64,000 nucleotides of DNA from positions 1,120,001 to 1,184,000 of the forward strand of contig OY771587.1 in the NCBI GenBank assembly GCA_963674825.1, given 5' to 3'. This document shows, piece after piece, positions 1-64,000 of this stretch. Both the position numbers and the translations under genes were made by a program. The notes beneath the pieces were generated by a model, which had not been told where the DNA came from, made no database searches, and worked only from the letters and a program-made list of their open reading frames with translations. The DNA comes from Candidatus Cloacimonadales bacterium (lineage in GTDB: Bacteria > Cloacimonadota > Cloacimonadia > Cloacimonadales > JAIOQZ01). The stretch's first letter is position 1. Every line of letters starts with the position of its first letter.

Positions 1-76
1 CACGTTCGAGATTGATGCTTTCCGCGCCGAGGCTTCCGATTAAAAGCGCAATACATATCGTCCAAAATCTTTTCAT
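1..76 (-). CDS. 5' end of a secreted protein running off the window (possibly TolC-family, given the upstream TetR)
   Basis: ATG at 76 overlaps the TetR stop. MKRFWTICIALLIGSLGAESINLER reads as a signal peptide. Confidence 0.55.
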   Translation of the reverse strand, partial: MKRFWTICIALLIGSLGAESINLER

Positions 77-696
77 CACACCTCCCGGGGCCTTGCGATT
101 CCATTCCAGACCAAGTCAATGATCGCCTCTTTACGAGCCTCTACAAACTCTTTCGAAAGCACTTTGAGCCCTTCGACCTTGTTTTCGAGGATTGGCCGTG
201 CGGCAAACGGGAAGATGCACAAAGCGATCAGGCTGATAAACAGATGAATCGGATCGATATCCTGGATCTCGCCACGCTCAACTGCCCGTCGTACTGCCGT
301 GATCACCGGAATTTCGTTCATCTCCCACTTCTTCATAATCCTGTTAATCAGGTCGTTGACCTTTCCTGAGCCATGCCCGAGTTCCCAGATCATGAACCGT
401 GTCACATAAGGTTTCTTGGAAATCGAGTTAAGATAAACCGTGACAAAGTTTTCCAGGTAACTGCGGAAATCCGTATCCACAGATATATCCCGGAATAATC
501 CTGAAAAAAAGTCGTGCATCACGCGCTCGAAAACCATCTGAAAAAGGTGATCCTTACTGCGGAAGTAATAGTGCAGCAAAGCCTTATTGATACCGGCCTT
601 CTCTGCGATGACATTCATTCTCGCACCATCGTAACCTTCCTTGACAAAGACACTTGATGCCGCTTTGAGGATGGTCGTTTCAATATCCTTGGTCAT
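76..696 (-). CDS. TetR/AcrR family transcriptional regulator
   Basis: N-terminal HTH 'EGYDGARMNVIAEKAGINKALLHYYFRSK'. GGAG RBS precedes ATG at 696. Confidence 0.93.
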   Translation of the reverse strand: MTKDIETTILKAASSVFVKEGYDGARMNVIAEKAGINKALLHYYFRSKDHLFQMVFERVMHDFFSGLFRDISVDTDFRSYLENFVTVYLNSISKKPYVTRFMIWELGHGSGKVNDLINRIMKKWEMNEIPVITAVRRAVERGEIQDIDPIHLFISLIALCIFPFAARPILENKVEGLKVLSKEFVEARKEAIIDLVWNGIARPREV

Positions 697-733
697 GTTC
701 AACTCCTATCGCTATGTCATTTGACTCTTCAAT

Positions 734-780
734 TAAACCAATCACTTTAACCATATAGTCAAATTTAACCGGATGGTCAA
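734..780. promoter_or_regulatory. Tandem imperfect palindromes TTAACC-N4-(G/A)GTCAA, likely TetR autoregulatory operators over the promoter
   Basis: TTAACCATATAGTCAA 747-762, TTAACCGGATGGTCAA 765-780, weaker copy 734-749, all just upstream of tetR. Confidence 0.6.
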
Positions 781-866
781 TACTGGCAAGTTTTTTCTGA
801 TTGTCTCGTCCTGAAATTGTTGACCGTTTGGGCTAAGGAGGCACTATATTGGGGTTTCTTGAGCAG

Positions 867-895
867 AAAAAAAGCCTGCCCCGAGTCGTGCAGGC
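867..895 (-). terminator. Rho-independent terminator after the FG-GAP gene
   Basis: Minus strand reads GCCTGC...GCAGGC followed by a T run. Confidence 0.7.
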
Positions 896-1002
896 CGGTT
901 GACTTCCTTCGATTCTACTTCGCTCCCTTCCACACATACATCTCTTGTTGTCGTTGAGTTATATGAGTTTGTGAAAAGCCGAATTGCCTGGAGTTTGAGT
1001 GA

Positions 1003-3941
1003 TCAATTACAAGCCGGTTCACTTCCTATCCTGATGGGTAAAGGTTCGGGAAACGGGCTGCCTGCAGTCACTCTGTAAAACTTGGAACAAGAAGAAGTAC
1101 TCAAATCACTCCAGGATGTCGTGTTCAAATTCACGGCTTCCACTGCCCAACCATCAGGAAATTCGGCATTTGGATCGTTTGAACTATATACAGTATAAAT
1201 GACACCTCTGGAATTATACGGTACTGAATCCCAGGAGATCGTTACACTTGCATCGTTGCGGGTAATCGTTACATTCTGTGGCGGCATCAACGTAATAAAC
1301 TGCTGAATCGCAGACCAATCGGACTCAGCGAGTTCATTATCGACCGTTTTCACCCTGTAGTAATATCGATATCCTGCAAGGAGGTTGCTTTCAATCTGGA
1401 TATACGGCTGTCCAAATACAGTTATGACCGAATAAACAGGGGCGACAAACGTGTCGGTCGTATCCACCTCGACACAGTACTTCAAATGATCGGAATCATC
1501 GCTAAAATCCGGGTCGGAAGCATTACCCCAGGAAAGGATCGGCGTTAAGCTGTAAACAGCCTCGTCATTTGCCGGCGAAAAACCGCTTATAGGCGCATCA
1601 GGAGCCGTGTTGATCATGTTGAAGAAGAAATGAGCCGTGCCATCGGTAAAAACCGATGTCCAGCCATTTGAATAATTAGGTTTCATGCGCCAGTAATAAA
1701 CCGTATCGTCTGCAAGATTACCATAATCGGGCAATGTATTCAATCTCACCCCAGCGTAAAGTTCCGTAATCCGGGGATTGGGAGGAAGAACATTGTCATC
1801 TACTTCGGGACTGGAGAAATCGGGATTATCATCAATCTGTACCTGATAATCGGCTATAACGTCGAGGCTGTTGGCTTCCCAGAGCAGGGTTCCGGTGGGT
1901 CGCTGTTCATCAGCATTAATCAGACAAGGGTATAGAACCGGATTGGATACCTGCTCGGAGGCAAAGGGAGAACCGGCAAAACAATTATCAATAGCCTGCA
2001 CACTCCAATAATAAACCACAGAAGATGTCTGAAACGGATAGGTTACGTCAAATGTCCATTCGGTGTTATGGTTCTGACTGCCCAAACGGGGTACTTTCCG
2101 CCAGCCGTCGCTCTGCGCCATGGATGAGAATATCTCATCACCGCCGGATGTTGAACCGACCCGTAAGTTATAGGTCAATCCCGAGGATGGGGTTTCATCA
2201 TCCGTGGCGGCATTCCAACTGAAGGCAAGGGAGTTCTTTGTGAAGTTTGCCGTCAAACCGGTCGGAGAAGTGGGGACGGTATTGGCAATGGCAGCATTAT
2301 TTCTATAGATACTGGTAATATCATACCCTGCCAACAGAATATCCAAGTCGCCATCATTATCATAATCACCCCAGGCAACGGAACCATTTACGAGACCCGT
2401 CAAATTGATGCCGGTTTGTTCTGTAAAGGTGCCGTCTCCATTTTTTTTTAGATTTTGGTAGTGGGGCTGGAGCCGTATCCCGATAGAAGAATATCCAGGT
2501 CGCCATCGTTGTCGTAATCGCCCCAGGCGACACTACAATTCGTTACTCCAACCAGCCCGGCATTGATATCCGTAAAAGTATCATCGCCGTCATTGCGATA
2601 GACCTTGCTGATTGTGTGCCAAGAACCATCATAATATATTCCCGCCAACAGAATATCCAGATCGCCGTCGTTGTCATAATCACCCCAGGCGACGCTGCAA
2701 AAACCAACACCCTGCAGCCCTGCATCGATGTCCGTAAAAGTATCATTTCCATCATTGCGATAGATTCTGGAAATATATACTCCGTAGGGTAACCCGGTGG
2801 CAAGAAGGATATCCTGATCACCATCGTTGTCATAATCACCCCAGGCAACAGAACCATCGCAAATGCCAGGTAACCCGGCATTAATGGCGGTAAAAGTATC
2901 ATTGCCGTCATTGCGGTAGACTTCGCTGAGGTAGTTGCCGGCAACATTACTTCCCGCTAATAGAATATCCAGGTCGCCATCGTTGTCATAATCGCCCCAG
3001 GCGACGCTATTATACTCTACTCCAACCAGCCCAGCATTGATGTCTGTAAAAGTATCATTGCCGTCATTGCGATAGACTTCGCTGAGTCGGCCGCCGGGAA
3101 TACTCCCTCCCGTCAATAGAATATCCAGGTCGCCATCGTTGTCATAGTCTCCCCAGGCAACATCATTACCCGAAGAAACATCCACTAAATTGTCGGCAAT
3201 TTCGGTAAACAGATGCAAGGGGGCGCCGTCCGTCAAGACGGTACCATCCGTATCGCCATGAAGGTTATTGTCGGTGTAGTCCAGGATATCGTCTGCGCCG
3301 TCGCCGTTTATGCCCAAATCTTCCAGGACATCCAAGCGCCAATAGCCAATCAGACCATTCTCTGAACCGGTTAATGGATCCCAAATGGCAGATTGGATTT
3401 CCACCTGAGAGCGAGCATAATTCCAGATGCGTACTTCATCCATTTTACCGTTATGGGGAAAACTTCCATTACCTCTTAAGCCTAAACGGAAATCGCTGTC
3501 AGAGTGGACGATCGCTGTCGTCAATGGGTTTGAGCCATTATTTACTGCCCCCATATCGTTGCCGTTTATATATATCTGACCAAGGGATTGACTGGGATCA
3601 TATACACAAGCCACATGTACCCATGAGCCTGGAGTAAAGGCTTCGGCGGGGGTATCGATCCACACGCTGGTGGTGGGAATGAAGCGGATACCATTAGAGG
3701 TGCTGCCACCTAAATGGATTTCCAATTCTTCGCTGCTTTTTGCCGTCAGGAAATCTACATCGGTGCCGCTACCGTCCCAATAAAACCATAACTCGATGGT
3801 TACGGCAGCTACATCAAACAGGTCATCGTCGGGAATGCTGGCATAATCGGTTATCCCGTTAAATTCCAATGCGTTATTACCATACAAGTTGAGAGTAAAA
3901 AACATGAGGAAAATGAAAATGATGATCCCGGCTGTTTTCAT
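1003..3941 (-). pseudogene. Secreted LamG + FG-GAP repeat + FN3-like protein split by a 1-nt frameshift/stop near 2441-2450 (ORFs 2448-3941 and 1003-2403)
   Basis: Signal peptide, LamG ('WVHVACVYD', 'GKMDEVRIWNYARS') and six 'VAWGDYDNDGD' repeats across the two ORFs. The repeat unit continues across the junction (..KI*/xxNGDGTFTEQTGINLTGL..). Confidence 0.8.
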
Positions 3942-4063
3942 TTTTTTCTCCTTTGCATCGCACGCAGTTTATACATGATCTGATCAGATTTTATAAGGTA
4001 TATACCTTTTCTGTCAATATCATTCTATCTCACAAGTCCGTCGGTGCTTGGGCAGAAATCCAA

Positions 4064-4100
4064 GCGTCCGTAAAGCTCTGCCAAGGGGGCATTTAATAGG
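4064..4100 (+). repeat. Left copy of an imperfect direct repeat flanking the RiPP segment
   Basis: GCGTCCGTAAAGCTCTGCCAAGGGGG (4064-4089) matches 11152-11177 at 22 of 26 positions. Both are followed by CATTTwATAG. Confidence 0.6.
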
Positions 4101-4317
4101 CAACCAGGAATTGGGTCGCACAGAAGGAGACTAACTCTAAATATACGTGGTCGTGGATGCGAATGGTTATCCGGTCTGCATTCTTGTTACGTCAGGTGCC
4201 AGAATGAGCGGAAAGGAATCGCGACACGATACGCCGAGAACGTATCGTCGTACATTGCAGCGGTAAAGATTCGATGCCTCTTCTTCTGGCTCAATATCTC
4301 GTGACGACACTCTTTAG
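4099..4317 (+). mobile_element. Degraded, internally deleted IS5-family transposase remnant
   Basis: Fragments GNQELGRTEG / IYVVVDANGYPVCILVTSG and C-terminal GIATRYAENVSSYIAAVKIRCLFFWLNIS*. These match IS5-type motifs GRxKGG-K(I/L)H-VDxxG and R-IATRY-K. Confidence 0.75.
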
Positions 4318-4326
4318 AAGTCATTC

Positions 4327-6339
4327 CTATATTGCAAGAACTGCTCGTATCTTGAGATAAAGCGTTTTATGATCGAGTTCCCAAGTATCATCATATCGAT
4401 CTGCTCCTGAGTTATACCCAGCATAGACAGTGACCTGATTATATACTTGCCAGGAAGCGTTGAAATAGACCCCGTAGTGACCCTTATATCTGCCTATTGA
4501 GTAGTTGTGATATCTCAATCCTGATGTGAAAAACAATGTTGAGAATAAATAATACGTAACATCAGAATTTGCTACATCATAGCTTGGATCGATACTCTGT
4601 GTTTCATCCTCAGAGATATCGTAGTATTTCTTCCTTGTCCAGGATGCACTCAAGCTGAAATCGGACCATAAATGTATTGAAGAAGCAACGTTGATGCTTG
4701 CCCATGGCTTAACCTGAGCAAGCCTATAAACCAATTCCTTTCCGCTGGATCCAGTCATCGCTATACGATCATTCACCCGAAACGTGTAGTTTAAGTTATA
4801 GTAAGCTGTGTACTGGGAATACAGTTCGTCCAGATAGTCTTCCTGGCTATTCGTATAGAAAATGTTATGTGAATAATGCTGTGAGTGTTCAATGCCGAAC
4901 TTACCACCATAATTGCTCGTTCGCAGTGAATTGGTATTGTTATAGTATGTTGCATTCACCCAGACACTTGTACTGGTTGTTTCGATTATCCCCTTGCTTT
5001 CTTTCTCGTAGGATAATTCCGCGTCATATCCAGAGTAATTCGTTTCGTAGATTCGTCCCAGTGAACTTACAAAATCGCGACCAATATAATATCCATCAAG
5101 AGACAGAGAGAAATCTCCAGCCCGTTGATAATATGAAGCTTCGGAATACAGGTCGAGCAACACGTCATTATCATCGTGTTGATAGCGCGATAAATAGCCA
5201 TCGATCGTCAGCCATTTTGTCGGAGATATATACCAGGTAGGTTTAAACTGCAGCACTTCATTATCTTCATCGTCCTGCATATTTGCTATAATGCTCGAGT
5301 GTAAATTGACTGACTTATACTTCGAAAGAAATGATGCCAGAAATACTTTACCGACCGAGTCCTCAATATCGTCATCGTCCTGTGCAACCAATATTCCATA
5401 GTTGTATGATGCGGAGCTATTGATATATTTCAGGGCCGCTACGGGTTGTAGGATAGTACGGCTATAATATACGGATGTGTCGATATCGAAAATACTGAGA
5501 TCGCTTACAAAGAAGTAGCGGTTTTCTTCATAGTAGGGGTTATATTCGAGGTTGAAGATATCCTGCTCACTGTCAGGAGGGATGTCAGAATAATCGGGGT
5601 TAACAGTAGCATTCAATGTCATATTCGGCTTGGGATGAAAGCAGAAATCAATCCCAAAGCTATTTTCATCCAAATCATTTTCTTCGCGCATCAAATCATA
5701 TTTATCAACGGCATACGGAAGTACTTGCCAATTCATCTGAGACGGGAGTTTCTCATCAATCACAATGGAGGCACCACTTTTAAAATAGTCTTTTTCCATG
5801 CTGATTGGCGCATAAGGAAACGAATACGCTTCTTTCAGCGTCTGATAATATCTCGTGAGAATAATTTGCCATTGATAAGGTGGAGAACCGCTATAACGAA
5901 GGTCTTTACATGGTATTCTCATTGTGCAATTCCAGGTCGAATCGCTGATGGTCGATTCGTACGTGTACTGACTGTCCCATTCTGTCGAAGAGCTCAAATC
6001 GCTGTTTCGAATACCATCATAATAGGATCCCGCAGGAAAAGCATAGAAGAAGTATGCATAGTAGTCTGATGGAGACGTGATGATTTGAACACGTGCATAA
6101 TCGGATGCAGCCCAACGGTCATCAGCAGTAAATGTACCGGGGCAAAATGTGGAATCGATTTCCATCACCCATTGAAATACTAGCGTTGCATCTTCGTACC
6201 TGACAGAGCATTTTGTTGCTTGAAATGCAGGCACCTGATCATCAGGAGAAACACGCAGGAATTGCTCTGTGTTTGCAATGAGTGCCCAAGCTGTTGAGCC
6301 AATAAGCAAGAACAACATGATTATCAAAACAGATTTCAT
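4327..6339 (-). CDS. Secreted/outer-membrane protein, CBM9-like N-terminus + DUF5916-like region
   Basis: Signal peptide. 'WNCTMRIPCKDLRY' and 'ATVNPDYSDIPPDSEQDIFNL...EENRYFF' resemble DUF5916 proteins. The Tyr/Ser-rich C-terminal half is compatible with a beta-barrel. Confidence 0.7.
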   Translation of the reverse strand: MKSVLIIMLFLLIGSTAWALIANTEQFLRVSPDDQVPAFQATKCSVRYEDATLVFQWVMEIDSTFCPGTFTADDRWAASDYARVQIITSPSDYYAYFFYAFPAGSYYDGIRNSDLSSSTEWDSQYTYESTISDSTWNCTMRIPCKDLRYSGSPPYQWQIILTRYYQTLKEAYSFPYAPISMEKDYFKSGASIVIDEKLPSQMNWQVLPYAVDKYDLMREENDLDENSFGIDFCFHPKPNMTLNATVNPDYSDIPPDSEQDIFNLEYNPYYEENRYFFVSDLSIFDIDTSVYYSRTILQPVAALKYINSSASYNYGILVAQDDDDIEDSVGKVFLASFLSKYKSVNLHSSIIANMQDDEDNEVLQFKPTWYISPTKWLTIDGYLSRYQHDDNDVLLDLYSEASYYQRAGDFSLSLDGYYIGRDFVSSLGRIYETNYSGYDAELSYEKESKGIIETTSTSVWVNATYYNNTNSLRTSNYGGKFGIEHSQHYSHNIFYTNSQEDYLDELYSQYTAYYNLNYTFRVNDRIAMTGSSGKELVYRLAQVKPWASINVASSIHLWSDFSLSASWTRKKYYDISEDETQSIDPSYDVANSDVTYYLFSTLFFTSGLRYHNYSIGRYKGHYGVYFNASWQVYNQVTVYAGYNSGADRYDDTWELDHKTLYLKIRAVLAI

Positions 6340-6349
6340 ATTAACTCCG

Positions 6350-7141
6350 TCAAGAAGTTGCGCTTTTGTAGTATCTTAACATAAAGCGTGTCGCACTGTA
6401 GGCAAGCGTAAGAAAAATGGCGCAACACAGGCATGCTGTTAGCAAAACAGACCTTGTCATCCCCTGTTTCAACGCAAGTAAAGGGAAGTTGCCGATAATG
6501 AGAACCGGAATGATATAGGTGAACAACCATTTTATCGCAGGCTGGGCGAAGATAACTCCAGGGAATGTTGAAAGAGTGAAAAAGGAAGTAAAAAGCGAAG
6601 TAAACGCGTCAAATTTGATGAAGATGATCGCGCCAAGATACAAAATGATGTGAAATGAAGTGAAGATCAAGAGAGCAAGTAGCAGCACGAGCAGATAGGT
6701 TGTTATATGCAGAAAATCAACGTGTATCTGAAACTGCTGCACAATGATAATGAAAAGCACGATATCGATCAGGAGTCTGCCGAGAGCCTTGAATCCCATT
6801 ATACTGCAGAACATCTGGAAATGCAGGTGGAGTGGCTTGATCAATAAATGATCCAATGTTCCATACTGCACTCTTTGAGGTAACTGAGAAATGTTTGAGC
6901 TGAAAAAGAGACCGTAGAAATCGTTGACCGTCTTGACTGTCAACACCAATATATAAAGGTCAAACAATGGAATACCCAGGCTTGATTTTATCTGAAAATA
7001 GAGAATCCGATAAAATACAAGCCCCAGAACCAATCCTACAATATCGAGTACCTGATCAAGAATGAAGTCCTTCGAGAAAAACATCATCCTTTTCCATCCA
7101 AGGCGATTCACCTGTAAGTAATATACAAAATGCCGGATCAT
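6350..7141 (-). CDS. ABC-2 type transporter permease (DUF990-like)
   Basis: Multiple TM segments and 'VQYGTLDHLLIKP'. True start is likely ATG 7141, overlapping the upstream stop (ATGA). Confidence 0.85.
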   Translation of the reverse strand: MIRHFVYYLQVNRLGWKRMMFFSKDFILDQVLDIVGLVLGLVFYRILYFQIKSSLGIPLFDLYILVLTVKTVNDFYGLFFSSNISQLPQRVQYGTLDHLLIKPLHLHFQMFCSIMGFKALGRLLIDIVLFIIIVQQFQIHVDFLHITTYLLVLLLALLIFTSFHIILYLGAIIFIKFDAFTSLFTSFFTLSTFPGVIFAQPAIKWLFTYIIPVLIIGNFPLLALKQGMTRSVLLTACLCCAIFLTLAYSATRFMLRYYKSATS

Positions 7142-7932
7142 CCTGTAGCCTCGTATTTCATTATTCCTTTTCTCCACGTGGTCGTAAGTGCAATCCACAC
7201 CACCAGTACCCAGAGCACTGCTTGTGATAGTAAAATGAGAAAATCTGGCCACGGCATGCTTCTGGTTAGAATACGGGCAGGATAGTAAACCAGATACGCT
7301 GGCGGCAAGCTTAGTAAAATAGTTCGGCAAACACCCGGAAAGATATCCAGCGGGAGAATGCTGCCCGTCATGAATGGCAAAAGTATGCTCAGCAGATTTT
7401 CAACAAACCGAATCTCAAGAAAAAAGAAAGCCAGAATCGACAGCCAGAAGATCAGAAGAAATGAGAGGATTGCCGCAACTACGCTCAATACAAGAAACTG
7501 AATCAAGCTTATGAAATCGATTGGAACCAAGAAGCTACCACGCACAACTACGTATGTTGCGTAGGTGATGATAATCGCAACGGATATAGATATGCTCTTT
7601 AGCGTATAATATACAGTGAAATTATGCCAGAAGTAACGATACGGCTTCAGTAAATGATTATTCAAGCCTCCATTTTTGATATCGTTTTTAATATCCCACC
7701 AGGTTGTGATCGAGAATGCCTCGCTCGTCACTCTTGCCAACAGAAAATAAGCAAGCAGTGATGAGAGCTCCCAAGAGCCAAGAGAAGAGCCATTCTGGTA
7801 AACAAAACGAACTAGCAGTAACTGTCCTAACAAGGGAATCAGGACAACGAGGAAGCTCAAGATGAAGTTTGTCCGATACGCCATGCCCTCTTTCAGGGTT
7901 TGTCTGGCCAGTCCATAGTAGTAGTTATTCAT
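7138..7932 (-). CDS. ABC-2 type transporter permease (DUF990-like)
   Basis: TM-rich, with 'DIKNGGLNNHLLKP', 'GSILPLDIFP' and a C-terminal 'YEATG'. Confidence 0.85.
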   Translation of the reverse strand: MNNYYYGLARQTLKEGMAYRTNFILSFLVVLIPLLGQLLLVRFVYQNGSSLGSWELSSLLAYFLLARVTSEAFSITTWWDIKNDIKNGGLNNHLLKPYRYFWHNFTVYYTLKSISISVAIIITYATYVVVRGSFLVPIDFISLIQFLVLSVVAAILSFLLIFWLSILAFFFLEIRFVENLLSILLPFMTGSILPLDIFPGVCRTILLSLPPAYLVYYPARILTRSMPWPDFLILLSQAVLWVLVVWIALTTTWRKGIMKYEATG

Positions 7933-8878
7933 GACTCAAAATCTCGACAATGATATCTTCATTATCCTTTTTCTCGACCTTGAAATCGACAATGGCATGT
8001 TTGCCGACAATATCACAAATCGTAGGACTTGATGCATCTCCATCGAAATCCAGAACAACCATATTACCCGCAACGCGACCGTTATAGTCGGAAGCAATTT
8101 TCTGAGCTGTCATATGGGAGTCTGTGTGCAGAACAACCTTTTCATGGCTGTGTTTCTCGAGCAGATAGGCTGTGTCTCCTTGATAAAGAATCTTTCCCTT
8201 GTGCATGACAAGGCATGTATCGCAGCAATCCAGAATGTCCTTAACATTGTGGCTGCAGATAATAAAGCAGATTCCAAATTCCTCATGGCAGAAGTTTATA
8301 AACTTACGCAGGGAATCACGCGAAATTACATCAAGACCAGAGGTCGGTTCATCTAAGAACACTATCCGAGGCAGATGTATAAAGCTGTAGAGCAATTCCA
8401 TCTTTGTTCGTTGCCCAAGTGACATATTTCTCAGTGGTTGATGGATTTCATTAGTGATGTTCAGCGCTTCGCTGAAAATCCCGAGACGACGAACGAACTC
8501 TTCTTTACTGTATCCGTAAATGTGTCGTGACAGCTCGATGCTGTCGATCGCAGGAATATCCCAGATCAGTTGTCCTCTACCTCCCTGAAACAGGCCAATA
8601 TTCATTTTAAAATCTGTGACCAATTTCTGAGGAATAGAATCGAGAACCCGGATTGATCCCGCTGATGGATGCAGTATCCCGGTCAGCATCTTGATCAGCG
8701 TGGTCTTTCCTGCACCATTCTTGCCAAAAACACCAAGGTTTTTCTCAGCATTATGCGTAAAAGATATATCCGAGACAGCCTCAATCAATTTATATGTTGG
8801 CTTCCAGAATGATGATGATGTTTTTACTTTATAGACCTTGCTTAGAGCCTTTACTTCGATTGCGCTTGAACTTTCCAT
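7925..8878 (-). CDS. ABC transporter ATP-binding protein
   Basis: Walker A GKNGAGKT, signature MSLGQR, Walker B VFLDEPT, H-loop CSHN. Confidence 0.93.
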   Translation of the reverse strand: MESSSAIEVKALSKVYKVKTSSSFWKPTYKLIEAVSDISFTHNAEKNLGVFGKNGAGKTTLIKMLTGILHPSAGSIRVLDSIPQKLVTDFKMNIGLFQGGRGQLIWDIPAIDSIELSRHIYGYSKEEFVRRLGIFSEALNITNEIHQPLRNMSLGQRTKMELLYSFIHLPRIVFLDEPTSGLDVISRDSLRKFINFCHEEFGICFIICSHNVKDILDCCDTCLVMHKGKILYQGDTAYLLEKHSHEKVVLHTDSHMTAQKIASDYNGRVAGNMVVLDFDGDASSPTICDIVGKHAIVDFKVEKKDNEDIIVEILSHE

Positions 8879-10113
8879 TTCATTACCTGGGGTAGAGCTT
8901 TTTCCAGCATTGGATGCATGCAGCCATTTTCAGCTTCTCCATTATGTTTCCCAAGCAAGCATCCGCCGTAGCATATGGGAAGATAACTGCATCTTTTGCA
9001 TGCTCCAGATATGTGTTTGTATAAATCATGCTTGATTTTCTGTGAAATTGCCTCATAACCATCTTCCAGATTGCCAACCGAAAACTTTTTGTCTCCAGTC
9101 ATGCTTATACATTTATAAATATCTCCGAAGCTGTCAACGACAAATTCATATCGCTTTTTATTTGAACACAGGTGAGTTTTAATAAAGTCTTCGTATTTTG
9201 TATCCTTCCCCTCAACAGGGATGTTGTTTCTTTGTACAAAGTCCATTTTTACTCTGGAGAATTCAGGATATGTAATAACCGTTGCGAGTTTATTTGTTTC
9301 ACCTGAACATATCTTCGCTACATAGAAATCATTGGGAGAGTATTTCATTATCACATGCTTATATACATAATCAAGACAGTGAACATTTCCGCTGTCGACA
9401 TTTACAGATATGTGTCGCGTAATGTCGTTTTCCACAAGAGAATCAAGGGATCTCATGATATTGTCATACGCCGACTCACCATTCTTCATCGGCCTCCGCT
9501 TATTATGCGTTTCCTTATCCCCATCTACCGTGATCAACACTTTTGCCATATTAACAGCCTTAAGGGCATTTAGCACTTCATCTTGATGAATTCGCACACC
9601 ATTTGACACCATCGTCGTCATTATCGTGGAAAAATGTTTCACAGCAATATTGTAAACATCGATCATTATCTGAGGAAACAAAGTCGGTTCGCCGCCATGG
9701 AACGAGAGGTGAATCACATCGATGCCGCTCTTTTCTCTGCATTGTTGCAGAAAAGCATCCAGGTTATCGAGCTGAGCGAATGATGTATAGCCTTGATACA
9801 TGCCGTGTTCATAACAGTAATAGCAATTGCAGTTACACATGTTCGTCACATGAATCGTCAGTGATATCTTATCCTCATTGCATAAGTGATCCTCAAATCG
9901 CTGGAGAGCTTCTTCAGATTCAGAATAATCATCATCAACAAAATCTTCGCACTCAACAAGCATTCGCATCTCATCATCGTCGAATCCCTTGCCTGTTTTC
10001 CATGAATCCTTGTCGATCGGCCTGTCGATTACAAGTAGAGACTTGTTCAGAGTATTAAAGATAATGGTGTTTTCACCTTCGTTGTATATTTTCGCAAAGT
10101 ATGATAATCTCAT
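8851..10113 (-). CDS. Radical SAM/SPASM domain peptide maturase (420 aa)
   Basis: CxxxCxxC (CNCNCYYC), FHGGEP, VDG. Seven-Cys SPASM motif C-x13-G-x4-C...CxxC-x5-C-x3-C...C. AGGAGG RBS before ATG 10113. Confidence 0.93.
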   Translation of the reverse strand: MRLSYFAKIYNEGENTIIFNTLNKSLLVIDRPIDKDSWKTGKGFDDDEMRMLVECEDFVDDDYSESEEALQRFEDHLCNEDKISLTIHVTNMCNCNCYYCYEHGMYQGYTSFAQLDNLDAFLQQCREKSGIDVIHLSFHGGEPTLFPQIMIDVYNIAVKHFSTIMTTMVSNGVRIHQDEVLNALKAVNMAKVLITVDGDKETHNKRRPMKNGESAYDNIMRSLDSLVENDITRHISVNVDSGNVHCLDYVYKHVIMKYSPNDFYVAKICSGETNKLATVITYPEFSRVKMDFVQRNNIPVEGKDTKYEDFIKTHLCSNKKRYEFVVDSFGDIYKCISMTGDKKFSVGNLEDGYEAISQKIKHDLYKHISGACKRCSYLPICYGGCLLGKHNGEAENGCMHPMLEKALPQVMKWKVQAQSK

Positions 10114-10164
10114 TTTTCCTCCTAACATTACATGAGCATGCGCACTTAAGGTCAAAGATGAACC

Positions 10165-10290
10165 CTAATACAGTGGCGGATCAGGATTTGGAATGGGTTT
10201 GGGATCCGGACAGCGCTGAGTCCTCTGGTTACATGATTCCAATGGAGTTTCATCAAATGCATTTTGCGGTTTCAAGATCATGGTAATCAT
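10165..10290 (-). CDS. Putative RiPP precursor peptide A2, 41 aa: MITMILKPQNAFDETPLESCNQRTQRCPDPKPIPNPDPPLY (not in ORF track)
   Basis: Translated by hand. AGGAGG RBS, paralogous to A1, immediately upstream of the rSAM gene. Confidence 0.88.
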   Translation of the reverse strand: MITMILKPQNAFDETPLESCNQRTQRCPDPKPIPNPDPPLY

Positions 10291-10349
10291 TATTCCTCCT
10301 TTTGTCCTGCAATCTAACTGAGATGCAGGGCTTGCGTTAGTTAGTCACA

Positions 10350-10478
10350 CTAGATTTTGGGCAGTTCTGGATCTGGATCTGGTACTGGCGGTGGGGGGCA
10401 CCGGTGGGTGCGCTGGTTGCAAGAATCCAGTGGTGTCTCGTCAAATGCGTTCTGTGGTTTCAAGATCATAGTAATCAT
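10350..10478 (-). CDS. Putative RiPP precursor peptide A1, 42 aa: MITMILKPQNAFDETPLDSCNQRTHRCPPPPVPDPDPELPKI
   Basis: TAGGAGG RBS before ATG 10478. 26 of the first 28 residues are identical to A2 despite many synonymous codon differences. Confidence 0.88.
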   Translation of the reverse strand: MITMILKPQNAFDETPLDSCNQRTHRCPPPPVPDPDPELPKI

Positions 10479-10511
10479 TGTTCCTCCTAAAGAATTACAA
10501 GTGCGCATGCT

Positions 10512-10545
10512 TCTTGAATATTTATATTTCAAAATTGAATGTCAA
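10512..10545 (-). promoter_or_regulatory. Candidate sigma70 promoter of the RiPP operon
   Basis: Perfect TTGACA (10545-10540) followed by an AT-rich region. The -10 element is not a clean consensus. Confidence 0.45.
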
Positions 10546-11151
10546 ACCTTTTTTAAGTATTGATCTTAATTAGCGGATGGTAATATTTTGGGGTGCAGGC
10601 AATTGCCATTATGTATTATTTATTATTAATGCTCAAATTCGTCTTGGTTTTGCTACACACCTGCCCTAATTCGGATTCAGCATAAGGATTCATGACAGAA
10701 ATGGCCGAGGAAAATGGGACTTGCTTTTATACCCCATGCTGAGCCTTCTTCGACCCACTAGCCAACTAAAGAGCCCCAAAAATCTACTGCCTTTTCAGAA
10801 TTATGATTTTCAGCGTCAATATCTGCTCCAATTGATGGTAGCGCACTGAAACTTCCATATATATAGATATGAATCCCCATTATCAATAACAAGATATATT
10901 AGTCCGTTTACAGCATTCGCATATCTTATCTCACCTTCGAAGCTATTTGGATCAGTAATGGCTTTCTCTACAGGCTCAATCGCGGCATTCTTCGGCAGTC
11001 TACCGAACATCCCGCAACCCTTCGAGGTTTTCTTGCAAAGCTCTAGAATTCCCTTTTCGCTGGTGTTCTGGCTTTCACCCTTCGGTTCGAATCGTATCGA
11101 AATGACGGCAGAAAGTAGCTTGATGAATGCTCGTCCCGTCCTGAAAAAGGG

Positions 11152-11190
11152 GCATCTGTAAACTTCTGCCAAGGGGGTGTCATTTTATAG
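11152..11190 (+). repeat. Right copy of the imperfect direct repeat flanking the RiPP segment
   Basis: GCATCTGTAAACTTCTGCCAAGGGGG, 22/26 identical to 4064-4089. Confidence 0.6.
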
Positions 11191-11436
11191 CGATTTCCTC
11201 GATTCAAGCGGATATATTTTCCATGTAAACTATGCGGATAAATTCTAAGATTCAGTCACTTGCGTAAGTAGGGCCAACTAAAGAAGGAGATATACTCACG
11301 AAAAGCATTCGGCATTACTCGTAATTTCCAGGTAGCTTATTATAATAATAGTGTTCGCTCATTTTTAATAATTTCTTGACATACTATTTACACAATACCA
11401 TACATAGCATTCAATCACACTTCGAGGGGAAACATT

Positions 11437-13413
11437 ATGAGAGATTATTATGATGCGCTTGATGAAATCATGGACTATGCAGTAGACGCCGATAGAGAGC
11501 CATCAGCAAACAGCAAACTCAAGATTAACGCAAAAGATTTCTACGATGGATTGTACGTTAGAAGGCGAAATGAAGAAGCTAAGATAATTGACCTACTGAA
11601 AGAAGCCCATATGATCCATGTTATCGGTGAGCGTGGAAGTGGAAAATCATCTCTCTTAAACGCATTGCCGCGATTATATCAGACAAGGAAAAGTCCTCAT
11701 GGCAATCTTCTATTTTTGCTTTTTGATTTTTTCAGCAACAGAAAACACCAGGAAGCAGTTCACAAATCATTAACCGGCGGAATAGAATTACTAGAAAATG
11801 AAATTAAAGCAGACTTTACCGAAAAATATAAAAAATTATCCCTGCGGATAGTCAAACACTATGGGAATTTGCTACAGAAACCAGAGCCCGAAAATCATAT
11901 GCCAAGTTCAGCTTTTACTGAAAGATACACAGACAGGTATGACCTATTATCCAACGAAGAGAATAAGGCGCTAAAACATTTAGATTTACTGGATATAGGC
12001 CAGTATTGCCATAAAAAACACAATCAGAAAATAATTATTATTCTAGACAATTTTGACTCATGTTATCTCGATCGGATTTTCAACTATGAAGCCATTACCA
12101 GCTTCATGGAAATCCTACACAAACGCTTGCCCACATATAAAGGGCTAATCAGGTTCATTGTTGCGATCCGACATGATATATACCACGAATCTTTTACCAA
12201 GCCAGCACGTCTTAACCAACCAGGTCATGGAACAATGATAAAAAACAGACTCTTTTCCCTTGACTATACCGACTTATTAACGTATCTGGATGTAAAAAAA
12301 GAGATTGAAAAAAGTATAGCCACTGCTATCAGTATTGGTCATACCGAATGGGAGTCCCTTCAAGAAACTTTTCAGGATATGGCCCTACAAAAGTTCGAGA
12401 GATCCATTGCTTGGAATAGAAAAAACTACCTTGAGAAATACGCTAACCAATTGTGCAATAGAGATCCTAAATATGATCGCATTATTAACATGGCAGAAGA
12501 AAGCTACGCAATAACAGCTACATTGAATGGTTATTTTAACTATGATAGAAGAAAATCAAGCAAAGCCAGAAGACAATTTTGTTCTTACACAAGAATCAAT
12601 TACAAGCAAAGACTATACATTTTATCAAGACAAGAGATTGAGACGATTTTCTTCAGATGGTTTATCACAAACCATGCTATTGGTTACGATACAAGCACCT
12701 GTGATATTGTTGGCGAACTCACAACTGAATCTAATGGTCGAATATTATGCAATCTTGGCTTCATGCTTTCAGTATATCTTAATAACCATAGAAAACTCGG
12801 GAACACGCTAACCGGTATTAATGCATCAAAAATCATTCGAGTGTTCAGAAAGTTTGGCTATCCTGCCCAAGACGTGATTAATACACTAGTGTTTTTTCAC
12901 GATCACGCATATATCAATACAAGTAAGAACTATAGGGCTAAAGGCCGAACTGGAAAAGAAGACTACCTCATCCATCCGCAACCCAAATTACTGATCAATA
13001 TAGTAGGCCTTATACAGAAGTACACATATATGATTACACGCATAGCTCAAGAAAACAACTTCTCCGTGACCATTGATGATATAATGAGCAAAACAAATAT
13101 TGAACGGGTAATTTCTTTCGTAAGTAAAATGAGCATTGAGCACATTTCCGCATTGAAATCGATGATCAACAACAAGAAATCCGGATCTTCCATGAAAACA
13201 TACCTTGAAGAATTCTCATACAGAAATTCACTGAATGAAGCCGCCTTTTCAAATCAAAGTATTGAATGGAAAATAGGAAATTTACTGTTGCCAAGACTAA
13301 TCAGGGATCACATATCATATCTTGAGACTAATGATATCAGTGAAACCTATATCAAAAAGTACAAGGAAATCAATCGTAATTTCAAAAAGGAGGTAATCGA
13401 GATTTATGGATGA
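11437..13413 (+). CDS. P-loop NTPase, 658 aa, AT-rich
   Basis: Walker A GERGSGKS and Walker B IIIILDNFD. Long uncharacterised C-terminal region. Confidence 0.8.
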   Translation: MRDYYDALDEIMDYAVDADREPSANSKLKINAKDFYDGLYVRRRNEEAKIIDLLKEAHMIHVIGERGSGKSSLLNALPRLYQTRKSPHGNLLFLLFDFFSNRKHQEAVHKSLTGGIELLENEIKADFTEKYKKLSLRIVKHYGNLLQKPEPENHMPSSAFTERYTDRYDLLSNEENKALKHLDLLDIGQYCHKKHNQKIIIILDNFDSCYLDRIFNYEAITSFMEILHKRLPTYKGLIRFIVAIRHDIYHESFTKPARLNQPGHGTMIKNRLFSLDYTDLLTYLDVKKEIEKSIATAISIGHTEWESLQETFQDMALQKFERSIAWNRKNYLEKYANQLCNRDPKYDRIINMAEESYAITATLNGYFNYDRRKSSKARRQFCSYTRINYKQRLYILSRQEIETIFFRWFITNHAIGYDTSTCDIVGELTTESNGRILCNLGFMLSVYLNNHRKLGNTLTGINASKIIRVFRKFGYPAQDVINTLVFFHDHAYINTSKNYRAKGRTGKEDYLIHPQPKLLINIVGLIQKYTYMITRIAQENNFSVTIDDIMSKTNIERVISFVSKMSIEHISALKSMINNKKSGSSMKTYLEEFSYRNSLNEAAFSNQSIEWKIGNLLLPRLIRDHISYLETNDISETYIKKYKEINRNFKKEVIEIYG

Positions 13414-13585
13414 AATTATAGATAAAATTGAGGAGCTTAGGCAAGAGGTTCTTGAGCTTTTAGACTATACCATTAAAAGTAGCAGACGCAATGAGATCAT
13501 CCAGTACATCCTCATTGCCCTTACACTAGTATCAACGGCAAACGCTATTGTCTCAATTTTAATTTTTCTTCAGCACAAACCATAA
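13406..13585 (+). CDS. Small protein, 59 aa, acidic coiled-coil N-terminus + C-terminal TM helix (not in ORF track)
   Basis: MDEIIDKIEELRQEVLELLDYTIKSSRRNEIIQYILIALTLVSTANAIVSILIFLQHKP. AAGGAGGT RBS and an 8-nt overlap with the NTPase gene. Confidence 0.7.
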   Translation: MDEIIDKIEELRQEVLELLDYTIKSSRRNEIIQYILIALTLVSTANAIVSILIFLQHKP

Positions 13586-13676
13586 AGCAAAGTAACAGTA
13601 TGTTCTTTGCTGTTTTCGCATCACTCAGCATCAGAATGTTTGATATTTACTATATATGCATTCAGAAATAAGCTTG

Positions 13677-14546
13677 CTACATCATATTGAGGATAGAGAT
13701 GAATTCACCGGCGTTCTCGATTTCTTCTTTGGCGATGTTGCGATAGGAATCGAGATTGTATTTATTATCCTTGTCCGGCAGGATACCAAGGCGTTCCAGG
13801 GCAACAGGAGATAGTTCATCGGCGGTGTGGCTGACGGATGGCGATGAATATCCGAGACAATTGACGATGCTGTTGGAGAAGTGGATCATCGCGGTCTCGA
13901 TGGAGGGATCTTTTTCCGGTTCGTGGTGGAACCCCACGGCGTTCTCGATATCCATGGGCAGTTTCCAGCTCTGACAGAGCCAGCTTCCAATCTGCGTGTG
14001 ATCCACACCGATTACCACCATCTCCGCCATTTGCGATGTCTCCCCCATGTCGCGTGTACGCTTCTCTATCTCCAGATATCGCGGATGCAGGTACTCGTGG
14101 ATAATGAGCTTACCAATGTCATGCAAAATCCCGATAGTGAAGATTTCCGACGGTGCGCCAATCTTCAACTCCTCGCTGAGCCGCTTCCCCACGATCGCCA
14201 CTGCCAGACAGTGTTCCCAATAGCGCATCCTGTCGAAATCGTCGTCCCGATACTCCGTATTAAAGCGCTTGGTGAGCGTAAGGCTGATAGCCAGGTTGGT
14301 GATGGTATTGAAGCCGAGAAGCGAGATCGCGAGTTGAACCGTCTTGATCTGGTTTGTAAAAGCGTAGTAGGAAGAATTGGCCAGCTTGAGAATTCGCGCG
14401 GTAAGTGCTTGATCGGATGATATCAGCTTAGCGAGACCTGAGGCGGATGTACTGGGATTGTCGATCATCTCGAGTAGCTTCGCGACAATCGTCGGCATTG
14501 CGGGAAGGCTGATGATGTGTCTGGTAATCTCTTTTACATCGACCAT
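13677..14546 (-). CDS. HDOD domain protein
   Basis: 'LPAMPTIV', 'DQALTARILKLANSSYY', 'GILHDIGK', 'DHTQIGSWLCQSWKLP...HHEP'. Confidence 0.92.
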   Translation of the reverse strand: MVDVKEITRHIISLPAMPTIVAKLLEMIDNPSTSASGLAKLISSDQALTARILKLANSSYYAFTNQIKTVQLAISLLGFNTITNLAISLTLTKRFNTEYRDDDFDRMRYWEHCLAVAIVGKRLSEELKIGAPSEIFTIGILHDIGKLIIHEYLHPRYLEIEKRTRDMGETSQMAEMVVIGVDHTQIGSWLCQSWKLPMDIENAVGFHHEPEKDPSIETAMIHFSNSIVNCLGYSSPSVSHTADELSPVALERLGILPDKDNKYNLDSYRNIAKEEIENAGEFISILNMM

Positions 14547-14549
14547 AGT

Positions 14550-15323
14550 CTAATAGAGGTCTTTGAGTTTCACGTTCTGCAGAATGCTGCGAAGCTTCAT
14601 CAGGGCAGAGGAATGCATCTGAGATATTCGCGACTCGGTAACATCCAGTACCAATCCAATCTCTTTCAGTGTCAATTCTTCGTAGTAATAGAGCGCAACC
14701 ACCAGCTTTTCCTTATCCGGAAGCTGACTGATGGCGTCGGATATCCGTTTGCGCAGGTTCTGCTCGAGGTACTTTTCTTCCGCACTGCTCTCGGATTTAT
14801 CTTCGATAACATCTGAGATGTGCATGCTATTGCCTTCACCATCGCTGGGAACAACAGCGTCCAGCGATCCGAGGAAAAGCGGGCCAAGATTATCGGTAAT
14901 CTGGTAATACTCCTCGATGGTCATATCCAGTTCCTGGGCAATCTCATCGTCAGTTGGCATGCGCCCCAGTTCGTTGAAGAGCGCGTGAATCGCGCTATCG
15001 ATGCGCTTGGACTTCTGCCTGACGGATCTCGGTACCCAGTCGGTGCGTCTTATCTCGTCGATGATCGCACCGCGAACACGGATGGTGGCAAACGTCTGGA
15101 ACTCGAAACCGCGTTCGGGATCGAATTTCTGCATTGCTTCGAGCAGACCGATCACGCCAGCGCTGTAAAGATCCTCTTTTTCAAGCGTTCTGGAAGAGAA
15201 AATACTCAGCTTGTTGGCAAGGTAATGGACGATGTGGAGGTATTTCTCCACAATCTTTTCCATGAGCTCATGACGGCCCGTCTTGCGGTATAACTGCCAT
15301 AGTTTCTTTTCTTCCGCGTCCAT
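14550..15323 (-). CDS. fliA: RNA polymerase sigma-28 factor, FliA/WhiG family
   Basis: 'RVRGAIIDEIRRTDWVPRSVR' and 'LYYYEELTLKEIGLVLDVTESRISQMH'. Confidence 0.92.
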   Translation of the reverse strand: MDAEEKKLWQLYRKTGRHELMEKIVEKYLHIVHYLANKLSIFSSRTLEKEDLYSAGVIGLLEAMQKFDPERGFEFQTFATIRVRGAIIDEIRRTDWVPRSVRQKSKRIDSAIHALFNELGRMPTDDEIAQELDMTIEEYYQITDNLGPLFLGSLDAVVPSDGEGNSMHISDVIEDKSESSAEEKYLEQNLRKRISDAISQLPDKEKLVVALYYYEELTLKEIGLVLDVTESRISQMHSSALMKLRSILQNVKLKDLY

Positions 15324-15520
15324 CCTGCGTATCTCCTGTTGGAACGAAATCCTATGTAATAATTCTCCGATAAATCCATTCCATGTCAAGTCAAACTTCT
15401 CAATACAGGATTCAGCTCAGATTTTGCAAAGGACTTGTTCAATCGTTTATTACACGTTACAAAATGAAATGCGGACGTATTTGTCCGCATTTCTAAAAAT
15501 ATTTTTCCCCGAAGCTGGAG

Positions 15521-17293
15521 CTATTCTTTGATCTGCTGTTTTTCCTCTTCCTTCCGCTTCAAGATGTCCCGATGCCAATCGTTGATCTTCGCTTCTGAGA
15601 CCTTCTCTTCCAACCACTGGTCGAAATAGGCGTCCCGTTTACGCATCACGATGTCCTCTTCAAGGAACGGTTTCTGCGACTGATATCCGTACGGTGGTGG
15701 AGGCTGGATGCCATCAATCACGACAAGAAAGCTGCCATAATCGGAATGTATCGCGTGACGAAGCATACCAGGTTCTTCTTCTGCAAGAATCGCGCGGTTG
15801 AGGTCCTCGACCCATGCTCCATCGACTTCTGTAAGGAAGGTGAAGTGCTCGATAGTATAGCGCGAGTACCCATCCAGCGCGGCGTGTGCAAGCATTTCTT
15901 TGTCTTTGTACTTCTTCAGATACTCGTCCGCGGCGACTGCTGCTGCGGCAAGCTGCTTTTTCCTGAGCAAGAGATCAAAGATCGTGTCCGAAACCTCGAC
16001 AAGCGGTTGAGTCTTGCGTGGTTGGGCTTCGATCACCTGAAATAGCACATAGCTTTCGATCTTATTATTGAACTGGGGCGGGAAGATGGCCCCTTCATTC
16101 GAGCGCAGAGCTTGTTGAATAATCGTATCAAGAGCTCCGAAGAGTTCAACATAGTCGTTTTCATACGAAAGTTCTTCGAGCCGTCCACATTCCATGCCGT
16201 ATTCACTGGCAGCGCGTTTGAGTGTTATCTGTAGCGCAAGTTCGCGAAAATCAGTCACCTTCTTGTATAGTTGCTGACGCGTCTCGGAGGAAATGCGCGG
16301 AACAATGGCAATCTCTTCGATTTTGACCATCGTCTTGGTCTTTGCGACCGGATTGTAGATTTTCCAGCAGCCATCTTGAAAAAATGGCTTGGTAATCGTC
16401 TGGTAATCGCCTTTTTTCAATTGCTTGCGCACACTTGCGGGAAGCTTTTCGATCTCTACAAAGCCGACATCGCCATTCTTCAGCGACGACTCGGCATCGC
16501 TGAATTTCGCAGCCGTTGCGGCGAAAGGAGCGCCAGCTTTGAGTTCATTGTAGAGCGAATCAATCAGTACCTTTGCACCAAGTGTATCGGCTTTTGATGG
16601 AACCAAGTGAAACGCTACATAATCCAGCGTGCAACTCTCAGGGATGAGAAATGAATCGCGATGAGCCTCGTAGTATGCTGCCACTTCCGGCTGCGAAACA
16701 ACTTGGCGCGCGAAGTTTTCGGGCTTCAGGTGCACAATCTCCACATCCGCACTACCATTACGAATCTGATATTCCTTACGGACTTCATCTTCATCGACCG
16801 GGATATTCAGAAGAACCTTCTGCTGAAGCTTGCGGAACGGGATGTATGAATTGAAGTAGTGCCTTTTCAGCCAATTGAGATTGACCGGTTCACCGGTATC
16901 GAGTGCTTCCAGATAGAGCTGATTGTCGAAACCGTGGTCGCTTTGAAAAACACTCGCGTCCCGAATGAACACAGGCGGGTGATTTCTGAGCGAGTCCATG
17001 ACCTCTTCACGAGTGGTGTAAATGCCATATTCCTTATAGAGCGATTCAAGGATGATACCCTGTGCCAGGTTGTCCCACGCGGTATCGTAGATCTCCATTA
17101 CCTGCTCGCTGGTTGGCGATTTGTCATGCTTCAGTTTGAAGCTTTCGTATTCGCGTCGAACAGCGCCCAGATACTGCTCTTCAGATATTTCGACGTCGTT
17201 GACCTTGCCGGCGATCCCCTCTGGCTTGATATAACAGCCGGTGAGAAGGATCAGAATACTCATGGCGACCAGAATGCAATGGACTCTTCTCAT
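15521..17293 (-). CDS. PpiD/SurA-like peptidyl-prolyl isomerase/chaperone, probable lipoprotein
   Basis: Lipobox-like LLTGC, SurA-N region, degenerate parvulin domain 'FAATAAKFSDAESSLKNGDVG'. Confidence 0.8.
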   Translation of the reverse strand: MRRVHCILVAMSILILLTGCYIKPEGIAGKVNDVEISEEQYLGAVRREYESFKLKHDKSPTSEQVMEIYDTAWDNLAQGIILESLYKEYGIYTTREEVMDSLRNHPPVFIRDASVFQSDHGFDNQLYLEALDTGEPVNLNWLKRHYFNSYIPFRKLQQKVLLNIPVDEDEVRKEYQIRNGSADVEIVHLKPENFARQVVSQPEVAAYYEAHRDSFLIPESCTLDYVAFHLVPSKADTLGAKVLIDSLYNELKAGAPFAATAAKFSDAESSLKNGDVGFVEIEKLPASVRKQLKKGDYQTITKPFFQDGCWKIYNPVAKTKTMVKIEEIAIVPRISSETRQQLYKKVTDFRELALQITLKRAASEYGMECGRLEELSYENDYVELFGALDTIIQQALRSNEGAIFPPQFNNKIESYVLFQVIEAQPRKTQPLVEVSDTIFDLLLRKKQLAAAAVAADEYLKKYKDKEMLAHAALDGYSRYTIEHFTFLTEVDGAWVEDLNRAILAEEEPGMLRHAIHSDYGSFLVVIDGIQPPPPYGYQSQKPFLEEDIVMRKRDAYFDQWLEEKVSEAKINDWHRDILKRKEEEKQQIKE

Positions 17294-17309
17294 TGTTACC
17301 ACCTCAGGC

Positions 17310-17340
17310 AAAAAAAGCCGATGCGTTCACATCGGCTTTC
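17310..17340 (-). terminator. Rho-independent terminator
   Basis: AAAGCCGATG...CATCGGCTTT stem with a T run on the minus strand. Confidence 0.7.
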
Positions 17341-17362
17341 CTATATTTCATCGTTGATTATA

Positions 17363-19201
17363 CTAATTCGAAGCCGGTGCTTCTTTTTCCTGGAATACCG
17401 AGTAGAACTTGGCGCGATTATCTTTCACTCTAAGTTTCTCTTTCTGTTTTTCCAACCACTCGGTGTAGTAATCGTTACCTTTCTGATTGATCAGATTCTC
17501 GCGAAGAGCTTCTTTCTCGTTATCGAACATGCTCATATCTGCGGGAGTAACCTTGGTTACAAGCGCGATATAGCCGCCGCGTTTTCCATCGATCACCCCA
17601 GTCCACTGACCTTCAGGAGTTTCCTGGATTGCGCGGTTCAGATCATCTTCAAGACCGATTTGCTTGATGCGCTTCTTCATGTTGACTTCCTGCTCCGAAA
17701 CGATCTCGATGCCGGCAGCTTTAGCTTTTTCCATGTATTCATCAGGTTTGTTTTCTTCGGCGAATTTCTTCGCGTTTTCCTGCGCGACAACAATCTTCTT
17801 CTCGCGTTCGAGCTTGGATTTGATGCGGCTGGATACTTCTTCGAGATCCTGATAGTGTTCACCCTTTTCGAAGGAAACCTTCGCGATGATGAAGTTACCT
17901 TCTTCGTCTTCGATCGGTTCGAGGAGTGTTCCTACTTCATTGGTGAAAGCCAGGTTGACCAGATTCTTCTGACGTCCAAGGTCTTTCAGGTAGGATGCAC
18001 GCTGCATGAATTCTTCCGTCTGACCGACTTCGTAGCCCATTTCTTTAGCAGCCTTGTCGAGTCCTTCTTCCACAGCCTTGTCGTAAAGCGCCATCGCGTT
18101 GTTATAAACCACTTCTTCAGTCTCGGGCGAGGCCTTGATTTCGAAGAGGATGTGGCTGGCTTGGACTTCCGGTTCTCCCTTGTCGTTTTTACGCTTATCC
18201 ATCACCTTGATGATGTGGTAGCCGAACTGGGTTTTTACAAGGTCGCTCACCTGTCCAACTTTCATACTGAAAGCGGCGTCGCTGAATTCTTTGACCATAC
18301 GATCTTTCGTGAAGAAACCGAGGTCGCCGCCGTTGGGACCGGACGGGCCTTCGGAATACATCTTGGCGAGTTCTGCAAAATCTTCACCGGCTTTAGCGCG
18401 TTTCAGGATTTCCTGCGCACGATTGATGACGATCTGCTCGTCAGCTTCGCTCGGGGTCATATCGATTTTAACATAGTCGAGTTTGCGAACCGGATCGCGA
18501 AGGTAATCTTCTTTGTGCTCATTATAATAGGTTTCGATCTCAGCGTCTGTAACTTCTACTTCTTCAATCTTGCGATAATCGAAGAACAGCACTTCTACGT
18601 CTGCCATCTGGTTCTGATCGATGAATTCCTGTTTTACGTCTTCGTCGGTAACTTCGACTTCCGACTTGATATCGTCAAAAAGCTTCTCGTAGGGAAGGTT
18701 CTGACGGGCAATATACTCGAGACCAGAGAGGTTAAGCGGCTCGCCACTGGGCAAAGCGCCAGTCTTGACAACCTGCTGGTATTTCTGAAGATCAAATTTG
18801 CCATTGGTCATGAAGATTTCGCTCTGCATGATCTGCTGGCTGGGGTTATTCAAGATGCTTTCGGCAACTTCATCGTCCGTGATCTTGATGTGACGACGCT
18901 TGATCGCCTTATCCAGAATCATACGTGTTTCATATTCGTCCAGCACCTGCTGATGCAGTTCGCGAAGCTGTTTCTCGTTCAACACGTCACCTTCGTTTTG
19001 CTGCATGTGCATGCTGACCGCATTCTGGAAAGCGGCATCGTAAGTCTCAAGATTGATTTTGTCACCGTCGATTACAAGGACCGGCGGCGTGCCAAAGAAA
19101 ATATCGGTCACCCCAATCAGTGCCATACCGACGATGAAAAGGATCGCGGTAACGAAAATAATCGTTTTAGAATGCTTTCTTAAATCATTAAGCATCTTCA
19201 T
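17363..19201 (-). CDS. PpiD-like parvulin-type peptidyl-prolyl isomerase
   Basis: N-terminal TM anchor and 'FAELAKMYSEGPSGPNGGDLG...VKTQFGYHIIKV'. Confidence 0.9.
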   Translation of the reverse strand: MKMLNDLRKHSKTIIFVTAILFIVGMALIGVTDIFFGTPPVLVIDGDKINLETYDAAFQNAVSMHMQQNEGDVLNEKQLRELHQQVLDEYETRMILDKAIKRRHIKITDDEVAESILNNPSQQIMQSEIFMTNGKFDLQKYQQVVKTGALPSGEPLNLSGLEYIARQNLPYEKLFDDIKSEVEVTDEDVKQEFIDQNQMADVEVLFFDYRKIEEVEVTDAEIETYYNEHKEDYLRDPVRKLDYVKIDMTPSEADEQIVINRAQEILKRAKAGEDFAELAKMYSEGPSGPNGGDLGFFTKDRMVKEFSDAAFSMKVGQVSDLVKTQFGYHIIKVMDKRKNDKGEPEVQASHILFEIKASPETEEVVYNNAMALYDKAVEEGLDKAAKEMGYEVGQTEEFMQRASYLKDLGRQKNLVNLAFTNEVGTLLEPIEDEEGNFIIAKVSFEKGEHYQDLEEVSSRIKSKLEREKKIVVAQENAKKFAEENKPDEYMEKAKAAGIEIVSEQEVNMKKRIKQIGLEDDLNRAIQETPEGQWTGVIDGKRGGYIALVTKVTPADMSMFDNEKEALRENLINQKGNDYYTEWLEKQKEKLRVKDNRAKFYSVFQEKEAPASN

Positions 19202-19511
19202 TTCCTCCTGAAATTCCGGATTCACTATCGTTCATCACATTGAAACGTCATCTTTTGGACGCGGTCTTTTTTTGCAATAAAAAAATTGATAAAGTATCAT
19301 GATTTATTCTTACATAACCGGTGATCGCACTTTGTAACTCCATTATCGTGGCAGAAGATGGGAGATAATCGCTTATCCTTCGGAGGATAACGTCATGAAA
19401 TGCATATCTATCAAGTCTAAGTGGGATACTGAGTAAAGAAACAACAATAAACCTCCGCAGTTGACAAAAAAGATACCGTCAATAATCCTGTAATCAGAAT
19501 ATCAACAACGG

Positions 19512-20474
19512 GTGTACGCAATGGGACGAAATCTGCTGCTTAAGATCTTTGCACTGGCAATCGCGGTCTTCCTGTGGGCTCAGCATGAGCTCATGAATGA
19601 GCAGACTATCTTTTTCCGGGTACCGGTCAAGCTGCGGGACATTCCCGAAGATATGATCCTGACGAAGATCGACAAAGAGGTGATCCCCATCGAGATGGAA
19701 GGCATGGGCTACGATCTCTTCAAACTCAAGCTCCAGCAGCTCTTTCGGCAGGATAATTCCGCCTTGCAGATAGCCGACGGTGGAGCAGCCTATATCTATA
19801 TTGACGCCCACAATTTTACGGAAGGCACAAATACTGTACGTGTCACGCGGGATAATCTGTTCGTGCCTGAAAAGATGCGACAGGAGATGCGTTCCGACAA
19901 AATGCAGTTCGAGCTCAACGAATGGATCGAAGTAAGCCTGGATAAAGTGATTACATTCAATAAACCGGTTGAAGTGGTCTATGAAAGCGAAGAAGACAGG
20001 GCGTTCTTCAACGAAAAGAATATGATCCTGAATCCGGCACAAGTGCAGGTGAAAGGCCCGTTGAACCTGCTCAAGTCGATCGAACGCATCCAGACAGCAC
20101 CCCTTTCGCGCAAAATGGTCAAAGACTATATCGCCACCGCGAATCTGATCAGTCCCGACCCCGCTGTGCAACTGCTAACAGATAAGGTCAAAATCGATAT
20201 CTCGACCGCGCAATACATTACTATTACTATCCCGTTGATACCCATTTTCAATCCGCGCGCATCCGAATTCGTCATCATGCCGCAGAAGGTTTCAGCACTC
20301 GTTCGCGGACGAAAAGACATGCTCGACGAACTTAACGCTGAGGAACTCAACCCCTTCGTGAACCTCAAAAGCGTGAAACCGGGCGACGAAGTGAAAATCG
20401 AGTTCAATCCTCCAGCGGACATCAAAATATTGGAATTCACACCAGAAAAAGTACAGGTCAGGTCCATTGAGTAA
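19512..20474 (+). CDS. YbbR/CdaR-like repeat membrane protein
   Basis: 'LKIFALAIAVFLW' anchor and repeated 'P(A/Q)xVxVxG' YbbR-type segments. Confidence 0.7.
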   Translation: MYAMGRNLLLKIFALAIAVFLWAQHELMNEQTIFFRVPVKLRDIPEDMILTKIDKEVIPIEMEGMGYDLFKLKLQQLFRQDNSALQIADGGAAYIYIDAHNFTEGTNTVRVTRDNLFVPEKMRQEMRSDKMQFELNEWIEVSLDKVITFNKPVEVVYESEEDRAFFNEKNMILNPAQVQVKGPLNLLKSIERIQTAPLSRKMVKDYIATANLISPDPAVQLLTDKVKIDISTAQYITITIPLIPIFNPRASEFVIMPQKVSALVRGRKDMLDELNAEELNPFVNLKSVKPGDEVKIEFNPPADIKILEFTPEKVQVRSIE

Positions 20475-21483
20475 CAATCGAATTCTCGGCATCGAAACAT
20501 CCTGCGACGACACCTCGGCATCCGTCGTCGATCTTCAGCACAACGTTTTATCCAACGTCGTATCCTCGCAGGAGATCCACAATAAATTCGGCGGTGTCGT
20601 CCCCGAACTTGCGTCCCGCGTCCATTTGCGCAATATTATGCCCATCGTGAAGAAAGCGTTGGACAAAGCCAACACAAAGCCAGAAGAACTCTGTGCCGTG
20701 GCCGTATCGGTCAATCCTGGCCTCATCGGCTCACTGCTGGTGGGTGTATCCTTCGCGAAAAGCTACGCCTGGGGCCTCGGAATCCCGCTCATCGCGGTCA
20801 ACCACATGGTCGGGCATATCCACGCCAATCTGATCGAATACCCCGATCTCAAGCCTCCATACCTGGCGCTGGTCGTATCTGGAGGGCATACCGAACTCGT
20901 ATGGTTCCAGAGCGAAACCGATTACAAGTTGATCGGCCAAACACTCGACGACGCAGCCGGCGAGGCATTCGACAAAATCGCGAAGATCCTCGATCTGGGG
21001 TATCCCGGCGGTCCGGCTATCGATAAAGCCGCCCGAGGCGGCGACCCCGCATTTTATCACTTCCCACGCGCGCTTGCCCAAAAAGACAATTTTCATTTCA
21101 GCTATAGCGGCCTCAAAACCGCAGCCATGCAATATATAGAGAATGCCGACGCTGAAACGCTCGAGAATCATCGCAACGATATCGCGGCATCCGTTCAACA
21201 GGCGATCATCGATCCACTGATCAAGAAAACCATGCGTTTCGCACGCAAGAACGGAATCGGCCGTATCCTGCTCGCCGGTGGCGTCACCGCGAACAGCCTT
21301 CTAAGAAACGAGATGAAAAAGCAGGCCGAGAAGTCGAAAATCGAGCTCTACATTCCAGCTCCGGTTTATTGCACGGACAACGCAGCCATGATAGCGATTG
21401 CCGCGATCGAGAAGTTCAACCGGCGGGATTTTGCGACGCTCGATCTCAATGCATTCTCACGCAAAGGGCTACGACTAATCTGA
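20467..21483 (+). CDS. tsaD: tRNA N6-threonylcarbamoyltransferase TsaD
   Basis: 'ILGIETSCDDT', 'GGVVPELASRVH', 'HMVGH', 'SGGHT', 'DDAAGEAFDK', 'CTDNAAMI'. Confidence 0.97.
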   Translation: MSNNRILGIETSCDDTSASVVDLQHNVLSNVVSSQEIHNKFGGVVPELASRVHLRNIMPIVKKALDKANTKPEELCAVAVSVNPGLIGSLLVGVSFAKSYAWGLGIPLIAVNHMVGHIHANLIEYPDLKPPYLALVVSGGHTELVWFQSETDYKLIGQTLDDAAGEAFDKIAKILDLGYPGGPAIDKAARGGDPAFYHFPRALAQKDNFHFSYSGLKTAAMQYIENADAETLENHRNDIAASVQQAIIDPLIKKTMRFARKNGIGRILLAGGVTANSLLRNEMKKQAEKSKIELYIPAPVYCTDNAAMIAIAAIEKFNRRDFATLDLNAFSRKGLRLI

Positions 21484-21800
21484 ACGATCTGAACACGGAA
21501 TGTTATGATTCTCTTAATGGATTTTGCGCTATAAGCGGCATAGCAGATACATCAATTGCAATAAAAAAACCTTCGGTCGAGCTAAGAGTTATACACAAAA
21601 ACAAGTTAGCCCACATATTTTGAAACCACCTGAAAATAAAGCACTTACAAAATCGGAAAATCTTTCCGCAACAGTTATACACAAGTTATCCACATCGGGA
21701 ATTCCAGTAATTACAGGCAGTTGGATTATTACACCCTCTTCACACTATCCACATCGCATCGTGGATAATTCATGTTATCCACATCACCTCTTCACGGGAA
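21484..21800. promoter_or_regulatory. oriC: Probable replication origin (DnaA-box cluster)
   Basis: TTATACACA 21589 and 21675, TTATCCACA 21686 and 21775, CTATCCACA 21745, reverse CGTGGATAA 21760, in an AT-rich intergenic region. Confidence 0.75.
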
Positions 21801-21802
21801 AT

Positions 21803-22984
21803 TTACTGCTCGAATTCCTCACCGTGGAAAGCGTATAGAAATTCCAACCATTTACACGCGCTGAAGTGCAGGACAAGGTAGTCGGTGGAGAGGTTGTGCA
21901 GGATGACGATGTTGTCGGTGAGCCAGATCGTACCGGATACATCGTAACCATCATCGAGATTGTATTGATCGCTGTGGTAGAAGAGCGCGTCGATTTGGTC
22001 GAGAATCGTCTGCGTATCGCGCGCCAGTTGCGTATCGCTTGTGGTATCGTGCAGGATGGTGAAAAATTGTCGGATATCGATGTCTTGCAGCACGGAGCCG
22101 TACTCGTCGCATTCTTGACGTGCGTCATGGAAAACATCCGTCGATGCAGAGTCTTTCCAGGTGTCCACGAAAAGCGACAAAGAGTCCTGGAGCGCCTGTA
22201 GCTGCTGATAATCGGCTACCGAGCATGTAATCGGCAATGTGCTGCCGTACTGGCTTCCACCCGGACGATAAGAATCGACGTAGGTATCGACGATTGCTTC
22301 GGAAAGGCTGCGGGAATCTGAAGCGGTGTTCCAGAGTTCGAGCGTTTCGTCGAAGGGAAAGCCGTCGGCGTTGATTTCTGCGTTCGATCCAATGATATAG
22401 TGTACCTTTCCGGCTGTTTCGCCCATCACTTCAAGGCTTTGCATTTCACAGGCGTCGAACATGAGAATATCCATATGATTGCGAATGGCCGACATCGCAT
22501 TGTAGAAATCTCCCGTCCGCACGCCGATATGGCTGTAGCTTTCATCATCGGAGCAGATCCATTCGAGAGAGCCGTCGCGATACCAGACATCCCCGTGCGA
22601 CCAGATGACAAGTGCATATTTTTTAGCAGGATAATGATTCGTCGCCCAGTTGACGAACCCCGAGAGCTCATGCCAATCGCCGCTGTCGATCTCACCAATG
22701 TTATCGATCCGGTCCGATCCGATCTCGTCGGTATCGTCATGCCGAATCTGAAAGCGCTGTGCACCAGTGTAATCGCTGTACTCGTTCCAGTCCACCTGGA
22801 CAATTACCCGAATATCGCCTGTAATATTGGCAGCCTCCATCTCGTTAATATCTTCGAGCGCTTGGCTGGATAGGCCATTATCCGCAGCCATATAAACCAT
22901 AATGGTCCAGTCCGACTCGCGAGGATCGTCGCTGCATCCGACAAGAAAGAATGCAATTGCAAGAATGAGTATGATGTATCTCAT
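21803..22984 (-). CDS. Clostripain-family (C11) cysteine peptidase, lipoprotein
   Basis: LVGC lipobox, 'WTIMVYMAADNGL', catalytic 'WSHG' and 'FDACEM'. Confidence 0.9.
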   Translation of the reverse strand: MRYIILILAIAFFLVGCSDDPRESDWTIMVYMAADNGLSSQALEDINEMEAANITGDIRVIVQVDWNEYSDYTGAQRFQIRHDDTDEIGSDRIDNIGEIDSGDWHELSGFVNWATNHYPAKKYALVIWSHGDVWYRDGSLEWICSDDESYSHIGVRTGDFYNAMSAIRNHMDILMFDACEMQSLEVMGETAGKVHYIIGSNAEINADGFPFDETLELWNTASDSRSLSEAIVDTYVDSYRPGGSQYGSTLPITCSVADYQQLQALQDSLSLFVDTWKDSASTDVFHDARQECDEYGSVLQDIDIRQFFTILHDTTSDTQLARDTQTILDQIDALFYHSDQYNLDDGYDVSGTIWLTDNIVILHNLSTDYLVLHFSACKWLEFLYAFHGEEFEQ

Positions 22985-23131
22985 GTTCGCTCCTGTGTAC
23001 AGATTGCATGAAGGTTCGATTATGTCAAGACCTGAAACACATGTTTTTTCCTTGTCAGAAAGTTAGTATTTGCGGAAAATCGTATGGTTTTCAATAAAAC
23101 AATCATTGCATCATGGTGATATGAGGGAAGA

Positions 23132-24652
23132 ATGAGCGGCAAAAACTTAGAAGCTGAAGTGAAGAGATACCATAAACAAGCCCTCGAAATGAAAGAGGCG
23201 AAAAAATATGACGAGGCTATCGAGTACTTCAGGCATGCATGGAAGCTCGCAGATGATATCCACTTCGTCGAAGAAATGAAAGCCATGATTCCAAACTTCA
23301 TGACTTCTTATTACCTGTCCAATAGGTTCGATGAAGGTGTCGTGTATCATAATGAAGCGATCGAATTTGCGATTCGCGAAAACGATATCAAGCTACAAGC
23401 CCGTATATATACCGGACTTAGCGCTTTGCTGTGGTTTCAGCGGAAATTCGACGAATCTCTTACCATATCTCTTATTGCGCGGGAAAAATGCGAAGAAGCA
23501 AACGATAACATCATGCTGCTCAAAACCCTGACGAACCTTGCAATTACAGAATCCTCCCTTGATAACATCGAGAGAAGTCTCGAATATTATCGCGAGCTAT
23601 TCACACTGGCCGAAGAAATGAATGCTCCCGAAGAACTTCTAATTGCCTGCCTCAACCTTCAAGCGCTATACTTTGATTCTTTCGACTACGATCGATCCAT
23701 GGATTACGGCATAAAAGGGCTCGAGATTGCCAGAAAGACTGGTGCAAAGGAAGAAATGTCAGCACTTATCAACAATATCGGTAACATCCACTTCAGGAAA
23801 AGCGAATACAAAGAAGCGCTCAAGTATTACCTTGAAGGTATCGACCTTCTGGATGAGAAGCACACGAAGCGTAGCTGGCTGGCGAATAATTATATGAATA
23901 TCGGGATGTCGTACGTGAACCTCGATAGATATGACGAAGGTGAGGTATACCTTAGAAAAGCCCTGGAAATCGCGGATATGTACCCTAGAATATGTCAGGA
24001 GACTCGGGCAAGAGTCCTTGCGAATCTCAGCATTGTCCATGTTCAACGCGATGAACTTGACGAGGCTGAAGAAATCCTTGGAGAAATCATTCCCAAGCTC
24101 GATGAACTCGACCTCGGATTCAATCGCACGTTCTTTATCCAATCCTTTGCGGATGTGCTCGAACAACAGGGGAAATTCAAGGAAGCGATCAAGGTATACC
24201 AGATAGCGCTCGAAAAAACCACTCAATTGTATGATGATACCCTGGCAAAAGGAATTGCACAAGCACAGACGATGCTCGAGCATGAATCCAAAGTGCGCGA
24301 AACTGAGCTTCTCAAGAAAAAAAACCTAGAGCTGGAAATCAAGAACAAAGAGCTGGAAGAAGCACAGGAAACCATCCGCGAGCTCGAACGCAGAAACACA
24401 ATAAACGCCATGGCGGTCACAGCCAACCATGAGATGAACCAGCCACTCATGATCATCCGTGGCAACCTTGACCTTTTGATCGACAATTGCATGGTTGAGA
24501 ATCATGATAACATGAAATACATTGAAAGGATTTCGAGTGCCATCGAACGAATCGAGAAGCTCCTCCTGAAATATCGAACAGCAGAACGCAGCACATTGAG
24601 CTCCTACAGCGATAGCACGGCGATGGTTACTTTTGATGAGGAGAATCAATAG
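23132..24652 (+). CDS. TPR-repeat protein with C-terminal HisKA-like phosphoacceptor and no ATPase domain
   Basis: Multiple TPRs, a coiled coil, then 'AVTANHEMNQPL'. The protein ends about 60 aa later. Confidence 0.8.
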   Translation: MSGKNLEAEVKRYHKQALEMKEAKKYDEAIEYFRHAWKLADDIHFVEEMKAMIPNFMTSYYLSNRFDEGVVYHNEAIEFAIRENDIKLQARIYTGLSALLWFQRKFDESLTISLIAREKCEEANDNIMLLKTLTNLAITESSLDNIERSLEYYRELFTLAEEMNAPEELLIACLNLQALYFDSFDYDRSMDYGIKGLEIARKTGAKEEMSALINNIGNIHFRKSEYKEALKYYLEGIDLLDEKHTKRSWLANNYMNIGMSYVNLDRYDEGEVYLRKALEIADMYPRICQETRARVLANLSIVHVQRDELDEAEEILGEIIPKLDELDLGFNRTFFIQSFADVLEQQGKFKEAIKVYQIALEKTTQLYDDTLAKGIAQAQTMLEHESKVRETELLKKKNLELEIKNKELEEAQETIRELERRNTINAMAVTANHEMNQPLMIIRGNLDLLIDNCMVENHDNMKYIERISSAIERIEKLLLKYRTAERSTLSSYSDSTAMVTFDEENQ

Positions 24653-24716
24653 GCCCATCGTTTATCATAAACTCACACTCTAAGCATATAATATAGAAAA
24701 ACGTGGGAGACGCCCA

Positions 24717-25154
24717 ATGGACAGCCGGAAGCACGTTCTCTTTATATGTAATCATAATGCCGCACGTAGCCAGATGTCAGAAGCTTGGCTTAATTACCTC
24801 GGAGGAGATTGGTTTTATGCCGAAAGCGCGGGATTCGAACCGACAGAAGTAAATCCATATGTTATCGAGGTAATGAAGGAAGAAGGTATCGATCTTAGTG
24901 AAGCTGAATGCGACGATGTATTCGAATTCTACAAAGAAGGAAGACGCTATCACTACACCATCACGGTTTGCGACCAATCACTCGCAGAAACCTGCCCTCT
25001 CTTTCCCGGCTTGGTCCTCGGTGGACGTATGCACTGGAGTTTCACCGATCCCGAATCATTTGGCGGAACGCCAGAAGAGATTCTGGATAAAACGCGATTG
25101 GTTCGCGATCGAATCAGGCAACAAATAGAAATATTTATTACCAATCACAAGTAG
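24717..25154 (+). CDS. arsC: Arsenate reductase / LMW phosphatase family
   Basis: P-loop CNHNAARSQM, 'ITVCD...CPLFPG', 'HWSFTDP'. Confidence 0.85.
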   Translation: MDSRKHVLFICNHNAARSQMSEAWLNYLGGDWFYAESAGFEPTEVNPYVIEVMKEEGIDLSEAECDDVFEFYKEGRRYHYTITVCDQSLAETCPLFPGLVLGGRMHWSFTDPESFGGTPEEILDKTRLVRDRIRQQIEIFITNHK

Positions 25155-25234
25155 GATCCAAACCAACATCGAAAATAAATTTGACATAATCCCCTGAAAA
25201 GACAACCATAACCAAAAGCAAGAAAGGGGACTGT

Positions 25235-26158
25235 GTGATTAGAATAAACAACTTAGCCAAACGTTTTGGCGAGATCATCGCACTCGACGACATTTCCCTC
25301 AGCATCGAAAAAGGTGAAGCATTCGGACTTCTGGGACCGAACGGTGCAGGCAAGACAACCCTTATCAACATCCTCTGCACCTACCTCGACCACGACAGCG
25401 GTACAGTAGAGATCGATGGGCTCGCATTGCCGGGAAAAGCACGCGAACTTAAAAAGCGTTTCGGTATTGTACCACAGGAAGTATCCCTCTACGAAGACCT
25501 GAACGCACTGGAGAATCTCCAGCTCTGGGGTAAGCTCTATGGCCTGTCAGGCACTACTCTGAAAGAACGGTCGGATTCCATTCTGAAGTCAGTCGGTCTT
25601 TGGGATCGACGCAAAGACGCAGTTAAACACTACTCTGGCGGAATGAAACGCAGACTCAACATCGCCGCAGGCATCCTGCACGATCCGCCTATTATCTTCT
25701 TTGACGAGCCGACTGTTGGTGTAGATCCGCAATCGCGTAATTTCATCTTCGAGCTGATTGAAGCCATGCACGAAGAAGGTAAAACCATCATCTACACTTC
25801 GCACTACATGGAAGAGGTAGAGCGGCTTTGCACGCGCGTCGGGATTATCGACCATGGTAAGCTGATCGCACTTGGCACCCGTCAGGATCTCTACGCTCGC
25901 CTCGGTGAAGAGGATCGGATTATCGTCAGGCTGCGTGAACCATTTCCTGCTGAAAAGCTGGCGAACGCACTGGGAATCTCTGTCATTAAAAAAGACCATA
26001 CCAGCCTGCTGATCCACGGAAACGACCTGATTGGAAGGCTTTCGAATATCCTTAACACCCTGGAGGAGATGGGAACCGAGCTGGAGGAGGTGCATATCGT
26101 GCAGCCCAATCTGGAGCAGGTATTCCTCGCCCTGACAGGAAGGGAGCTCCGAGAATGA
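25235..26158 (+). CDS. ABC transporter ATP-binding protein
   Basis: GPNGAGKT, YSGGMKRR, FFDEPTVGVDPQSR. Confidence 0.93.
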   Translation: MIRINNLAKRFGEIIALDDISLSIEKGEAFGLLGPNGAGKTTLINILCTYLDHDSGTVEIDGLALPGKARELKKRFGIVPQEVSLYEDLNALENLQLWGKLYGLSGTTLKERSDSILKSVGLWDRRKDAVKHYSGGMKRRLNIAAGILHDPPIIFFDEPTVGVDPQSRNFIFELIEAMHEEGKTIIYTSHYMEEVERLCTRVGIIDHGKLIALGTRQDLYARLGEEDRIIVRLREPFPAEKLANALGISVIKKDHTSLLIHGNDLIGRLSNILNTLEEMGTELEEVHIVQPNLEQVFLALTGRELRE

Positions 26159-27489
26159 GAATCTTAGCATTAATCGCAAAGGATATAAAGCTCTTCACGA
26201 AACATCCGGGATCATTGATCCTCACTTTCATCGTCCCGATGGTGATTACACTTATCTTTGGTATGGTATTCGGTGGATTCGGCACCAGCGATTCGGGAAT
26301 AAAAGGCATCCTGGTTGTCGGTGTCGATGAAGACCAGTCCGAGTATTCGCAGAAACTCATGACTGCGATCGGCGACCTGGAAGAAATCCGGCTCGAAACT
26401 GAATACACGAAGAACGATTCCACCCGTCTATATACAAACGACTACATGAACGACCAGATAAAAAGAGGGAACCGACATATCGGAATCCGCATCGAGAAAG
26501 GTTTTCAGGACAGTCTCAAAGCAGGAGACAAGCCATCAATTCATATTCACTACGACCCCAAATTCCCGATCGAACAGGGCATCGTGAACGGCTTGATGCA
26601 GCGCACAATCATGATGCAGATGCCCAGCCTGATGCAGGTACAGCTCTTCAAGCGCGCCGACGAATATCTGGGAGATGAAAAAGGGCAAGGTTTCCGCGAC
26701 GACCTACTCAATACGATTCGCACTTATTTTGATCCCAATCTGGAATCGCTCGATATGCCGGCAGTCGATGATTTCAAGATTACCGATTCTGATTCAACTG
26801 AAGCCGCTGAAGGCTCCTTTTCAATGGGTGACATAGCCCCGATCAGGATTCGTGGAAACCAGCTTCTGGGAGTCGATGTCGAAAACCCGATGTTTGTGCA
26901 TAGCGTTGCCGGAATGGCTGTGATGTTTTTACTATTCTCGGTGAGTGGAGCAGCATCGTCACTCCTTTCCGAGAAGCAAAACGGAACCATCAAGCGCCTT
27001 TTGATATCGCCGGTACACAGCTCTGAGATCCTGTGGGCAAAAACGCTGTTTATCGTAATCGTTGGCGTAGCACAGCTCATCGTAATGTTCATCTTTGGCT
27101 GGCTTGTCTTCAAACTCGACATTTTCAAAGATATTCCGGCGCTGCTGATTATGATCTTCTCGACCGCGATCTCATGCGCAACGCTGGGAATGCTTATCGC
27201 CGCCTCATGCAAAGACCAGAAGCAGGTCGATGAGCTTTCGACCCTCCTGATTCTGGGTATGAGTGCGCTTGGCGGCTCAATGTTCCCATCGTTTATCATG
27301 CCGGCCTATCTCCAATTCGTGGGAAAATTCACACTCAACTACTGGGCAATGACAGGCTTGACCTTCATCTTCTGGCGCGATCTCCATGTCGTAGATATTC
27401 TACCTTATGCAGGGGTGTTACTTGGTGCAGCCGTGGCATTTTTCCTGATCGCGTGGATGCTGTTCAAGAAGAGGCTGTTCAACGATTGA
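26155..27489 (+). CDS. ABC-2 transporter permease with a large extracytoplasmic loop
   Basis: N-terminal TM, 'EKQNGTIKRLLISP', 'LGGSMFP'. Confidence 0.9.
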   Translation: MRILALIAKDIKLFTKHPGSLILTFIVPMVITLIFGMVFGGFGTSDSGIKGILVVGVDEDQSEYSQKLMTAIGDLEEIRLETEYTKNDSTRLYTNDYMNDQIKRGNRHIGIRIEKGFQDSLKAGDKPSIHIHYDPKFPIEQGIVNGLMQRTIMMQMPSLMQVQLFKRADEYLGDEKGQGFRDDLLNTIRTYFDPNLESLDMPAVDDFKITDSDSTEAAEGSFSMGDIAPIRIRGNQLLGVDVENPMFVHSVAGMAVMFLLFSVSGAASSLLSEKQNGTIKRLLISPVHSSEILWAKTLFIVIVGVAQLIVMFIFGWLVFKLDIFKDIPALLIMIFSTAISCATLGMLIAASCKDQKQVDELSTLLILGMSALGGSMFPSFIMPAYLQFVGKFTLNYWAMTGLTFIFWRDLHVVDILPYAGVLLGAAVAFFLIAWMLFKKRLFND

Positions 27490-27825
27490 TGGAGGCTATG
27501 GATCGTTGAATGCGCTCGTGTCAGCGGTCCCGCATCGTTATTTTGTAACGGGATTTGCGAAAACAAACTCACCCGGCATCGACAATGACAAACTGTCGAT
27601 GCCACCCTCTCTTTGACAAAGAGAGGGCAAGTAGGTAGCGCTTCGCGGAATTTCCAGGCAAATCCCTTTCCAAAATGACCGATGCTGCCCACCCACCCAT
27701 TTTCACGAGCGCATTCCTCACCTGCCCAAGACGGTGGTTGAAACATTGGCGTTTCAGGGTTTCAGATAAAATTTTCATTGAAACAAATCGACTCGTTGCT
27801 ACATTCTGACGCATCAGGAGGATTG

Positions 27826-29538
27826 ATGCCGAAAATCGAAGTCATCATCGCAAAAGACGGCAATCCGGTGCCGGTGCTGGATGGTATAACACTACACAGT
27901 CGCTACGCACCGGTGGAAGAGGGCAAGAAGCTCGCTGATCGCTTTCTGGCGCAGCACACGACGGCCAAGGAAATCGCCGTGTTCGGACTGGGGTTCTACT
28001 ACCACATCGAGCCATTGGCGGGGCATTATAGCAAGATCCATGTTTACGAGCCAAATCAGGAGATGATCGAGCAGATGTCACGTCACCGCGATAACGCGAT
28101 TCCGTCGCACGTACGGGTATCGTCCGAGCTGGCGGATTTTACGGGAATCGGCGATCTTCCGCTGTACGATCTAGCCGCGATGCGTCGCAAGTACCCGAAC
28201 CACGTGGAAAACCTGCTACGCACGATGCGCGAGAAAAAGGTGGCGACTGCGGTTCGGCACGAGATCCCCGATTACCGTCAGATCCGCGTACTGATCGACT
28301 TCCCTGTGTATGGAGGAAGCCTCACCACCGCGGAATACATCACCAACGCGTTTACCAGACTCGGCTGCGAGGTAAAGACCGTCGATAACACCATCGCCAA
28401 TTCACTCCTGCTATCATTCTTAGCTACCGACGACCGCATCTATGCCGGACAGATGTCAAGCAAGCTGACCTCGCTGCTCTCCGATATCTTCCTGCACGAA
28501 GTAGAGCGTTTCCAGCCACATATCTGCTTCTTCCCGGCCCAATCGCCGGTGACAATCCCGCTCTTACAGCATATCCGGCAGATGAACAAGGCAGTTACCG
28601 CCTTCTGGTTCGTGGAAGACTACCGTCGTTTCGCATACTGGAAGGACTACGCACCACACTTCGAGAAATTCTACGGCATCCAGCGCAATCCATTCCTGGA
28701 TCAACTGCGCCAACTGGGCGCGACCGCTCCAAGCTACCTGCCTATGGCCGCGGATGAAGCGGTACACCGTCCGTTATACCTGACTCCCGAGGAGATTGAG
28801 GAGTATGGTGCCGACGTAGCGTTTATGGGGGCAGGATATCCGAACCGCCGCGAGATGTTCGCGCAATTGCTCGACTACGACCTCAAGATCTGGGGAACGG
28901 ACTGGGATCATCCCAAGCTTCAAGACGTCGTGCAGCGAGAAGGAGCGCGGATTTGTATCGAAGAATCGGTGAAAATCTACAACGCCACCAAAATCAACAT
29001 CAACCTGCACTCCTCCATGAACCGCGACCTTTTCGAGATCGACGGTGATTTCATCAACCCACGTACCTTCGAGATCATGGCGTGCGGTGGATTTCAATTG
29101 GTGGATAAACGCCTGCTACTGCCGGAGCTTTTCACCGAAGGCGAGGAGATCGTGACCTTTGCCTCGCTCAACGAACTTCGAGAAAAGATCGATTATTATC
29201 TGGAGCACCCGGCGGAGCGCAAACGCATCGCCGAAGCAGGGCGAAGAAAGGTTCTTCAGCATCATACCTACACTCACCGCATCCGAAGCGTGCTCAACGA
29301 CCTTCTGCGCGACTTCCCACGCCTTGGCAGCCAACTGGTTCAGGAGAAAGGCAGCATGGACGACTTCCTGCGGCAGGCAAACGATCCCGAATTGCGCAGG
29401 TTCATCCAGTCGCTACCACCGGAGAAGAGACGCTCACTACCGGCGCTTGTCGAAGCAGTAAAAGAGCAAAAGGGCCGCCTCCACGATTACCAGGCAATCC
29501 TGCTGCTGCTGGATACATTTTACAGGAACGAATCATGA
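27826..29538 (+). CDS. CgeB-like glycosyltransferase with a Maf-like N-terminal segment
   Basis: 'LHSRYAPVEE' and 'FGLGFYYH' at the N-terminus, 'NPRTFEIMACGGFQL' and 'HTYTHR' at the C-terminus. AGGAGG RBS. Confidence 0.8.
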   Translation: MPKIEVIIAKDGNPVPVLDGITLHSRYAPVEEGKKLADRFLAQHTTAKEIAVFGLGFYYHIEPLAGHYSKIHVYEPNQEMIEQMSRHRDNAIPSHVRVSSELADFTGIGDLPLYDLAAMRRKYPNHVENLLRTMREKKVATAVRHEIPDYRQIRVLIDFPVYGGSLTTAEYITNAFTRLGCEVKTVDNTIANSLLLSFLATDDRIYAGQMSSKLTSLLSDIFLHEVERFQPHICFFPAQSPVTIPLLQHIRQMNKAVTAFWFVEDYRRFAYWKDYAPHFEKFYGIQRNPFLDQLRQLGATAPSYLPMAADEAVHRPLYLTPEEIEEYGADVAFMGAGYPNRREMFAQLLDYDLKIWGTDWDHPKLQDVVQREGARICIEESVKIYNATKININLHSSMNRDLFEIDGDFINPRTFEIMACGGFQLVDKRLLLPELFTEGEEIVTFASLNELREKIDYYLEHPAERKRIAEAGRRKVLQHHTYTHRIRSVLNDLLRDFPRLGSQLVQEKGSMDDFLRQANDPELRRFIQSLPPEKRRSLPALVEAVKEQKGRLHDYQAILLLLDTFYRNES

Positions 29539-31154
29539 GAATCCTGATCATCAACCTCACCCGCATGGGCGATATAATCCAAACGCTCGGGCTGGTCAAT
29601 GGCCTCTACGAGAAGTATCCCAACGCCGAGATCGACTACCTTGCGATGTCCTCGTTCAAGAAGATCCTGGAAAACTTCCCACGTATCCATCGCGTCATCG
29701 CGATCGACGATCAACCCGTCGTCGAAGGAATCAACGAGGATTACAGACCCGCGTTTATCGAGATCCAACGGGTCATCAAAGAGCTCGCCACTCGCGATTA
29801 CGACATCGTGGTCAACCCGGTGGTATCCATACAGTCTTCCATATTATGCGTGATGATCCCCGCGAAAGAAAAGCTTGGCATGATCATGAACCGCGACCGC
29901 GAGCAGTCCATCAACTCGGAATGGACAGCCTGCCATCTCGCGAACGAGCACAACCTGGGAGATCGCACCTTCAACCTGGTGGATATCTTCGCCGGCGTTG
30001 GAGGCGCACGCGTGCGTCAGGAGCTTTTTCAGCTCCAACCATCCGCAGAAGCGGAGCAGTTCGCGAAGAAGCTCTGGGATAACGACATGCCCGTGATCGG
30101 ATTCCATATCGGAGCCAGCCAGTCGAACAAAGCCTGGGAGCCGGAGAAATTCCATCGCGTCATCGAGATGCTGTTGCTTGATCGGAACAGTCGGATCGTA
30201 CTGCTTGGCGGCTACAAGGAAGCCTCCCTGAAGCCGCTTTTTAGCGACATCCGCGACGGCAACTTCATCGATATGATCGGCGGATGCAACCTGGATCAGC
30301 TCACCGCGGTGATCGGCAGGCTCGACCTCCTCGTCACCAACGACACCGGCCCCATGCACATCGCCGCCTCGCGTGATATTCCCATCCTGAATCTTTCGCT
30401 CGGGCCTGTGAGCTTGTGGGAAACGGGTCCCTACAGCGAAAAGTCGGTGATCCTTCAAGCGGACATCGATTGCCATCCGTGCCGGTTCGACACGCTTTGC
30501 AGTCACCTCAACTGCCACCACTATATCACCCCTGAAGCGGTCTATCGCACCGCGACTTCGATGACCGCCCAACAGCCCATTTCCGAGCAACCGAACATCC
30601 TCACATGGAAGGGCCTGAAGGACATCTTCGGCTTGCAGCACCAGGTGCCGGCCAACCGGCGCACCATCCGCAAGCAGGAATTCCTCTTCGAGTGCAAACG
30701 CGCCATCTGGGCCCTGACACTGCTTCGTGATCTCGATCCCGATACGGACTGGGCTGATAAAGCGCTGGAGTACTTCGATCGCTTCTACGATGTCCCGGCT
30801 CTCGATTTCAGCTACGAAATCGAGCGTCTGACCCGGCTGCACGACATGGTGAAACGTTATGTGGAGCTTCTGGAAGGCCTCTATGCCATTACCGGACGCG
30901 ACAAGAAATCAATTGACAAAATCAAGAGTTCGTGGAGCGCTGTTAAACAATTGAAACAGGAGATATTGGACGATGCCCGGCAATTTTCCGGCATGTTCGA
31001 CCTCTTCCATTTCGCGTCGTTTCGTGAAAGCGCTCTCATCGGCGACGACATGCGCGAACTGGTAAGACGAACCACCGATATCTACCGGAATCTCGAACTG
31101 CAGCTCGCCGTGATGCTGCGAATGCTAAACGAAAAACAGGGAGGTCCTCGATGA
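29535..31154 (+). CDS. Glycosyltransferase family 9 (heptosyltransferase-like) with C-terminal helical extension
   Basis: 'RMGDIIQ', 'LLVTNDTGPMHIAA', 'CHPC...C...C'. Confidence 0.88.
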   Translation: MRILIINLTRMGDIIQTLGLVNGLYEKYPNAEIDYLAMSSFKKILENFPRIHRVIAIDDQPVVEGINEDYRPAFIEIQRVIKELATRDYDIVVNPVVSIQSSILCVMIPAKEKLGMIMNRDREQSINSEWTACHLANEHNLGDRTFNLVDIFAGVGGARVRQELFQLQPSAEAEQFAKKLWDNDMPVIGFHIGASQSNKAWEPEKFHRVIEMLLLDRNSRIVLLGGYKEASLKPLFSDIRDGNFIDMIGGCNLDQLTAVIGRLDLLVTNDTGPMHIAASRDIPILNLSLGPVSLWETGPYSEKSVILQADIDCHPCRFDTLCSHLNCHHYITPEAVYRTATSMTAQQPISEQPNILTWKGLKDIFGLQHQVPANRRTIRKQEFLFECKRAIWALTLLRDLDPDTDWADKALEYFDRFYDVPALDFSYEIERLTRLHDMVKRYVELLEGLYAITGRDKKSIDKIKSSWSAVKQLKQEILDDARQFSGMFDLFHFASFRESALIGDDMRELVRRTTDIYRNLELQLAVMLRMLNEKQGGPR

Positions 31155-31732
31155 AAATCCGAGTCAACGGAGTCGAGAAAACATTTGATATTTCAACCGT
31201 GGAAAACCTTGGTAACGTGCTTGCCAAGCTGAATCTGTCACCCACGCAGCTCATCACCGCGATCAACCTCAACGATCGCCCCCTCGAATCCGACTGGCAC
31301 CAGAAGCAGGACCGCATCTACGTCATGAACGAAGACGAGATGGAAGTCACCTGCGAGGATGCAGCCGTGATCGGAAAACGCGCCTTCCTGATTACCCAGG
31401 AGCAGTTCGGGCAGCTAATCGAAGACCTCGAACAAACCGCCCAGGGCTTCCGTCTGGACGACGAGACAACCGCCAACACGCGCCTCATCCAGTCCATCGA
31501 GAACCTGCAAGCCTTCTTCACCGTGCTGCAGGAAGCGTTCGTGCTCATGGGCAGAGACTTCAATTCCACCCAGTTCGGTGACACCAACGGCCAAGATTAC
31601 ATCAAGGCCTTCAGCGGCAAGCTCTCCGAACTGATCGACGTCCAGCAAAGCAAAGACTGGGTCTTGCTCGCCGACATGATCGAATATGAACTGGTGCCGG
31701 TACTGAAAAAGGTGGAAGGTATATACAGCTAA
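31151..31732 (+). CDS. Hypothetical protein of the type found in flagellar glycosylation loci
   Basis: C-terminal 'DWVLLADMIEYELVP'. Translationally coupled to the GT9 gene. Confidence 0.6.
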   Translation: MKIRVNGVEKTFDISTVENLGNVLAKLNLSPTQLITAINLNDRPLESDWHQKQDRIYVMNEDEMEVTCEDAAVIGKRAFLITQEQFGQLIEDLEQTAQGFRLDDETTANTRLIQSIENLQAFFTVLQEAFVLMGRDFNSTQFGDTNGQDYIKAFSGKLSELIDVQQSKDWVLLADMIEYELVPVLKKVEGIYS

Positions 31733-31903
31733 CTCCTCCCGCAGCTTCTGCATCGCTATAGCATCAAATTTTCATTGACGAATCGCAATATCTTAAAGAA
31801 TGACTTGCATGGAAACAGCGCCAGAATTTTCTGGTGTACGCATACACCAGCGCTACATTGTTTGTAGAATGCTGAATCGTTGATTATTGCAAGGCAGGAA
31901 ATT

Positions 31904-32263
31904 ATGTTACGCACAATGTTGCTCTCGAAAGTTCATCAGGCGGTGATCACAGAGACCGACCTTGAATACGTCGGAAGCATCACCATAGACGAAGATATCC
32001 TCAAGGCGACGGGGATGGTCGAATTTGAGAAGGTCGCCATCTTCGATATCGACAACGGTAATCGATTCGAGACCTACATCCTCAAAGGCGAAGCCGGATC
32101 CGGCGTGATCGGTGTCAACGGCGCTGCGGCCAGAATGGTGCATCGCGGCGACAAGATCATCGTTGTAAACTACGGCCACCTCACACCCGAAGAGATGAAG
32201 GATCACAAGCCAACCGTCGTCGTGATCGACAGCCCTGACAACAAGAAATGGCATCGGATATGA
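31904..32263 (+). CDS. panD: Aspartate 1-decarboxylase
   Basis: 'SKVH', autocleavage site 'YVGSITID', 'NGNRFETY', 'NGAAAR'. Confidence 0.96.
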   Translation: MLRTMLLSKVHQAVITETDLEYVGSITIDEDILKATGMVEFEKVAIFDIDNGNRFETYILKGEAGSGVIGVNGAAARMVHRGDKIIVVNYGHLTPEEMKDHKPTVVVIDSPDNKKWHRI

Positions 32264-33102
32264 CACCCGTCGTACTCGAGACTATCAAGCAAACGCGCGA
32301 AAAATCGCTCAGCTTGCTGCGCGAAGGACTCGTGATCGGGTTCGTGCCTACTATGGGCTATCTGCACGAAGGGCATCTTAGTCTGGTTCGTACGGCAAAG
32401 CAGGACTGTGACGTCGTCTTCGCAAGCATCTTCGTCAATCCCACCCAATTCGGCCCCACCGAGGACCTCGCCACTTACCCACGTGATCTCGACCGCGATC
32501 TGGAACTCTTGGGAAGCGAGGGCGTCGACTACGTCTTTTTCCCCAGCAACGAAATGATGTATCCGCAAGGTTACAAGACCTACATCACGGTCGAAGAGAT
32601 CAGCGGCATCCTCTGCGGCAAATCGCGCCCCACACATTTCCGTGGTGTAGCGACGGTCGTCGCCAAGCTGATGAACATCGTTATGCCGCACCGCATGTAT
32701 ATGGGAGAAAAAGACTTCCAGCAGGTTGTAGTGCTCGAGACCATGATTCGCGACCTGAATTTCTCCACGCGCATCGTCCGCTGCCCCATCGTACGAGAGG
32801 AAGACGGACTGGCGATGTCGAGCCGCAACAAATACCTCGACCCCCAGCAGCGCAAACAGGCCCTGTGCCTGCATGAATCGATGCAGATTGCGAAGCGGAT
32901 GTTCGCCGAGGGAATCACGGAAACGGAGAAGCTCCGCGCGGCCATGCAGCAGCACATCGAATCCATTGGCGGTGTTATCGACTACATCGAGTTCGTCGAT
33001 TCTACTTCACTGGAATCCCTCGATCAGGTTTCTACGGGCAACAGGATTCTGCTGGCGGTCAAGATCGGTTCCACGCGCTTAATCGACAACACACAAGTCT
33101 GA
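32260..33102 (+). CDS. panC: Pantoate--beta-alanine ligase
   Basis: 'FVPTMGYLHEGH', 'FVNPTQF', 'GEKDFQQ', 'LAMSSRN', 'RLIDN'. Confidence 0.97.
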   Translation: MTPVVLETIKQTREKSLSLLREGLVIGFVPTMGYLHEGHLSLVRTAKQDCDVVFASIFVNPTQFGPTEDLATYPRDLDRDLELLGSEGVDYVFFPSNEMMYPQGYKTYITVEEISGILCGKSRPTHFRGVATVVAKLMNIVMPHRMYMGEKDFQQVVVLETMIRDLNFSTRIVRCPIVREEDGLAMSSRNKYLDPQQRKQALCLHESMQIAKRMFAEGITETEKLRAAMQQHIESIGGVIDYIEFVDSTSLESLDQVSTGNRILLAVKIGSTRLIDNTQV

Positions 33103-33118
33103 GATAGAGGATCGCTTC

Positions 33119-34216
33119 ATGGAACAAATGGATGTCCTGGTAATCGGAGCAGGCGCCGTAGGACTGGCGGTGGGCAATGAACTCGCGGGAACGTGTGGCG
33201 ACGTGGTGGTCGTCGAACAGGAAGATTCGTTCGGCAGGCACACCAGCAGCCGTAACAGCGAAGTGATCCACTCCGGGATATACTACCCGCAAGGCACTCT
33301 CAAGGCTACGCTTTGCCTCGAAGGCAGCCAACTTCTCTATCAATTCTGCGATGAGCACGGCATCCCACACAGCAACTGCGGTAAAATCGTTGTCGCCACC
33401 AAGGAAGACGAGCTGGAAGCACTGCAGAAGCTTTACCAGAACGGGCTCAACAACCACGTGCAGGGCCTGGAAATCATCGACGGCAGCAAATGCCACGAGA
33501 TAGAACCACAAATCAGCGCGATTCGCGGCCTGTGGGTTCCCAGCACCGGTATTTTCGACACCCATTCCTACATGAAGAAACTCAGCCAGCTCATCGAAGA
33601 TAACGACGGCTTTGTGATCTACGACATGAAGGTGGAACGCATCGAGAAGATCGACGATGGCTATCGAGTTTATTTCGAGAATGGCGAAGTCTTCCAGACG
33701 CGCATTCTCGTTAATTGCGGCGGACTTTTTTGCGGCCAGGTAGCGAAGATGGCTGGTATCGAGACAACCGAAGCCGACCTGGATATCCACTGGTGCAAGG
33801 GTGAGTATTTCAAAACAACCCACATTCACGGCATCAATCACCTGGTTTACCCCATGCCCGATCCTCAGGGTAAATTTCTCGGTATCCACCTGACCATCAA
33901 CCTCAACGGCGAGGTTCGCTTCGGCCCCAACGCCTACTACGTTGACGAGATCGATTACCGCCTGGACGAAACCAACAAACCGGAGTTCCTGGCAGCGGTG
34001 AAGCAGTATATCGACGTGGACGAAGAATTTTTCACACCCGATGATTGCGGCATTCGTCCCAAACTGCAAAAACCCGGCGGTGCGTTCAGGGACTTCTACA
34101 TCGAAGAAGAATCGAAGCGCGGCCTGCCCGGATTCATCAACCTCATGGGCATCGAATCCCCCGGCCTCACGGCGTCGCTGGCCATTGCGAAAAAAGTCAG
34201 AGCGCTGATCTCGTAG
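33119..34216 (+). CDS. FAD-dependent oxidoreductase, L-2-hydroxyglutarate oxidase (LhgO)-like
   Basis: GAGAVG, 'TSSRNSEVIHSGIYY', 'GIESPGLT'. Confidence 0.88.
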   Translation: MEQMDVLVIGAGAVGLAVGNELAGTCGDVVVVEQEDSFGRHTSSRNSEVIHSGIYYPQGTLKATLCLEGSQLLYQFCDEHGIPHSNCGKIVVATKEDELEALQKLYQNGLNNHVQGLEIIDGSKCHEIEPQISAIRGLWVPSTGIFDTHSYMKKLSQLIEDNDGFVIYDMKVERIEKIDDGYRVYFENGEVFQTRILVNCGGLFCGQVAKMAGIETTEADLDIHWCKGEYFKTTHIHGINHLVYPMPDPQGKFLGIHLTINLNGEVRFGPNAYYVDEIDYRLDETNKPEFLAAVKQYIDVDEEFFTPDDCGIRPKLQKPGGAFRDFYIEEESKRGLPGFINLMGIESPGLTASLAIAKKVRALIS

Positions 34217-34383
34217 ATTATACCTCGAAAATCGGCACTATCAGTTAATCAAATAGCGAAAATTTCCTGAATTAGATTCTATACAGCATTGAGATCAATT
34301 TTTCATTTGACAATAATTTTTCTTCACCCTACAAATTGGCCATCCACTTAACAGGACTATAGGGCAATGAAATAGGAGGGTGT

Positions 34384-35961
34384 ATGAAAACTGTATTGAT
34401 GGTATTAATTCTGGCATTGGCATTCCAACTGACTGCGTTGATGGATTTCACGCAGATGAACAACATTTCGATCGAGAACGGAACCTATTCTTACGCGGAA
34501 ATGAAATCCGTCCAGGGCGAAGACTGCATCATCGTCTATTCACAAGACATGAACAATATCTACCTGACCATTTGCGATACCGACGGCAACACATTAGATA
34601 CGATGTCCCTCGCGATGACGGATAGCACAAGTAACCGCAAGATGTGTTATTTTGAGTTTGAGGATGAGCCGTACCTTGTTGTGACTCGGATTGTGAAAGA
34701 TGATAGAATATACAATGGTAACAACTGGACGGAACCTATTCATTTCGTTTGTGAAATCCTGTCGTTAACGGGCAACGAAAGCATTGATGAACACATCGTC
34801 GATACAACTGCAAGTGAATACCATCATGACAGCTCGTGTACTGTCATGCGGAACTGCTCAGGGTCGACAACAAAGTGCGTGACATGCTATGATGATGTAA
34901 ATCCATGCACCCTTTATGTTTCCTTTCGACAAACGTACTCTCAACAGTCATATTATGATGAATTATCCTACAGTGACTACGGGGATATCTCAATAATGAG
35001 CCAAGTTCACTTCAACAACAGCAATGACATCAGCTATTCGTTCGTTGACGACATTGGCCTTGATATAATTTCGGGAATCGCCGAGGGATATCCGGCAATA
35101 TGTGTTGGGCGTCATGCATCAAAAAATGTGTATAACGATTATCGTGAAACTTCCATCTCTGTGGACAATTATATTTACGCCAATAATAATATTGTATCCA
35201 GAGATTTATATATATACGGGTCGCACATGTCTGCATATAATTCAGATCGTTACCTGTTACTTTCGGATAACTATCCCGGAGATGCCAATTCTCTCGTTTT
35301 CTTATCTGTTGAATACGACTGGGATAGTGACTCATTAGACTACATATTCAGCGGATGCAGTATGTCGGGGGCATTAATATGGTCAACGGATGAGACAAAT
35401 CTGATTGAAAGCGACTTTCTCACAGGAACAAGCGCTTCTTGTTGCTTCCATGATGTAAATAACACCCCACTGACAGTTTACTTTGCTCCTAGTACCAATA
35501 ATTACGAAGTACGTGACATGACCAACGGCGATATCACAGACAGCGGAGAAGCGCCGTTCACCCCTGTGAATATTGAGCGAATCGAAGATGAGACGCTTGT
35601 CTATCTGGCACCAACGAATGAAGGCGTGGAGGTATGGCACGGCACCTACACCGTCGGAATCGACGACCCGACCGACAGCCCAGCGCTCGAGCTTACAGCC
35701 GGCAATTACCCGAATCCGTTCAATCCCACCACCACGATCAGCTACTCGCTGCCATCGAGCGGCATGGTGGAAGTCAGCGTGTTCAATACCCGCGGTCAGC
35801 TTGTCAGAACGCTGGTGCATGAGAAGATGGACACCGGCAATTTTGAAGTGGTGTGGCATGGAGATGATGAAAATGGGAAGCCCGTATCATCAGGAATTTA
35901 CCTTTATCGCGTGCAGGCAGACAACCGCACGATAACAGGTAAGATGTTGATGCTGAAATAA
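34384..35961 (+). CDS. Secreted protein with C-terminal FlgD-Ig/T9SS-type sorting domain
   Basis: Signal peptide and 'NYPNPFNPTTTISY...WHGDD...SSGIYLYR...GKMLMLK'. Confidence 0.85.
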   Translation: MKTVLMVLILALAFQLTALMDFTQMNNISIENGTYSYAEMKSVQGEDCIIVYSQDMNNIYLTICDTDGNTLDTMSLAMTDSTSNRKMCYFEFEDEPYLVVTRIVKDDRIYNGNNWTEPIHFVCEILSLTGNESIDEHIVDTTASEYHHDSSCTVMRNCSGSTTKCVTCYDDVNPCTLYVSFRQTYSQQSYYDELSYSDYGDISIMSQVHFNNSNDISYSFVDDIGLDIISGIAEGYPAICVGRHASKNVYNDYRETSISVDNYIYANNNIVSRDLYIYGSHMSAYNSDRYLLLSDNYPGDANSLVFLSVEYDWDSDSLDYIFSGCSMSGALIWSTDETNLIESDFLTGTSASCCFHDVNNTPLTVYFAPSTNNYEVRDMTNGDITDSGEAPFTPVNIERIEDETLVYLAPTNEGVEVWHGTYTVGIDDPTDSPALELTAGNYPNPFNPTTTISYSLPSSGMVEVSVFNTRGQLVRTLVHEKMDTGNFEVVWHGDDENGKPVSSGIYLYRVQADNRTITGKMLMLK

Positions 35962-35985
35962 ATTTGCTTTAGATAAGGAGGATTC

Positions 35986-37536
35986 ATGAAAACTGTACTG
36001 GTTACTCTAATGCTCGTGCTGGCTTTCCAGCTGGCTGCTGAAATGGAATTCACACAGAAGAACACGATCTCGATCCCAAATGGTGTATACTCCTTTGCAG
36101 AACTCAGATATGTTCAGGGAGAAGAACAGATTGTCGTGTACTCGAAGGACACGAACAATTTCTACCTCACTTTCTGCGATAAAGATGGAAACATTCTGGA
36201 GACAATGTCTCTGGCAATGCCCTACGATACAATATACAGCCGGATGAGCTACTTCGAATGGGATGATATCCCGTACGTCGTAGTGAATTCCGTGGCAAGA
36301 ACCGATAGCGTGGTGAACAATAACAGCTGCCAGATACACAGCTATTCCACTTTTTCGCTCTATAACCTTCAATCGGGTGAATGCACGGTATCCGATACCG
36401 TTAGAAGCTACCTCACCGATTACTCCTGGGAAAGTTCAATGGGTTATCAGGACTATCATATCTATAATGTCAGAACCAACCAACCCATCGCCACATACGG
36501 CCCCGGTTATAACGGTATATTGCTGTCCGCCCCCTATAACCTCACAGAGGTTATCTATAATGCGCAGTATGGCAATATCTTTGAATATACTACCAATTAT
36601 TCGTTCTATTGCAGGAAAACGGTTATCTCTCCGGATGAGATCACGCACAACTGCATCGAGCAGTATGGTCACACTGAAATTGAGGGACACATAGCGGATA
36701 ATCCCAGAATATCCTCCAGCTACACGCAAACGCTTAACTTCCAGGATCCGTATATGACGGATATCTTTATCTATTGGAATGGACAAGCCAATTTTATGGC
36801 GGAGAATATGGGCGAAACAAGTCTGCACCCATTCCTGCTCATCTCGGATCATTACCCGGCACAACCGCAGAGTTTCACTGTCTGGGAAACGCAATACAAT
36901 GGTGAACCTCAGGTCAGTGAATTTGACCTGGAAGGAAACCGTATCTGGTCACAGCAAGATACTTCCATGCCCATGACGGTCGCATTCGAGAATCTCTCAT
37001 TCCGGCCCGTATCCTGCTGTTTCGGAGCAGCGCAGAGCGTAGCTTATACCGTCTATTTCGGGATAACCGGCGACAATTATGAAGTCCGGAATCGAATCAA
37101 CGGTCACCTGATGGACTCTGGCGAAGCACCGTTTTCTCCAGACAACATAGATCGCATGGCTGATGAAACACTGGTCTTCCTCGCACCCATTTACCAGGGC
37201 GTGGAAGTGTGGCACGGGAACTACCCCGTCAGCGTTGACGACCCCACCGAAAGTCCGGAGTTGGAGCTTACCGTAGGAAACTACCCAAATCCGTTCAATC
37301 CCACCACCACGATCAGCTATTCGCTGCCATCGAATGGCATGGCGGAAGTCAGCGTGTTCAATACGCGCGGTCAGCGGGTCAAAACGTTGGTTAACGAGAA
37401 GATGGAAGCAGGTGATCATGAAGTCGTATGGCATGGCGATGATGAAAATGGAATGGCTGTGTCGTCCGGAATCTATCTGTATCGCGTGCAGGCAAATGAC
37501 CGCATCGTCACTGGGAAGATGTTGATGTTAAAATAA
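35986..37536 (+). CDS. Secreted protein with C-terminal FlgD-Ig/T9SS-type sorting domain, tandem paralog of the previous gene
   Basis: Similar N- and C-termini to 34384-35961 with a divergent middle. Confidence 0.85.
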   Translation: MKTVLVTLMLVLAFQLAAEMEFTQKNTISIPNGVYSFAELRYVQGEEQIVVYSKDTNNFYLTFCDKDGNILETMSLAMPYDTIYSRMSYFEWDDIPYVVVNSVARTDSVVNNNSCQIHSYSTFSLYNLQSGECTVSDTVRSYLTDYSWESSMGYQDYHIYNVRTNQPIATYGPGYNGILLSAPYNLTEVIYNAQYGNIFEYTTNYSFYCRKTVISPDEITHNCIEQYGHTEIEGHIADNPRISSSYTQTLNFQDPYMTDIFIYWNGQANFMAENMGETSLHPFLLISDHYPAQPQSFTVWETQYNGEPQVSEFDLEGNRIWSQQDTSMPMTVAFENLSFRPVSCCFGAAQSVAYTVYFGITGDNYEVRNRINGHLMDSGEAPFSPDNIDRMADETLVFLAPIYQGVEVWHGNYPVSVDDPTESPELELTVGNYPNPFNPTTTISYSLPSNGMAEVSVFNTRGQRVKTLVNEKMEAGDHEVVWHGDDENGMAVSSGIYLYRVQANDRIVTGKMLMLK

Positions 37537-37636
37537 TTTCGGCTTTTGCGTAGCAAAAACGAAATGGTCGAACGAAAGCCTTTCGCGAAGCGAAATAGCG
37601 AAAGTGGAACGTCGGCTTTTGCGCAGCAAAAAACGA
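37537..37636. repeat. Cluster of GNA-loop hairpin repeats (REP-like), copy 1
   Basis: TCGGC-TTTTGC-GTA-GCAAAA-ACGA; CCTTTCGCGAAGCGAAATAGCGAAAGTGGA; TCGGC-TTTTGC-GCA-GCAAAA-AACGA. Confidence 0.75.
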
Positions 37637-37654
37637 GATTTACTGTGCTATCTT

Positions 37655-37681
37655 GTAGGGGCAATCCACTGTGATTGCCCT
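37655..37681 (+). repeat. GTAG-type REP element
   Basis: GTAG followed by the palindrome GGGCAATC-CACTGT-GATTGCCC. Confidence 0.6.
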
Positions 37682-38000
37682 TTTCTTATGGAACGCGAAC
37701 GTCTATGAATTTGTTTGCAAATTCGAATCCCCATGATCGTCCGCATTGGTTTTCAGGTCCTATGTAATCATGTTCCAATGTTGATTTCATTGATATTGGA
37801 TAGAGAAGAAGAGAGATGCCAAGCTTAGGGGATTCGATTTATCAGACTGCGTCTGAAAATCACAGGTACTTGGCGATCCAGGGAGAATAAATGCACTGCA
37901 GGAGCTCTGCGCATTCATACTGAAGGCTAGCCCTGAGATCAAGCATTCGAAAGTAACACTGGAACCTCACTGTCTCACTACCCATCGTTACGCAGGATAC

Positions 38001-38027
38001 AAAAAAACGCCCCCGAAATGGAGGCGT
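38001..38027 (-). terminator. Rho-independent terminator
   Basis: Minus strand ACGCCTCC...GGGGGCGT followed by a T run. Confidence 0.6.
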
Positions 38028-38050
38028 GTAATGCTAAGAACTGAATCCCC

Positions 38051-38323
38051 TTAATCCGCAGTCTCAAACTCCTCAACTATTGTGCCATCAATGTAGAGCT
38101 TTTTGGGGCGACTTGGCATTCCGGTTTTCTTGATTTTGTCGCTGTCACCTTCTTCGACATGACGCCAGATTTCCCATTGTTCACCATCACCATCGATGCA
38201 AAACGTAATACCCTTACGGGTAAAGTCATCGATGATAAATTGGATGGAGTCAAGAGGTTCCGCCTTTGTGACAGGGATACAGAAATTCTTTTTGTCGTAA
38301 CAAAATCTCGAATCCTTTTTCAT
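38051..38323 (-). CDS. Hypothetical protein, 90 aa
   Basis: GGAGGTG RBS, protein-like composition, followed by a terminator. Confidence 0.7.
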   Translation of the reverse strand: MKKDSRFCYDKKNFCIPVTKAEPLDSIQFIIDDFTRKGITFCIDGDGEQWEIWRHVEEGDSDKIKKTGMPSRPKKLYIDGTIVEEFETAD

Positions 38324-38335
38324 ATCACCTCCAGT

Positions 38336-38935
38336 TTATTCGTTGAATCTGAACACTTGATAACTTCCGACATCGTCGATCCAGAGGATTCGATCCGATG
38401 TGGAATTGATCGTAATGATGATGCGTGCAAAACGGGCATAACTGTTATAAATGGCGGAGTTGAACTCGATCTTCTGCCAGTCTTCGTCAGCGGTAACGAC
38501 GTGGATATCCTGATCCAGCTTGTTACCCTCCTCATCGAAAACAATGAAGAAGCATTCGATTCGATCGCCCGATTCCCGGCTTGCCCGTATATTGATGTGA
38601 TTGTAGTATGCTGTGAAAGGCTCTACAGCAAAGGATTCCGAAATCAGGCTGACCGTGTTCTTCTCGCCTTTAATTCGGATGCATCGCTCCCCCTCGATAG
38701 CACCCGTATCGACCCAGCTAACCTCGGATATGTCGCTCTTCGCGCGCATAACCATCCAGTCCGCCGGGAGCGAGCTCGGGTTATAGACACCATAAACTCC
38801 GTCTTCAAAGCCCGGATTCGCGATAAGATTGGGTTTGCCTTCCGCATCTGCCGCGGTGAAGTTCAGGGTTGAACCAAAGAAACATCCCGCCAGCAACGCG
38901 ATGATCAGAAACGATCCTGCTATGATTCTCTTCAT
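38336..38935 (-). CDS. Lipoprotein with carbohydrate-binding (CBM4/9-like) domain
   Basis: LAGC lipobox, 'NLIANPGFEDG', 'WIDDV'. Confidence 0.7.
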   Translation of the reverse strand: MKRIIAGSFLIIALLAGCFFGSTLNFTAADAEGKPNLIANPGFEDGVYGVYNPSSLPADWMVMRAKSDISEVSWVDTGAIEGERCIRIKGEKNTVSLISESFAVEPFTAYYNHINIRASRESGDRIECFFIVFDEEGNKLDQDIHVVTADEDWQKIEFNSAIYNSYARFARIIITINSTSDRILWIDDVGSYQVFRFNE

Positions 38936-38948
38936 CTCCTCCCTCATA

Positions 38949-40154
38949 TCATACTGTGAATACTCTTTCGCCAGCAAATTTCAAGAACAGTCCGATCCCA
39001 AGCGAATTGACCAGGAGGCTCGAACCGCCATAACTTATGAATGGAAGGGGAATCCCGGTAGTCGGGAAAAGCCCCATGTTCATTCCGACATTGATAAAGA
39101 CCTGCATGAACAAATATGCCAGGATGCCATAAGAGGCAATCCGGTATTGCTTTCGTTTGATTCGACCAGCCAATGCTACCATCCGCATCAACATCCACGC
39201 AAACAGCAGGATCAGAACGAAGCACCCCATGAAGCCGAACTCCTCACCGATCACCGAAAAGATGAAGTCGGTTTGCTTCGCGGGTAAAAACTCGAGATTC
39301 TTCTGGGTTCCCATCAGGAATCCCTTTCCTGTGACACCACCGGAGCCGATGGCAATTTTCGCCTGAATGATCTGATATCCCGCCCCCAATGGATCACGCG
39401 TGGGATCGAGAAACGTAAGGATTCTCGATTGCTGATAAGGCTTCAAGCCGTTCCAGATCAGCGGAGTCATCAGGTAGATGAACATGTTCAGTGCGATCGC
39501 AATCCCGATATACGGGAACGAGAACCTCTGCCGGTAAAGCACAAAAAGCAACACGAGCAGAAACACGATAAACACCACGATGTGCACCCTGGTCAAAAGG
39601 GTTATCACCGGGCTGGCGATCAGAAACAGGTAGATCGGCGGAATTCCCGCGGACATCCACACGATGAACAAGGTGAACCAAAACACCAGGGATGTTCCGA
39701 GATCGGGTTCCAGAAGCACGAGTATGGCTGGTATCCCAAAACCGGTCAAAGACCTGAGAAACGTCTTCCATTCGCTCATCCAGGGGCCAGATAGATGCCG
39801 CGCAACAAAAAGAATTGTCGCGAGTTTGGCGATCTCCGACGGCTGGATCTTGAACAAACCAAGAGATATCCAGCGATGCGATCCTCCCGTTGACGGAAGA
39901 AACGGTACGACAATCAACATCAGCAGTGATATCACATATAGAGGATCAACCAGAATGTCGATAAACTGGTTCGGCGTTCGAAGTACAACAACCACCGCAA
40001 TCAATGACGCCGCAATCCAGATTATTTGCCGGATATAGAAGCTTTGAACGTGGACTTCGTCGCCTATGCGTGTGGATGATGCGGAATAAATCGCGAAAAC
40101 GCCGATGATCATCAAGATCAACCAGAGACACAGGAGCTGATAGTCCAATTTCAT
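38949..40154 (-). CDS. rodA: Rod shape-determining protein RodA
   Basis: 'QPSEIAK', 'EPDLGT', 'GYQIIQAKIAIGSGG', 'TDFIFSVIGEEFG', 'GIPLPFISYGGSS'. Confidence 0.96.
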   Translation of the reverse strand: MKLDYQLLCLWLILMIIGVFAIYSASSTRIGDEVHVQSFYIRQIIWIAASLIAVVVVLRTPNQFIDILVDPLYVISLLMLIVVPFLPSTGGSHRWISLGLFKIQPSEIAKLATILFVARHLSGPWMSEWKTFLRSLTGFGIPAILVLLEPDLGTSLVFWFTLFIVWMSAGIPPIYLFLIASPVITLLTRVHIVVFIVFLLVLLFVLYRQRFSFPYIGIAIALNMFIYLMTPLIWNGLKPYQQSRILTFLDPTRDPLGAGYQIIQAKIAIGSGGVTGKGFLMGTQKNLEFLPAKQTDFIFSVIGEEFGFMGCFVLILLFAWMLMRMVALAGRIKRKQYRIASYGILAYLFMQVFINVGMNMGLFPTTGIPLPFISYGGSSLLVNSLGIGLFLKFAGERVFTV

Positions 40155-40284
40155 GCTTTTCTCATTATCACCGTGTTGAAAAAAAGTTGTCAAGTGTAAC
40201 TTCGGATATTTTCATCTCGCTTCGGACTACTACAAAACAGATCACGCCGCCTCCAGTCTTAAAAACGCATGGAAAACCTTGCAG

Positions 40285-42051
40285 TTACTGATGATATTTC
40301 TCATGATACAACCTCACAATCTGCCCGGCAATTGGCGCAGCTACGCTACCACCATGGCCGGCATTCTCCATGAATACCACGATCGCAATCTCTGGCTTGT
40401 CCCATTCAGCCCAGCCTGCATACCAGGCATGAGTAGTCTTTCCCTGGTGATTCTCGGCTGAACCGGTCTTGCCATATATCTCGGCAATTGGATGATTGGC
40501 TGTCTTGCCTGTCCCGGCCGGTGTGTTCACAACCTTGTAAAGCGCTCGCCGGATGATCGACTTAGTATCTGCCGAAAGGGGTATTGTTTTCTCCTCCCAC
40601 GGCTGGCTGAACCGTTCGGCGTTTTCGCCGATCAGTTTCTTGAGGAGATGCGGCTGACGCCAGATTCCATCCGTTGCCAGCGCTGCATAATAGCAGCACA
40701 TTTCAAGAGGCGAGCAGAGGATTTCTCCCTGCCCAATGCTCAGGTTTACTTTCATACCCTTGATGCTGACGTACTTACCGTAATGATCGACGTACCATTG
40801 CTCCGAAGGAAAGAAGCCTGAGCGCTCCTGCCCGATATCGATGCCGGTGCGACCGACAAGATGATTCTGCATTGTGAAGTTTCTTAGGTCATCGAGGTCC
40901 AGTCGATCTGAAAGATCGTAGAAATATACATCGCATGATTGAGCTATTGCATCGACAACATTCAGCTTTCCATGGCCCCACGAGTTCCAGCAACGATAAT
41001 ATCGGTTTCCGACCCAATATCCTCCATCGCAGAATGCCAGCTTTTCATCGGGCTCTATCAGTTCCCGTTCCAGCGCCAGCGATGCAACCAGCGGCTTATA
41101 GACTGATCCGGGAGGATAGGTACCGTGGATAATCCGATCCATCAAAGGTCGTGCCGGGTCATTGACGAGCGCATCCCATTCCTCAGCACTAATGCGTGAC
41201 ATAAAAATGTTCGGATCGTATTCAGGTGTGCTGATATAGCTGAGGATATCGCCGTTATTGACATCCATCACCACTACTGCTGCACGGGCGTCACTCGGAA
41301 GAAGATCCTGGATTGATTTCTGCAGTTCAGAATCAATAGTCAGCACCATTTGCAAACCAGGCTGCGGTTCTTTTTCGAGGTTATGCGTTAAAAAATGGAG
41401 ATTGCGTCCACGAGCATCGACCTGTAGAACCCGATAGCCTGGACTACCGCGCAGAATACTCTCGTAGCTCTTTTCGATGCCATTTTTCCCGACATAATCC
41501 TCCATCGAGTAATCTTGATCCTGAAGCGCTTTGTATTCCTTTTCGCCAATCTTCCCCATATATCCGGTGAAATGATTTTCCATCAGATAGTTACGGGAGT
41601 TTTCGGTCCTGAACGAAAGTGATGGATAGTAGTTGAGATATTCTGAAGTGCTGATGAAATCATCGTATTCTACATCCTTGACCAGCCGTATCTCGTGATA
41701 CGAGCGAAAGCGATTGTTGTAGATGATTTCCAGAACATCTTCGCGTGTGATATCAAACTGGCTTGATACAAATTCTGCCAGTTCTTCCTTGTTTCTGATC
41801 TTGCCAGGAACGAACACCAGGTTGATCGACGGCTTGTTGAGCGCAAGCGGCTGATAGTCTCGATCGAAAATTTCCCCTCTTGTAGCCGGAACTCGAATCA
41901 AGCGGACATAGTTGTTTTCAGCGATTTGAGCGTATGTGTCCCCCTGCAAGATCTGTAGACGTGCCAACATCAGCAGAAGCATTAGGAAACTCAGCACAAT
42001 GCCGAGGTGAAAAATACGGCTCATACTTTTACTATTGGTCGTCTCGGACAT
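40285..42051 (-). CDS. mrdA: Penicillin-binding protein 2
   Basis: SxxK (GSVYK), SCD, KTG motifs, located in the mre cluster. Confidence 0.95.
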   Translation of the reverse strand: MSETTNSKSMSRIFHLGIVLSFLMLLLMLARLQILQGDTYAQIAENNYVRLIRVPATRGEIFDRDYQPLALNKPSINLVFVPGKIRNKEELAEFVSSQFDITREDVLEIIYNNRFRSYHEIRLVKDVEYDDFISTSEYLNYYPSLSFRTENSRNYLMENHFTGYMGKIGEKEYKALQDQDYSMEDYVGKNGIEKSYESILRGSPGYRVLQVDARGRNLHFLTHNLEKEPQPGLQMVLTIDSELQKSIQDLLPSDARAAVVVMDVNNGDILSYISTPEYDPNIFMSRISAEEWDALVNDPARPLMDRIIHGTYPPGSVYKPLVASLALERELIEPDEKLAFCDGGYWVGNRYYRCWNSWGHGKLNVVDAIAQSCDVYFYDLSDRLDLDDLRNFTMQNHLVGRTGIDIGQERSGFFPSEQWYVDHYGKYVSIKGMKVNLSIGQGEILCSPLEMCCYYAALATDGIWRQPHLLKKLIGENAERFSQPWEEKTIPLSADTKSIIRRALYKVVNTPAGTGKTANHPIAEIYGKTGSAENHQGKTTHAWYAGWAEWDKPEIAIVVFMENAGHGGSVAAPIAGQIVRLYHEKYHQ

Positions 42052-42523
42052 GGATACCCAGCCTGTTGAAAAATGCCAGAACAGTAACGATCACAAACGA
42101 GACAATCGTATTATATACAACGCTGAGTGGAAGACGCAGAAGCAGGAAGCCAGTATATTTATACGCTATAAGATGATAGATAGACATAAAGAAGAAATAA
42201 ACGACATTGATCGTGAGGATGCCCAGCGCAACATAAGCAGGCTTCTCCTTATTCAATGACGGATGGTAGAGATTCACAATGGCTGCGATCAGAACAAACG
42301 TCATGCTGCCGAGACCGAGCTGTAATGGGTAAGTAAGGTCATACGCGAGTCCAAATAGAAACGCCAGCAGCACCGAGAAGTTCAGCGAAAGTCGGGTTGA
42401 TGTGTAAATGATATATCCAAGCAGCAGATTCGGTATCACGCCGATGATAGAGAGCGATCCGCCCAGCAGTATCTGGGCGTATAAAAAGAGGATGCCGAGA
42501 AGATAAAATCCAACGATAATCAT
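42032..42523 (-). CDS. mreD: Rod shape-determining protein MreD
   Basis: Hydrophobic 163-aa protein between mreC and mrdA. Confidence 0.85.
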   Translation of the reverse strand: MIIVGFYLLGILFLYAQILLGGSLSIIGVIPNLLLGYIIYTSTRLSLNFSVLLAFLFGLAYDLTYPLQLGLGSMTFVLIAAIVNLYHPSLNKEKPAYVALGILTINVVYFFFMSIYHLIAYKYTGFLLLRLPLSVVYNTIVSFVIVTVLAFFNRLGIHVRDDQ

Positions 42524-43314
42524 GGCGCGTCCTGATTCTCGGCATTGGGAAGTTCGTCAAAATCGGTCTCGCGCTGATAGAGCAGCACGATGACCTGTTC
42601 CATGCCGGCAAATTTAGCGAATGGCTGTAATTCTGCCTTCTGATAGCTTTCACCGGGAATCTTGACCACTTTGGAGATGACACCAACCGGGAAACCGCGT
42701 GGAAACACGCGTGAAAGGTTCGACGTGATAATTGTGTCTCCTACCGCAATGGTTGCATCCAGCGGGATCATCGACATGCTCACCTTTCCACCTGCATCCG
42801 ACTCCAGGAGGCCCTGATCTCGGCTTCTGCGATCTAAAACACCCAGCTTGAATTCGGGATGGTTGAGCGGAAGGATAATGCTGTGATTCGCTGCAGCTAC
42901 AATGACCTTCCCCACAACGCCGTTACTGCTGATCACTGGATTATTGACTTCAATTCCGGCAGTGTAGCCCTGATCGATAATCAAATTGCGATTACCGAAA
43001 TCACCATGGTAGCCTACGAGATTGGCAACGGTGTAGCGGATATTTGTAGCCGCATCGGGGATTTGCTGGAGCTTGAGAAGCTGCTCTTCCAGGGAACGCT
43101 GCCGAACCTGAAGCTCCGCGTTGCGATTGTAGAGCATCTCGTTTTGCCTTTTAAGCTCGAAAATCTGATCGATGGATTTGATCGAGTGCATGAAGGGGTA
43201 GTAAATAGTCTTTCCGATGAAATCGGCACGCTCGAGCCTGCCTCGGCGGTCTCCCAGAAAAAGGACGATCGACACCAGCAGCAAGATAACTGTTAGCGCG
43301 TATTTTCTGAACAC
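42520..43314 (-). CDS. mreC: Rod shape-determining protein MreC
   Basis: TM + coiled coil, 'GVVGKV', 'GDTIITSNLSRVFPRGFPVG'. Confidence 0.93.
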   Translation of the reverse strand: MFRKYALTVILLLVSIVLFLGDRRGRLERADFIGKTIYYPFMHSIKSIDQIFELKRQNEMLYNRNAELQVRQRSLEEQLLKLQQIPDAATNIRYTVANLVGYHGDFGNRNLIIDQGYTAGIEVNNPVISSNGVVGKVIVAAANHSIILPLNHPEFKLGVLDRRSRDQGLLESDAGGKVSMSMIPLDATIAVGDTIITSNLSRVFPRGFPVGVISKVVKIPGESYQKAELQPFAKFAGMEQVIVLLYQRETDFDELPNAENQDAP

Positions 43315-43337
43315 GATGTCACCTTGCCCGGCGATGA

Positions 43338-44375
43338 TCAGTCATCGATTTTCTTAATGAGAACCTCGCGGAATTTGTCGAGATTGTCCAGAATCTTGCC
43401 GCTACCTTTCACCACGCAGGTCAACGCTTCCGGGAAAACATGTACTGGCAGATTCACCGTGTCGCTGATACGCTTATCCAGGCCCTTGAGTCTGGCACCA
43501 CCACCGGTTAAGACAATACCGCGTTCGGCGATATCGGCTGCCAGTTCGGGTGCTGTCTTTTCGAACAGCCTCTTGACCGCATCAATCATCGAATCGACGG
43601 TCTCGGCGATCGCGTCGCGAATCTCTTCCGAAGTGATCTCGACTGTAATTGGGTAGCCAGTGATGATGTCCCGTCCACGGACTTCCATCTTTAGTTCGTC
43701 CTTGAGCGGTACTGCGGAACCGATTTCCATCTTGATGCGTTCGGCTGTCTGGATACCGACAAAAATATTGCTCTTCTTACGAAGGTAATTGACGATGTCT
43801 GTGTCCATCTTGTCGCCACCCAGACGGATGGAGCTATGAACCACGATATGTGAAAGCGAGATAACGGCGATCTCGGTAGTACCGCCACCAATATCCATAA
43901 CCAGGTTACCAAAGGGGCGATGGATAGGTAGATCAGCGCCGATTGCCGCTGCGATGGGCTCGGAGACCAGATGCACTTCACGTGCACCGGCATGCAGTGC
44001 GCTGTCGCGAACCGCGCGTTTCTCCACTTCGGTGATGCCAGAAGGAACACAGACAATCACTCTGGGTTTGATCAAAAGACGCTTGCGCTGAGCGCGCAGA
44101 ATCAAATCCCGAAGCATGATTTCGGTGATATGGAAATCAGCGATAACGCCATCTTTAAGCGGCTTGATGACTTTAACTTCATCCGGGTTCTTGCCCAGCA
44201 TCTCTTTGGCCTTAGCGCCAACTTCTATCACCTTCTTGGTATCGGTTGAAAGCGCTACGACGGAAGGTTCGTTAATGACGATTCCCGCACCTTTGCGGTA
44301 AACGAGTGTATTGGCAGTACCAAGGTCTATTGCTATATCGTTGGACAGAAGCCCAAAAAACTGATTCCAGAACAT
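43338..44375 (-). CDS. mreB: Actin-like protein MreB
   Basis: 'IDLGTANT', 'EPSVVA', 'DIGGGTTEIAVIS', 'LTGGGA'. Confidence 0.97.
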   Translation of the reverse strand: MFWNQFFGLLSNDIAIDLGTANTLVYRKGAGIVINEPSVVALSTDTKKVIEVGAKAKEMLGKNPDEVKVIKPLKDGVIADFHITEIMLRDLILRAQRKRLLIKPRVIVCVPSGITEVEKRAVRDSALHAGAREVHLVSEPIAAAIGADLPIHRPFGNLVMDIGGGTTEIAVISLSHIVVHSSIRLGGDKMDTDIVNYLRKKSNIFVGIQTAERIKMEIGSAVPLKDELKMEVRGRDIITGYPITVEITSEEIRDAIAETVDSMIDAVKRLFEKTAPELAADIAERGIVLTGGGARLKGLDKRISDTVNLPVHVFPEALTCVVKGSGKILDNLDKFREVLIKKIDD

Positions 44376-44595
44376 CTTACCTCCGGGGCTCATAATACGA
44401 TTTTCCGAAAGAATCATCGACAGGAATCGGAAAATCGTTCACAGAAAGGAACATCCGCGCATTGCATGAAGGCTTGTATCCTTAATAAGCGGATATTACA
44501 TCATACATTTTATCAAAAAAGCAATGTATTTAAAACCGTCAAGGAAAAACATAAGAAACCCGTCCGAGAGCTTAACGTCATCATAAACGAAGCAT

Positions 44596-44627
44596 AAAAA
44601 AGCCTGCAAATCATCGACTTGCAGGCT
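44596..44627 (-). terminator. Rho-independent terminator
   Basis: AGCCTGCAA...TTGCAGGCT stem plus a T run on the minus strand. Confidence 0.7.
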
Positions 44628-44646
44628 GAAAAGCGATTCGAAACGC

Positions 44647-45195
44647 TTAGTCTTTATTCACTTCCTCTTCCAGCTCTTTGAAGGCTTGGGAAGCTTTGAA
44701 CTGATTGTAGAGCGCTTCTTCGTTGCGGATATTATCCACGACGTTTTTGTTGATGGTCTCTTTCGGGATTGCCACGCGGACGAAAGTCTTGAACTTACCA
44801 TCTTCGAGCACGATCGTTTCGCGTTCGGTTACCAGTGCGTTGGAGAATTTCGCTTCCGAAACGACTTTCACCACTTTGCTGGTAAGAGCCAGAACCTGCG
44901 GGTCTGTGACACCGGATTCCTCTTCGTAGTTCTTGACCATACCCTTTACATAGCTCTCGACATACTGCGCAGCCTGAAGCATCGCATCCGAATGAGCTGC
45001 CTGATAGGACATGCTTTCCGATACTTTGGTAGCGAAACCGAATGCATTTACATGATCCGGGCTATCCTGGACATCCCACCATGAAGGATAATACACTTTT
45101 TTGACGCCTTTCGGGGCTTCAGGTCCTCCGCCGCCGCAGGCAGTAAACAGACTCACGATCAACACAAGTGCGATGATTATTGCTGTAGTTCTCAT
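44647..45195 (-). CDS. Lipoprotein (LPP20-like)
   Basis: FTAC lipobox, 'PSWW' motif, AAGGAGG RBS. Confidence 0.7.
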   Translation of the reverse strand: MRTTAIIIALVLIVSLFTACGGGGPEAPKGVKKVYYPSWWDVQDSPDHVNAFGFATKVSESMSYQAAHSDAMLQAAQYVESYVKGMVKNYEEESGVTDPQVLALTSKVVKVVSEAKFSNALVTERETIVLEDGKFKTFVRVAIPKETINKNVVDNIRNEEALYNQFKASQAFKELEEEVNKD

Positions 45196-45343
45196 TTGTC
45201 CTCCTTTTTCGTGATAATATCTAATCTCATTTTGCTCGAAGATTTTCACCATGTCAAGAAAATACATCAGATTCAGTCCGTCAGATCAAGGTAAAGCTGA
45301 GAAAATCCGACAACCCGTGAAAAATCGCTTTCTCTTTGTCGCG

Positions 45344-46060
45344 TCATTCCTTACGGTCGCCCAGAAATTCCTTCACCTCACCGCCTGGGATCTTTTTCAC
45401 TTCGCCACCGTCGTTCATATCACGGACCTTCGTCGGTATGATCTCACCGGAATCGGTATAGCCTCTCTGCTCCCAGAATCCAGGAACATAGTAGCTCATC
45501 AGCTCGATTTTCACAACGCTTTTCGCAGACTTATAACCCCACAGATAGGGACAGAATATCCTCACCGGACCACCATAGTCTTCATCCAGCAACTCGCCGT
45601 CGAATTCCCATGCCAGTAACGTACGTTCCTGCATCGCGATGTCCATGGGAATGCTGGTGTCGTACTCGAGCCCATGTGACCAGAATCGAACGTAGGTCAC
45701 GCTGGAATCAGGCTTCACCAGATCGAAGATATCCGATAGCTTGACACCACCCCAGATTCCTCGGACTGACCACCGCGTTACGCTGGTCAGGCGTGCATCC
45801 GCGAGAGTCTTGGGCATATCCATCAAATTACGCCATGTGAATGTCATGGGATTTTCGCAAAGGCCTGTGACTTCGATCTCCCATGCCTCGCGGTCAAGCG
45901 AACCAGGGTGTCCCTCTGCCCAGAAAATCGGTGTCTTCAACTCATGCAGCTTTGTCATTTTTGTATCCTTCTTCGGCTTCTCCGCGGAACTGCATGTGGA
46001 AATCATAAGCAGAAGGCACGCGAAAAGAAGCACATACTGGATTTTAATCGTCATTGCCAT
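45344..46060 (-). CDS. Molybdopterin-dependent oxidoreductase fold (sulfite oxidase/MsrP family); start uncertain
   Basis: 'WEIEVTGLCENP', 'WGGVKL', 'GGPVR...WGYKSAK', 'GFWEQRGY'. Confidence 0.82.
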   Translation of the reverse strand: MAMTIKIQYVLLFACLLLMISTCSSAEKPKKDTKMTKLHELKTPIFWAEGHPGSLDREAWEIEVTGLCENPMTFTWRNLMDMPKTLADARLTSVTRWSVRGIWGGVKLSDIFDLVKPDSSVTYVRFWSHGLEYDTSIPMDIAMQERTLLAWEFDGELLDEDYGGPVRIFCPYLWGYKSAKSVVKIELMSYYVPGFWEQRGYTDSGEIIPTKVRDMNDGGEVKKIPGGEVKEFLGDRKE

Positions 46061-46226
46061 ATCCTTTTCCGAATATACAACGTTTATGTCGAATCTACAT
46101 TTCATTATCAAGCCGTAAAGATTTTTCTTCAACAAATATCTCTGACGAAAGCAGACCACGATCTCACCCGCTTTTTAGTTGACGATTTTTCAACGAATCG
46201 AAATCTACAGTCCCGGAGGCTTCGAT

Positions 46227-47573
46227 ATGAAAAAGGCAATCCTGATCGGTATTTTTATCGCACTGTCGTTCGCAATTGCAGCGTATATCCAGTTCCAGCA
46301 CAATCTACGCAGCCACAGACCACCCAGAAATGTCATCCTGATGATAGCCGATGGCGCTGGGTTCAATCATTTCCGAACGCAGGCGTATTACGCGGAAGGT
46401 ACCGAACTGCCAGCCGTCTTGGAAGCAATGCCCGTCAAGCTTGCCGTAAGCACCTATCCTGAAGGCAGCGAATACGATCCCCAGAAAGCCTGGGCTGATT
46501 CGGTATGGATCAGGGATCGATACACCGATTCAGCAGCGGCAGCGACAGCAATGTCCACAGGAGTTAAAACAAGCAAAGGCGTTCTTGGCATGACATCGGC
46601 AAAGGAGCCTCTCCGAAACGTCACATCGGTTGCCAAAGAAGCAGGCAAGGGCGCTGGCGTTGTGACGACCGTAATGTTTGCCCATGCAACTCCCGCAGGA
46701 TTTGTCGCACATCAACCTTCGCGTAATATGTTCCGGGAAATAGCGCGAGAGATGATCGCCAGCGATGTGGATGTGATCATCGGTTGCGGTTACCCAACGA
46801 CCGGAAAATGCAAGTATGTTGGTGACGATGAAGTCTGGAAATCGCTCCAACGGGGCGATGTGGAATTCGATTACAATGCAGATGGAACCGTTGACTTCAC
46901 CGCCGGCGATTGCGACAGTGACGGAAAACCAGATGCCTGGAAGCTTATCAGCACACCGGAAGAATTTGCGGCCATCGATCCCTCGGATCGCGTCCTGGGC
47001 ATTCCCATGTGCTATCACACCTTGCAGCAGGAGCGTCCTGGAGATGCAATGGCGGCACCTTACCAAGTCGCCATGCAGGATAGCCTGCCTGACCTATCGC
47101 TCCTATCCACAGCCGCTCTGACCGCGCTGTCTGATGATCCTGATGGATTCTTTCTAATGATCGAAGGAGGAGCCGTCGATTGGGCCGCTCACGATAACCA
47201 GGTTGGGAGGATGATCGAAGAGCAGACCGAATTCATCCACGCGGTAGAGACAGTCGTATCCTGGATTGAATCACATGGCGGCTGGGATGAGAATCTTCTG
47301 ATCGTCACTGCGGACCATGAGACCGGTTATCTTTCGTCGAACGAAAGCCTCGACGACATGAAGCTGGGACTCCCCGTGAAGCCGTCCGCAAAAGGAGTCG
47401 TACCCAATGTGATCTGGCGAAGCGGTAGTCATACCAATTCTCTCGTTCCGCTCTTTTCGGCGGGAAAAGGTTCCGAGCTTCTCACGCAGACAATTGACGG
47501 CACAGATCCGGTTTTTGGAGATTACATCGACAACACCGATATAGGGCAATTACTTATCGAACTCTCGCGCTGA
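46227..47573 (+). CDS. Alkaline phosphatase
   Basis: 'NVILMIADG', 'TDSAAAATA', 'HATPA', 'MIEGGAVDWAAH', 'TADHETG', 'HTN'. Confidence 0.93.
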   Translation: MKKAILIGIFIALSFAIAAYIQFQHNLRSHRPPRNVILMIADGAGFNHFRTQAYYAEGTELPAVLEAMPVKLAVSTYPEGSEYDPQKAWADSVWIRDRYTDSAAAATAMSTGVKTSKGVLGMTSAKEPLRNVTSVAKEAGKGAGVVTTVMFAHATPAGFVAHQPSRNMFREIAREMIASDVDVIIGCGYPTTGKCKYVGDDEVWKSLQRGDVEFDYNADGTVDFTAGDCDSDGKPDAWKLISTPEEFAAIDPSDRVLGIPMCYHTLQQERPGDAMAAPYQVAMQDSLPDLSLLSTAALTALSDDPDGFFLMIEGGAVDWAAHDNQVGRMIEEQTEFIHAVETVVSWIESHGGWDENLLIVTADHETGYLSSNESLDDMKLGLPVKPSAKGVVPNVIWRSGSHTNSLVPLFSAGKGSELLTQTIDGTDPVFGDYIDNTDIGQLLIELSR

Positions 47574-47734
47574 TTTTGGAGCATTAAATCACCATCATTT
47601 TACATGAATTTTACAGAATTCAGCATTTTTCATTTGACATGAATTGCATTTTCGTGTTTCTTATCTATACCAGCTCCAGATAGTTCTTGTTCACGGTCCC
47701 GGATATGTCTTTCTGTTAGAAAACAGGAGGATTT

Positions 47735-49867
47735 ATGAAACGCTTTTTGGGTATTGCTGTGCTTCTTTTCTTATTTTGCAGTATGTTGATCGCAGACGCG
47801 ATGCAGGCTGGACCATTGAAAGAAGCGCAATTTGACGAAGGAACACCACGAACTGCTCCGAAAACACGCGAAGTACCGGTATGGTCCTTCATTACTTATC
47901 CGACCACTGTTCAATCATCTTACTTCGATTACATGCCAGGCAGCTACAACGCCACCCCGATGCATGTTCAGGATAATGGCGGTGTATATCTGGCTTTCCA
48001 CGGTAAGGAAACCGCAGCAGCCGAACGCCGTTCGTACCTGACCTATATCAATCCGGATGGAACCATCAATGCCACAAACTACATCGGCCAATCGGAATTA
48101 TATGAAGGCTACGTAGGGCTTGATCTCGATCCCGAGACCCAGGATCCGCTGTATGCATGGCATATCGAATCTGGTGTCGGCGATATCTACAACGTTGTGT
48201 TCGGTATGGATGTATGGCACCTGTTGAGCTCACCCGGCCTGCTCAGCACACCCCAGACCATCATCGCAAACAGCGATTGGGATTCAATGCCGATCGAACC
48301 TCCATTCGATGATGACGAATTCCTGTGGCCCTACACGTATGTAAGCAAGGCACCGTCTTACGAAGTTGACGGAAAGCGCCGCCTCTACATTCTGGCAAAC
48401 AATCACACAGCGCATTCTGATGGTGACTATCCCTCGGAAAACGTCATGATCGCTTATTGCGATTTCTCGACTTCCGACATCGAAACTGGAAACTTCCCGA
48501 ACCTCGAATGGACCTACATCACCATCCCACTGATGGACGAATGGAACGCAGATCCTGACTGGATCCGCCCCTTCTTCTCATCCGCATGCACATGGGATGG
48601 TAAGTTCGCAATCTTCGGAAACCTTACCGGTGGCGAAGATTATTTCTTGGAAGACGACCCTGATTTCTTTGTCCTGCTGAACGATAACTTCTGTGAAGGT
48701 GACTGGGAATTCCATGCCGTCAACTCAGAATATTATCAGGTCACTCCCCAGAATCAGGACGGTACGTACTGGCCCAACGAAGACATCATGGACAGCTTCT
48801 TCTCCTTCACATATGCCGGTCACATGACCGCCGTATGGGACAATGAAGGCCGCATCCACTTCCAGGCACCGTATTCACTGCAAGGTTGGATTGGCGACGA
48901 GCTGAAGTACTGGCCGGATTACTGCCAGATGCGTAACTTCATCTACGATACCAACACTGAAGAATTCCACAACTACGATCTCTACCCGCAGAGCGCGAAT
49001 CCTACGGACGAGATACCTTTCTTGCCGTGGGACGTCAACGAAGACGGAGAAGTGGATGAGTACTACGAAGAATCGGGCGGTGTCAATGCCGTTCGCTACT
49101 ACCCGGTATTCTACTATGATACCGATCAGGCTTTCCACGAAAACAACTACAAGGTCGCTTACAACGAGGATAATAACTGGATGGCAGCGATCTGGTCGGA
49201 TGGAACCAAGGAATACCTGTATAATCAGTACGCATTTGACGAATACGCCGACTGGGCATCCACGCCTGAAGTCATGATCGCGATTTCCGGCGACAACGGT
49301 AACACTTGGTCCGAACCCATCGTGATGAACGCCAACCCGACCGATCCCGACGGTAACTACGTCGAAGAGCTCGATGGCCAGATTCCGTGCTATCTCTATC
49401 TTGGCGACAAGATCGAAGATCTTGGCGACGGCCACGGTAAACTGCACATCATGTACTTCAATGACAACAGCTTCGGTTCCTACGCACAGAACAACATCGG
49501 CGACAACAACGGTGGCGCTGTCACCTACATGGCGATCGATGTAGATTTCAACCCGTGGGAAACCGACGACGAAGCCCCGTCTGTAAGCCAGGCGATCAGC
49601 CTCAACCAGAACTTCCCGAACCCCTTCAACCCGGAAACAACCATCGGCTTCAGCGTTCCCAGTGATATGAACGCAGAACTCGCGGTTTACAACGTCCGCG
49701 GTCAGAAGATCAAGACCCTCTTCGACGGAAGAGCGCAAAAGGGTAACAACTCGGTCACTTGGAACGGTACAGACGAATCAGGAAAGAACGTCTCCAGCGG
49801 CGTTTACTTCTATCGCCTCAATGCCGACAGCAAGGTCATGACCCAGAAAATGGTGCTGATGAAATAA
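47735..49867 (+). CDS. Large acidic secreted protein with C-terminal FlgD-Ig/T9SS-type domain
   Basis: Signal peptide and 'QNFPNPFNPETTI...SSGVYFYRL...KMVLMK'. Confidence 0.85.
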   Translation: MKRFLGIAVLLFLFCSMLIADAMQAGPLKEAQFDEGTPRTAPKTREVPVWSFITYPTTVQSSYFDYMPGSYNATPMHVQDNGGVYLAFHGKETAAAERRSYLTYINPDGTINATNYIGQSELYEGYVGLDLDPETQDPLYAWHIESGVGDIYNVVFGMDVWHLLSSPGLLSTPQTIIANSDWDSMPIEPPFDDDEFLWPYTYVSKAPSYEVDGKRRLYILANNHTAHSDGDYPSENVMIAYCDFSTSDIETGNFPNLEWTYITIPLMDEWNADPDWIRPFFSSACTWDGKFAIFGNLTGGEDYFLEDDPDFFVLLNDNFCEGDWEFHAVNSEYYQVTPQNQDGTYWPNEDIMDSFFSFTYAGHMTAVWDNEGRIHFQAPYSLQGWIGDELKYWPDYCQMRNFIYDTNTEEFHNYDLYPQSANPTDEIPFLPWDVNEDGEVDEYYEESGGVNAVRYYPVFYYDTDQAFHENNYKVAYNEDNNWMAAIWSDGTKEYLYNQYAFDEYADWASTPEVMIAISGDNGNTWSEPIVMNANPTDPDGNYVEELDGQIPCYLYLGDKIEDLGDGHGKLHIMYFNDNSFGSYAQNNIGDNNGGAVTYMAIDVDFNPWETDDEAPSVSQAISLNQNFPNPFNPETTIGFSVPSDMNAELAVYNVRGQKIKTLFDGRAQKGNNSVTWNGTDESGKNVSSGVYFYRLNADSKVMTQKMVLMK

Positions 49868-49869
49868 TA

Positions 49870-50030
49870 TTTTCGGCTCTCGCGAAGTGAGAACGAAAAC
49901 ATGAGCGTTGTGAATTTGCGCAGCGAATTCATGTTAGCGGAGATATTTTCGACAATCTCCTTTCGCAAAGCGAAATAGCGAAAGTGGATCGTTGGATTGT
50001 TTCATCGGCTTTGACGCAGTCAAAACGAAA
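49870..50030. repeat. Cluster of GNA-loop hairpin repeats (REP-like), copy 2
   Basis: TCGGC-TCTCGC-GAA-GTGAGA-ACGA; TGAATTTGC-GCA-GCGAATTCA; CCTTTCGCAAAGCGAAATAGCGAAAGTGGA; TCGGC-TTTGAC-GCA-GTCAAA-ACGA. Confidence 0.75.
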
Positions 50031-50036
50031 ATATAC

Positions 50037-50072
50037 AAGCTCCCATGCCCTCAGCGGTGTGGGAGCTTTTTT
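50037..50072 (+). terminator. Rho-independent terminator
   Basis: AAGCTCCCA...TGGGAGCTT followed by a T run. Confidence 0.75.
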
Positions 50073-50138
50073 CAAAATGAATAGTTGACATTTCGAACAA
50101 ATCAACCAGACTGCGACCAGAAAAATGCAGGAAGCAAC

Positions 50139-51122
50139 ATGAAATACCGTATCATCATCTTGCTGGCTGTAATTGCGGCCGCTGTCACCTCTTGCACGAG
50201 CCCGACCGAGGCCTCCCCCGCCGTACATAATCATTACAAACTTGGAATCTACAATATCGATGAGGACTCCCTTACAATTATCAAAGATTTCGGCAATATT
50301 GAAGCTATTGACGAACCTCACTACGCCCTCTTCCACCCTGACGGCAGCAAGATCGTGTATTACATGCAAGGTAGCCTGTATGCCATCGACATCGACGGGA
50401 GCGACGAAACCAACATCACCGGCGATCTCGTGGTCGATGCAGACTTCCCCTTCGCAGCCGAAGACTGTGTTTATTTCGCCGCCTACAACGGCGACCTGCG
50501 CGACATCTACCGGACATCCTGGGACGGCTCCACAACCACCAACCTCACCAACACACCCGAAATCGACGAACATCAACCTTACTTGGATCCAAACAATGAA
50601 AAATTTCTGTGTGTCGCAACGAAGGATGCAATGGAGATAATTCAAGAATACGACCTATCGACAAGCTCAGTTGCTTGTGTTTATACGAGTCATGTTTTAG
50701 CACTTCACTACCCAGGATACCATCCGACAAAAAGCGCCCAACTCTTTTACTATGGAGATAATATGAGTATGCTTGACGAAAATACAGATTCGCTACAGAT
50801 TATTGCCACAAATCCCAATCCCCCAATAAGCGGCCAGCTTTCATTTAACACAAAATATAGCTGCCTATTCTACACAAGCGGCTACCTATACAAGCTTAAT
50901 ATTGAAACAAATGAATGTTCTGAAGTAACCCACTCAATACGATCCGTAAGATATCCTACAACCTCCGAGGAAAGTGATTGGATAAGCATATATAGTTGGG
51001 ACAGAAAAGCCATACTTATTATAAATATTGTTGACATAAGCGAAATAATCGAAATACATAATGGCTATTTCTCGAGTTTATCAAACCACACCAACTCAGC
51101 CCTGATTCTGCTCAACAATTAA
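50139..51122 (+). CDS. TolB-like beta-propeller lipoprotein
   Basis: VTSC lipobox, 'FHPDGSKIVY', 'DIDGSDETNIT', 'WDGSTTTNLT'. Confidence 0.75.
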   Translation: MKYRIIILLAVIAAAVTSCTSPTEASPAVHNHYKLGIYNIDEDSLTIIKDFGNIEAIDEPHYALFHPDGSKIVYYMQGSLYAIDIDGSDETNITGDLVVDADFPFAAEDCVYFAAYNGDLRDIYRTSWDGSTTTNLTNTPEIDEHQPYLDPNNEKFLCVATKDAMEIIQEYDLSTSSVACVYTSHVLALHYPGYHPTKSAQLFYYGDNMSMLDENTDSLQIIATNPNPPISGQLSFNTKYSCLFYTSGYLYKLNIETNECSEVTHSIRSVRYPTTSEESDWISIYSWDRKAILIINIVDISEIIEIHNGYFSSLSNHTNSALILLNN

Positions 51123-51146
51123 CCCCCCACTCCAAAGGAGAGTACA

Positions 51147-51281
51147 ATGAAATTGATAATTACCATATTTGCGTTAATGTGTTCGGTGTCGATACTTCTC
51201 TCTCAAATCTGCAATGAACTCCCATCCTCCCGTGTTTCTGTGGATGAATGGCAATCGATGAAAGTCGATTTTTATCGATGA
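51147..51281 (+). pseudogene. Short ORF (44 aa) consisting mostly of a signal peptide; probable truncated secreted-protein gene
   Basis: AAGGAG RBS; MKLIITIFALMCSVSILLSQICNELPSSRVSVDEWQSMKVDFYR*. Confidence 0.4.
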
Positions 51282-51464
51282 CAAGAATACAGAAATAGTC
51301 TCGCGTCCCTGTACTATGCCAATTTCTATTCTTCTTCTGTTACGATCCCACAACGTGGGAGCTTTTTTTATGCCTTATCTGGCTCGCGATTGTTTTTTTC
51401 TTGACGCATCCTATTCTTATAATTGATATTATACATATTCAATCTCATGAAGGAGGAGGTACTC

Positions 51465-52799
51465 ATGGTATCAGGTGGACTTGCCTTATTATTTCTACTT
51501 ATAGCCATCGTTTTAATCATTGTACTGACCAGTACGGCGAAAATGAACGCTTTTGTCGTGTTACTCCTTGTCGCAATTCTGTACGGTCTTTCGGTCGGCT
51601 TGCCGCTGGGAGACATCATCACCAATGTCAGAAACGGGTTCGGCGGAACGCTGGGCTACATCGGAATTGTCATTGTCGCGGGAACCATCATCGGCACCAT
51701 CTTGGAGAAGACCGGCGCCGCGATCTCGATGACCAATGCAATTCTGAAAATCGTTGGTAAGAAAAACTCGCCCCTGGCAATGAGCATTGCCGGTTACGTC
51801 GTATCAATCCCCGTGTTCTGCGACTCGGGCTACGTGATTTTGACACCGCTCAACAAAGCGCTGGCGCAAAAGACAGGCCGCTCCATGGCGGTGATGGCGG
51901 TCGCCCTCTCAACGGGTCTCTATGCCACACACTGCCTTGTGCCGCCCACACCGGGCCCCATCGCGGCAGCCGGTATCCTCGGCGCGGAATTGGGGCAGGT
52001 TATCCTCTGGGGTATTATTGTTTCCATTCCGGGTATGTTCGCCGGCTATATCTGGGCGATCACCGTTGCAAAGCGCTTTGAAATCACGCCTGTCCTGGAG
52101 GAAACCTACGACAGTCTCATGACCAAGTACGGCAAGCTGCCATCGGCATTCCTCTCCTTCCTTCCGCTCCTTGTACCAATTATCCTCATCTTGCTCAAGT
52201 CGCTTGCAAACCCCAAACTCGGTATCATGTCCGAAGGTGGATTCGCGAACTTCCTCAACTTCATCGGTGACCCCGTTACCGCGCTGCTCATCGGCGTATT
52301 CCTGGCATTACTGCTGGTCAAGAAGGAAGACCTCGGCGCAGCCGTTAGCGACTGGATGGGACACGGCGTCAAAAGCGCAGCACTGATCTTGGCGATCACC
52401 GGTGCCGGCGGAGCTTTCGGGTCGATCCTGAAGGCATCTCCTATGGCTGGGTTCCTCGGCGACACCATGTCTGGCTGGAACCTGGGCATCTTCCTGCCGT
52501 TCATCATCGCGGCAGCACTCAAGACCGCGCAGGGATCGTCAACCGTAGCGATCATCACCACATCTTCCATCATGGCGCCCCTGATGACCGGTCTCGGACT
52601 CCAACCCGCGCTTACCGTTCTCGCGATCGGTGCCGGCGCAATGACCGTCAGTCACGCGAACGACTCCTATTTCTGGGTTGTCAGCCAGTTCAGCGACATG
52701 AAAGTATCGGTGGCCTACCGGGCCTACACATCAGCGACGCTCATCCTGGGTATCGTATCCATTATCTGCGTCGCAATCCTGTCGATCTTCATTCACTAA
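51465..52799 (+). CDS. GntP family permease (gluconate/glycerate type)
   Basis: 'IPVFCDSG', 'PPTPGP', 'LKTAQGSSTVA', 'SHANDSYFWVV'. Adjacent to glycerate kinase. Confidence 0.93.
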   Translation: MVSGGLALLFLLIAIVLIIVLTSTAKMNAFVVLLLVAILYGLSVGLPLGDIITNVRNGFGGTLGYIGIVIVAGTIIGTILEKTGAAISMTNAILKIVGKKNSPLAMSIAGYVVSIPVFCDSGYVILTPLNKALAQKTGRSMAVMAVALSTGLYATHCLVPPTPGPIAAAGILGAELGQVILWGIIVSIPGMFAGYIWAITVAKRFEITPVLEETYDSLMTKYGKLPSAFLSFLPLLVPIILILLKSLANPKLGIMSEGGFANFLNFIGDPVTALLIGVFLALLLVKKEDLGAAVSDWMGHGVKSAALILAITGAGGAFGSILKASPMAGFLGDTMSGWNLGIFLPFIIAAALKTAQGSSTVAIITTSSIMAPLMTGLGLQPALTVLAIGAGAMTVSHANDSYFWVVSQFSDMKVSVAYRAYTSATLILGIVSIICVAILSIFIH

Positions 52800-52849
52800 A
52801 TTATATAAGCGCCCCGCGGTTACCAGCTGCGGGGCGAATCTTCAACACA

Positions 52850-53506
52850 ATGAGCATATTCGACTCAATCCATCTCGCATGGTGGAAACGCCGTGCCTTG
52901 AATACCTTCGTTTCAGGCCAGCATGAAGCCGCACTGAAGTACTTCTCCCTCATCAAGAATCGTTGGCCCGACTTCCCCGGAATCGATTACAACCTCGGGC
53001 TGACCGCGCTTGCGCTGGGACGATTTCAGCAGGCAGAGGCGTATCTTCTGGACGCACGCAAGCACGATTCATCGTACGCGGTGCTGCGCGCCCTCGCTGA
53101 TCTGTACTACTTCAGCGGCGACCGTAAAACGGCAATTACATCATACAAGGAAGCGAAACGAGAGGTCCCGCAGGCCAAGGAAAAGAAGATGATCGAGAAG
53201 CGGATTGCCACATGCGGGGATGCTGTGAAATACCGGCTGGCACAGCAAGGCTGGGAGGCATTCAATCGGGCAGTTGAGATGGAAAAGCAAGGCAAGAAGG
53301 ACGAAGCCGCCACACTTTACGAAGAGGCTCTCCGTATGGATGAAACCAACTTTATCGCGGCCAACAACCTTGGCGGCTACTGCATGAATCAACTGTCGGA
53401 TTATCCACGCGCACTCAGCTTCTTCCGGGCAGCGGACGCGCTCGCGGATCATCCGGTAGTCAAGACCAACATCGCCAAACTGCAACAACTATTGGAGGCA
53501 TCATGA
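52850..53506 (+). CDS. TPR-repeat protein
   Basis: TPR-like 'YNLGLTALALGRFQQA', 'AANNLG'. Confidence 0.8.
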   Translation: MSIFDSIHLAWWKRRALNTFVSGQHEAALKYFSLIKNRWPDFPGIDYNLGLTALALGRFQQAEAYLLDARKHDSSYAVLRALADLYYFSGDRKTAITSYKEAKREVPQAKEKKMIEKRIATCGDAVKYRLAQQGWEAFNRAVEMEKQGKKDEAATLYEEALRMDETNFIAANNLGGYCMNQLSDYPRALSFFRAADALADHPVVKTNIAKLQQLLEAS

Positions 53507-54855
53507 ACGATAAACTCGATCAAATCTTCCGAGCCGCACTGGAGCGCGTAGATCCCTATCTCATGCTGAAAAACGGGATCAGCCTCGAAAACGACACCCT
53601 TTGCGTAACCACCGAGCAGGAGAGCAAGAGCTTCAACCTCACCCAATTCGAGCGCATTATCGTGATCGGTACCGGCAAAGCCTCCTCAGTCATGGCCAAG
53701 GCAATCGAAGATATCCTGGGTGACCGGCTCGACGGCGGATTGATCAGCACCAAGTACGGCTTTGGTCAGGAACTCAAGCGGATCGAGATTATCGAAGCGG
53801 GGCATCCCGTTCCTGACGACAACAGCGCCATGGCCGCGAAGCGCATCGCCGAAATCGCCCGTAACGCCGACGAGAAAACGCTGGTTTTGTGCTTGATCTC
53901 CGGGGGTGGCTCGGCCCTGATGGCTGCTCCTTACGAGGACGAACGAACCCGGCTGAGTCTGGCCGACAAGCAGAACGTAACCAAGACGCTGCTCGCTTGT
54001 GGAGCGGATATCACCGAGATCAACTGCATGCGCAAGCACCTCTCGCTGGTCAAGGGCGGCAGGTTGGCTCAACTGCTCTATCCAGCCACAACCATCTGCC
54101 TGATCCTCTCCGATGTAGTCGGCGATAGCCTCGATACCATTGCCTCCGGGCCGACAGCTCCCGACGCATCGACCTTCCAGCAGGCGGATTCGATCATCCG
54201 CAAGTACGACATCCGCGAAGAGCTTCCGCCTCCGGCACGTCTGCTCCTGGAGCGTGGCGTAGCCGGCGACGCACCCGATACGCCCGATCCCGACAGCGAA
54301 GCCTTCAAGCGGGTAAACAACTTCCTCATCGGCACCAACTACCAGTCGCTGCTGGCAGCCGAACGCAAGGCCTGTGAGCTGGGATTTGACGTGCAGATTC
54401 TCACCGACTGCCTCGAGGGCGAAGCCAAAGAGGCGGCTCGATCGCTCTTCTCCTTAGCGCGGTACCATTGCCGGTATGGCGTGGAGAGGTCGCTGCTGCT
54501 GATCTTCGGTGGCGAGACGACCGTCACTCTCAGTCCCGACCACGGCAAGGGTGGACGCAACCAGGAGATGGCGCTGGCATTCCTGAACGAGCTCAAGCGC
54601 GCCGGATCCGCCATGCACGCCGCCACGCTGCTTGCTGCATCCACGGACGGCAATGACGGCCCGACCGACGCAGCCGGTGCCTGGGCCTCGCTGGATATCC
54701 TGCACAAAGCTGCTGACGCCGGGGTCGATCCCGCAGAATACCTCAAGCGCCACGACGCCTATCATTTCTACAACGCGATCGACGCCCTCTACAAGACCGG
54801 CCCCACACGCACCAATGTCGGCGACATCCAGTTGCTGCTGATCGAAAGGGAGTGA
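53503..54855 (+). CDS. Glycerate 2-kinase / MOFRL family (TtuD/GckA-like)
   Basis: 'GKA', 'GHPVPD', 'LISGGGSAL', 'GGETTV', 'GGRNQE', 'TDGNDG', 'TNVGD'. Confidence 0.93.
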   Translation: MNDKLDQIFRAALERVDPYLMLKNGISLENDTLCVTTEQESKSFNLTQFERIIVIGTGKASSVMAKAIEDILGDRLDGGLISTKYGFGQELKRIEIIEAGHPVPDDNSAMAAKRIAEIARNADEKTLVLCLISGGGSALMAAPYEDERTRLSLADKQNVTKTLLACGADITEINCMRKHLSLVKGGRLAQLLYPATTICLILSDVVGDSLDTIASGPTAPDASTFQQADSIIRKYDIREELPPPARLLLERGVAGDAPDTPDPDSEAFKRVNNFLIGTNYQSLLAAERKACELGFDVQILTDCLEGEAKEAARSLFSLARYHCRYGVERSLLLIFGGETTVTLSPDHGKGGRNQEMALAFLNELKRAGSAMHAATLLAASTDGNDGPTDAAGAWASLDILHKAADAGVDPAEYLKRHDAYHFYNAIDALYKTGPTRTNVGDIQLLLIERE

Positions 54856-55088
54856 TGGCTCGTTTTTTTACAAAATAACCGTGTCATTGAGGGGATTCCT
54901 GGTTTTGCGTTCCTTAAAACCAACAACTGAGCGGAGTCGAAGGACAAACGGTTGAAAACGTATTCAAACAGGCATCAACCCATAATCACTCAAAATAGAA
55001 GGGTATGCCTGCCAAACACAAAAGTTCTTGCCAAAACCATCCGTGTTGCAAAAATGGAACTCGAACTACACGCAACGAGGTGAACAGC

Positions 55089-57086
55089 ATGGATCGTTTT
55101 CAAATCGTATCGAAGTACCAACCCACCGGCGACCAGCCACAGGCGATCGAAGAGCTCGTTTCCGGGCTCAATAGCGGACTGAAGCACCAAACCCTGCTGG
55201 GCGTCACCGGCTCGGGAAAGACCTTCACCATCGCTAACGTGGTGGAGAAAATCAACCGGCCCACGCTGGTCATCTCGCACAACAAAACCCTCGCGGCGCA
55301 GCTCTACGGCGAATTCAAGCAGCTCTTCCCAAACAACGCCGTCGAGTACTTCATCAGCTACTACGACTACTATCAGCCCGAAGCCTACATCCCCGGTCGT
55401 GACCTCTACATCGAGAAGGATTCCGACATCAATAAGGAGATCGAGATGCTTCGCCTTCGCGCCACCATGTCCCTGATGGAACGGCGCGACGTGCTGATCG
55501 TGGCCAGCGTCTCCTGCATTTACGGCCTGGGCGTGCCGGAAGACTATCGCAACGCCCTCATCCGCATCCGCAAGGGTGACCAGATCGACCGCGACGAAAT
55601 GCTCCTCCGCCTGGTGCGTATACATTACGGACGCAACGACGTTGCCTTCGAGCGCGGCTGCTTCCGCGTGCAGGGCGATACCGTCGACATCTACCCCGCC
55701 TACATGGAACACTCTGTGCGGGTGGAGTTCTTCGGCGACGAAATCGAACGCATCCAGCGCATCAACCCCATCGACAACCACGTCATCGAAGAGGTGGACG
55801 AATACCCCATCTACCCGGCGAACCACTTTATCACCGGCGAGGACTCGCTCGAGAGCGCCATGTGCACCATCGAATCCGAGATGAACGAGCGCGTGAAATA
55901 CTTCCTCGATCGCAATATGTTCGTGGAAGCACAGCGTATCGAACAGCGCACCAAATTCGACATGGAGATGCTCAAGGAAATCGGCTTCTGCAGCGGTATC
56001 GAGAACTACAGCCGGCACCTCACTGGAGCCAAGCCCGGCGATCCGCCCTACTGCCTGCTCGACTACTTCCCTAAGGATTTCCTGATCGTCATCGACGAAT
56101 CGCACGCGACCCTGCCACAGGTGCATGCCATGTACGGCGGCGACTACACCCGTAAGAAAAACCTCGTCGAATACGGGTTCCGGCTGCCGTCCGCCTTCGA
56201 TAACCGTCCGCTCAAATTCCCCGAGTTCGAGAACCACATTAACCAGGTAATCTACGTCTCCGCCACCCCAGGCGACTACGAGATGGAGAAGACCGAGGGC
56301 GTCTTCACGGAGCAGGTGATCCGTCCCACCGGACTGCTCGATCCCGAAATCGAGATCAAACCAATCGCCACCCAGGTGGATGACCTTCTGGAGCAGATTC
56401 GCCAGCGAACCGCGAAGAAAGAGAAAGTGCTGGTCACGACCCTCACCAAACGAATGGCGGAAGATCTCTCCACTTACCTCACCAACGCCGGCGTCAACGC
56501 GCGTTACATGCATAGCGAAGTCGATACCATCGAGCGCTCCAAGATCATCCGCGATCTGCGCCTGGGTGAGTTCGACGTGCTGGTGGGGATCAACCTCCTG
56601 CGTGAGGGACTCGACCTGCCGGAAGTATCGCTCGTGGGCATCCTGGACGCAGACAAGATCGGGTTCCTGCGCTCAACGCGATCGTTGATCCAAACCGCCG
56701 GACGTGCAGCGCGTAACGTGAACGGAAAAGTCATCTTCTACGCTGACAAGATTACGCCGGCGATCAAGGAGACCGTCGAGGAGACCAACCGGCGCCGCGA
56801 AAAGCAGATCGCCTACAATATCGAGCACGGCATCACACCCAAGACCATCCTCAAGAGCATCGAGGATATCATGCTCTCGACGAGTGTGGCCGAAGGTTAC
56901 AAGGAAAAGGGTGCAAAACAGGAGAAGAAGCCCGACCGCGCCGAGTTCGAAGAATACCTGCACCTCGATTCGAAGGAAAAGATACTCAACCTGCTCAAGA
57001 AAGAGATGCAGCGTGCTGCACAGAGCCTCGATTTCGAAAAAGCCGCCGAACTGCGCGACCGCATCTACGAATTGCAGGAGATGTAG
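55089..57086 (+). CDS. uvrB: Excinuclease ABC subunit B
   Basis: 'GDQPQAI', 'GVTGSGKT', '[10 protein letters not shown]', 'DESH', '[10 protein letters not shown]', C-terminal UVR domain. Confidence 0.98.
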
Positions 57087-57186
57087 GCCTCGCTCGAATT
57101 TCTCATCCGCAATCAACAAAGCTTCTTGACGAGATCGTGCGCGTTCTTCATATTTAACGAAAATGCATCAACCTGTGGAGCGCTGC

Positions 57187-58641
57187 ATGAAATTCCCATG
57201 TATCATACTGTTACTGTTGTACCTGTTTTGCTCAAGTGGCCTTAATGCCAGCATCGAAGATAAAATCAATGAAGAATATGCGACCACTTACAAGAACGCT
57301 TTCAAGGGTGACCCGGAAGCTGAATATAATGTCGGTATGTATTATATGCAGGGCAATTACGTAGAGAAGAACCCTTCGGTAGGACTTGAATGGTTGGAAA
57401 AAGCGGCAGAGCAAGGCTATGTAAATGCACAGCACGATCTTGGCTACTATCTGCTGTTCTCGTCAGAGGTTGCGCACGATTTTGATCGAGGTTTCTACTG
57501 GACGAAGAAAGCGGCAGAACAGGACTTTCCCATGTCTGTTAACAACCTTGGCGTGTGCTATCAAAACGGATATGGCGTGGAGATCGATTTTGACGAAGCG
57601 AACAAATATTTCCGGAAAGCAGCCAAACTGAACAACGCGAATTCAATGATGCTCCTGGGTTATAACTATTATAGCGGACTTGGCGTTGAGCAGGATTACG
57701 AAAAAGCACGGAAATACTATCAATGGGCCAGTGATCGCGATAACACCACGGCCCAGTATTTTCTTGGCGAGATGTACGCCGATGGCGTTGGCGTAGAGCA
57801 GGATTTCGGCAAAGCATACAGCCTGTTGATCAAGGCTTCTCTCGCCGGAGATACTGATGCCCAGTTCAAGCTGGCTACTATGATGGACAATGGGGAAGGC
57901 ATTGAGAAGAACGAGGTAGGTGCCTTTACGTGGTACAAAGCCGCCGCGAAACATGGACATCGAGGCGCAAAAACAACCGTTGGCGTTTGTTACTATAATG
58001 GAAGCGGTACTGAGAAAAATTACCCCCTCGCGTTGAAATGGACGGAAGAAGCTGCGAGTGAGGGATCGATTCAAGCGACCCACAACCTCGGTGTTTTCTA
58101 TAAGGACGGCGACGCCGTCGAGCAGAATCTTGAAAAAGCGTTCGAGTACTTCAAAACCGCCTCGGACAGTGGACACGCGGGTTCCACGTACCAGATGGGA
58201 ATGTGCTATCTTGATGGAAGCGGCACCAATCAAGATCAGGAAAAAGCCGTCGACTACATGATGAAGGCTATCGAGCTGGATCTTCCCATAGCATACACCC
58301 GTATGGGCCAGTTATATGAAAAGGGGTGGGGCGTTCCAAAAGATGAGCAGAAGGCGTTCGAATGGTACACCAAAGCTGCCGAGAAGGACAGCCCTGAAGG
58401 GAAACGTCGTTTGGGCAAATGCTACGATAACGGCATCGGTGTCGAGAAGAATAAATCCATCGCCACACGTTGGTATCAGCGTGCCAGAAGAGACGGTTAC
58501 TACTATCTTGACGAAGAGTACGATGATTTCGAGAAAAGGGATCAATATCGGTCCCTCCTCATTACATTTGCCAAAATCTTCGGTGTACAATTTCTGATCG
58601 CAATTATTGCCGTTGCTATTTACCGAATTCGAAAGAGGTAG
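57187..58641 (+). CDS. Sel1-repeat protein with signal peptide and C-terminal TM anchor
   Basis: About 11 SLRs of the form 'AQYxLGxxYxxGxGVEQD...W..KAA'. Confidence 0.9.
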   Translation: MKFPCIILLLLYLFCSSGLNASIEDKINEEYATTYKNAFKGDPEAEYNVGMYYMQGNYVEKNPSVGLEWLEKAAEQGYVNAQHDLGYYLLFSSEVAHDFDRGFYWTKKAAEQDFPMSVNNLGVCYQNGYGVEIDFDEANKYFRKAAKLNNANSMMLLGYNYYSGLGVEQDYEKARKYYQWASDRDNTTAQYFLGEMYADGVGVEQDFGKAYSLLIKASLAGDTDAQFKLATMMDNGEGIEKNEVGAFTWYKAAAKHGHRGAKTTVGVCYYNGSGTEKNYPLALKWTEEAASEGSIQATHNLGVFYKDGDAVEQNLEKAFEYFKTASDSGHAGSTYQMGMCYLDGSGTNQDQEKAVDYMMKAIELDLPIAYTRMGQLYEKGWGVPKDEQKAFEWYTKAAEKDSPEGKRRLGKCYDNGIGVEKNKSIATRWYQRARRDGYYYLDEEYDDFEKRDQYRSLLITFAKIFGVQFLIAIIAVAIYRIRKR

Positions 58642-58644
58642 TTC

Positions 58645-60198
58645 ATGAAGATCATTGCACGCTCGCTGCTTTGTCTGATCATTCTGACAGGAGTCGTTTC
58701 GAACCTGTTCAGCCAGATCAACGTCGATGATTTCTACACGTCGTCAAGCCAGGATTCGCTGAAAGAGCAATACATGCTCGCGTGTTACATGTTCGAACAA
58801 TCGGCGGATGAAGAAGACCTCTCCGCTGCGTTCCAAGCGCTCGTCGCTGCGGCTGAAAGCGGCTACAGTATTGCACAGAGTGACCTCGGCGGGTGCTATG
58901 TCGATGGCTTTGGAACAGAAGTCGATTACGAAAAAGCCTTGTACTGGTTTCGTAAATCCGCAGAACAGGGCGAAGCACGCGCGATCTACAACCTCGGCTA
59001 CTGCTATGAAAATGGGCTCGGAGTAGAGAAGAATATCGATGAAGCGCTCGGATATTACCAGGCAGCCGTTGAAATGGGCCAGGAAGATGCCATATTCACC
59101 ATGGGCACAGCATATTATTACGGAACATACGTTGAAAAGGATATCGATAAGGCCCTGCAAATGATCCTCCCATTGGCTGAAAAAGGCATCCCGATTGCAG
59201 AAAACCTTATGGGTGTCATACAAGCCGAAGGTGACTTGGGAGAGCAGGATCTAGACGAAGCGGTGAGATGGTTCAAACTCGCGGCCAGTCATGGATGGTA
59301 TGAAGGGTATTATAATCTGGGAGTAGCCTACGAAAAAGGCTGGAGTGTGGAGCAAAGCTATTCCAACGCCTTCGAGATGTACGAAAAAGCCGCAAGGCTG
59401 GGGCATGCCCAAGCACAGTATTGGGTTGGAGCGTATCTCGATGAAGGCATCGGCGTCGAACAAGATAAAGAGCAAGCCAAGATATGGTATCAACTCGCCG
59501 CTGAACAGGGTTTCGTAAATAAGGAATACATGGATCCCGACACGGATGCTGGGAGAAGAACTGCTCTGCTAACCGTTATCATGGTCACGATTGGTTCATT
59601 TATGCTAATTCTGATTACCTTCTTTGCCTATCGGAACCACCTGAATAAGCGTGAATCTGCATTTCCTGATAAATCGGAGGACCAGAAGCTCTTCGAGGCG
59701 GTCTCGGCCCTTGCCGCTGAAGGTGATGTGGATGCCACGATCATGCCAGGTGATTTGTATGATCAGGGAGTTAGTGTCGAGATAAACCACAGCATGGCTT
59801 GCGAACAATATCGTAAAGCCGCGCACGAAGGCAATCCAAACGCCCAATGGAGATATGGTGGATGCCTGATGCATGGCAAAGGTACCGATAAAAATGATGA
59901 TGAAGCGATAGAATACTTCCGCAAATCGGCAGAGCAGGGCTGCGCGGAAGGGCAATTCCAGCTTGGATTCGCCTATCTGAAGGGAGCAGGCGTGGAAAAA
60001 GATCTCGAGGAAGCAGTCAAATGGTTCAAGCTGGCGGCGGAACATGACCACAAGAAAGCCCAATATTGCCTTGGCCGTTGCTACTCGGGTGGCTTGGGTG
60101 TCGAGCAGAATCACGGGGAGGCGGTCAAGTGGATGCGCAGCGCGACAAAGGCCGGAGCGATGCCGAAGGAAATTACGGATGCATTCGAAACAGAGTAA
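58645..60198 (+). CDS. Sel1-repeat membrane protein, repeats on both sides of a TM helix
   Basis: Signal peptide, SLRs, TM 'ALLTVIMVTIGSFMLILITFFAY', then more SLRs. Confidence 0.88.
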   Translation: MKIIARSLLCLIILTGVVSNLFSQINVDDFYTSSSQDSLKEQYMLACYMFEQSADEEDLSAAFQALVAAAESGYSIAQSDLGGCYVDGFGTEVDYEKALYWFRKSAEQGEARAIYNLGYCYENGLGVEKNIDEALGYYQAAVEMGQEDAIFTMGTAYYYGTYVEKDIDKALQMILPLAEKGIPIAENLMGVIQAEGDLGEQDLDEAVRWFKLAASHGWYEGYYNLGVAYEKGWSVEQSYSNAFEMYEKAARLGHAQAQYWVGAYLDEGIGVEQDKEQAKIWYQLAAEQGFVNKEYMDPDTDAGRRTALLTVIMVTIGSFMLILITFFAYRNHLNKRESAFPDKSEDQKLFEAVSALAAEGDVDATIMPGDLYDQGVSVEINHSMACEQYRKAAHEGNPNAQWRYGGCLMHGKGTDKNDDEAIEYFRKSAEQGCAEGQFQLGFAYLKGAGVEKDLEEAVKWFKLAAEHDHKKAQYCLGRCYSGGLGVEQNHGEAVKWMRSATKAGAMPKEITDAFETE

Positions 60199-61650
60199 TG
60201 GATGAAAACCACACGCGCAATCTTCTTTCTCGTACTGACGCTGTTCTCCATCGCCATATCGGCGAATCCGGTTATTGTACCGCAGGATTCGTTACGGCTG
60301 TATTTCCAGCACGATGAAGAATTTTTGATTCTGAATGACGCCGATAGCACCTTCAGCGGTTTCGATGCACTGAAGATCAAAGCTGAAACAGGTAACTTTG
60401 GAGCGCAGAGGGCACTTGCGTTCTACTATATGGAAGGTATCGACACCAAGAAGGACTCCGTTCAGGCATTCTACTGGTTCCAGAAGGCTGCTGAACAGAA
60501 TGACGAAGTAGCGGAATACAACGTCGGTTTGTGCTACAGCCAGGGCATCGGTGTTGAGCAGGATAAAGAAAAAGCCGTTGAGTATTTCCGCCGCGCAGCC
60601 CGGCATGGCATTGTCTCAGCTCAGTACAGCCTTGCCATGTGTTATTACGAAGGGGATGGTGTCGAGAAGAACTACAAGGAAGCATTTCGATGGTTCGATC
60701 AAGCGGCAAATGCTGACAATGAGTATGCCCAGCTCTACCTTTGCGGAATGTATTTAGCTGGCCAGGGAATTGAGAAGAGTCATCGGAAAGCATGGTCATA
60801 CATGAAAAAAGTCTTTATGAGCGGTAATAGGGAGCTCCAGGGCATTCAGATTCGTGCGTATAATGGCAAGTTCTCCATATTTCAGGAGTATGACATCAAT
60901 AAACTGATTGAGGAAGATAAATGGAGTGAGTTCTACGGCACCAAGGCTGAAGCAACCAAGGTTCAGACACGCGCAAAGAAACGTGAGCAGCTAAAAGTCC
61001 TAATCCTACCGTGGGAATTCTTCGTATTGATAGCAATCATTGCCAATGCTTTCAACCTTACCTTGAAACGCAGAAGAGGTGAACGTGTCATCGTGGAACC
61101 TCGACCTCTCACGATCAAGAAACCGGTGACCACGGGAGAAAATTTATATATTGACCTACGGAAGTTGAAAGAACGATCCCAGGGGGACGACGCAGAGGCA
61201 ATGTGCAAACTCGGAGATTGTTATATCCAGGGAGACGGCGTCCCTATCAACCTCTTCAAGGCCGTTGAGCTGTTCAGAAAAGCCGAGGCTTTGGGAAACC
61301 CGCTGGCTCAGTGCAGAATCGGCGAATCCTACATGAATTGCTGGTGTGTGGAGCGTGACGAAAAGAAGGCGGTCGAGTATTTCCGCAAATCGGCAGAGCA
61401 GGGCTGCGCGGAAGGGCAATTCCAGCTTGGATTCGTCTATCTGAAGGGAACAGGCGTGGAAAAAGATCTCGAGGAAGCAGTCAAATGGTTCAAGCTGGCG
61501 GCGGAACATGACCACAAGAAAGCCCAATATTGCCTTGGTCGTTGCTACTCGGGTGGCTTGGGTGTCGAGCAGAATCACGGGGAGGCGGTCAAATGGATGC
61601 GCAGCGAGACAAAGGCTGGAACGATGCCGAAGGAAATTACGGATGCATTC
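59917..61650 (+). repeat. 270-bp near-identical direct repeat (59917-60186 vs 61381-61650)
   Basis: Direct comparison by eye shows about 7 substitutions. Both copies encode the C-termini of adjacent Sel1 proteins. Confidence 0.9.
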
Positions 61651-61653
61651 TGA
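60202..61653 (+). CDS. Sel1-repeat membrane protein, repeats on both sides of a TM helix
   Basis: Signal peptide, SLRs, TM 'VLILPWEFFVLIAIIANAF' followed by KRRR, then more SLRs. Confidence 0.88.
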   Translation: MKTTRAIFFLVLTLFSIAISANPVIVPQDSLRLYFQHDEEFLILNDADSTFSGFDALKIKAETGNFGAQRALAFYYMEGIDTKKDSVQAFYWFQKAAEQNDEVAEYNVGLCYSQGIGVEQDKEKAVEYFRRAARHGIVSAQYSLAMCYYEGDGVEKNYKEAFRWFDQAANADNEYAQLYLCGMYLAGQGIEKSHRKAWSYMKKVFMSGNRELQGIQIRAYNGKFSIFQEYDINKLIEEDKWSEFYGTKAEATKVQTRAKKREQLKVLILPWEFFVLIAIIANAFNLTLKRRRGERVIVEPRPLTIKKPVTTGENLYIDLRKLKERSQGDDAEAMCKLGDCYIQGDGVPINLFKAVELFRKAEALGNPLAQCRIGESYMNCWCVERDEKKAVEYFRKSAEQGCAEGQFQLGFVYLKGTGVEKDLEEAVKWFKLAAEHDHKKAQYCLGRCYSGGLGVEQNHGEAVKWMRSETKAGTMPKEITDAF

Positions 61654-61715
61654 CCTATAAAAACTTGACGCATCAAATTTACCGATGATTTTTGTATGAT
61701 TGATTATAATACAAC

Positions 61716-62756
61716 ATGGAGACGAACATGAGCCAATATACTGATTTCGCAGTCGAACAGATCGCGTCGCTGTGCCGCATTCCCAGTCCCAGCGGTTTTA
61801 CCCAAAAAGCGCAGGCGTATCTGATGGACGAATTCATTTGCCTCGACTACCAGCCCTACCTGAGCCGCAAAGGCTCCGTGATCGTAGAACTCAGCGGTGA
61901 AGGCGAACCGCTGGTTCTGGCCGCGCACGTCGATACACTCGGCGCAATGGTTCGCAGCATCAAGTCGAACGGTAATCTGCGCGTCACGCAGGTTGGCGGT
62001 TACCCCTATAACTATATCGAGACCGAAAACTGCACCATACACACACGCAGTGGAAAAACCTACTCGGGTACCTTCCAGCTCTGCAACCCATCGGTACATG
62101 TCAACCACGAGGCAAGCTCGAAGAAACGCTCGGACGAGACGGTGGATATCGTGATCGACGAGAAAGTGAAGTCGAAAGAAGACGTGGAGAAACTCGGCAT
62201 TCGTGCCGGAGATTTTGTTAGCTTCGATTCCCGCACTGTCGTCACTGAGAGCGGCTTTATCAAGAGCAGGCACCTGGATGATAAAGCCAGCGCTGGTATT
62301 TTCATCTCGCTTGCAAAATGGGTGAAAGACGAAGAAATCAAGCTGAGTCGCAAGGTCTACCTGGTCTTTACAACCTACGAAGAAGTGGGCCACGGCGGAG
62401 CAGCGGGAATCCCCAAGGATACCGTGGAGATGATCAGCGTAGATATGGGCGCTGTGGGAGACGACCTGGAGACCGATGAGTTCAAGGTTTCCATCTGTGC
62501 CAAAGATTCCCACGGGCCTTACGATTACACCGTAACAAGCAAGCTGATCGAACTGGCGGACAGAGATAAGCTCAATTATGCGGTTGACATCTATCCATAT
62601 TACGGTTCGGATGTGGATGTGACGCTCGGAGCTGGTTACGATATCCTGCACGGCCTTATCGGGCCCGGCGTCTTCGCGTCGCACGGCTATGAAAGAACCC
62701 ATCGCGAGGCGGTGGAAAATACACTGAAATTATTGCAGGCATACATCACTGCCTGA
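61716..62756 (+). CDS. M42 family metallopeptidase
   Basis: 'IPSPSG', 'AHVDTLG', 'SRHLDDK', 'YEEVGHG', 'SHGYER'. Confidence 0.92.
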   Translation: METNMSQYTDFAVEQIASLCRIPSPSGFTQKAQAYLMDEFICLDYQPYLSRKGSVIVELSGEGEPLVLAAHVDTLGAMVRSIKSNGNLRVTQVGGYPYNYIETENCTIHTRSGKTYSGTFQLCNPSVHVNHEASSKKRSDETVDIVIDEKVKSKEDVEKLGIRAGDFVSFDSRTVVTESGFIKSRHLDDKASAGIFISLAKWVKDEEIKLSRKVYLVFTTYEEVGHGGAAGIPKDTVEMISVDMGAVGDDLETDEFKVSICAKDSHGPYDYTVTSKLIELADRDKLNYAVDIYPYYGSDVDVTLGAGYDILHGLIGPGVFASHGYERTHREAVENTLKLLQAYITA

Positions 62757-62771
62757 TCGTACGGAGTCTTT

Positions 62772-63902
62772 ATGAAGCGATACGCGCCTTTCTGGATCTT
62801 CGTTATAATCGTCATAACAGCAAACCTGATAATCTATAAGCATTTCACTTCGAAGACGCTGCAACTGAGGGAGTCTTCGAGCAACGTTGTCGCGCAGAAT
62901 GTCGATTTCACGCGCGAAAATCCCATCACCCGCGCGGTGAAGGAAGTCGAGGTGGCTGTGGTAAGTGTCAACGTGCTTAAGACGCGCATTGTCAGGCGCT
63001 ACAACAACCCCTTCCAGAACCCGTTCTTCGGCTATTTCGATATCCCTTACCGGCAGGATGTACAGAGCATCGGTACCGGACTAATCATCGACGAACGAGG
63101 TTATATCGTAACCAATGGACATGTGGTCGAAGGCGCGACCAGCATCACCGTGATCCTCAACGATGGACGGAACCTGGATGCCGAGTTGATCGGCCTGGAC
63201 AGCGTCCACGACGTCGCAGTGGTGAAAATCTCCGGAGAAGACCTCCCTGTTGCGCGATTGGGAGATTCTGAAAGCCTTATCATCGGCGAATGGGCCATCG
63301 CGGTAGGAAATCCTTACGCCTATCTGATCAAAGACTCCAGACCCAGCGTCTCCGTAGGCGTGATATCCGCTGTGGAACGTAACTTTGCCGGCATCGGCGA
63401 AGGCAAGATTTACAAGCGCATGATCCAGACCGACGCAGCCATCAATCCCGGAAACAGCGGTGGACCGCTGGTAAATATTGAAGGCGAAGTGATCGGGCTC
63501 AATACATTCATCTTCTCTGAAACCGGTGAAAGCGTGGGTATTGGCTTTGCTATCCCCATCGACCGTGTGAAGAAAATCGCCCGTGAACTGGTTCGCTACG
63601 GCAAGATCCGGGATCGTCACTTCGGATTCGCTGTTGAGGATCTCAATCAGGCCATCGCGTCCCGTTTCCACCTGGAAAACCTCGACGGCGTAATCGTCGT
63701 AGGAGTGGAAAAAGACGGTCCTGCCGAACGAGCCGGACTCAAGCTCAACGACGTTATCCAGGTGATCAACGATTACCAGATCAAGAGCTTCGACGATGTT
63801 GCGCTGGCTGTTTCCGACCTTGCGGTTGGGGAAGAAATCAAGCTCAAGGTGTGGCGCGACGGCAAGGAAATGACATTCAGCTGGATCACGGAGGAGCTCT
63901 AA
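62772..63902 (+). CDS. HtrA/DegP-family serine protease with one PDZ domain
   Basis: 'TNGHVV', 'DVAVVK', 'QTDAAINPGNSGGPL', C-terminal PDZ. Confidence 0.94.
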   Translation: MKRYAPFWIFVIIVITANLIIYKHFTSKTLQLRESSSNVVAQNVDFTRENPITRAVKEVEVAVVSVNVLKTRIVRRYNNPFQNPFFGYFDIPYRQDVQSIGTGLIIDERGYIVTNGHVVEGATSITVILNDGRNLDAELIGLDSVHDVAVVKISGEDLPVARLGDSESLIIGEWAIAVGNPYAYLIKDSRPSVSVGVISAVERNFAGIGEGKIYKRMIQTDAAINPGNSGGPLVNIEGEVIGLNTFIFSETGESVGIGFAIPIDRVKKIARELVRYGKIRDRHFGFAVEDLNQAIASRFHLENLDGVIVVGVEKDGPAERAGLKLNDVIQVINDYQIKSFDDVALAVSDLAVGEEIKLKVWRDGKEMTFSWITEEL

Positions 63903-64000
63903 GTGCGAAAGTATAATCGGCGCATCATGTACATGACCGCGCTAATGATCATCTTTCTGCTCACCTTCTTCAAATTCCGTGTAACCTCGAACCGCGACCG
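63903..64000 (+). CDS. 5' end of a membrane-anchored protein, truncated by the window edge
   Basis: GTG directly after the HtrA stop; MRKYNRRIMYMTALMIIFLLTFFKF... Confidence 0.5.
   Translation, partial: MRKYNRRIMYMTALMIIFLLTFFKFRVTSNRD

Follow-up and report, generated by a model that had tools for sequence, protein, structure and literature searches.

Putative precursor peptides with a variable proline-rich tail, paired in one genome, precede a radical SAM/SPASM maturase in a few Cloacimonadales

Two short paralogous genes, A1 and A2, head a six-gene operon in the window (the whole 64,000-nucleotide stretch of Candidatus Cloacimonadales DNA analysed here), whose further genes encode a radical SAM (rSAM)/SPASM maturase, the ATPase and two permeases of an ABC-2 transporter, and a secreted DUF5916-like protein; all lie on the minus strand. 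A1 (10350..10478) encodes a putative precursor peptide of 42 amino acids, MITMILKPQNAFDETPLDSCNQRTHRCPPPPVPDPDPELPKI, with a leader at about residues 1-17, a C20-x6-C27-P28 motif and a Pro-rich tail at residues 29-42. A2 (10165..10290) encodes a paralogous putative precursor of 41 amino acids, MITMILKPQNAFDETPLESCNQRTQRCPDPKPIPNPDPPLY; its exact sequence is found in the public protein collection, from which the 42-amino acid form of A1 is absent. The maturase (8851..10113, 420 aa) has a predicted N-terminal peptide-binding domain and matches the Pfam families PF04055 (E 3.6e-17, which passes the gathering threshold) and PF13353. The ABC ATPase gene (7925..8878, 317 aa, PF00005) overlaps the end of the rSAM gene by 28 nt, matches a DrrA-like subfamily below its cut-off, and is kept in the Cloacimonadota genomes G045, G111 and G066. 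Permease 1 (7138..7932, 264 aa) and permease 2 (6350..7141) both match PF06182 (E 8.4e-20 and 8.8e-26, respectively), the latter over residues 100-324 of a long ORF. As listed, this ORF begins at TTG 7330; the sequence itself and the sizes of the orthologues (257 and 263 aa) suggest instead a start at ATG 7141, overlapping the preceding stop.

The last cassette gene (4327..6339) encodes a secreted, mostly beta-strand protein of 670 aa. Its positional counterpart in G045 is 29% identical (E 2e-98), and that in G111 has 715 aa. None of the three matches a Pfam family at E ≤ 10, PF19313 and PF06452 included. The DUF5916/CBM9 likeness comes only from language-model look-alikes in the Atlas (0.97-0.98), 27/30 of which are in clusters with DUF5916 and CBM9_1 and 3/30 in DUF5916-only clusters, and it is a lead, not a membership. 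AF2, run on the 670-aa protein with a 3-row alignment, gave an unusable model (mean pLDDT 39.5). The cassette contains no protease gene. No tRNA genes were found in positions 1-15000, and thus no tRNA-linked island boundary; an Rfam search of 3900-11500 yielded nothing credible, the only match being to a snoRNA that scored 27 bits where the gathering threshold is 80.

A sequence-only reading of this DNA had placed both peptide ORFs correctly and counted 26 shared residues among their first 28, which is exact, the two changes being D18E and H25Q. All eight synonymous codon pairs that it named are present, and the ribosome-binding sites that it reported were confirmed: AGGAGG-N4-ATG precedes A1, A2 and the rSAM gene alike. 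Its claim of selection at the protein level is borne out by the substitution counts. Codons differ at 17 of the 28 positions, and the Nei-Gojobori method gives 15.0 synonymous differences over 17.0 synonymous sites against 3.0 non-synonymous differences over 67.0 non-synonymous sites. Of the 24 positions where the residue is identical and its codons are degenerate, nine use the same codon, with 8.8 ± 2.2 expected from independent draws at local usage. Thus, synonymous sites are fully randomised while the protein has been kept, which marks A1 and A2 as real genes subject to strong purifying selection on the protein. DNA 5' of the two ribosome-binding sites does not align. When the 3.89-Mb genome was searched with A1, A2 was recovered at E = 2.2e-17, so the likeness is not due to chance, and A1 and A2 are the only credible copies. 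Rather than a single 28-residue leader, this shared stretch is better regarded as some 17 residues of leader followed by a conserved C-x6-C-P core motif.

Upstream of A1, a consensus scan found a candidate sigma-70-type promoter (TTGACA - 17 nt - AATATT, 10517..10545, minus strand), which is a consensus match only, as the scanned region has five such sites and shuffled sequence would be expected to give 4.9. There are no intrinsic terminator-like sites in 9900-11500 (1.4 expected). The two peptide genes are bracketed by an inverted repeat on the minus strand. Its upstream arm (10499..10522) may supply the 5'-UTR side of a long-range RNA stem around A1 and A2, and its downstream arm (10124..10147) directly precedes the ribosome-binding site of the rSAM gene. 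The arms are 24 nt long, 351 nt apart and 79% complementary, with a 12/12 core. Their duplex is predicted at -34.8 kcal/mol, versus -19.8 ± 3.4 in shuffles, of which 1/500 was as good, and the stem occurs in both the MFE and centroid folds. RNAalifold on five loci recovered the long-range stem with 21 pairs, five of them changed on both sides, although with an unfavourable covariation term (+4.12) because the arms of loci L018 and G045 were misaligned; the case for the stem therefore relies on the per-locus shuffle tests.

In every close locus the precursor gene or genes are bracketed by an inverted repeat, and the sequence of the arms is lineage-specific, a recurrence that points to a long-range RNA stem.

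Matches to the rSAM enzyme at E ≤ 1e-40 are present in 5 of 232 Cloacimonadota genomes. The gene is full length in three of these (this genome, G045 and G111), and all three have such a peptide directly upstream; the other two retain only the C-terminal part, the gene being truncated with a TGA in G066 and running past the contig end in G079. The peptide is also found in 4/4 close metagenome loci, among 80 metagenome loci kept. In the two other genomes and the four metagenome contigs it is single-copy and precedes the rSAM orthologue; conservation in related loci, on which the earlier reading had staked its proposal, is thus seen directly upstream of an rSAM/SPASM orthologue. In all three genomes the peptide is followed by the rSAM gene, the ABC ATPase, two PF06182 permeases and the protein of 670-715 aa, in this order, and the genes flanking the cassette are unrelated among them.

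The orthologous peptides have a common pattern of a hydrophobic N-terminal strand, then C-x6-C-P with R-T-[QH]-R inside it, then a variable tail, in agreement with the earlier description of a conserved N-terminus and Cys motif followed by a variable end. Eleven positions are invariant in a seven-sequence alignment (M1, I2, I5, E14, C20, R23, T24, R26, C27, P28 and P31), in which the distinct sequences number only about seven and come from at most 3-4 independent lineages. Each peptide has two Cys, except that of G045, which has a third in its tail. The enzyme orthologues are 38-45% identical, and the peptide Cys, Arg and Pro residues are invariant though the DNA of these lineages is otherwise unalignable. 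A1 searched against 5.8 billion proteins matched A2 alone, and a seven-peptide profile searched against 1.84 billion representatives gave three matches (39, 41 and 43 aa). However, small ORFs are under-called, and rarity in databases is therefore weak evidence for true rarity. A scan of genome contigs with the rSAM pair returned one of 98 candidate stretches, in the Cloacimonadales MAG already known. No NCBIfam or Pfam peptide model matched A1, A2 or the peptides of L018, L021 and L022 (E ≤ 0.01 to 1). As far as sampled, the family appears confined to a few Cloacimonadales.

The tails extend 11-15 residues past C-P. The P-x-P-x-P-D-P pattern proposed for them is present in both A1 (PVPDPDP) and A2 (PIPNPDP), but in this genome only, as orthologue tails differ (PPPVDPPP, PPPPVNPP) and that of G045 has few Pro (2 of 11 residues); overall, 6/7 orthologues have a Pro-rich tail. 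Between A1 and A2, 7/12 aligned tail residues are common and 5/12 differ (with one gap), compared with 2/28 differences in the N-terminal part. Within the A1 tail, Tandem Repeats Finder and a codon read-out identify a perfect hexanucleotide repeat of 2.8 copies (10366..10382, minus strand) encoding Pro-Asp-Pro-Asp-Pro-Glu.

The next-best full-length match to the rSAM enzyme after the close family is a sister family from metagenomes (loci L019, L021 and L022), about 24% identical (E 1e-33 to 1e-37), annotated as "hypothetical protein", uncharacterised and unnamed. Its three peptides end in CCNGGQRCPSA, CCNGGQRCPQD and CCTRSQRCPNE. In common with the A1/A2 family, they have the C-x6-C-P spacing, the Q-R-C-P motif end and a hydrophobic leader strand, and the loci encode the rSAM/SPASM enzyme, an ABC ATPase and ABC-2 permeases. 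Particular to the sister family are a Cys-Cys doublet (C-C-x3-Q-R-C-P-x-x), a longer leader and the lack of a Pro-rich tail; a GNAT-like gene is present in 2/3 loci, and a DUF5916-like gene was not seen in the available flanking DNA. The bracketing stem is non-significant in 2/3 of these loci. With 24% enzyme identity and a motif of only 5-8 residues to go on, a shared origin of the sister peptides with A1/A2 is plausible. The sister peptides stop two residues past QRCP, which makes the tail of the A1/A2 family most likely a clade-specific, fast-evolving add-on and agrees with the earlier suggestion of a variable extension. A further peptide, from L023, ending in CGCGCSSQRVSP and lying by a 26%-identical rSAM, was dropped as possibly coincidental: it is without the second Cys and has another gene set (B12-rSAM, nucleotidyltransferase-like, ABC-F).

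In the enzyme, the C93-x3-C97-x2-C100 (CX3CX2C) motif is invariant across five rSAM orthologues, as are seven C-terminal Cys: C316, C335 (in G330-x4-C335), C372-x2-C375-x5-C381-x3-C385 and C398. These residues fit the SPASM pattern for two auxiliary clusters, G-x4-C ... C-x2-C-x5-C-x3-C ... C. The SPASM HMM TIGR04085 is not among the 25 families listed for this rSAM, and is listed for the sister enzymes. The best NCBIfam matches are to peptide maturases, all below curated cut-offs: the geopeptide maturase TIGR04280 (137.1 bits, cut-off 400, best stretch residues 1-228 only), CefB NF038107 (119.1 bits, cut-off 600), Clo7bot TIGR04334 and the C-rich-peptide maturase TIGR04463 (111 and 99 bits, both far below cut-offs of 400-600), the PapB family NF047865 (93.7 bits, cut-off 340, over residues 84-386) and the SCIFF maturase TIGR03974 (68.4 bits, cut-off 425). 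Also matched are DynA (87.7 bits), YhhB (65.9 bits), FxsB and DarE, which are cyclophane- or ether-forming maturases, and QhpD-type maturases. The nearest solved relative is CteB (5wgg, E 1.3e-18). Since the enzyme falls far below every curated cut-off, its chemistry is not transferable by homology. By analogy with these relatives, it probably forms Cys thioethers on A1 and A2.

The N-terminus of the enzyme has no Pfam PqqD/RRE match at E ≤ 0.01. However, the maturase-family alignments cover residues 1-80, and those of the geopeptide, CefB, Clo7bot and TIGR04463 families begin at residue 1-11 and so include the predicted N-terminal peptide-binding domain. A model of the enzyme-peptide complex scored 0.69 (runs 0.68-0.71; best control 0.00), a mark reached by 116/157 solved complexes and 2/215 mismatched pairs, although the input here, shallow alignments of 5 and 7 rows plus ligands, was unlike that of the calibration. 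Contact agreement between runs is at least 67%, with a partner pLDDT of at least 55. The confident interface consists of peptide residues 1-12 and 14-26 only: residues 2-9 lie on the N-terminal domain, paired with enzyme residues 23-29 (expected error 0.7-1.5 A), and residues 14-26 at the catalytic cleft. The tail has no confident placement, and its absence from the interface does not amount to evidence of no contact. Leader-RRE complexes of related enzymes are already solved, so the model's pass may reflect that likeness and not the A1/A2-rSAM pair. A1 and A2 are most likely substrates of the adjoining enzyme.

From these comparisons, the cassette is read as a real and new small RiPP family, so far undescribed, in a few uncultured Cloacimonadales. 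The favoured account, to which we give a probability of about 60%, is that A1 and A2 are tandem precursors of a small, uncurated rSAM/SPASM-modified family in which the tail is a fast-evolving core extension dispensable for recognition. Both genes would be transcribed ahead of the maturase, within a proposed stem that pairs the 5' UTR with the spacer between A2 and the rSAM gene, and each peptide would be translated from its AGGAGG-N4-ATG. In the model, strand residues 2-9 (I-T-M-I-L-K-P-Q) add as a beta-strand to residues 23-29 of the putative recognition domain, which would bring C20-x-x-R-T-[QH]-R-C27-P28 into the cleft that separates the SAM barrel from the SPASM domain. The 5'-deoxyadenosyl radical would there most likely form one or two intramolecular Cys thioether cross-links, a step modelled on the nearest characterised relatives, CteB, PapB and QhpD-type enzymes. 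The conserved gene order suggests export by the co-operonic ABC-2 transporter, with the DUF5916-like secreted protein acting at or beyond the outer membrane. As the cassette encodes no protease, the leader may be removed elsewhere or never. The Pro-rich tail would be a lineage-specific C-terminal extension of the core, and since the tails differ between paralogues, one enzyme would give two products that share the modified head but not the tail.

Most of the competing accounts turn on the tail or on the chemistry. One, rather unlikely in our judgement, places the tail within the ring, with Asp or Asn past Cys27 as acceptor of a Cys thioether, as in Cys-Asp and Cys-Asn ranthipeptides, and the Pro-rich stretch as a macrocycle spacer. 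All seven peptides have [VIT]-(P)-[DN] 5-8 residues past Cys27 (V-P-D, I-P-N, V-D, V-N, T-N), PapB-family and QhpD-type maturases are among the enzyme matches, and 2/3 sister peptides have Asp or Glu at +3 from the last Cys (C-P-Q-D, C-P-N-E), one also Asn at +2. However, the pattern was noticed post hoc in seven related sequences, the spacing from Cys27 varies between 6 and 8 residues, the C-P-S-A ending of the third sister peptide offers no acidic or amide side chain, confident model contacts end at residue 26, and the PapB-type C-x3-D/E motif is absent from A1, A2 and five orthologues. The sequence-only reading had also entertained a follower or recognition element, needed by the rSAM or RRE to bind or orient the substrate and removed later. 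This now appears highly improbable: P31 is invariant and most orthologue tails are Pro-rich, but the sister family is tail-less, the G045 tail is Pro-poor with an extra Cys, and the modelled interface is the N-terminal strand, in the canonical RRE mode. The tail also changes fastest, the opposite of what is expected for an element recognised by a conserved enzyme.

Also rather unlikely is that the peptides are rSAM substrates on which the enzyme makes no thioether. The R/T/Q residues of the motif would then be epimerised, cross-linked through C-C or C-O bonds or altered by some other radical reaction, and the two Cys would serve as a disulfide, metal ligand or Cys-Pro heme-type ligand in the mature product. 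In keeping with this, the enzyme lies under all curated thioether-family cut-offs and matches DynA, YhhB, FxsB and DarE, and R26 and [QH]25 are conserved as strongly as the Cys residues. Against this, the top relatives (geopeptide, CefB, Clo7bot, TIGR04463, PapB) and CteB act on Cys-rich peptides, and the lack of a conserved aromatic residue in the core argues against cyclophane chemistry. That A1 and A2 are not precursors at all, being cis-regulatory upstream ORFs (leader peptides) that tune the rSAM operon or spurious ORFs, is barely credible. Their very short length, 5' position in the operon and location inside a conserved RNA structure would fit, yet synonymous change is saturated with 26/28 residues kept, a strong ribosome-binding site precedes each ORF, Cys, Arg and Pro are invariant across lineages, and the modelled enzyme fit passes its controls; nor is it normal for regulatory leader peptides to keep C-x6-C-P across enzymes only 38-45% identical.

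Among known systems, CteB forms a Cys-Thr thioether on SCIFF. The CteB/SCIFF system (PDB 5wgg, 5why) resembles this one in the arrangement of N-terminal peptide-binding domain (here predicted), radical SAM barrel and SPASM domain with conserved Cys, in the leader binding as an added beta-strand (here modelled), and in a short Cys-containing precursor encoded directly upstream. It differs in that A1 and A2 have two Cys and not six, a Pro-rich tail and a tandem arrangement, and belong to an accessory cassette of patchy occurrence that includes an ABC-2 exporter. PapB/freyrasin-type ranthipeptides are similar in having a partly similar rSAM/SPASM enzyme and acidic or amide residues near Cys, but they have a C-x3-D repeat where the A1/A2 family has a single C-x6-C-P motif. 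The TIGR04280, NF038107, TIGR04334 and TIGR04463 maturases are the best-scoring curated families, yet A1 and A2 match no peptide model. PapB ranthipeptides carry Cys-Asp or Cys-Glu non-alpha thioethers according to PMC9413430 and PMC10739248. Literature searches found no paper combining "QRCP" with "radical SAM", none mentioning "geopeptide", and none on a RiPP from Cloacimonadota; "Cloacimon" with "ranthipeptide", and ranthipeptide with proline-rich, gave only unrelated work. Neither "Cloacimon" nor "QRCP" occurs in the PMC10288494 supplement.

Cloacimonadota are uncultured, abundant syntrophs in anaerobic digesters. A more ambitious reading, which we consider improbable, is a new RiPP class with a C-x6-C-P ring and a hypervariable, rigid polyproline-type tail that sets the target, with repeat-driven diversification and stem-processed precursor mRNA. 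If this were true, the tandem genes and the slippage-prone (Pro-Asp)n hexanucleotide repeat would diversify the tail, and the precursor cistrons would be excised from the operon mRNA and stabilised by the stem, like rRNA-style processing, so that the stem would set precursor-to-enzyme stoichiometry post-transcriptionally. On the favoured account of a small rSAM/SPASM-modified family, current ideas are not overturned; one family and two testable features are added. Should the stem be real, it would offer a simple, portable means of uncoupling the level of precursor mRNA from that of enzyme mRNA. The cassette may serve as a compact test case, with six genes, no protease and an enzyme outside every curated family, and with two Cys in a fixed C-x6-C-P frame its chemistry should be easily solved by co-expression and MS. 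Together, the A1/A2 pair and the tail-less sister family would constitute a natural experiment on the C-terminal extension in an rSAM RiPP.

In this Cloacimonadales bacterium, two small ORFs, A1 (10478..10350, 42 aa) and A2 (10290..10165, 41 aa), are the first genes of a tightly packed minus-strand operon and are separated by 59 nt. The sequence-only reading gave both peptides exactly, and its observation of near-identical first 28 residues beneath synonymous codon divergence is confirmed: the sole differences are D18E and H25Q, and 17 of the 28 codons differ in DNA. Its proposal of selection at the protein level is borne out by a dN/dS-type (Nei-Gojobori) comparison of the pair over these codons (15.0 synonymous differences on 17.0 sites, 3.0 non-synonymous on 67.0). 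The same codon is used at 9 of 24 same-residue degenerate positions, against 8.8 +- 2.2 expected for independent draws from local codon usage. Randomisation is thus complete at synonymous sites but the protein is kept, a pattern that excludes recent gene conversion or duplication and demonstrates purifying selection on the peptide. Both genes have AGGAGG, as claimed earlier, here as AGGAGG-N4-ATG, and so does the radical SAM/SPASM maturase (rSAM) gene that follows A2; DNA 5' of the ribosome-binding sites of A1 and A2 does not align. A1 and A2 are the sole copies in their genome (3.89 Mb, one contig), where the runner-up matches (E 0.2-0.4) are interrupted by stops. Of the two, only A2 has an exact entry in the public protein collection; A1 in its 42-aa form has none. 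The spacer between the two genes (10291-10349) forms a local hairpin, CCTGCA...TGCAGG, in both the MFE and centroid folds, with no U-run after it.

The rSAM gene (10113..8851, minus strand, Radical_SAM domain) encodes C93-x3-C97-x2-C100 and seven conserved C-terminal cysteines in the SPASM pattern; the cluster-binding motifs are intact. It is overlapped by an ABC ATPase gene (8878..7925) and followed by two PF06182 ABC-2 permease genes (7932..7138 and about 7141..6350), all on the minus strand; this export module is conserved. The best curated-family matches of the enzyme are without exception peptide maturases, each far under its cut-off in bits (geopeptide 137/400, CefB 119/600, Clo7bot 111/600, FlmE/OhkG 105/500, TIGR04463 99/525, PapB 94/340, SCIFF 68/425), and the closest solved structure is CteB (5wgg, E 1.3e-18), with anSME next. 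The precursors also differ from those of known systems, lacking the C-x3-D pattern of PapB, the six-Cys pattern of SCIFF and the Cys-every-fifth pattern of CefB. The cassette is a RiPP system of known rSAM/SPASM kind, outside every curated family. No description of it was found in the literature searched, in which PMC10288494, PMC9413430, PMC10739248 and PMC10177961 came up.

The sixth and last cassette gene (6339..4327, minus strand) encodes a secreted protein of 670 aa, rich in strands and with long beta-hairpins in the C-terminal half, which matches no Pfam family at E <= 10. Its identity to the positional equivalent in G045, a 'Candidatus Cloacimonadales' MAG, is 29% (E 2e-98); counterparts lie at 3848-5950 of locus L009 and 8772-10919 of locus L095 (size range including the window, 670-715 aa). 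Its language-model look-alikes are DUF5916/CBM9 clusters (scores 0.97-0.98), a likeness treated as no more than a lead, the AF2 model (pLDDT 39.5) being too poor for use.

With the enzyme as single query, 4 of 61 relatives' genomes match at E <= 1e-20, the own genome counted, and among the other three only G045 is close (39% identity). A two-row rSAM profile finds 5 of 232 Cloacimonadota genomes at E <= 1e-40, again including the own genome, and none of three same-genus or seven same-family genomes. A search of 5.8 billion proteins gave 6 clusters at E <= 1e-30, and four close loci (L015-L018, 42-44% identity to rSAM) are found among the 80 metagenome loci listed. Each locus with a full-length rSAM gene bears, directly upstream, one small ORF that aligns with A1 and A2, so the peptides are conserved in related loci: MILIIKKPTSPSEEPIKESCDRRTQRCPEPPPVDPPPNQ in L015 and in G111, another Cloacimonadota genome; ...KETCDRRTQRCPPPPPPVDPPP, then IS/NS, in L016 and L017; MIIIIKKPSSANEEPIKERCDSRTQRCPPPPPVNPPIGPPIVK in L018; and MILVIKSVVEPNSEDTKEECNQRTQRCPEPPKTNCQNNN in G045. 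Two peptide genes are found only in the window's genome. M1, I2, I5, E14, C20, R23, T24, R26, C27, P28 and P31 are invariant across the seven aligned sequences. All six genes keep their order in G045 and G111, where the neighbouring genes are unrelated: one genome has OTCase and MatE there, the other an SDR, a nitroreductase and alanine racemase. The peptide genes are thus real, selected, conserved and coupled to the rSAM/SPASM gene. A further Cloacimonadota genome, G066, has a decayed cassette (L013, 1495-1959), in which just the C-terminal 154-167 rSAM residues are left, with one TGA in the match; this locus has no peptide gene, and the downstream ABC ATPase is intact. Genome G079 has the same sequence until its contig end, breaking off at the same point.

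GC content is 37-43% at window positions 4001-14000 vs 44-50% on either side, and the segment at about 4.1-13.7 kb has no counterpart in three same-genus genomes, short repeats aside, although both its flanks match them at 70-91%. By its low GC and missing counterpart, this segment of about 9.6 kb is accessory; the cassette shares it with a plus-strand nSTAND/KAP-type P-loop NTPase gene (11437-13413). No tRNA was found at the edge of this island (about 4100-13700). Parts of 45-105 nt from short stretches at 799-943, 4024-4099 and 10655-10701 occur again, at several places and with 79-88% identity, among the three same-genus genomes; these stretches are not tRNA and match no Rfam family, and the own genome holds one more copy of 4024-4099 and none of 10655-10701. 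Two large secreted proteins encoded at 1003-3941 (minus strand) have repeated ...VAWGDYDNDGDLDILL... units, which we take to be FG-GAP/VCBS-like, and the DNA there is 85-91% identical to a same-genus genome.

The tail after C27-P28 is 11-15 residues long in the seven peptides, with a Pro share of 46-67% in six and 18% in G045. It is the fastest-changing part of the peptide: between A1 and A2, 5 of 12 aligned tail residues differ vs 2 of 28 before the tail. The Pro-Asp-Pro-Asp-Pro-Glu run of the A1 tail is specified by 2.8 perfect copies of a hexanucleotide (10366-10382), and mutational slippage there may underlie part of the variability, possibly including tail length. After the close loci, the best full-length rSAM matches among the 80 metagenome loci listed belong to a distant sister family (L019-L022, 24% identity, E 1e-33 to 1e-37). 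In the three of four loci examined in full, the peptide genes (L019, 1894-2097; L021, 1906-2079; L022, 172-297), labelled hypothetical in the source records, adjoin rSAM/SPASM genes and the same ABC-2 transporter type as the cassette, with a GNAT-like gene (257-261 aa) between peptide and enzyme in L019 and L021; none of the sister peptides or enzymes attains a curated family. These peptides (jointly ...SCCNGGQRCPSA, ...KCCNGGQRCPQD and ...GGCCTRSQRCPNE) end C-C-x3-Q-R-C-P-x-x, keeping the C-x6-C-P frame and Q-R-C-P and terminating two residues past C-P. As the tail-less peptides keep C-x6-C-P, we read this motif as the ancestral core; the Pro-rich tail would be an extension gained in the Cloacimonadales clade. 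Of the earlier proposal that the tail is a variable core extension or a follower/recognition element, the unusual variable extension stands and the recognition role finds no support. The tail could alternatively be part of the ring, with [VIT]-(P)-[DN] as a PapB- or NxxC-like acceptor; this pattern is present in all seven tails, 5-8 residues past C27, but was spotted after the fact.

The enzyme-peptide complex was modelled from an rSAM alignment (A3), a peptide alignment (A4), three 4Fe-4S clusters and SAM. Three controls all scored 0.00 and three runs 0.69, 0.68 and 0.71, the runs' level being attained by 116 of 157 solved complexes vs 2 of 215 mismatched pairs in a calibration unlike this case, in which our own shallow alignments and ligands were used. 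Contact agreement was at least 67% and partner pLDDT at least 55. Because solved leader complexes exist for related enzymes, likeness to them may account for the pass. In the model, peptide residues 2-9 make the tightest contacts, with enzyme residues 23-29, as strand addition onto the N-terminal domain, and peptide residues 14-26 lie against enzyme residues 101, 238, 264-271, 309-323, 336-337, 385-388 and 414-418, which surround the SAM-cluster motif and SPASM cysteines; residues 27-42 fall outside the confident interface, which does not argue against contact there. The leader strand would thus dock on the enzyme and bring the Cys motif into the cleft of the active site. Since the nearest relatives of the enzyme act on Cys-rich peptides, one or two Cys thioether cross-links would be expected within or beside C-x6-C-P, and the thioether label of the sequence-only reading is likewise inference. 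The product would be exported via the ABC-2 system, with a putative outer-envelope role for the DUF5916-like protein. As the cassette has no protease gene, the leader would be cleaved by a protease encoded elsewhere.

A1 and A2 are enclosed by 24-nt inverted-repeat arms (10499-10522/10124-10147; 79% complementary, 12/12 in the core), of which the downstream arm stops just 5' of the rSAM ribosome-binding site. All close loci have such a repeat around their precursor gene or genes. Like geometry with other arm sequences is seen at four further loci: G111 (L012, 1255-1278/1462-1485; 24 nt, 83% complementary), G045 (L006, 2760-2774/2935-2949; 15 nt, 93%), L018 (2759-2781/2959-2982; 14 nt at 86% and 10 nt at 100%) and L017 (127-136/348-357; 10/10). 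Duplex energies between the 100 nt preceding the initial peptide ATG and the spacer that separates peptide and rSAM genes were compared with dinucleotide shuffles: -34.8 vs -19.8 +- 3.4 in the window (1/500 shuffles as good), and, with 0/500 each, -37.5 vs -17.2 +- 3.2 in G111, -21.8 vs -11.0 +- 2.7 in G045 and -34.2 vs -15.0 +- 3.0 in L018. Five of the seven loci tested have 0-1 of 500 shuffles as good, two of these five being identical; L016 (1/500) and L017 (8/500) are separate. As G111 and L015-L018 have a common arm sequence, the independent versions number about three. The close loci have z of about -4 to -6, except L017 (about -2.5), and 40 random window places of the same geometry gave -2.9 to +1.8. 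In the sister family, the duplex test is negative for a stem in both L019 and L022, with an ambiguous result for L021. The stem appears in the MFE and centroid folds of 10530..10100, where the region-wide z-score is just -0.86. RNAalifold also finds it, but misalignment of two sequences makes the covariation term unfavourable. The repeats are less readily explained as a MITE or an operator pair, because the geometry is constant while arm sequences vary by lineage. We read them as a candidate long-range RNA stem that surrounds the precursor cistron(s) and may serve for processing by RNase III or for stabilisation.

New rSAM RiPP families turn up often. The present peptide family is tiny, uncharacterised and from an uncultured phylum, and clean experiments on it are feasible.
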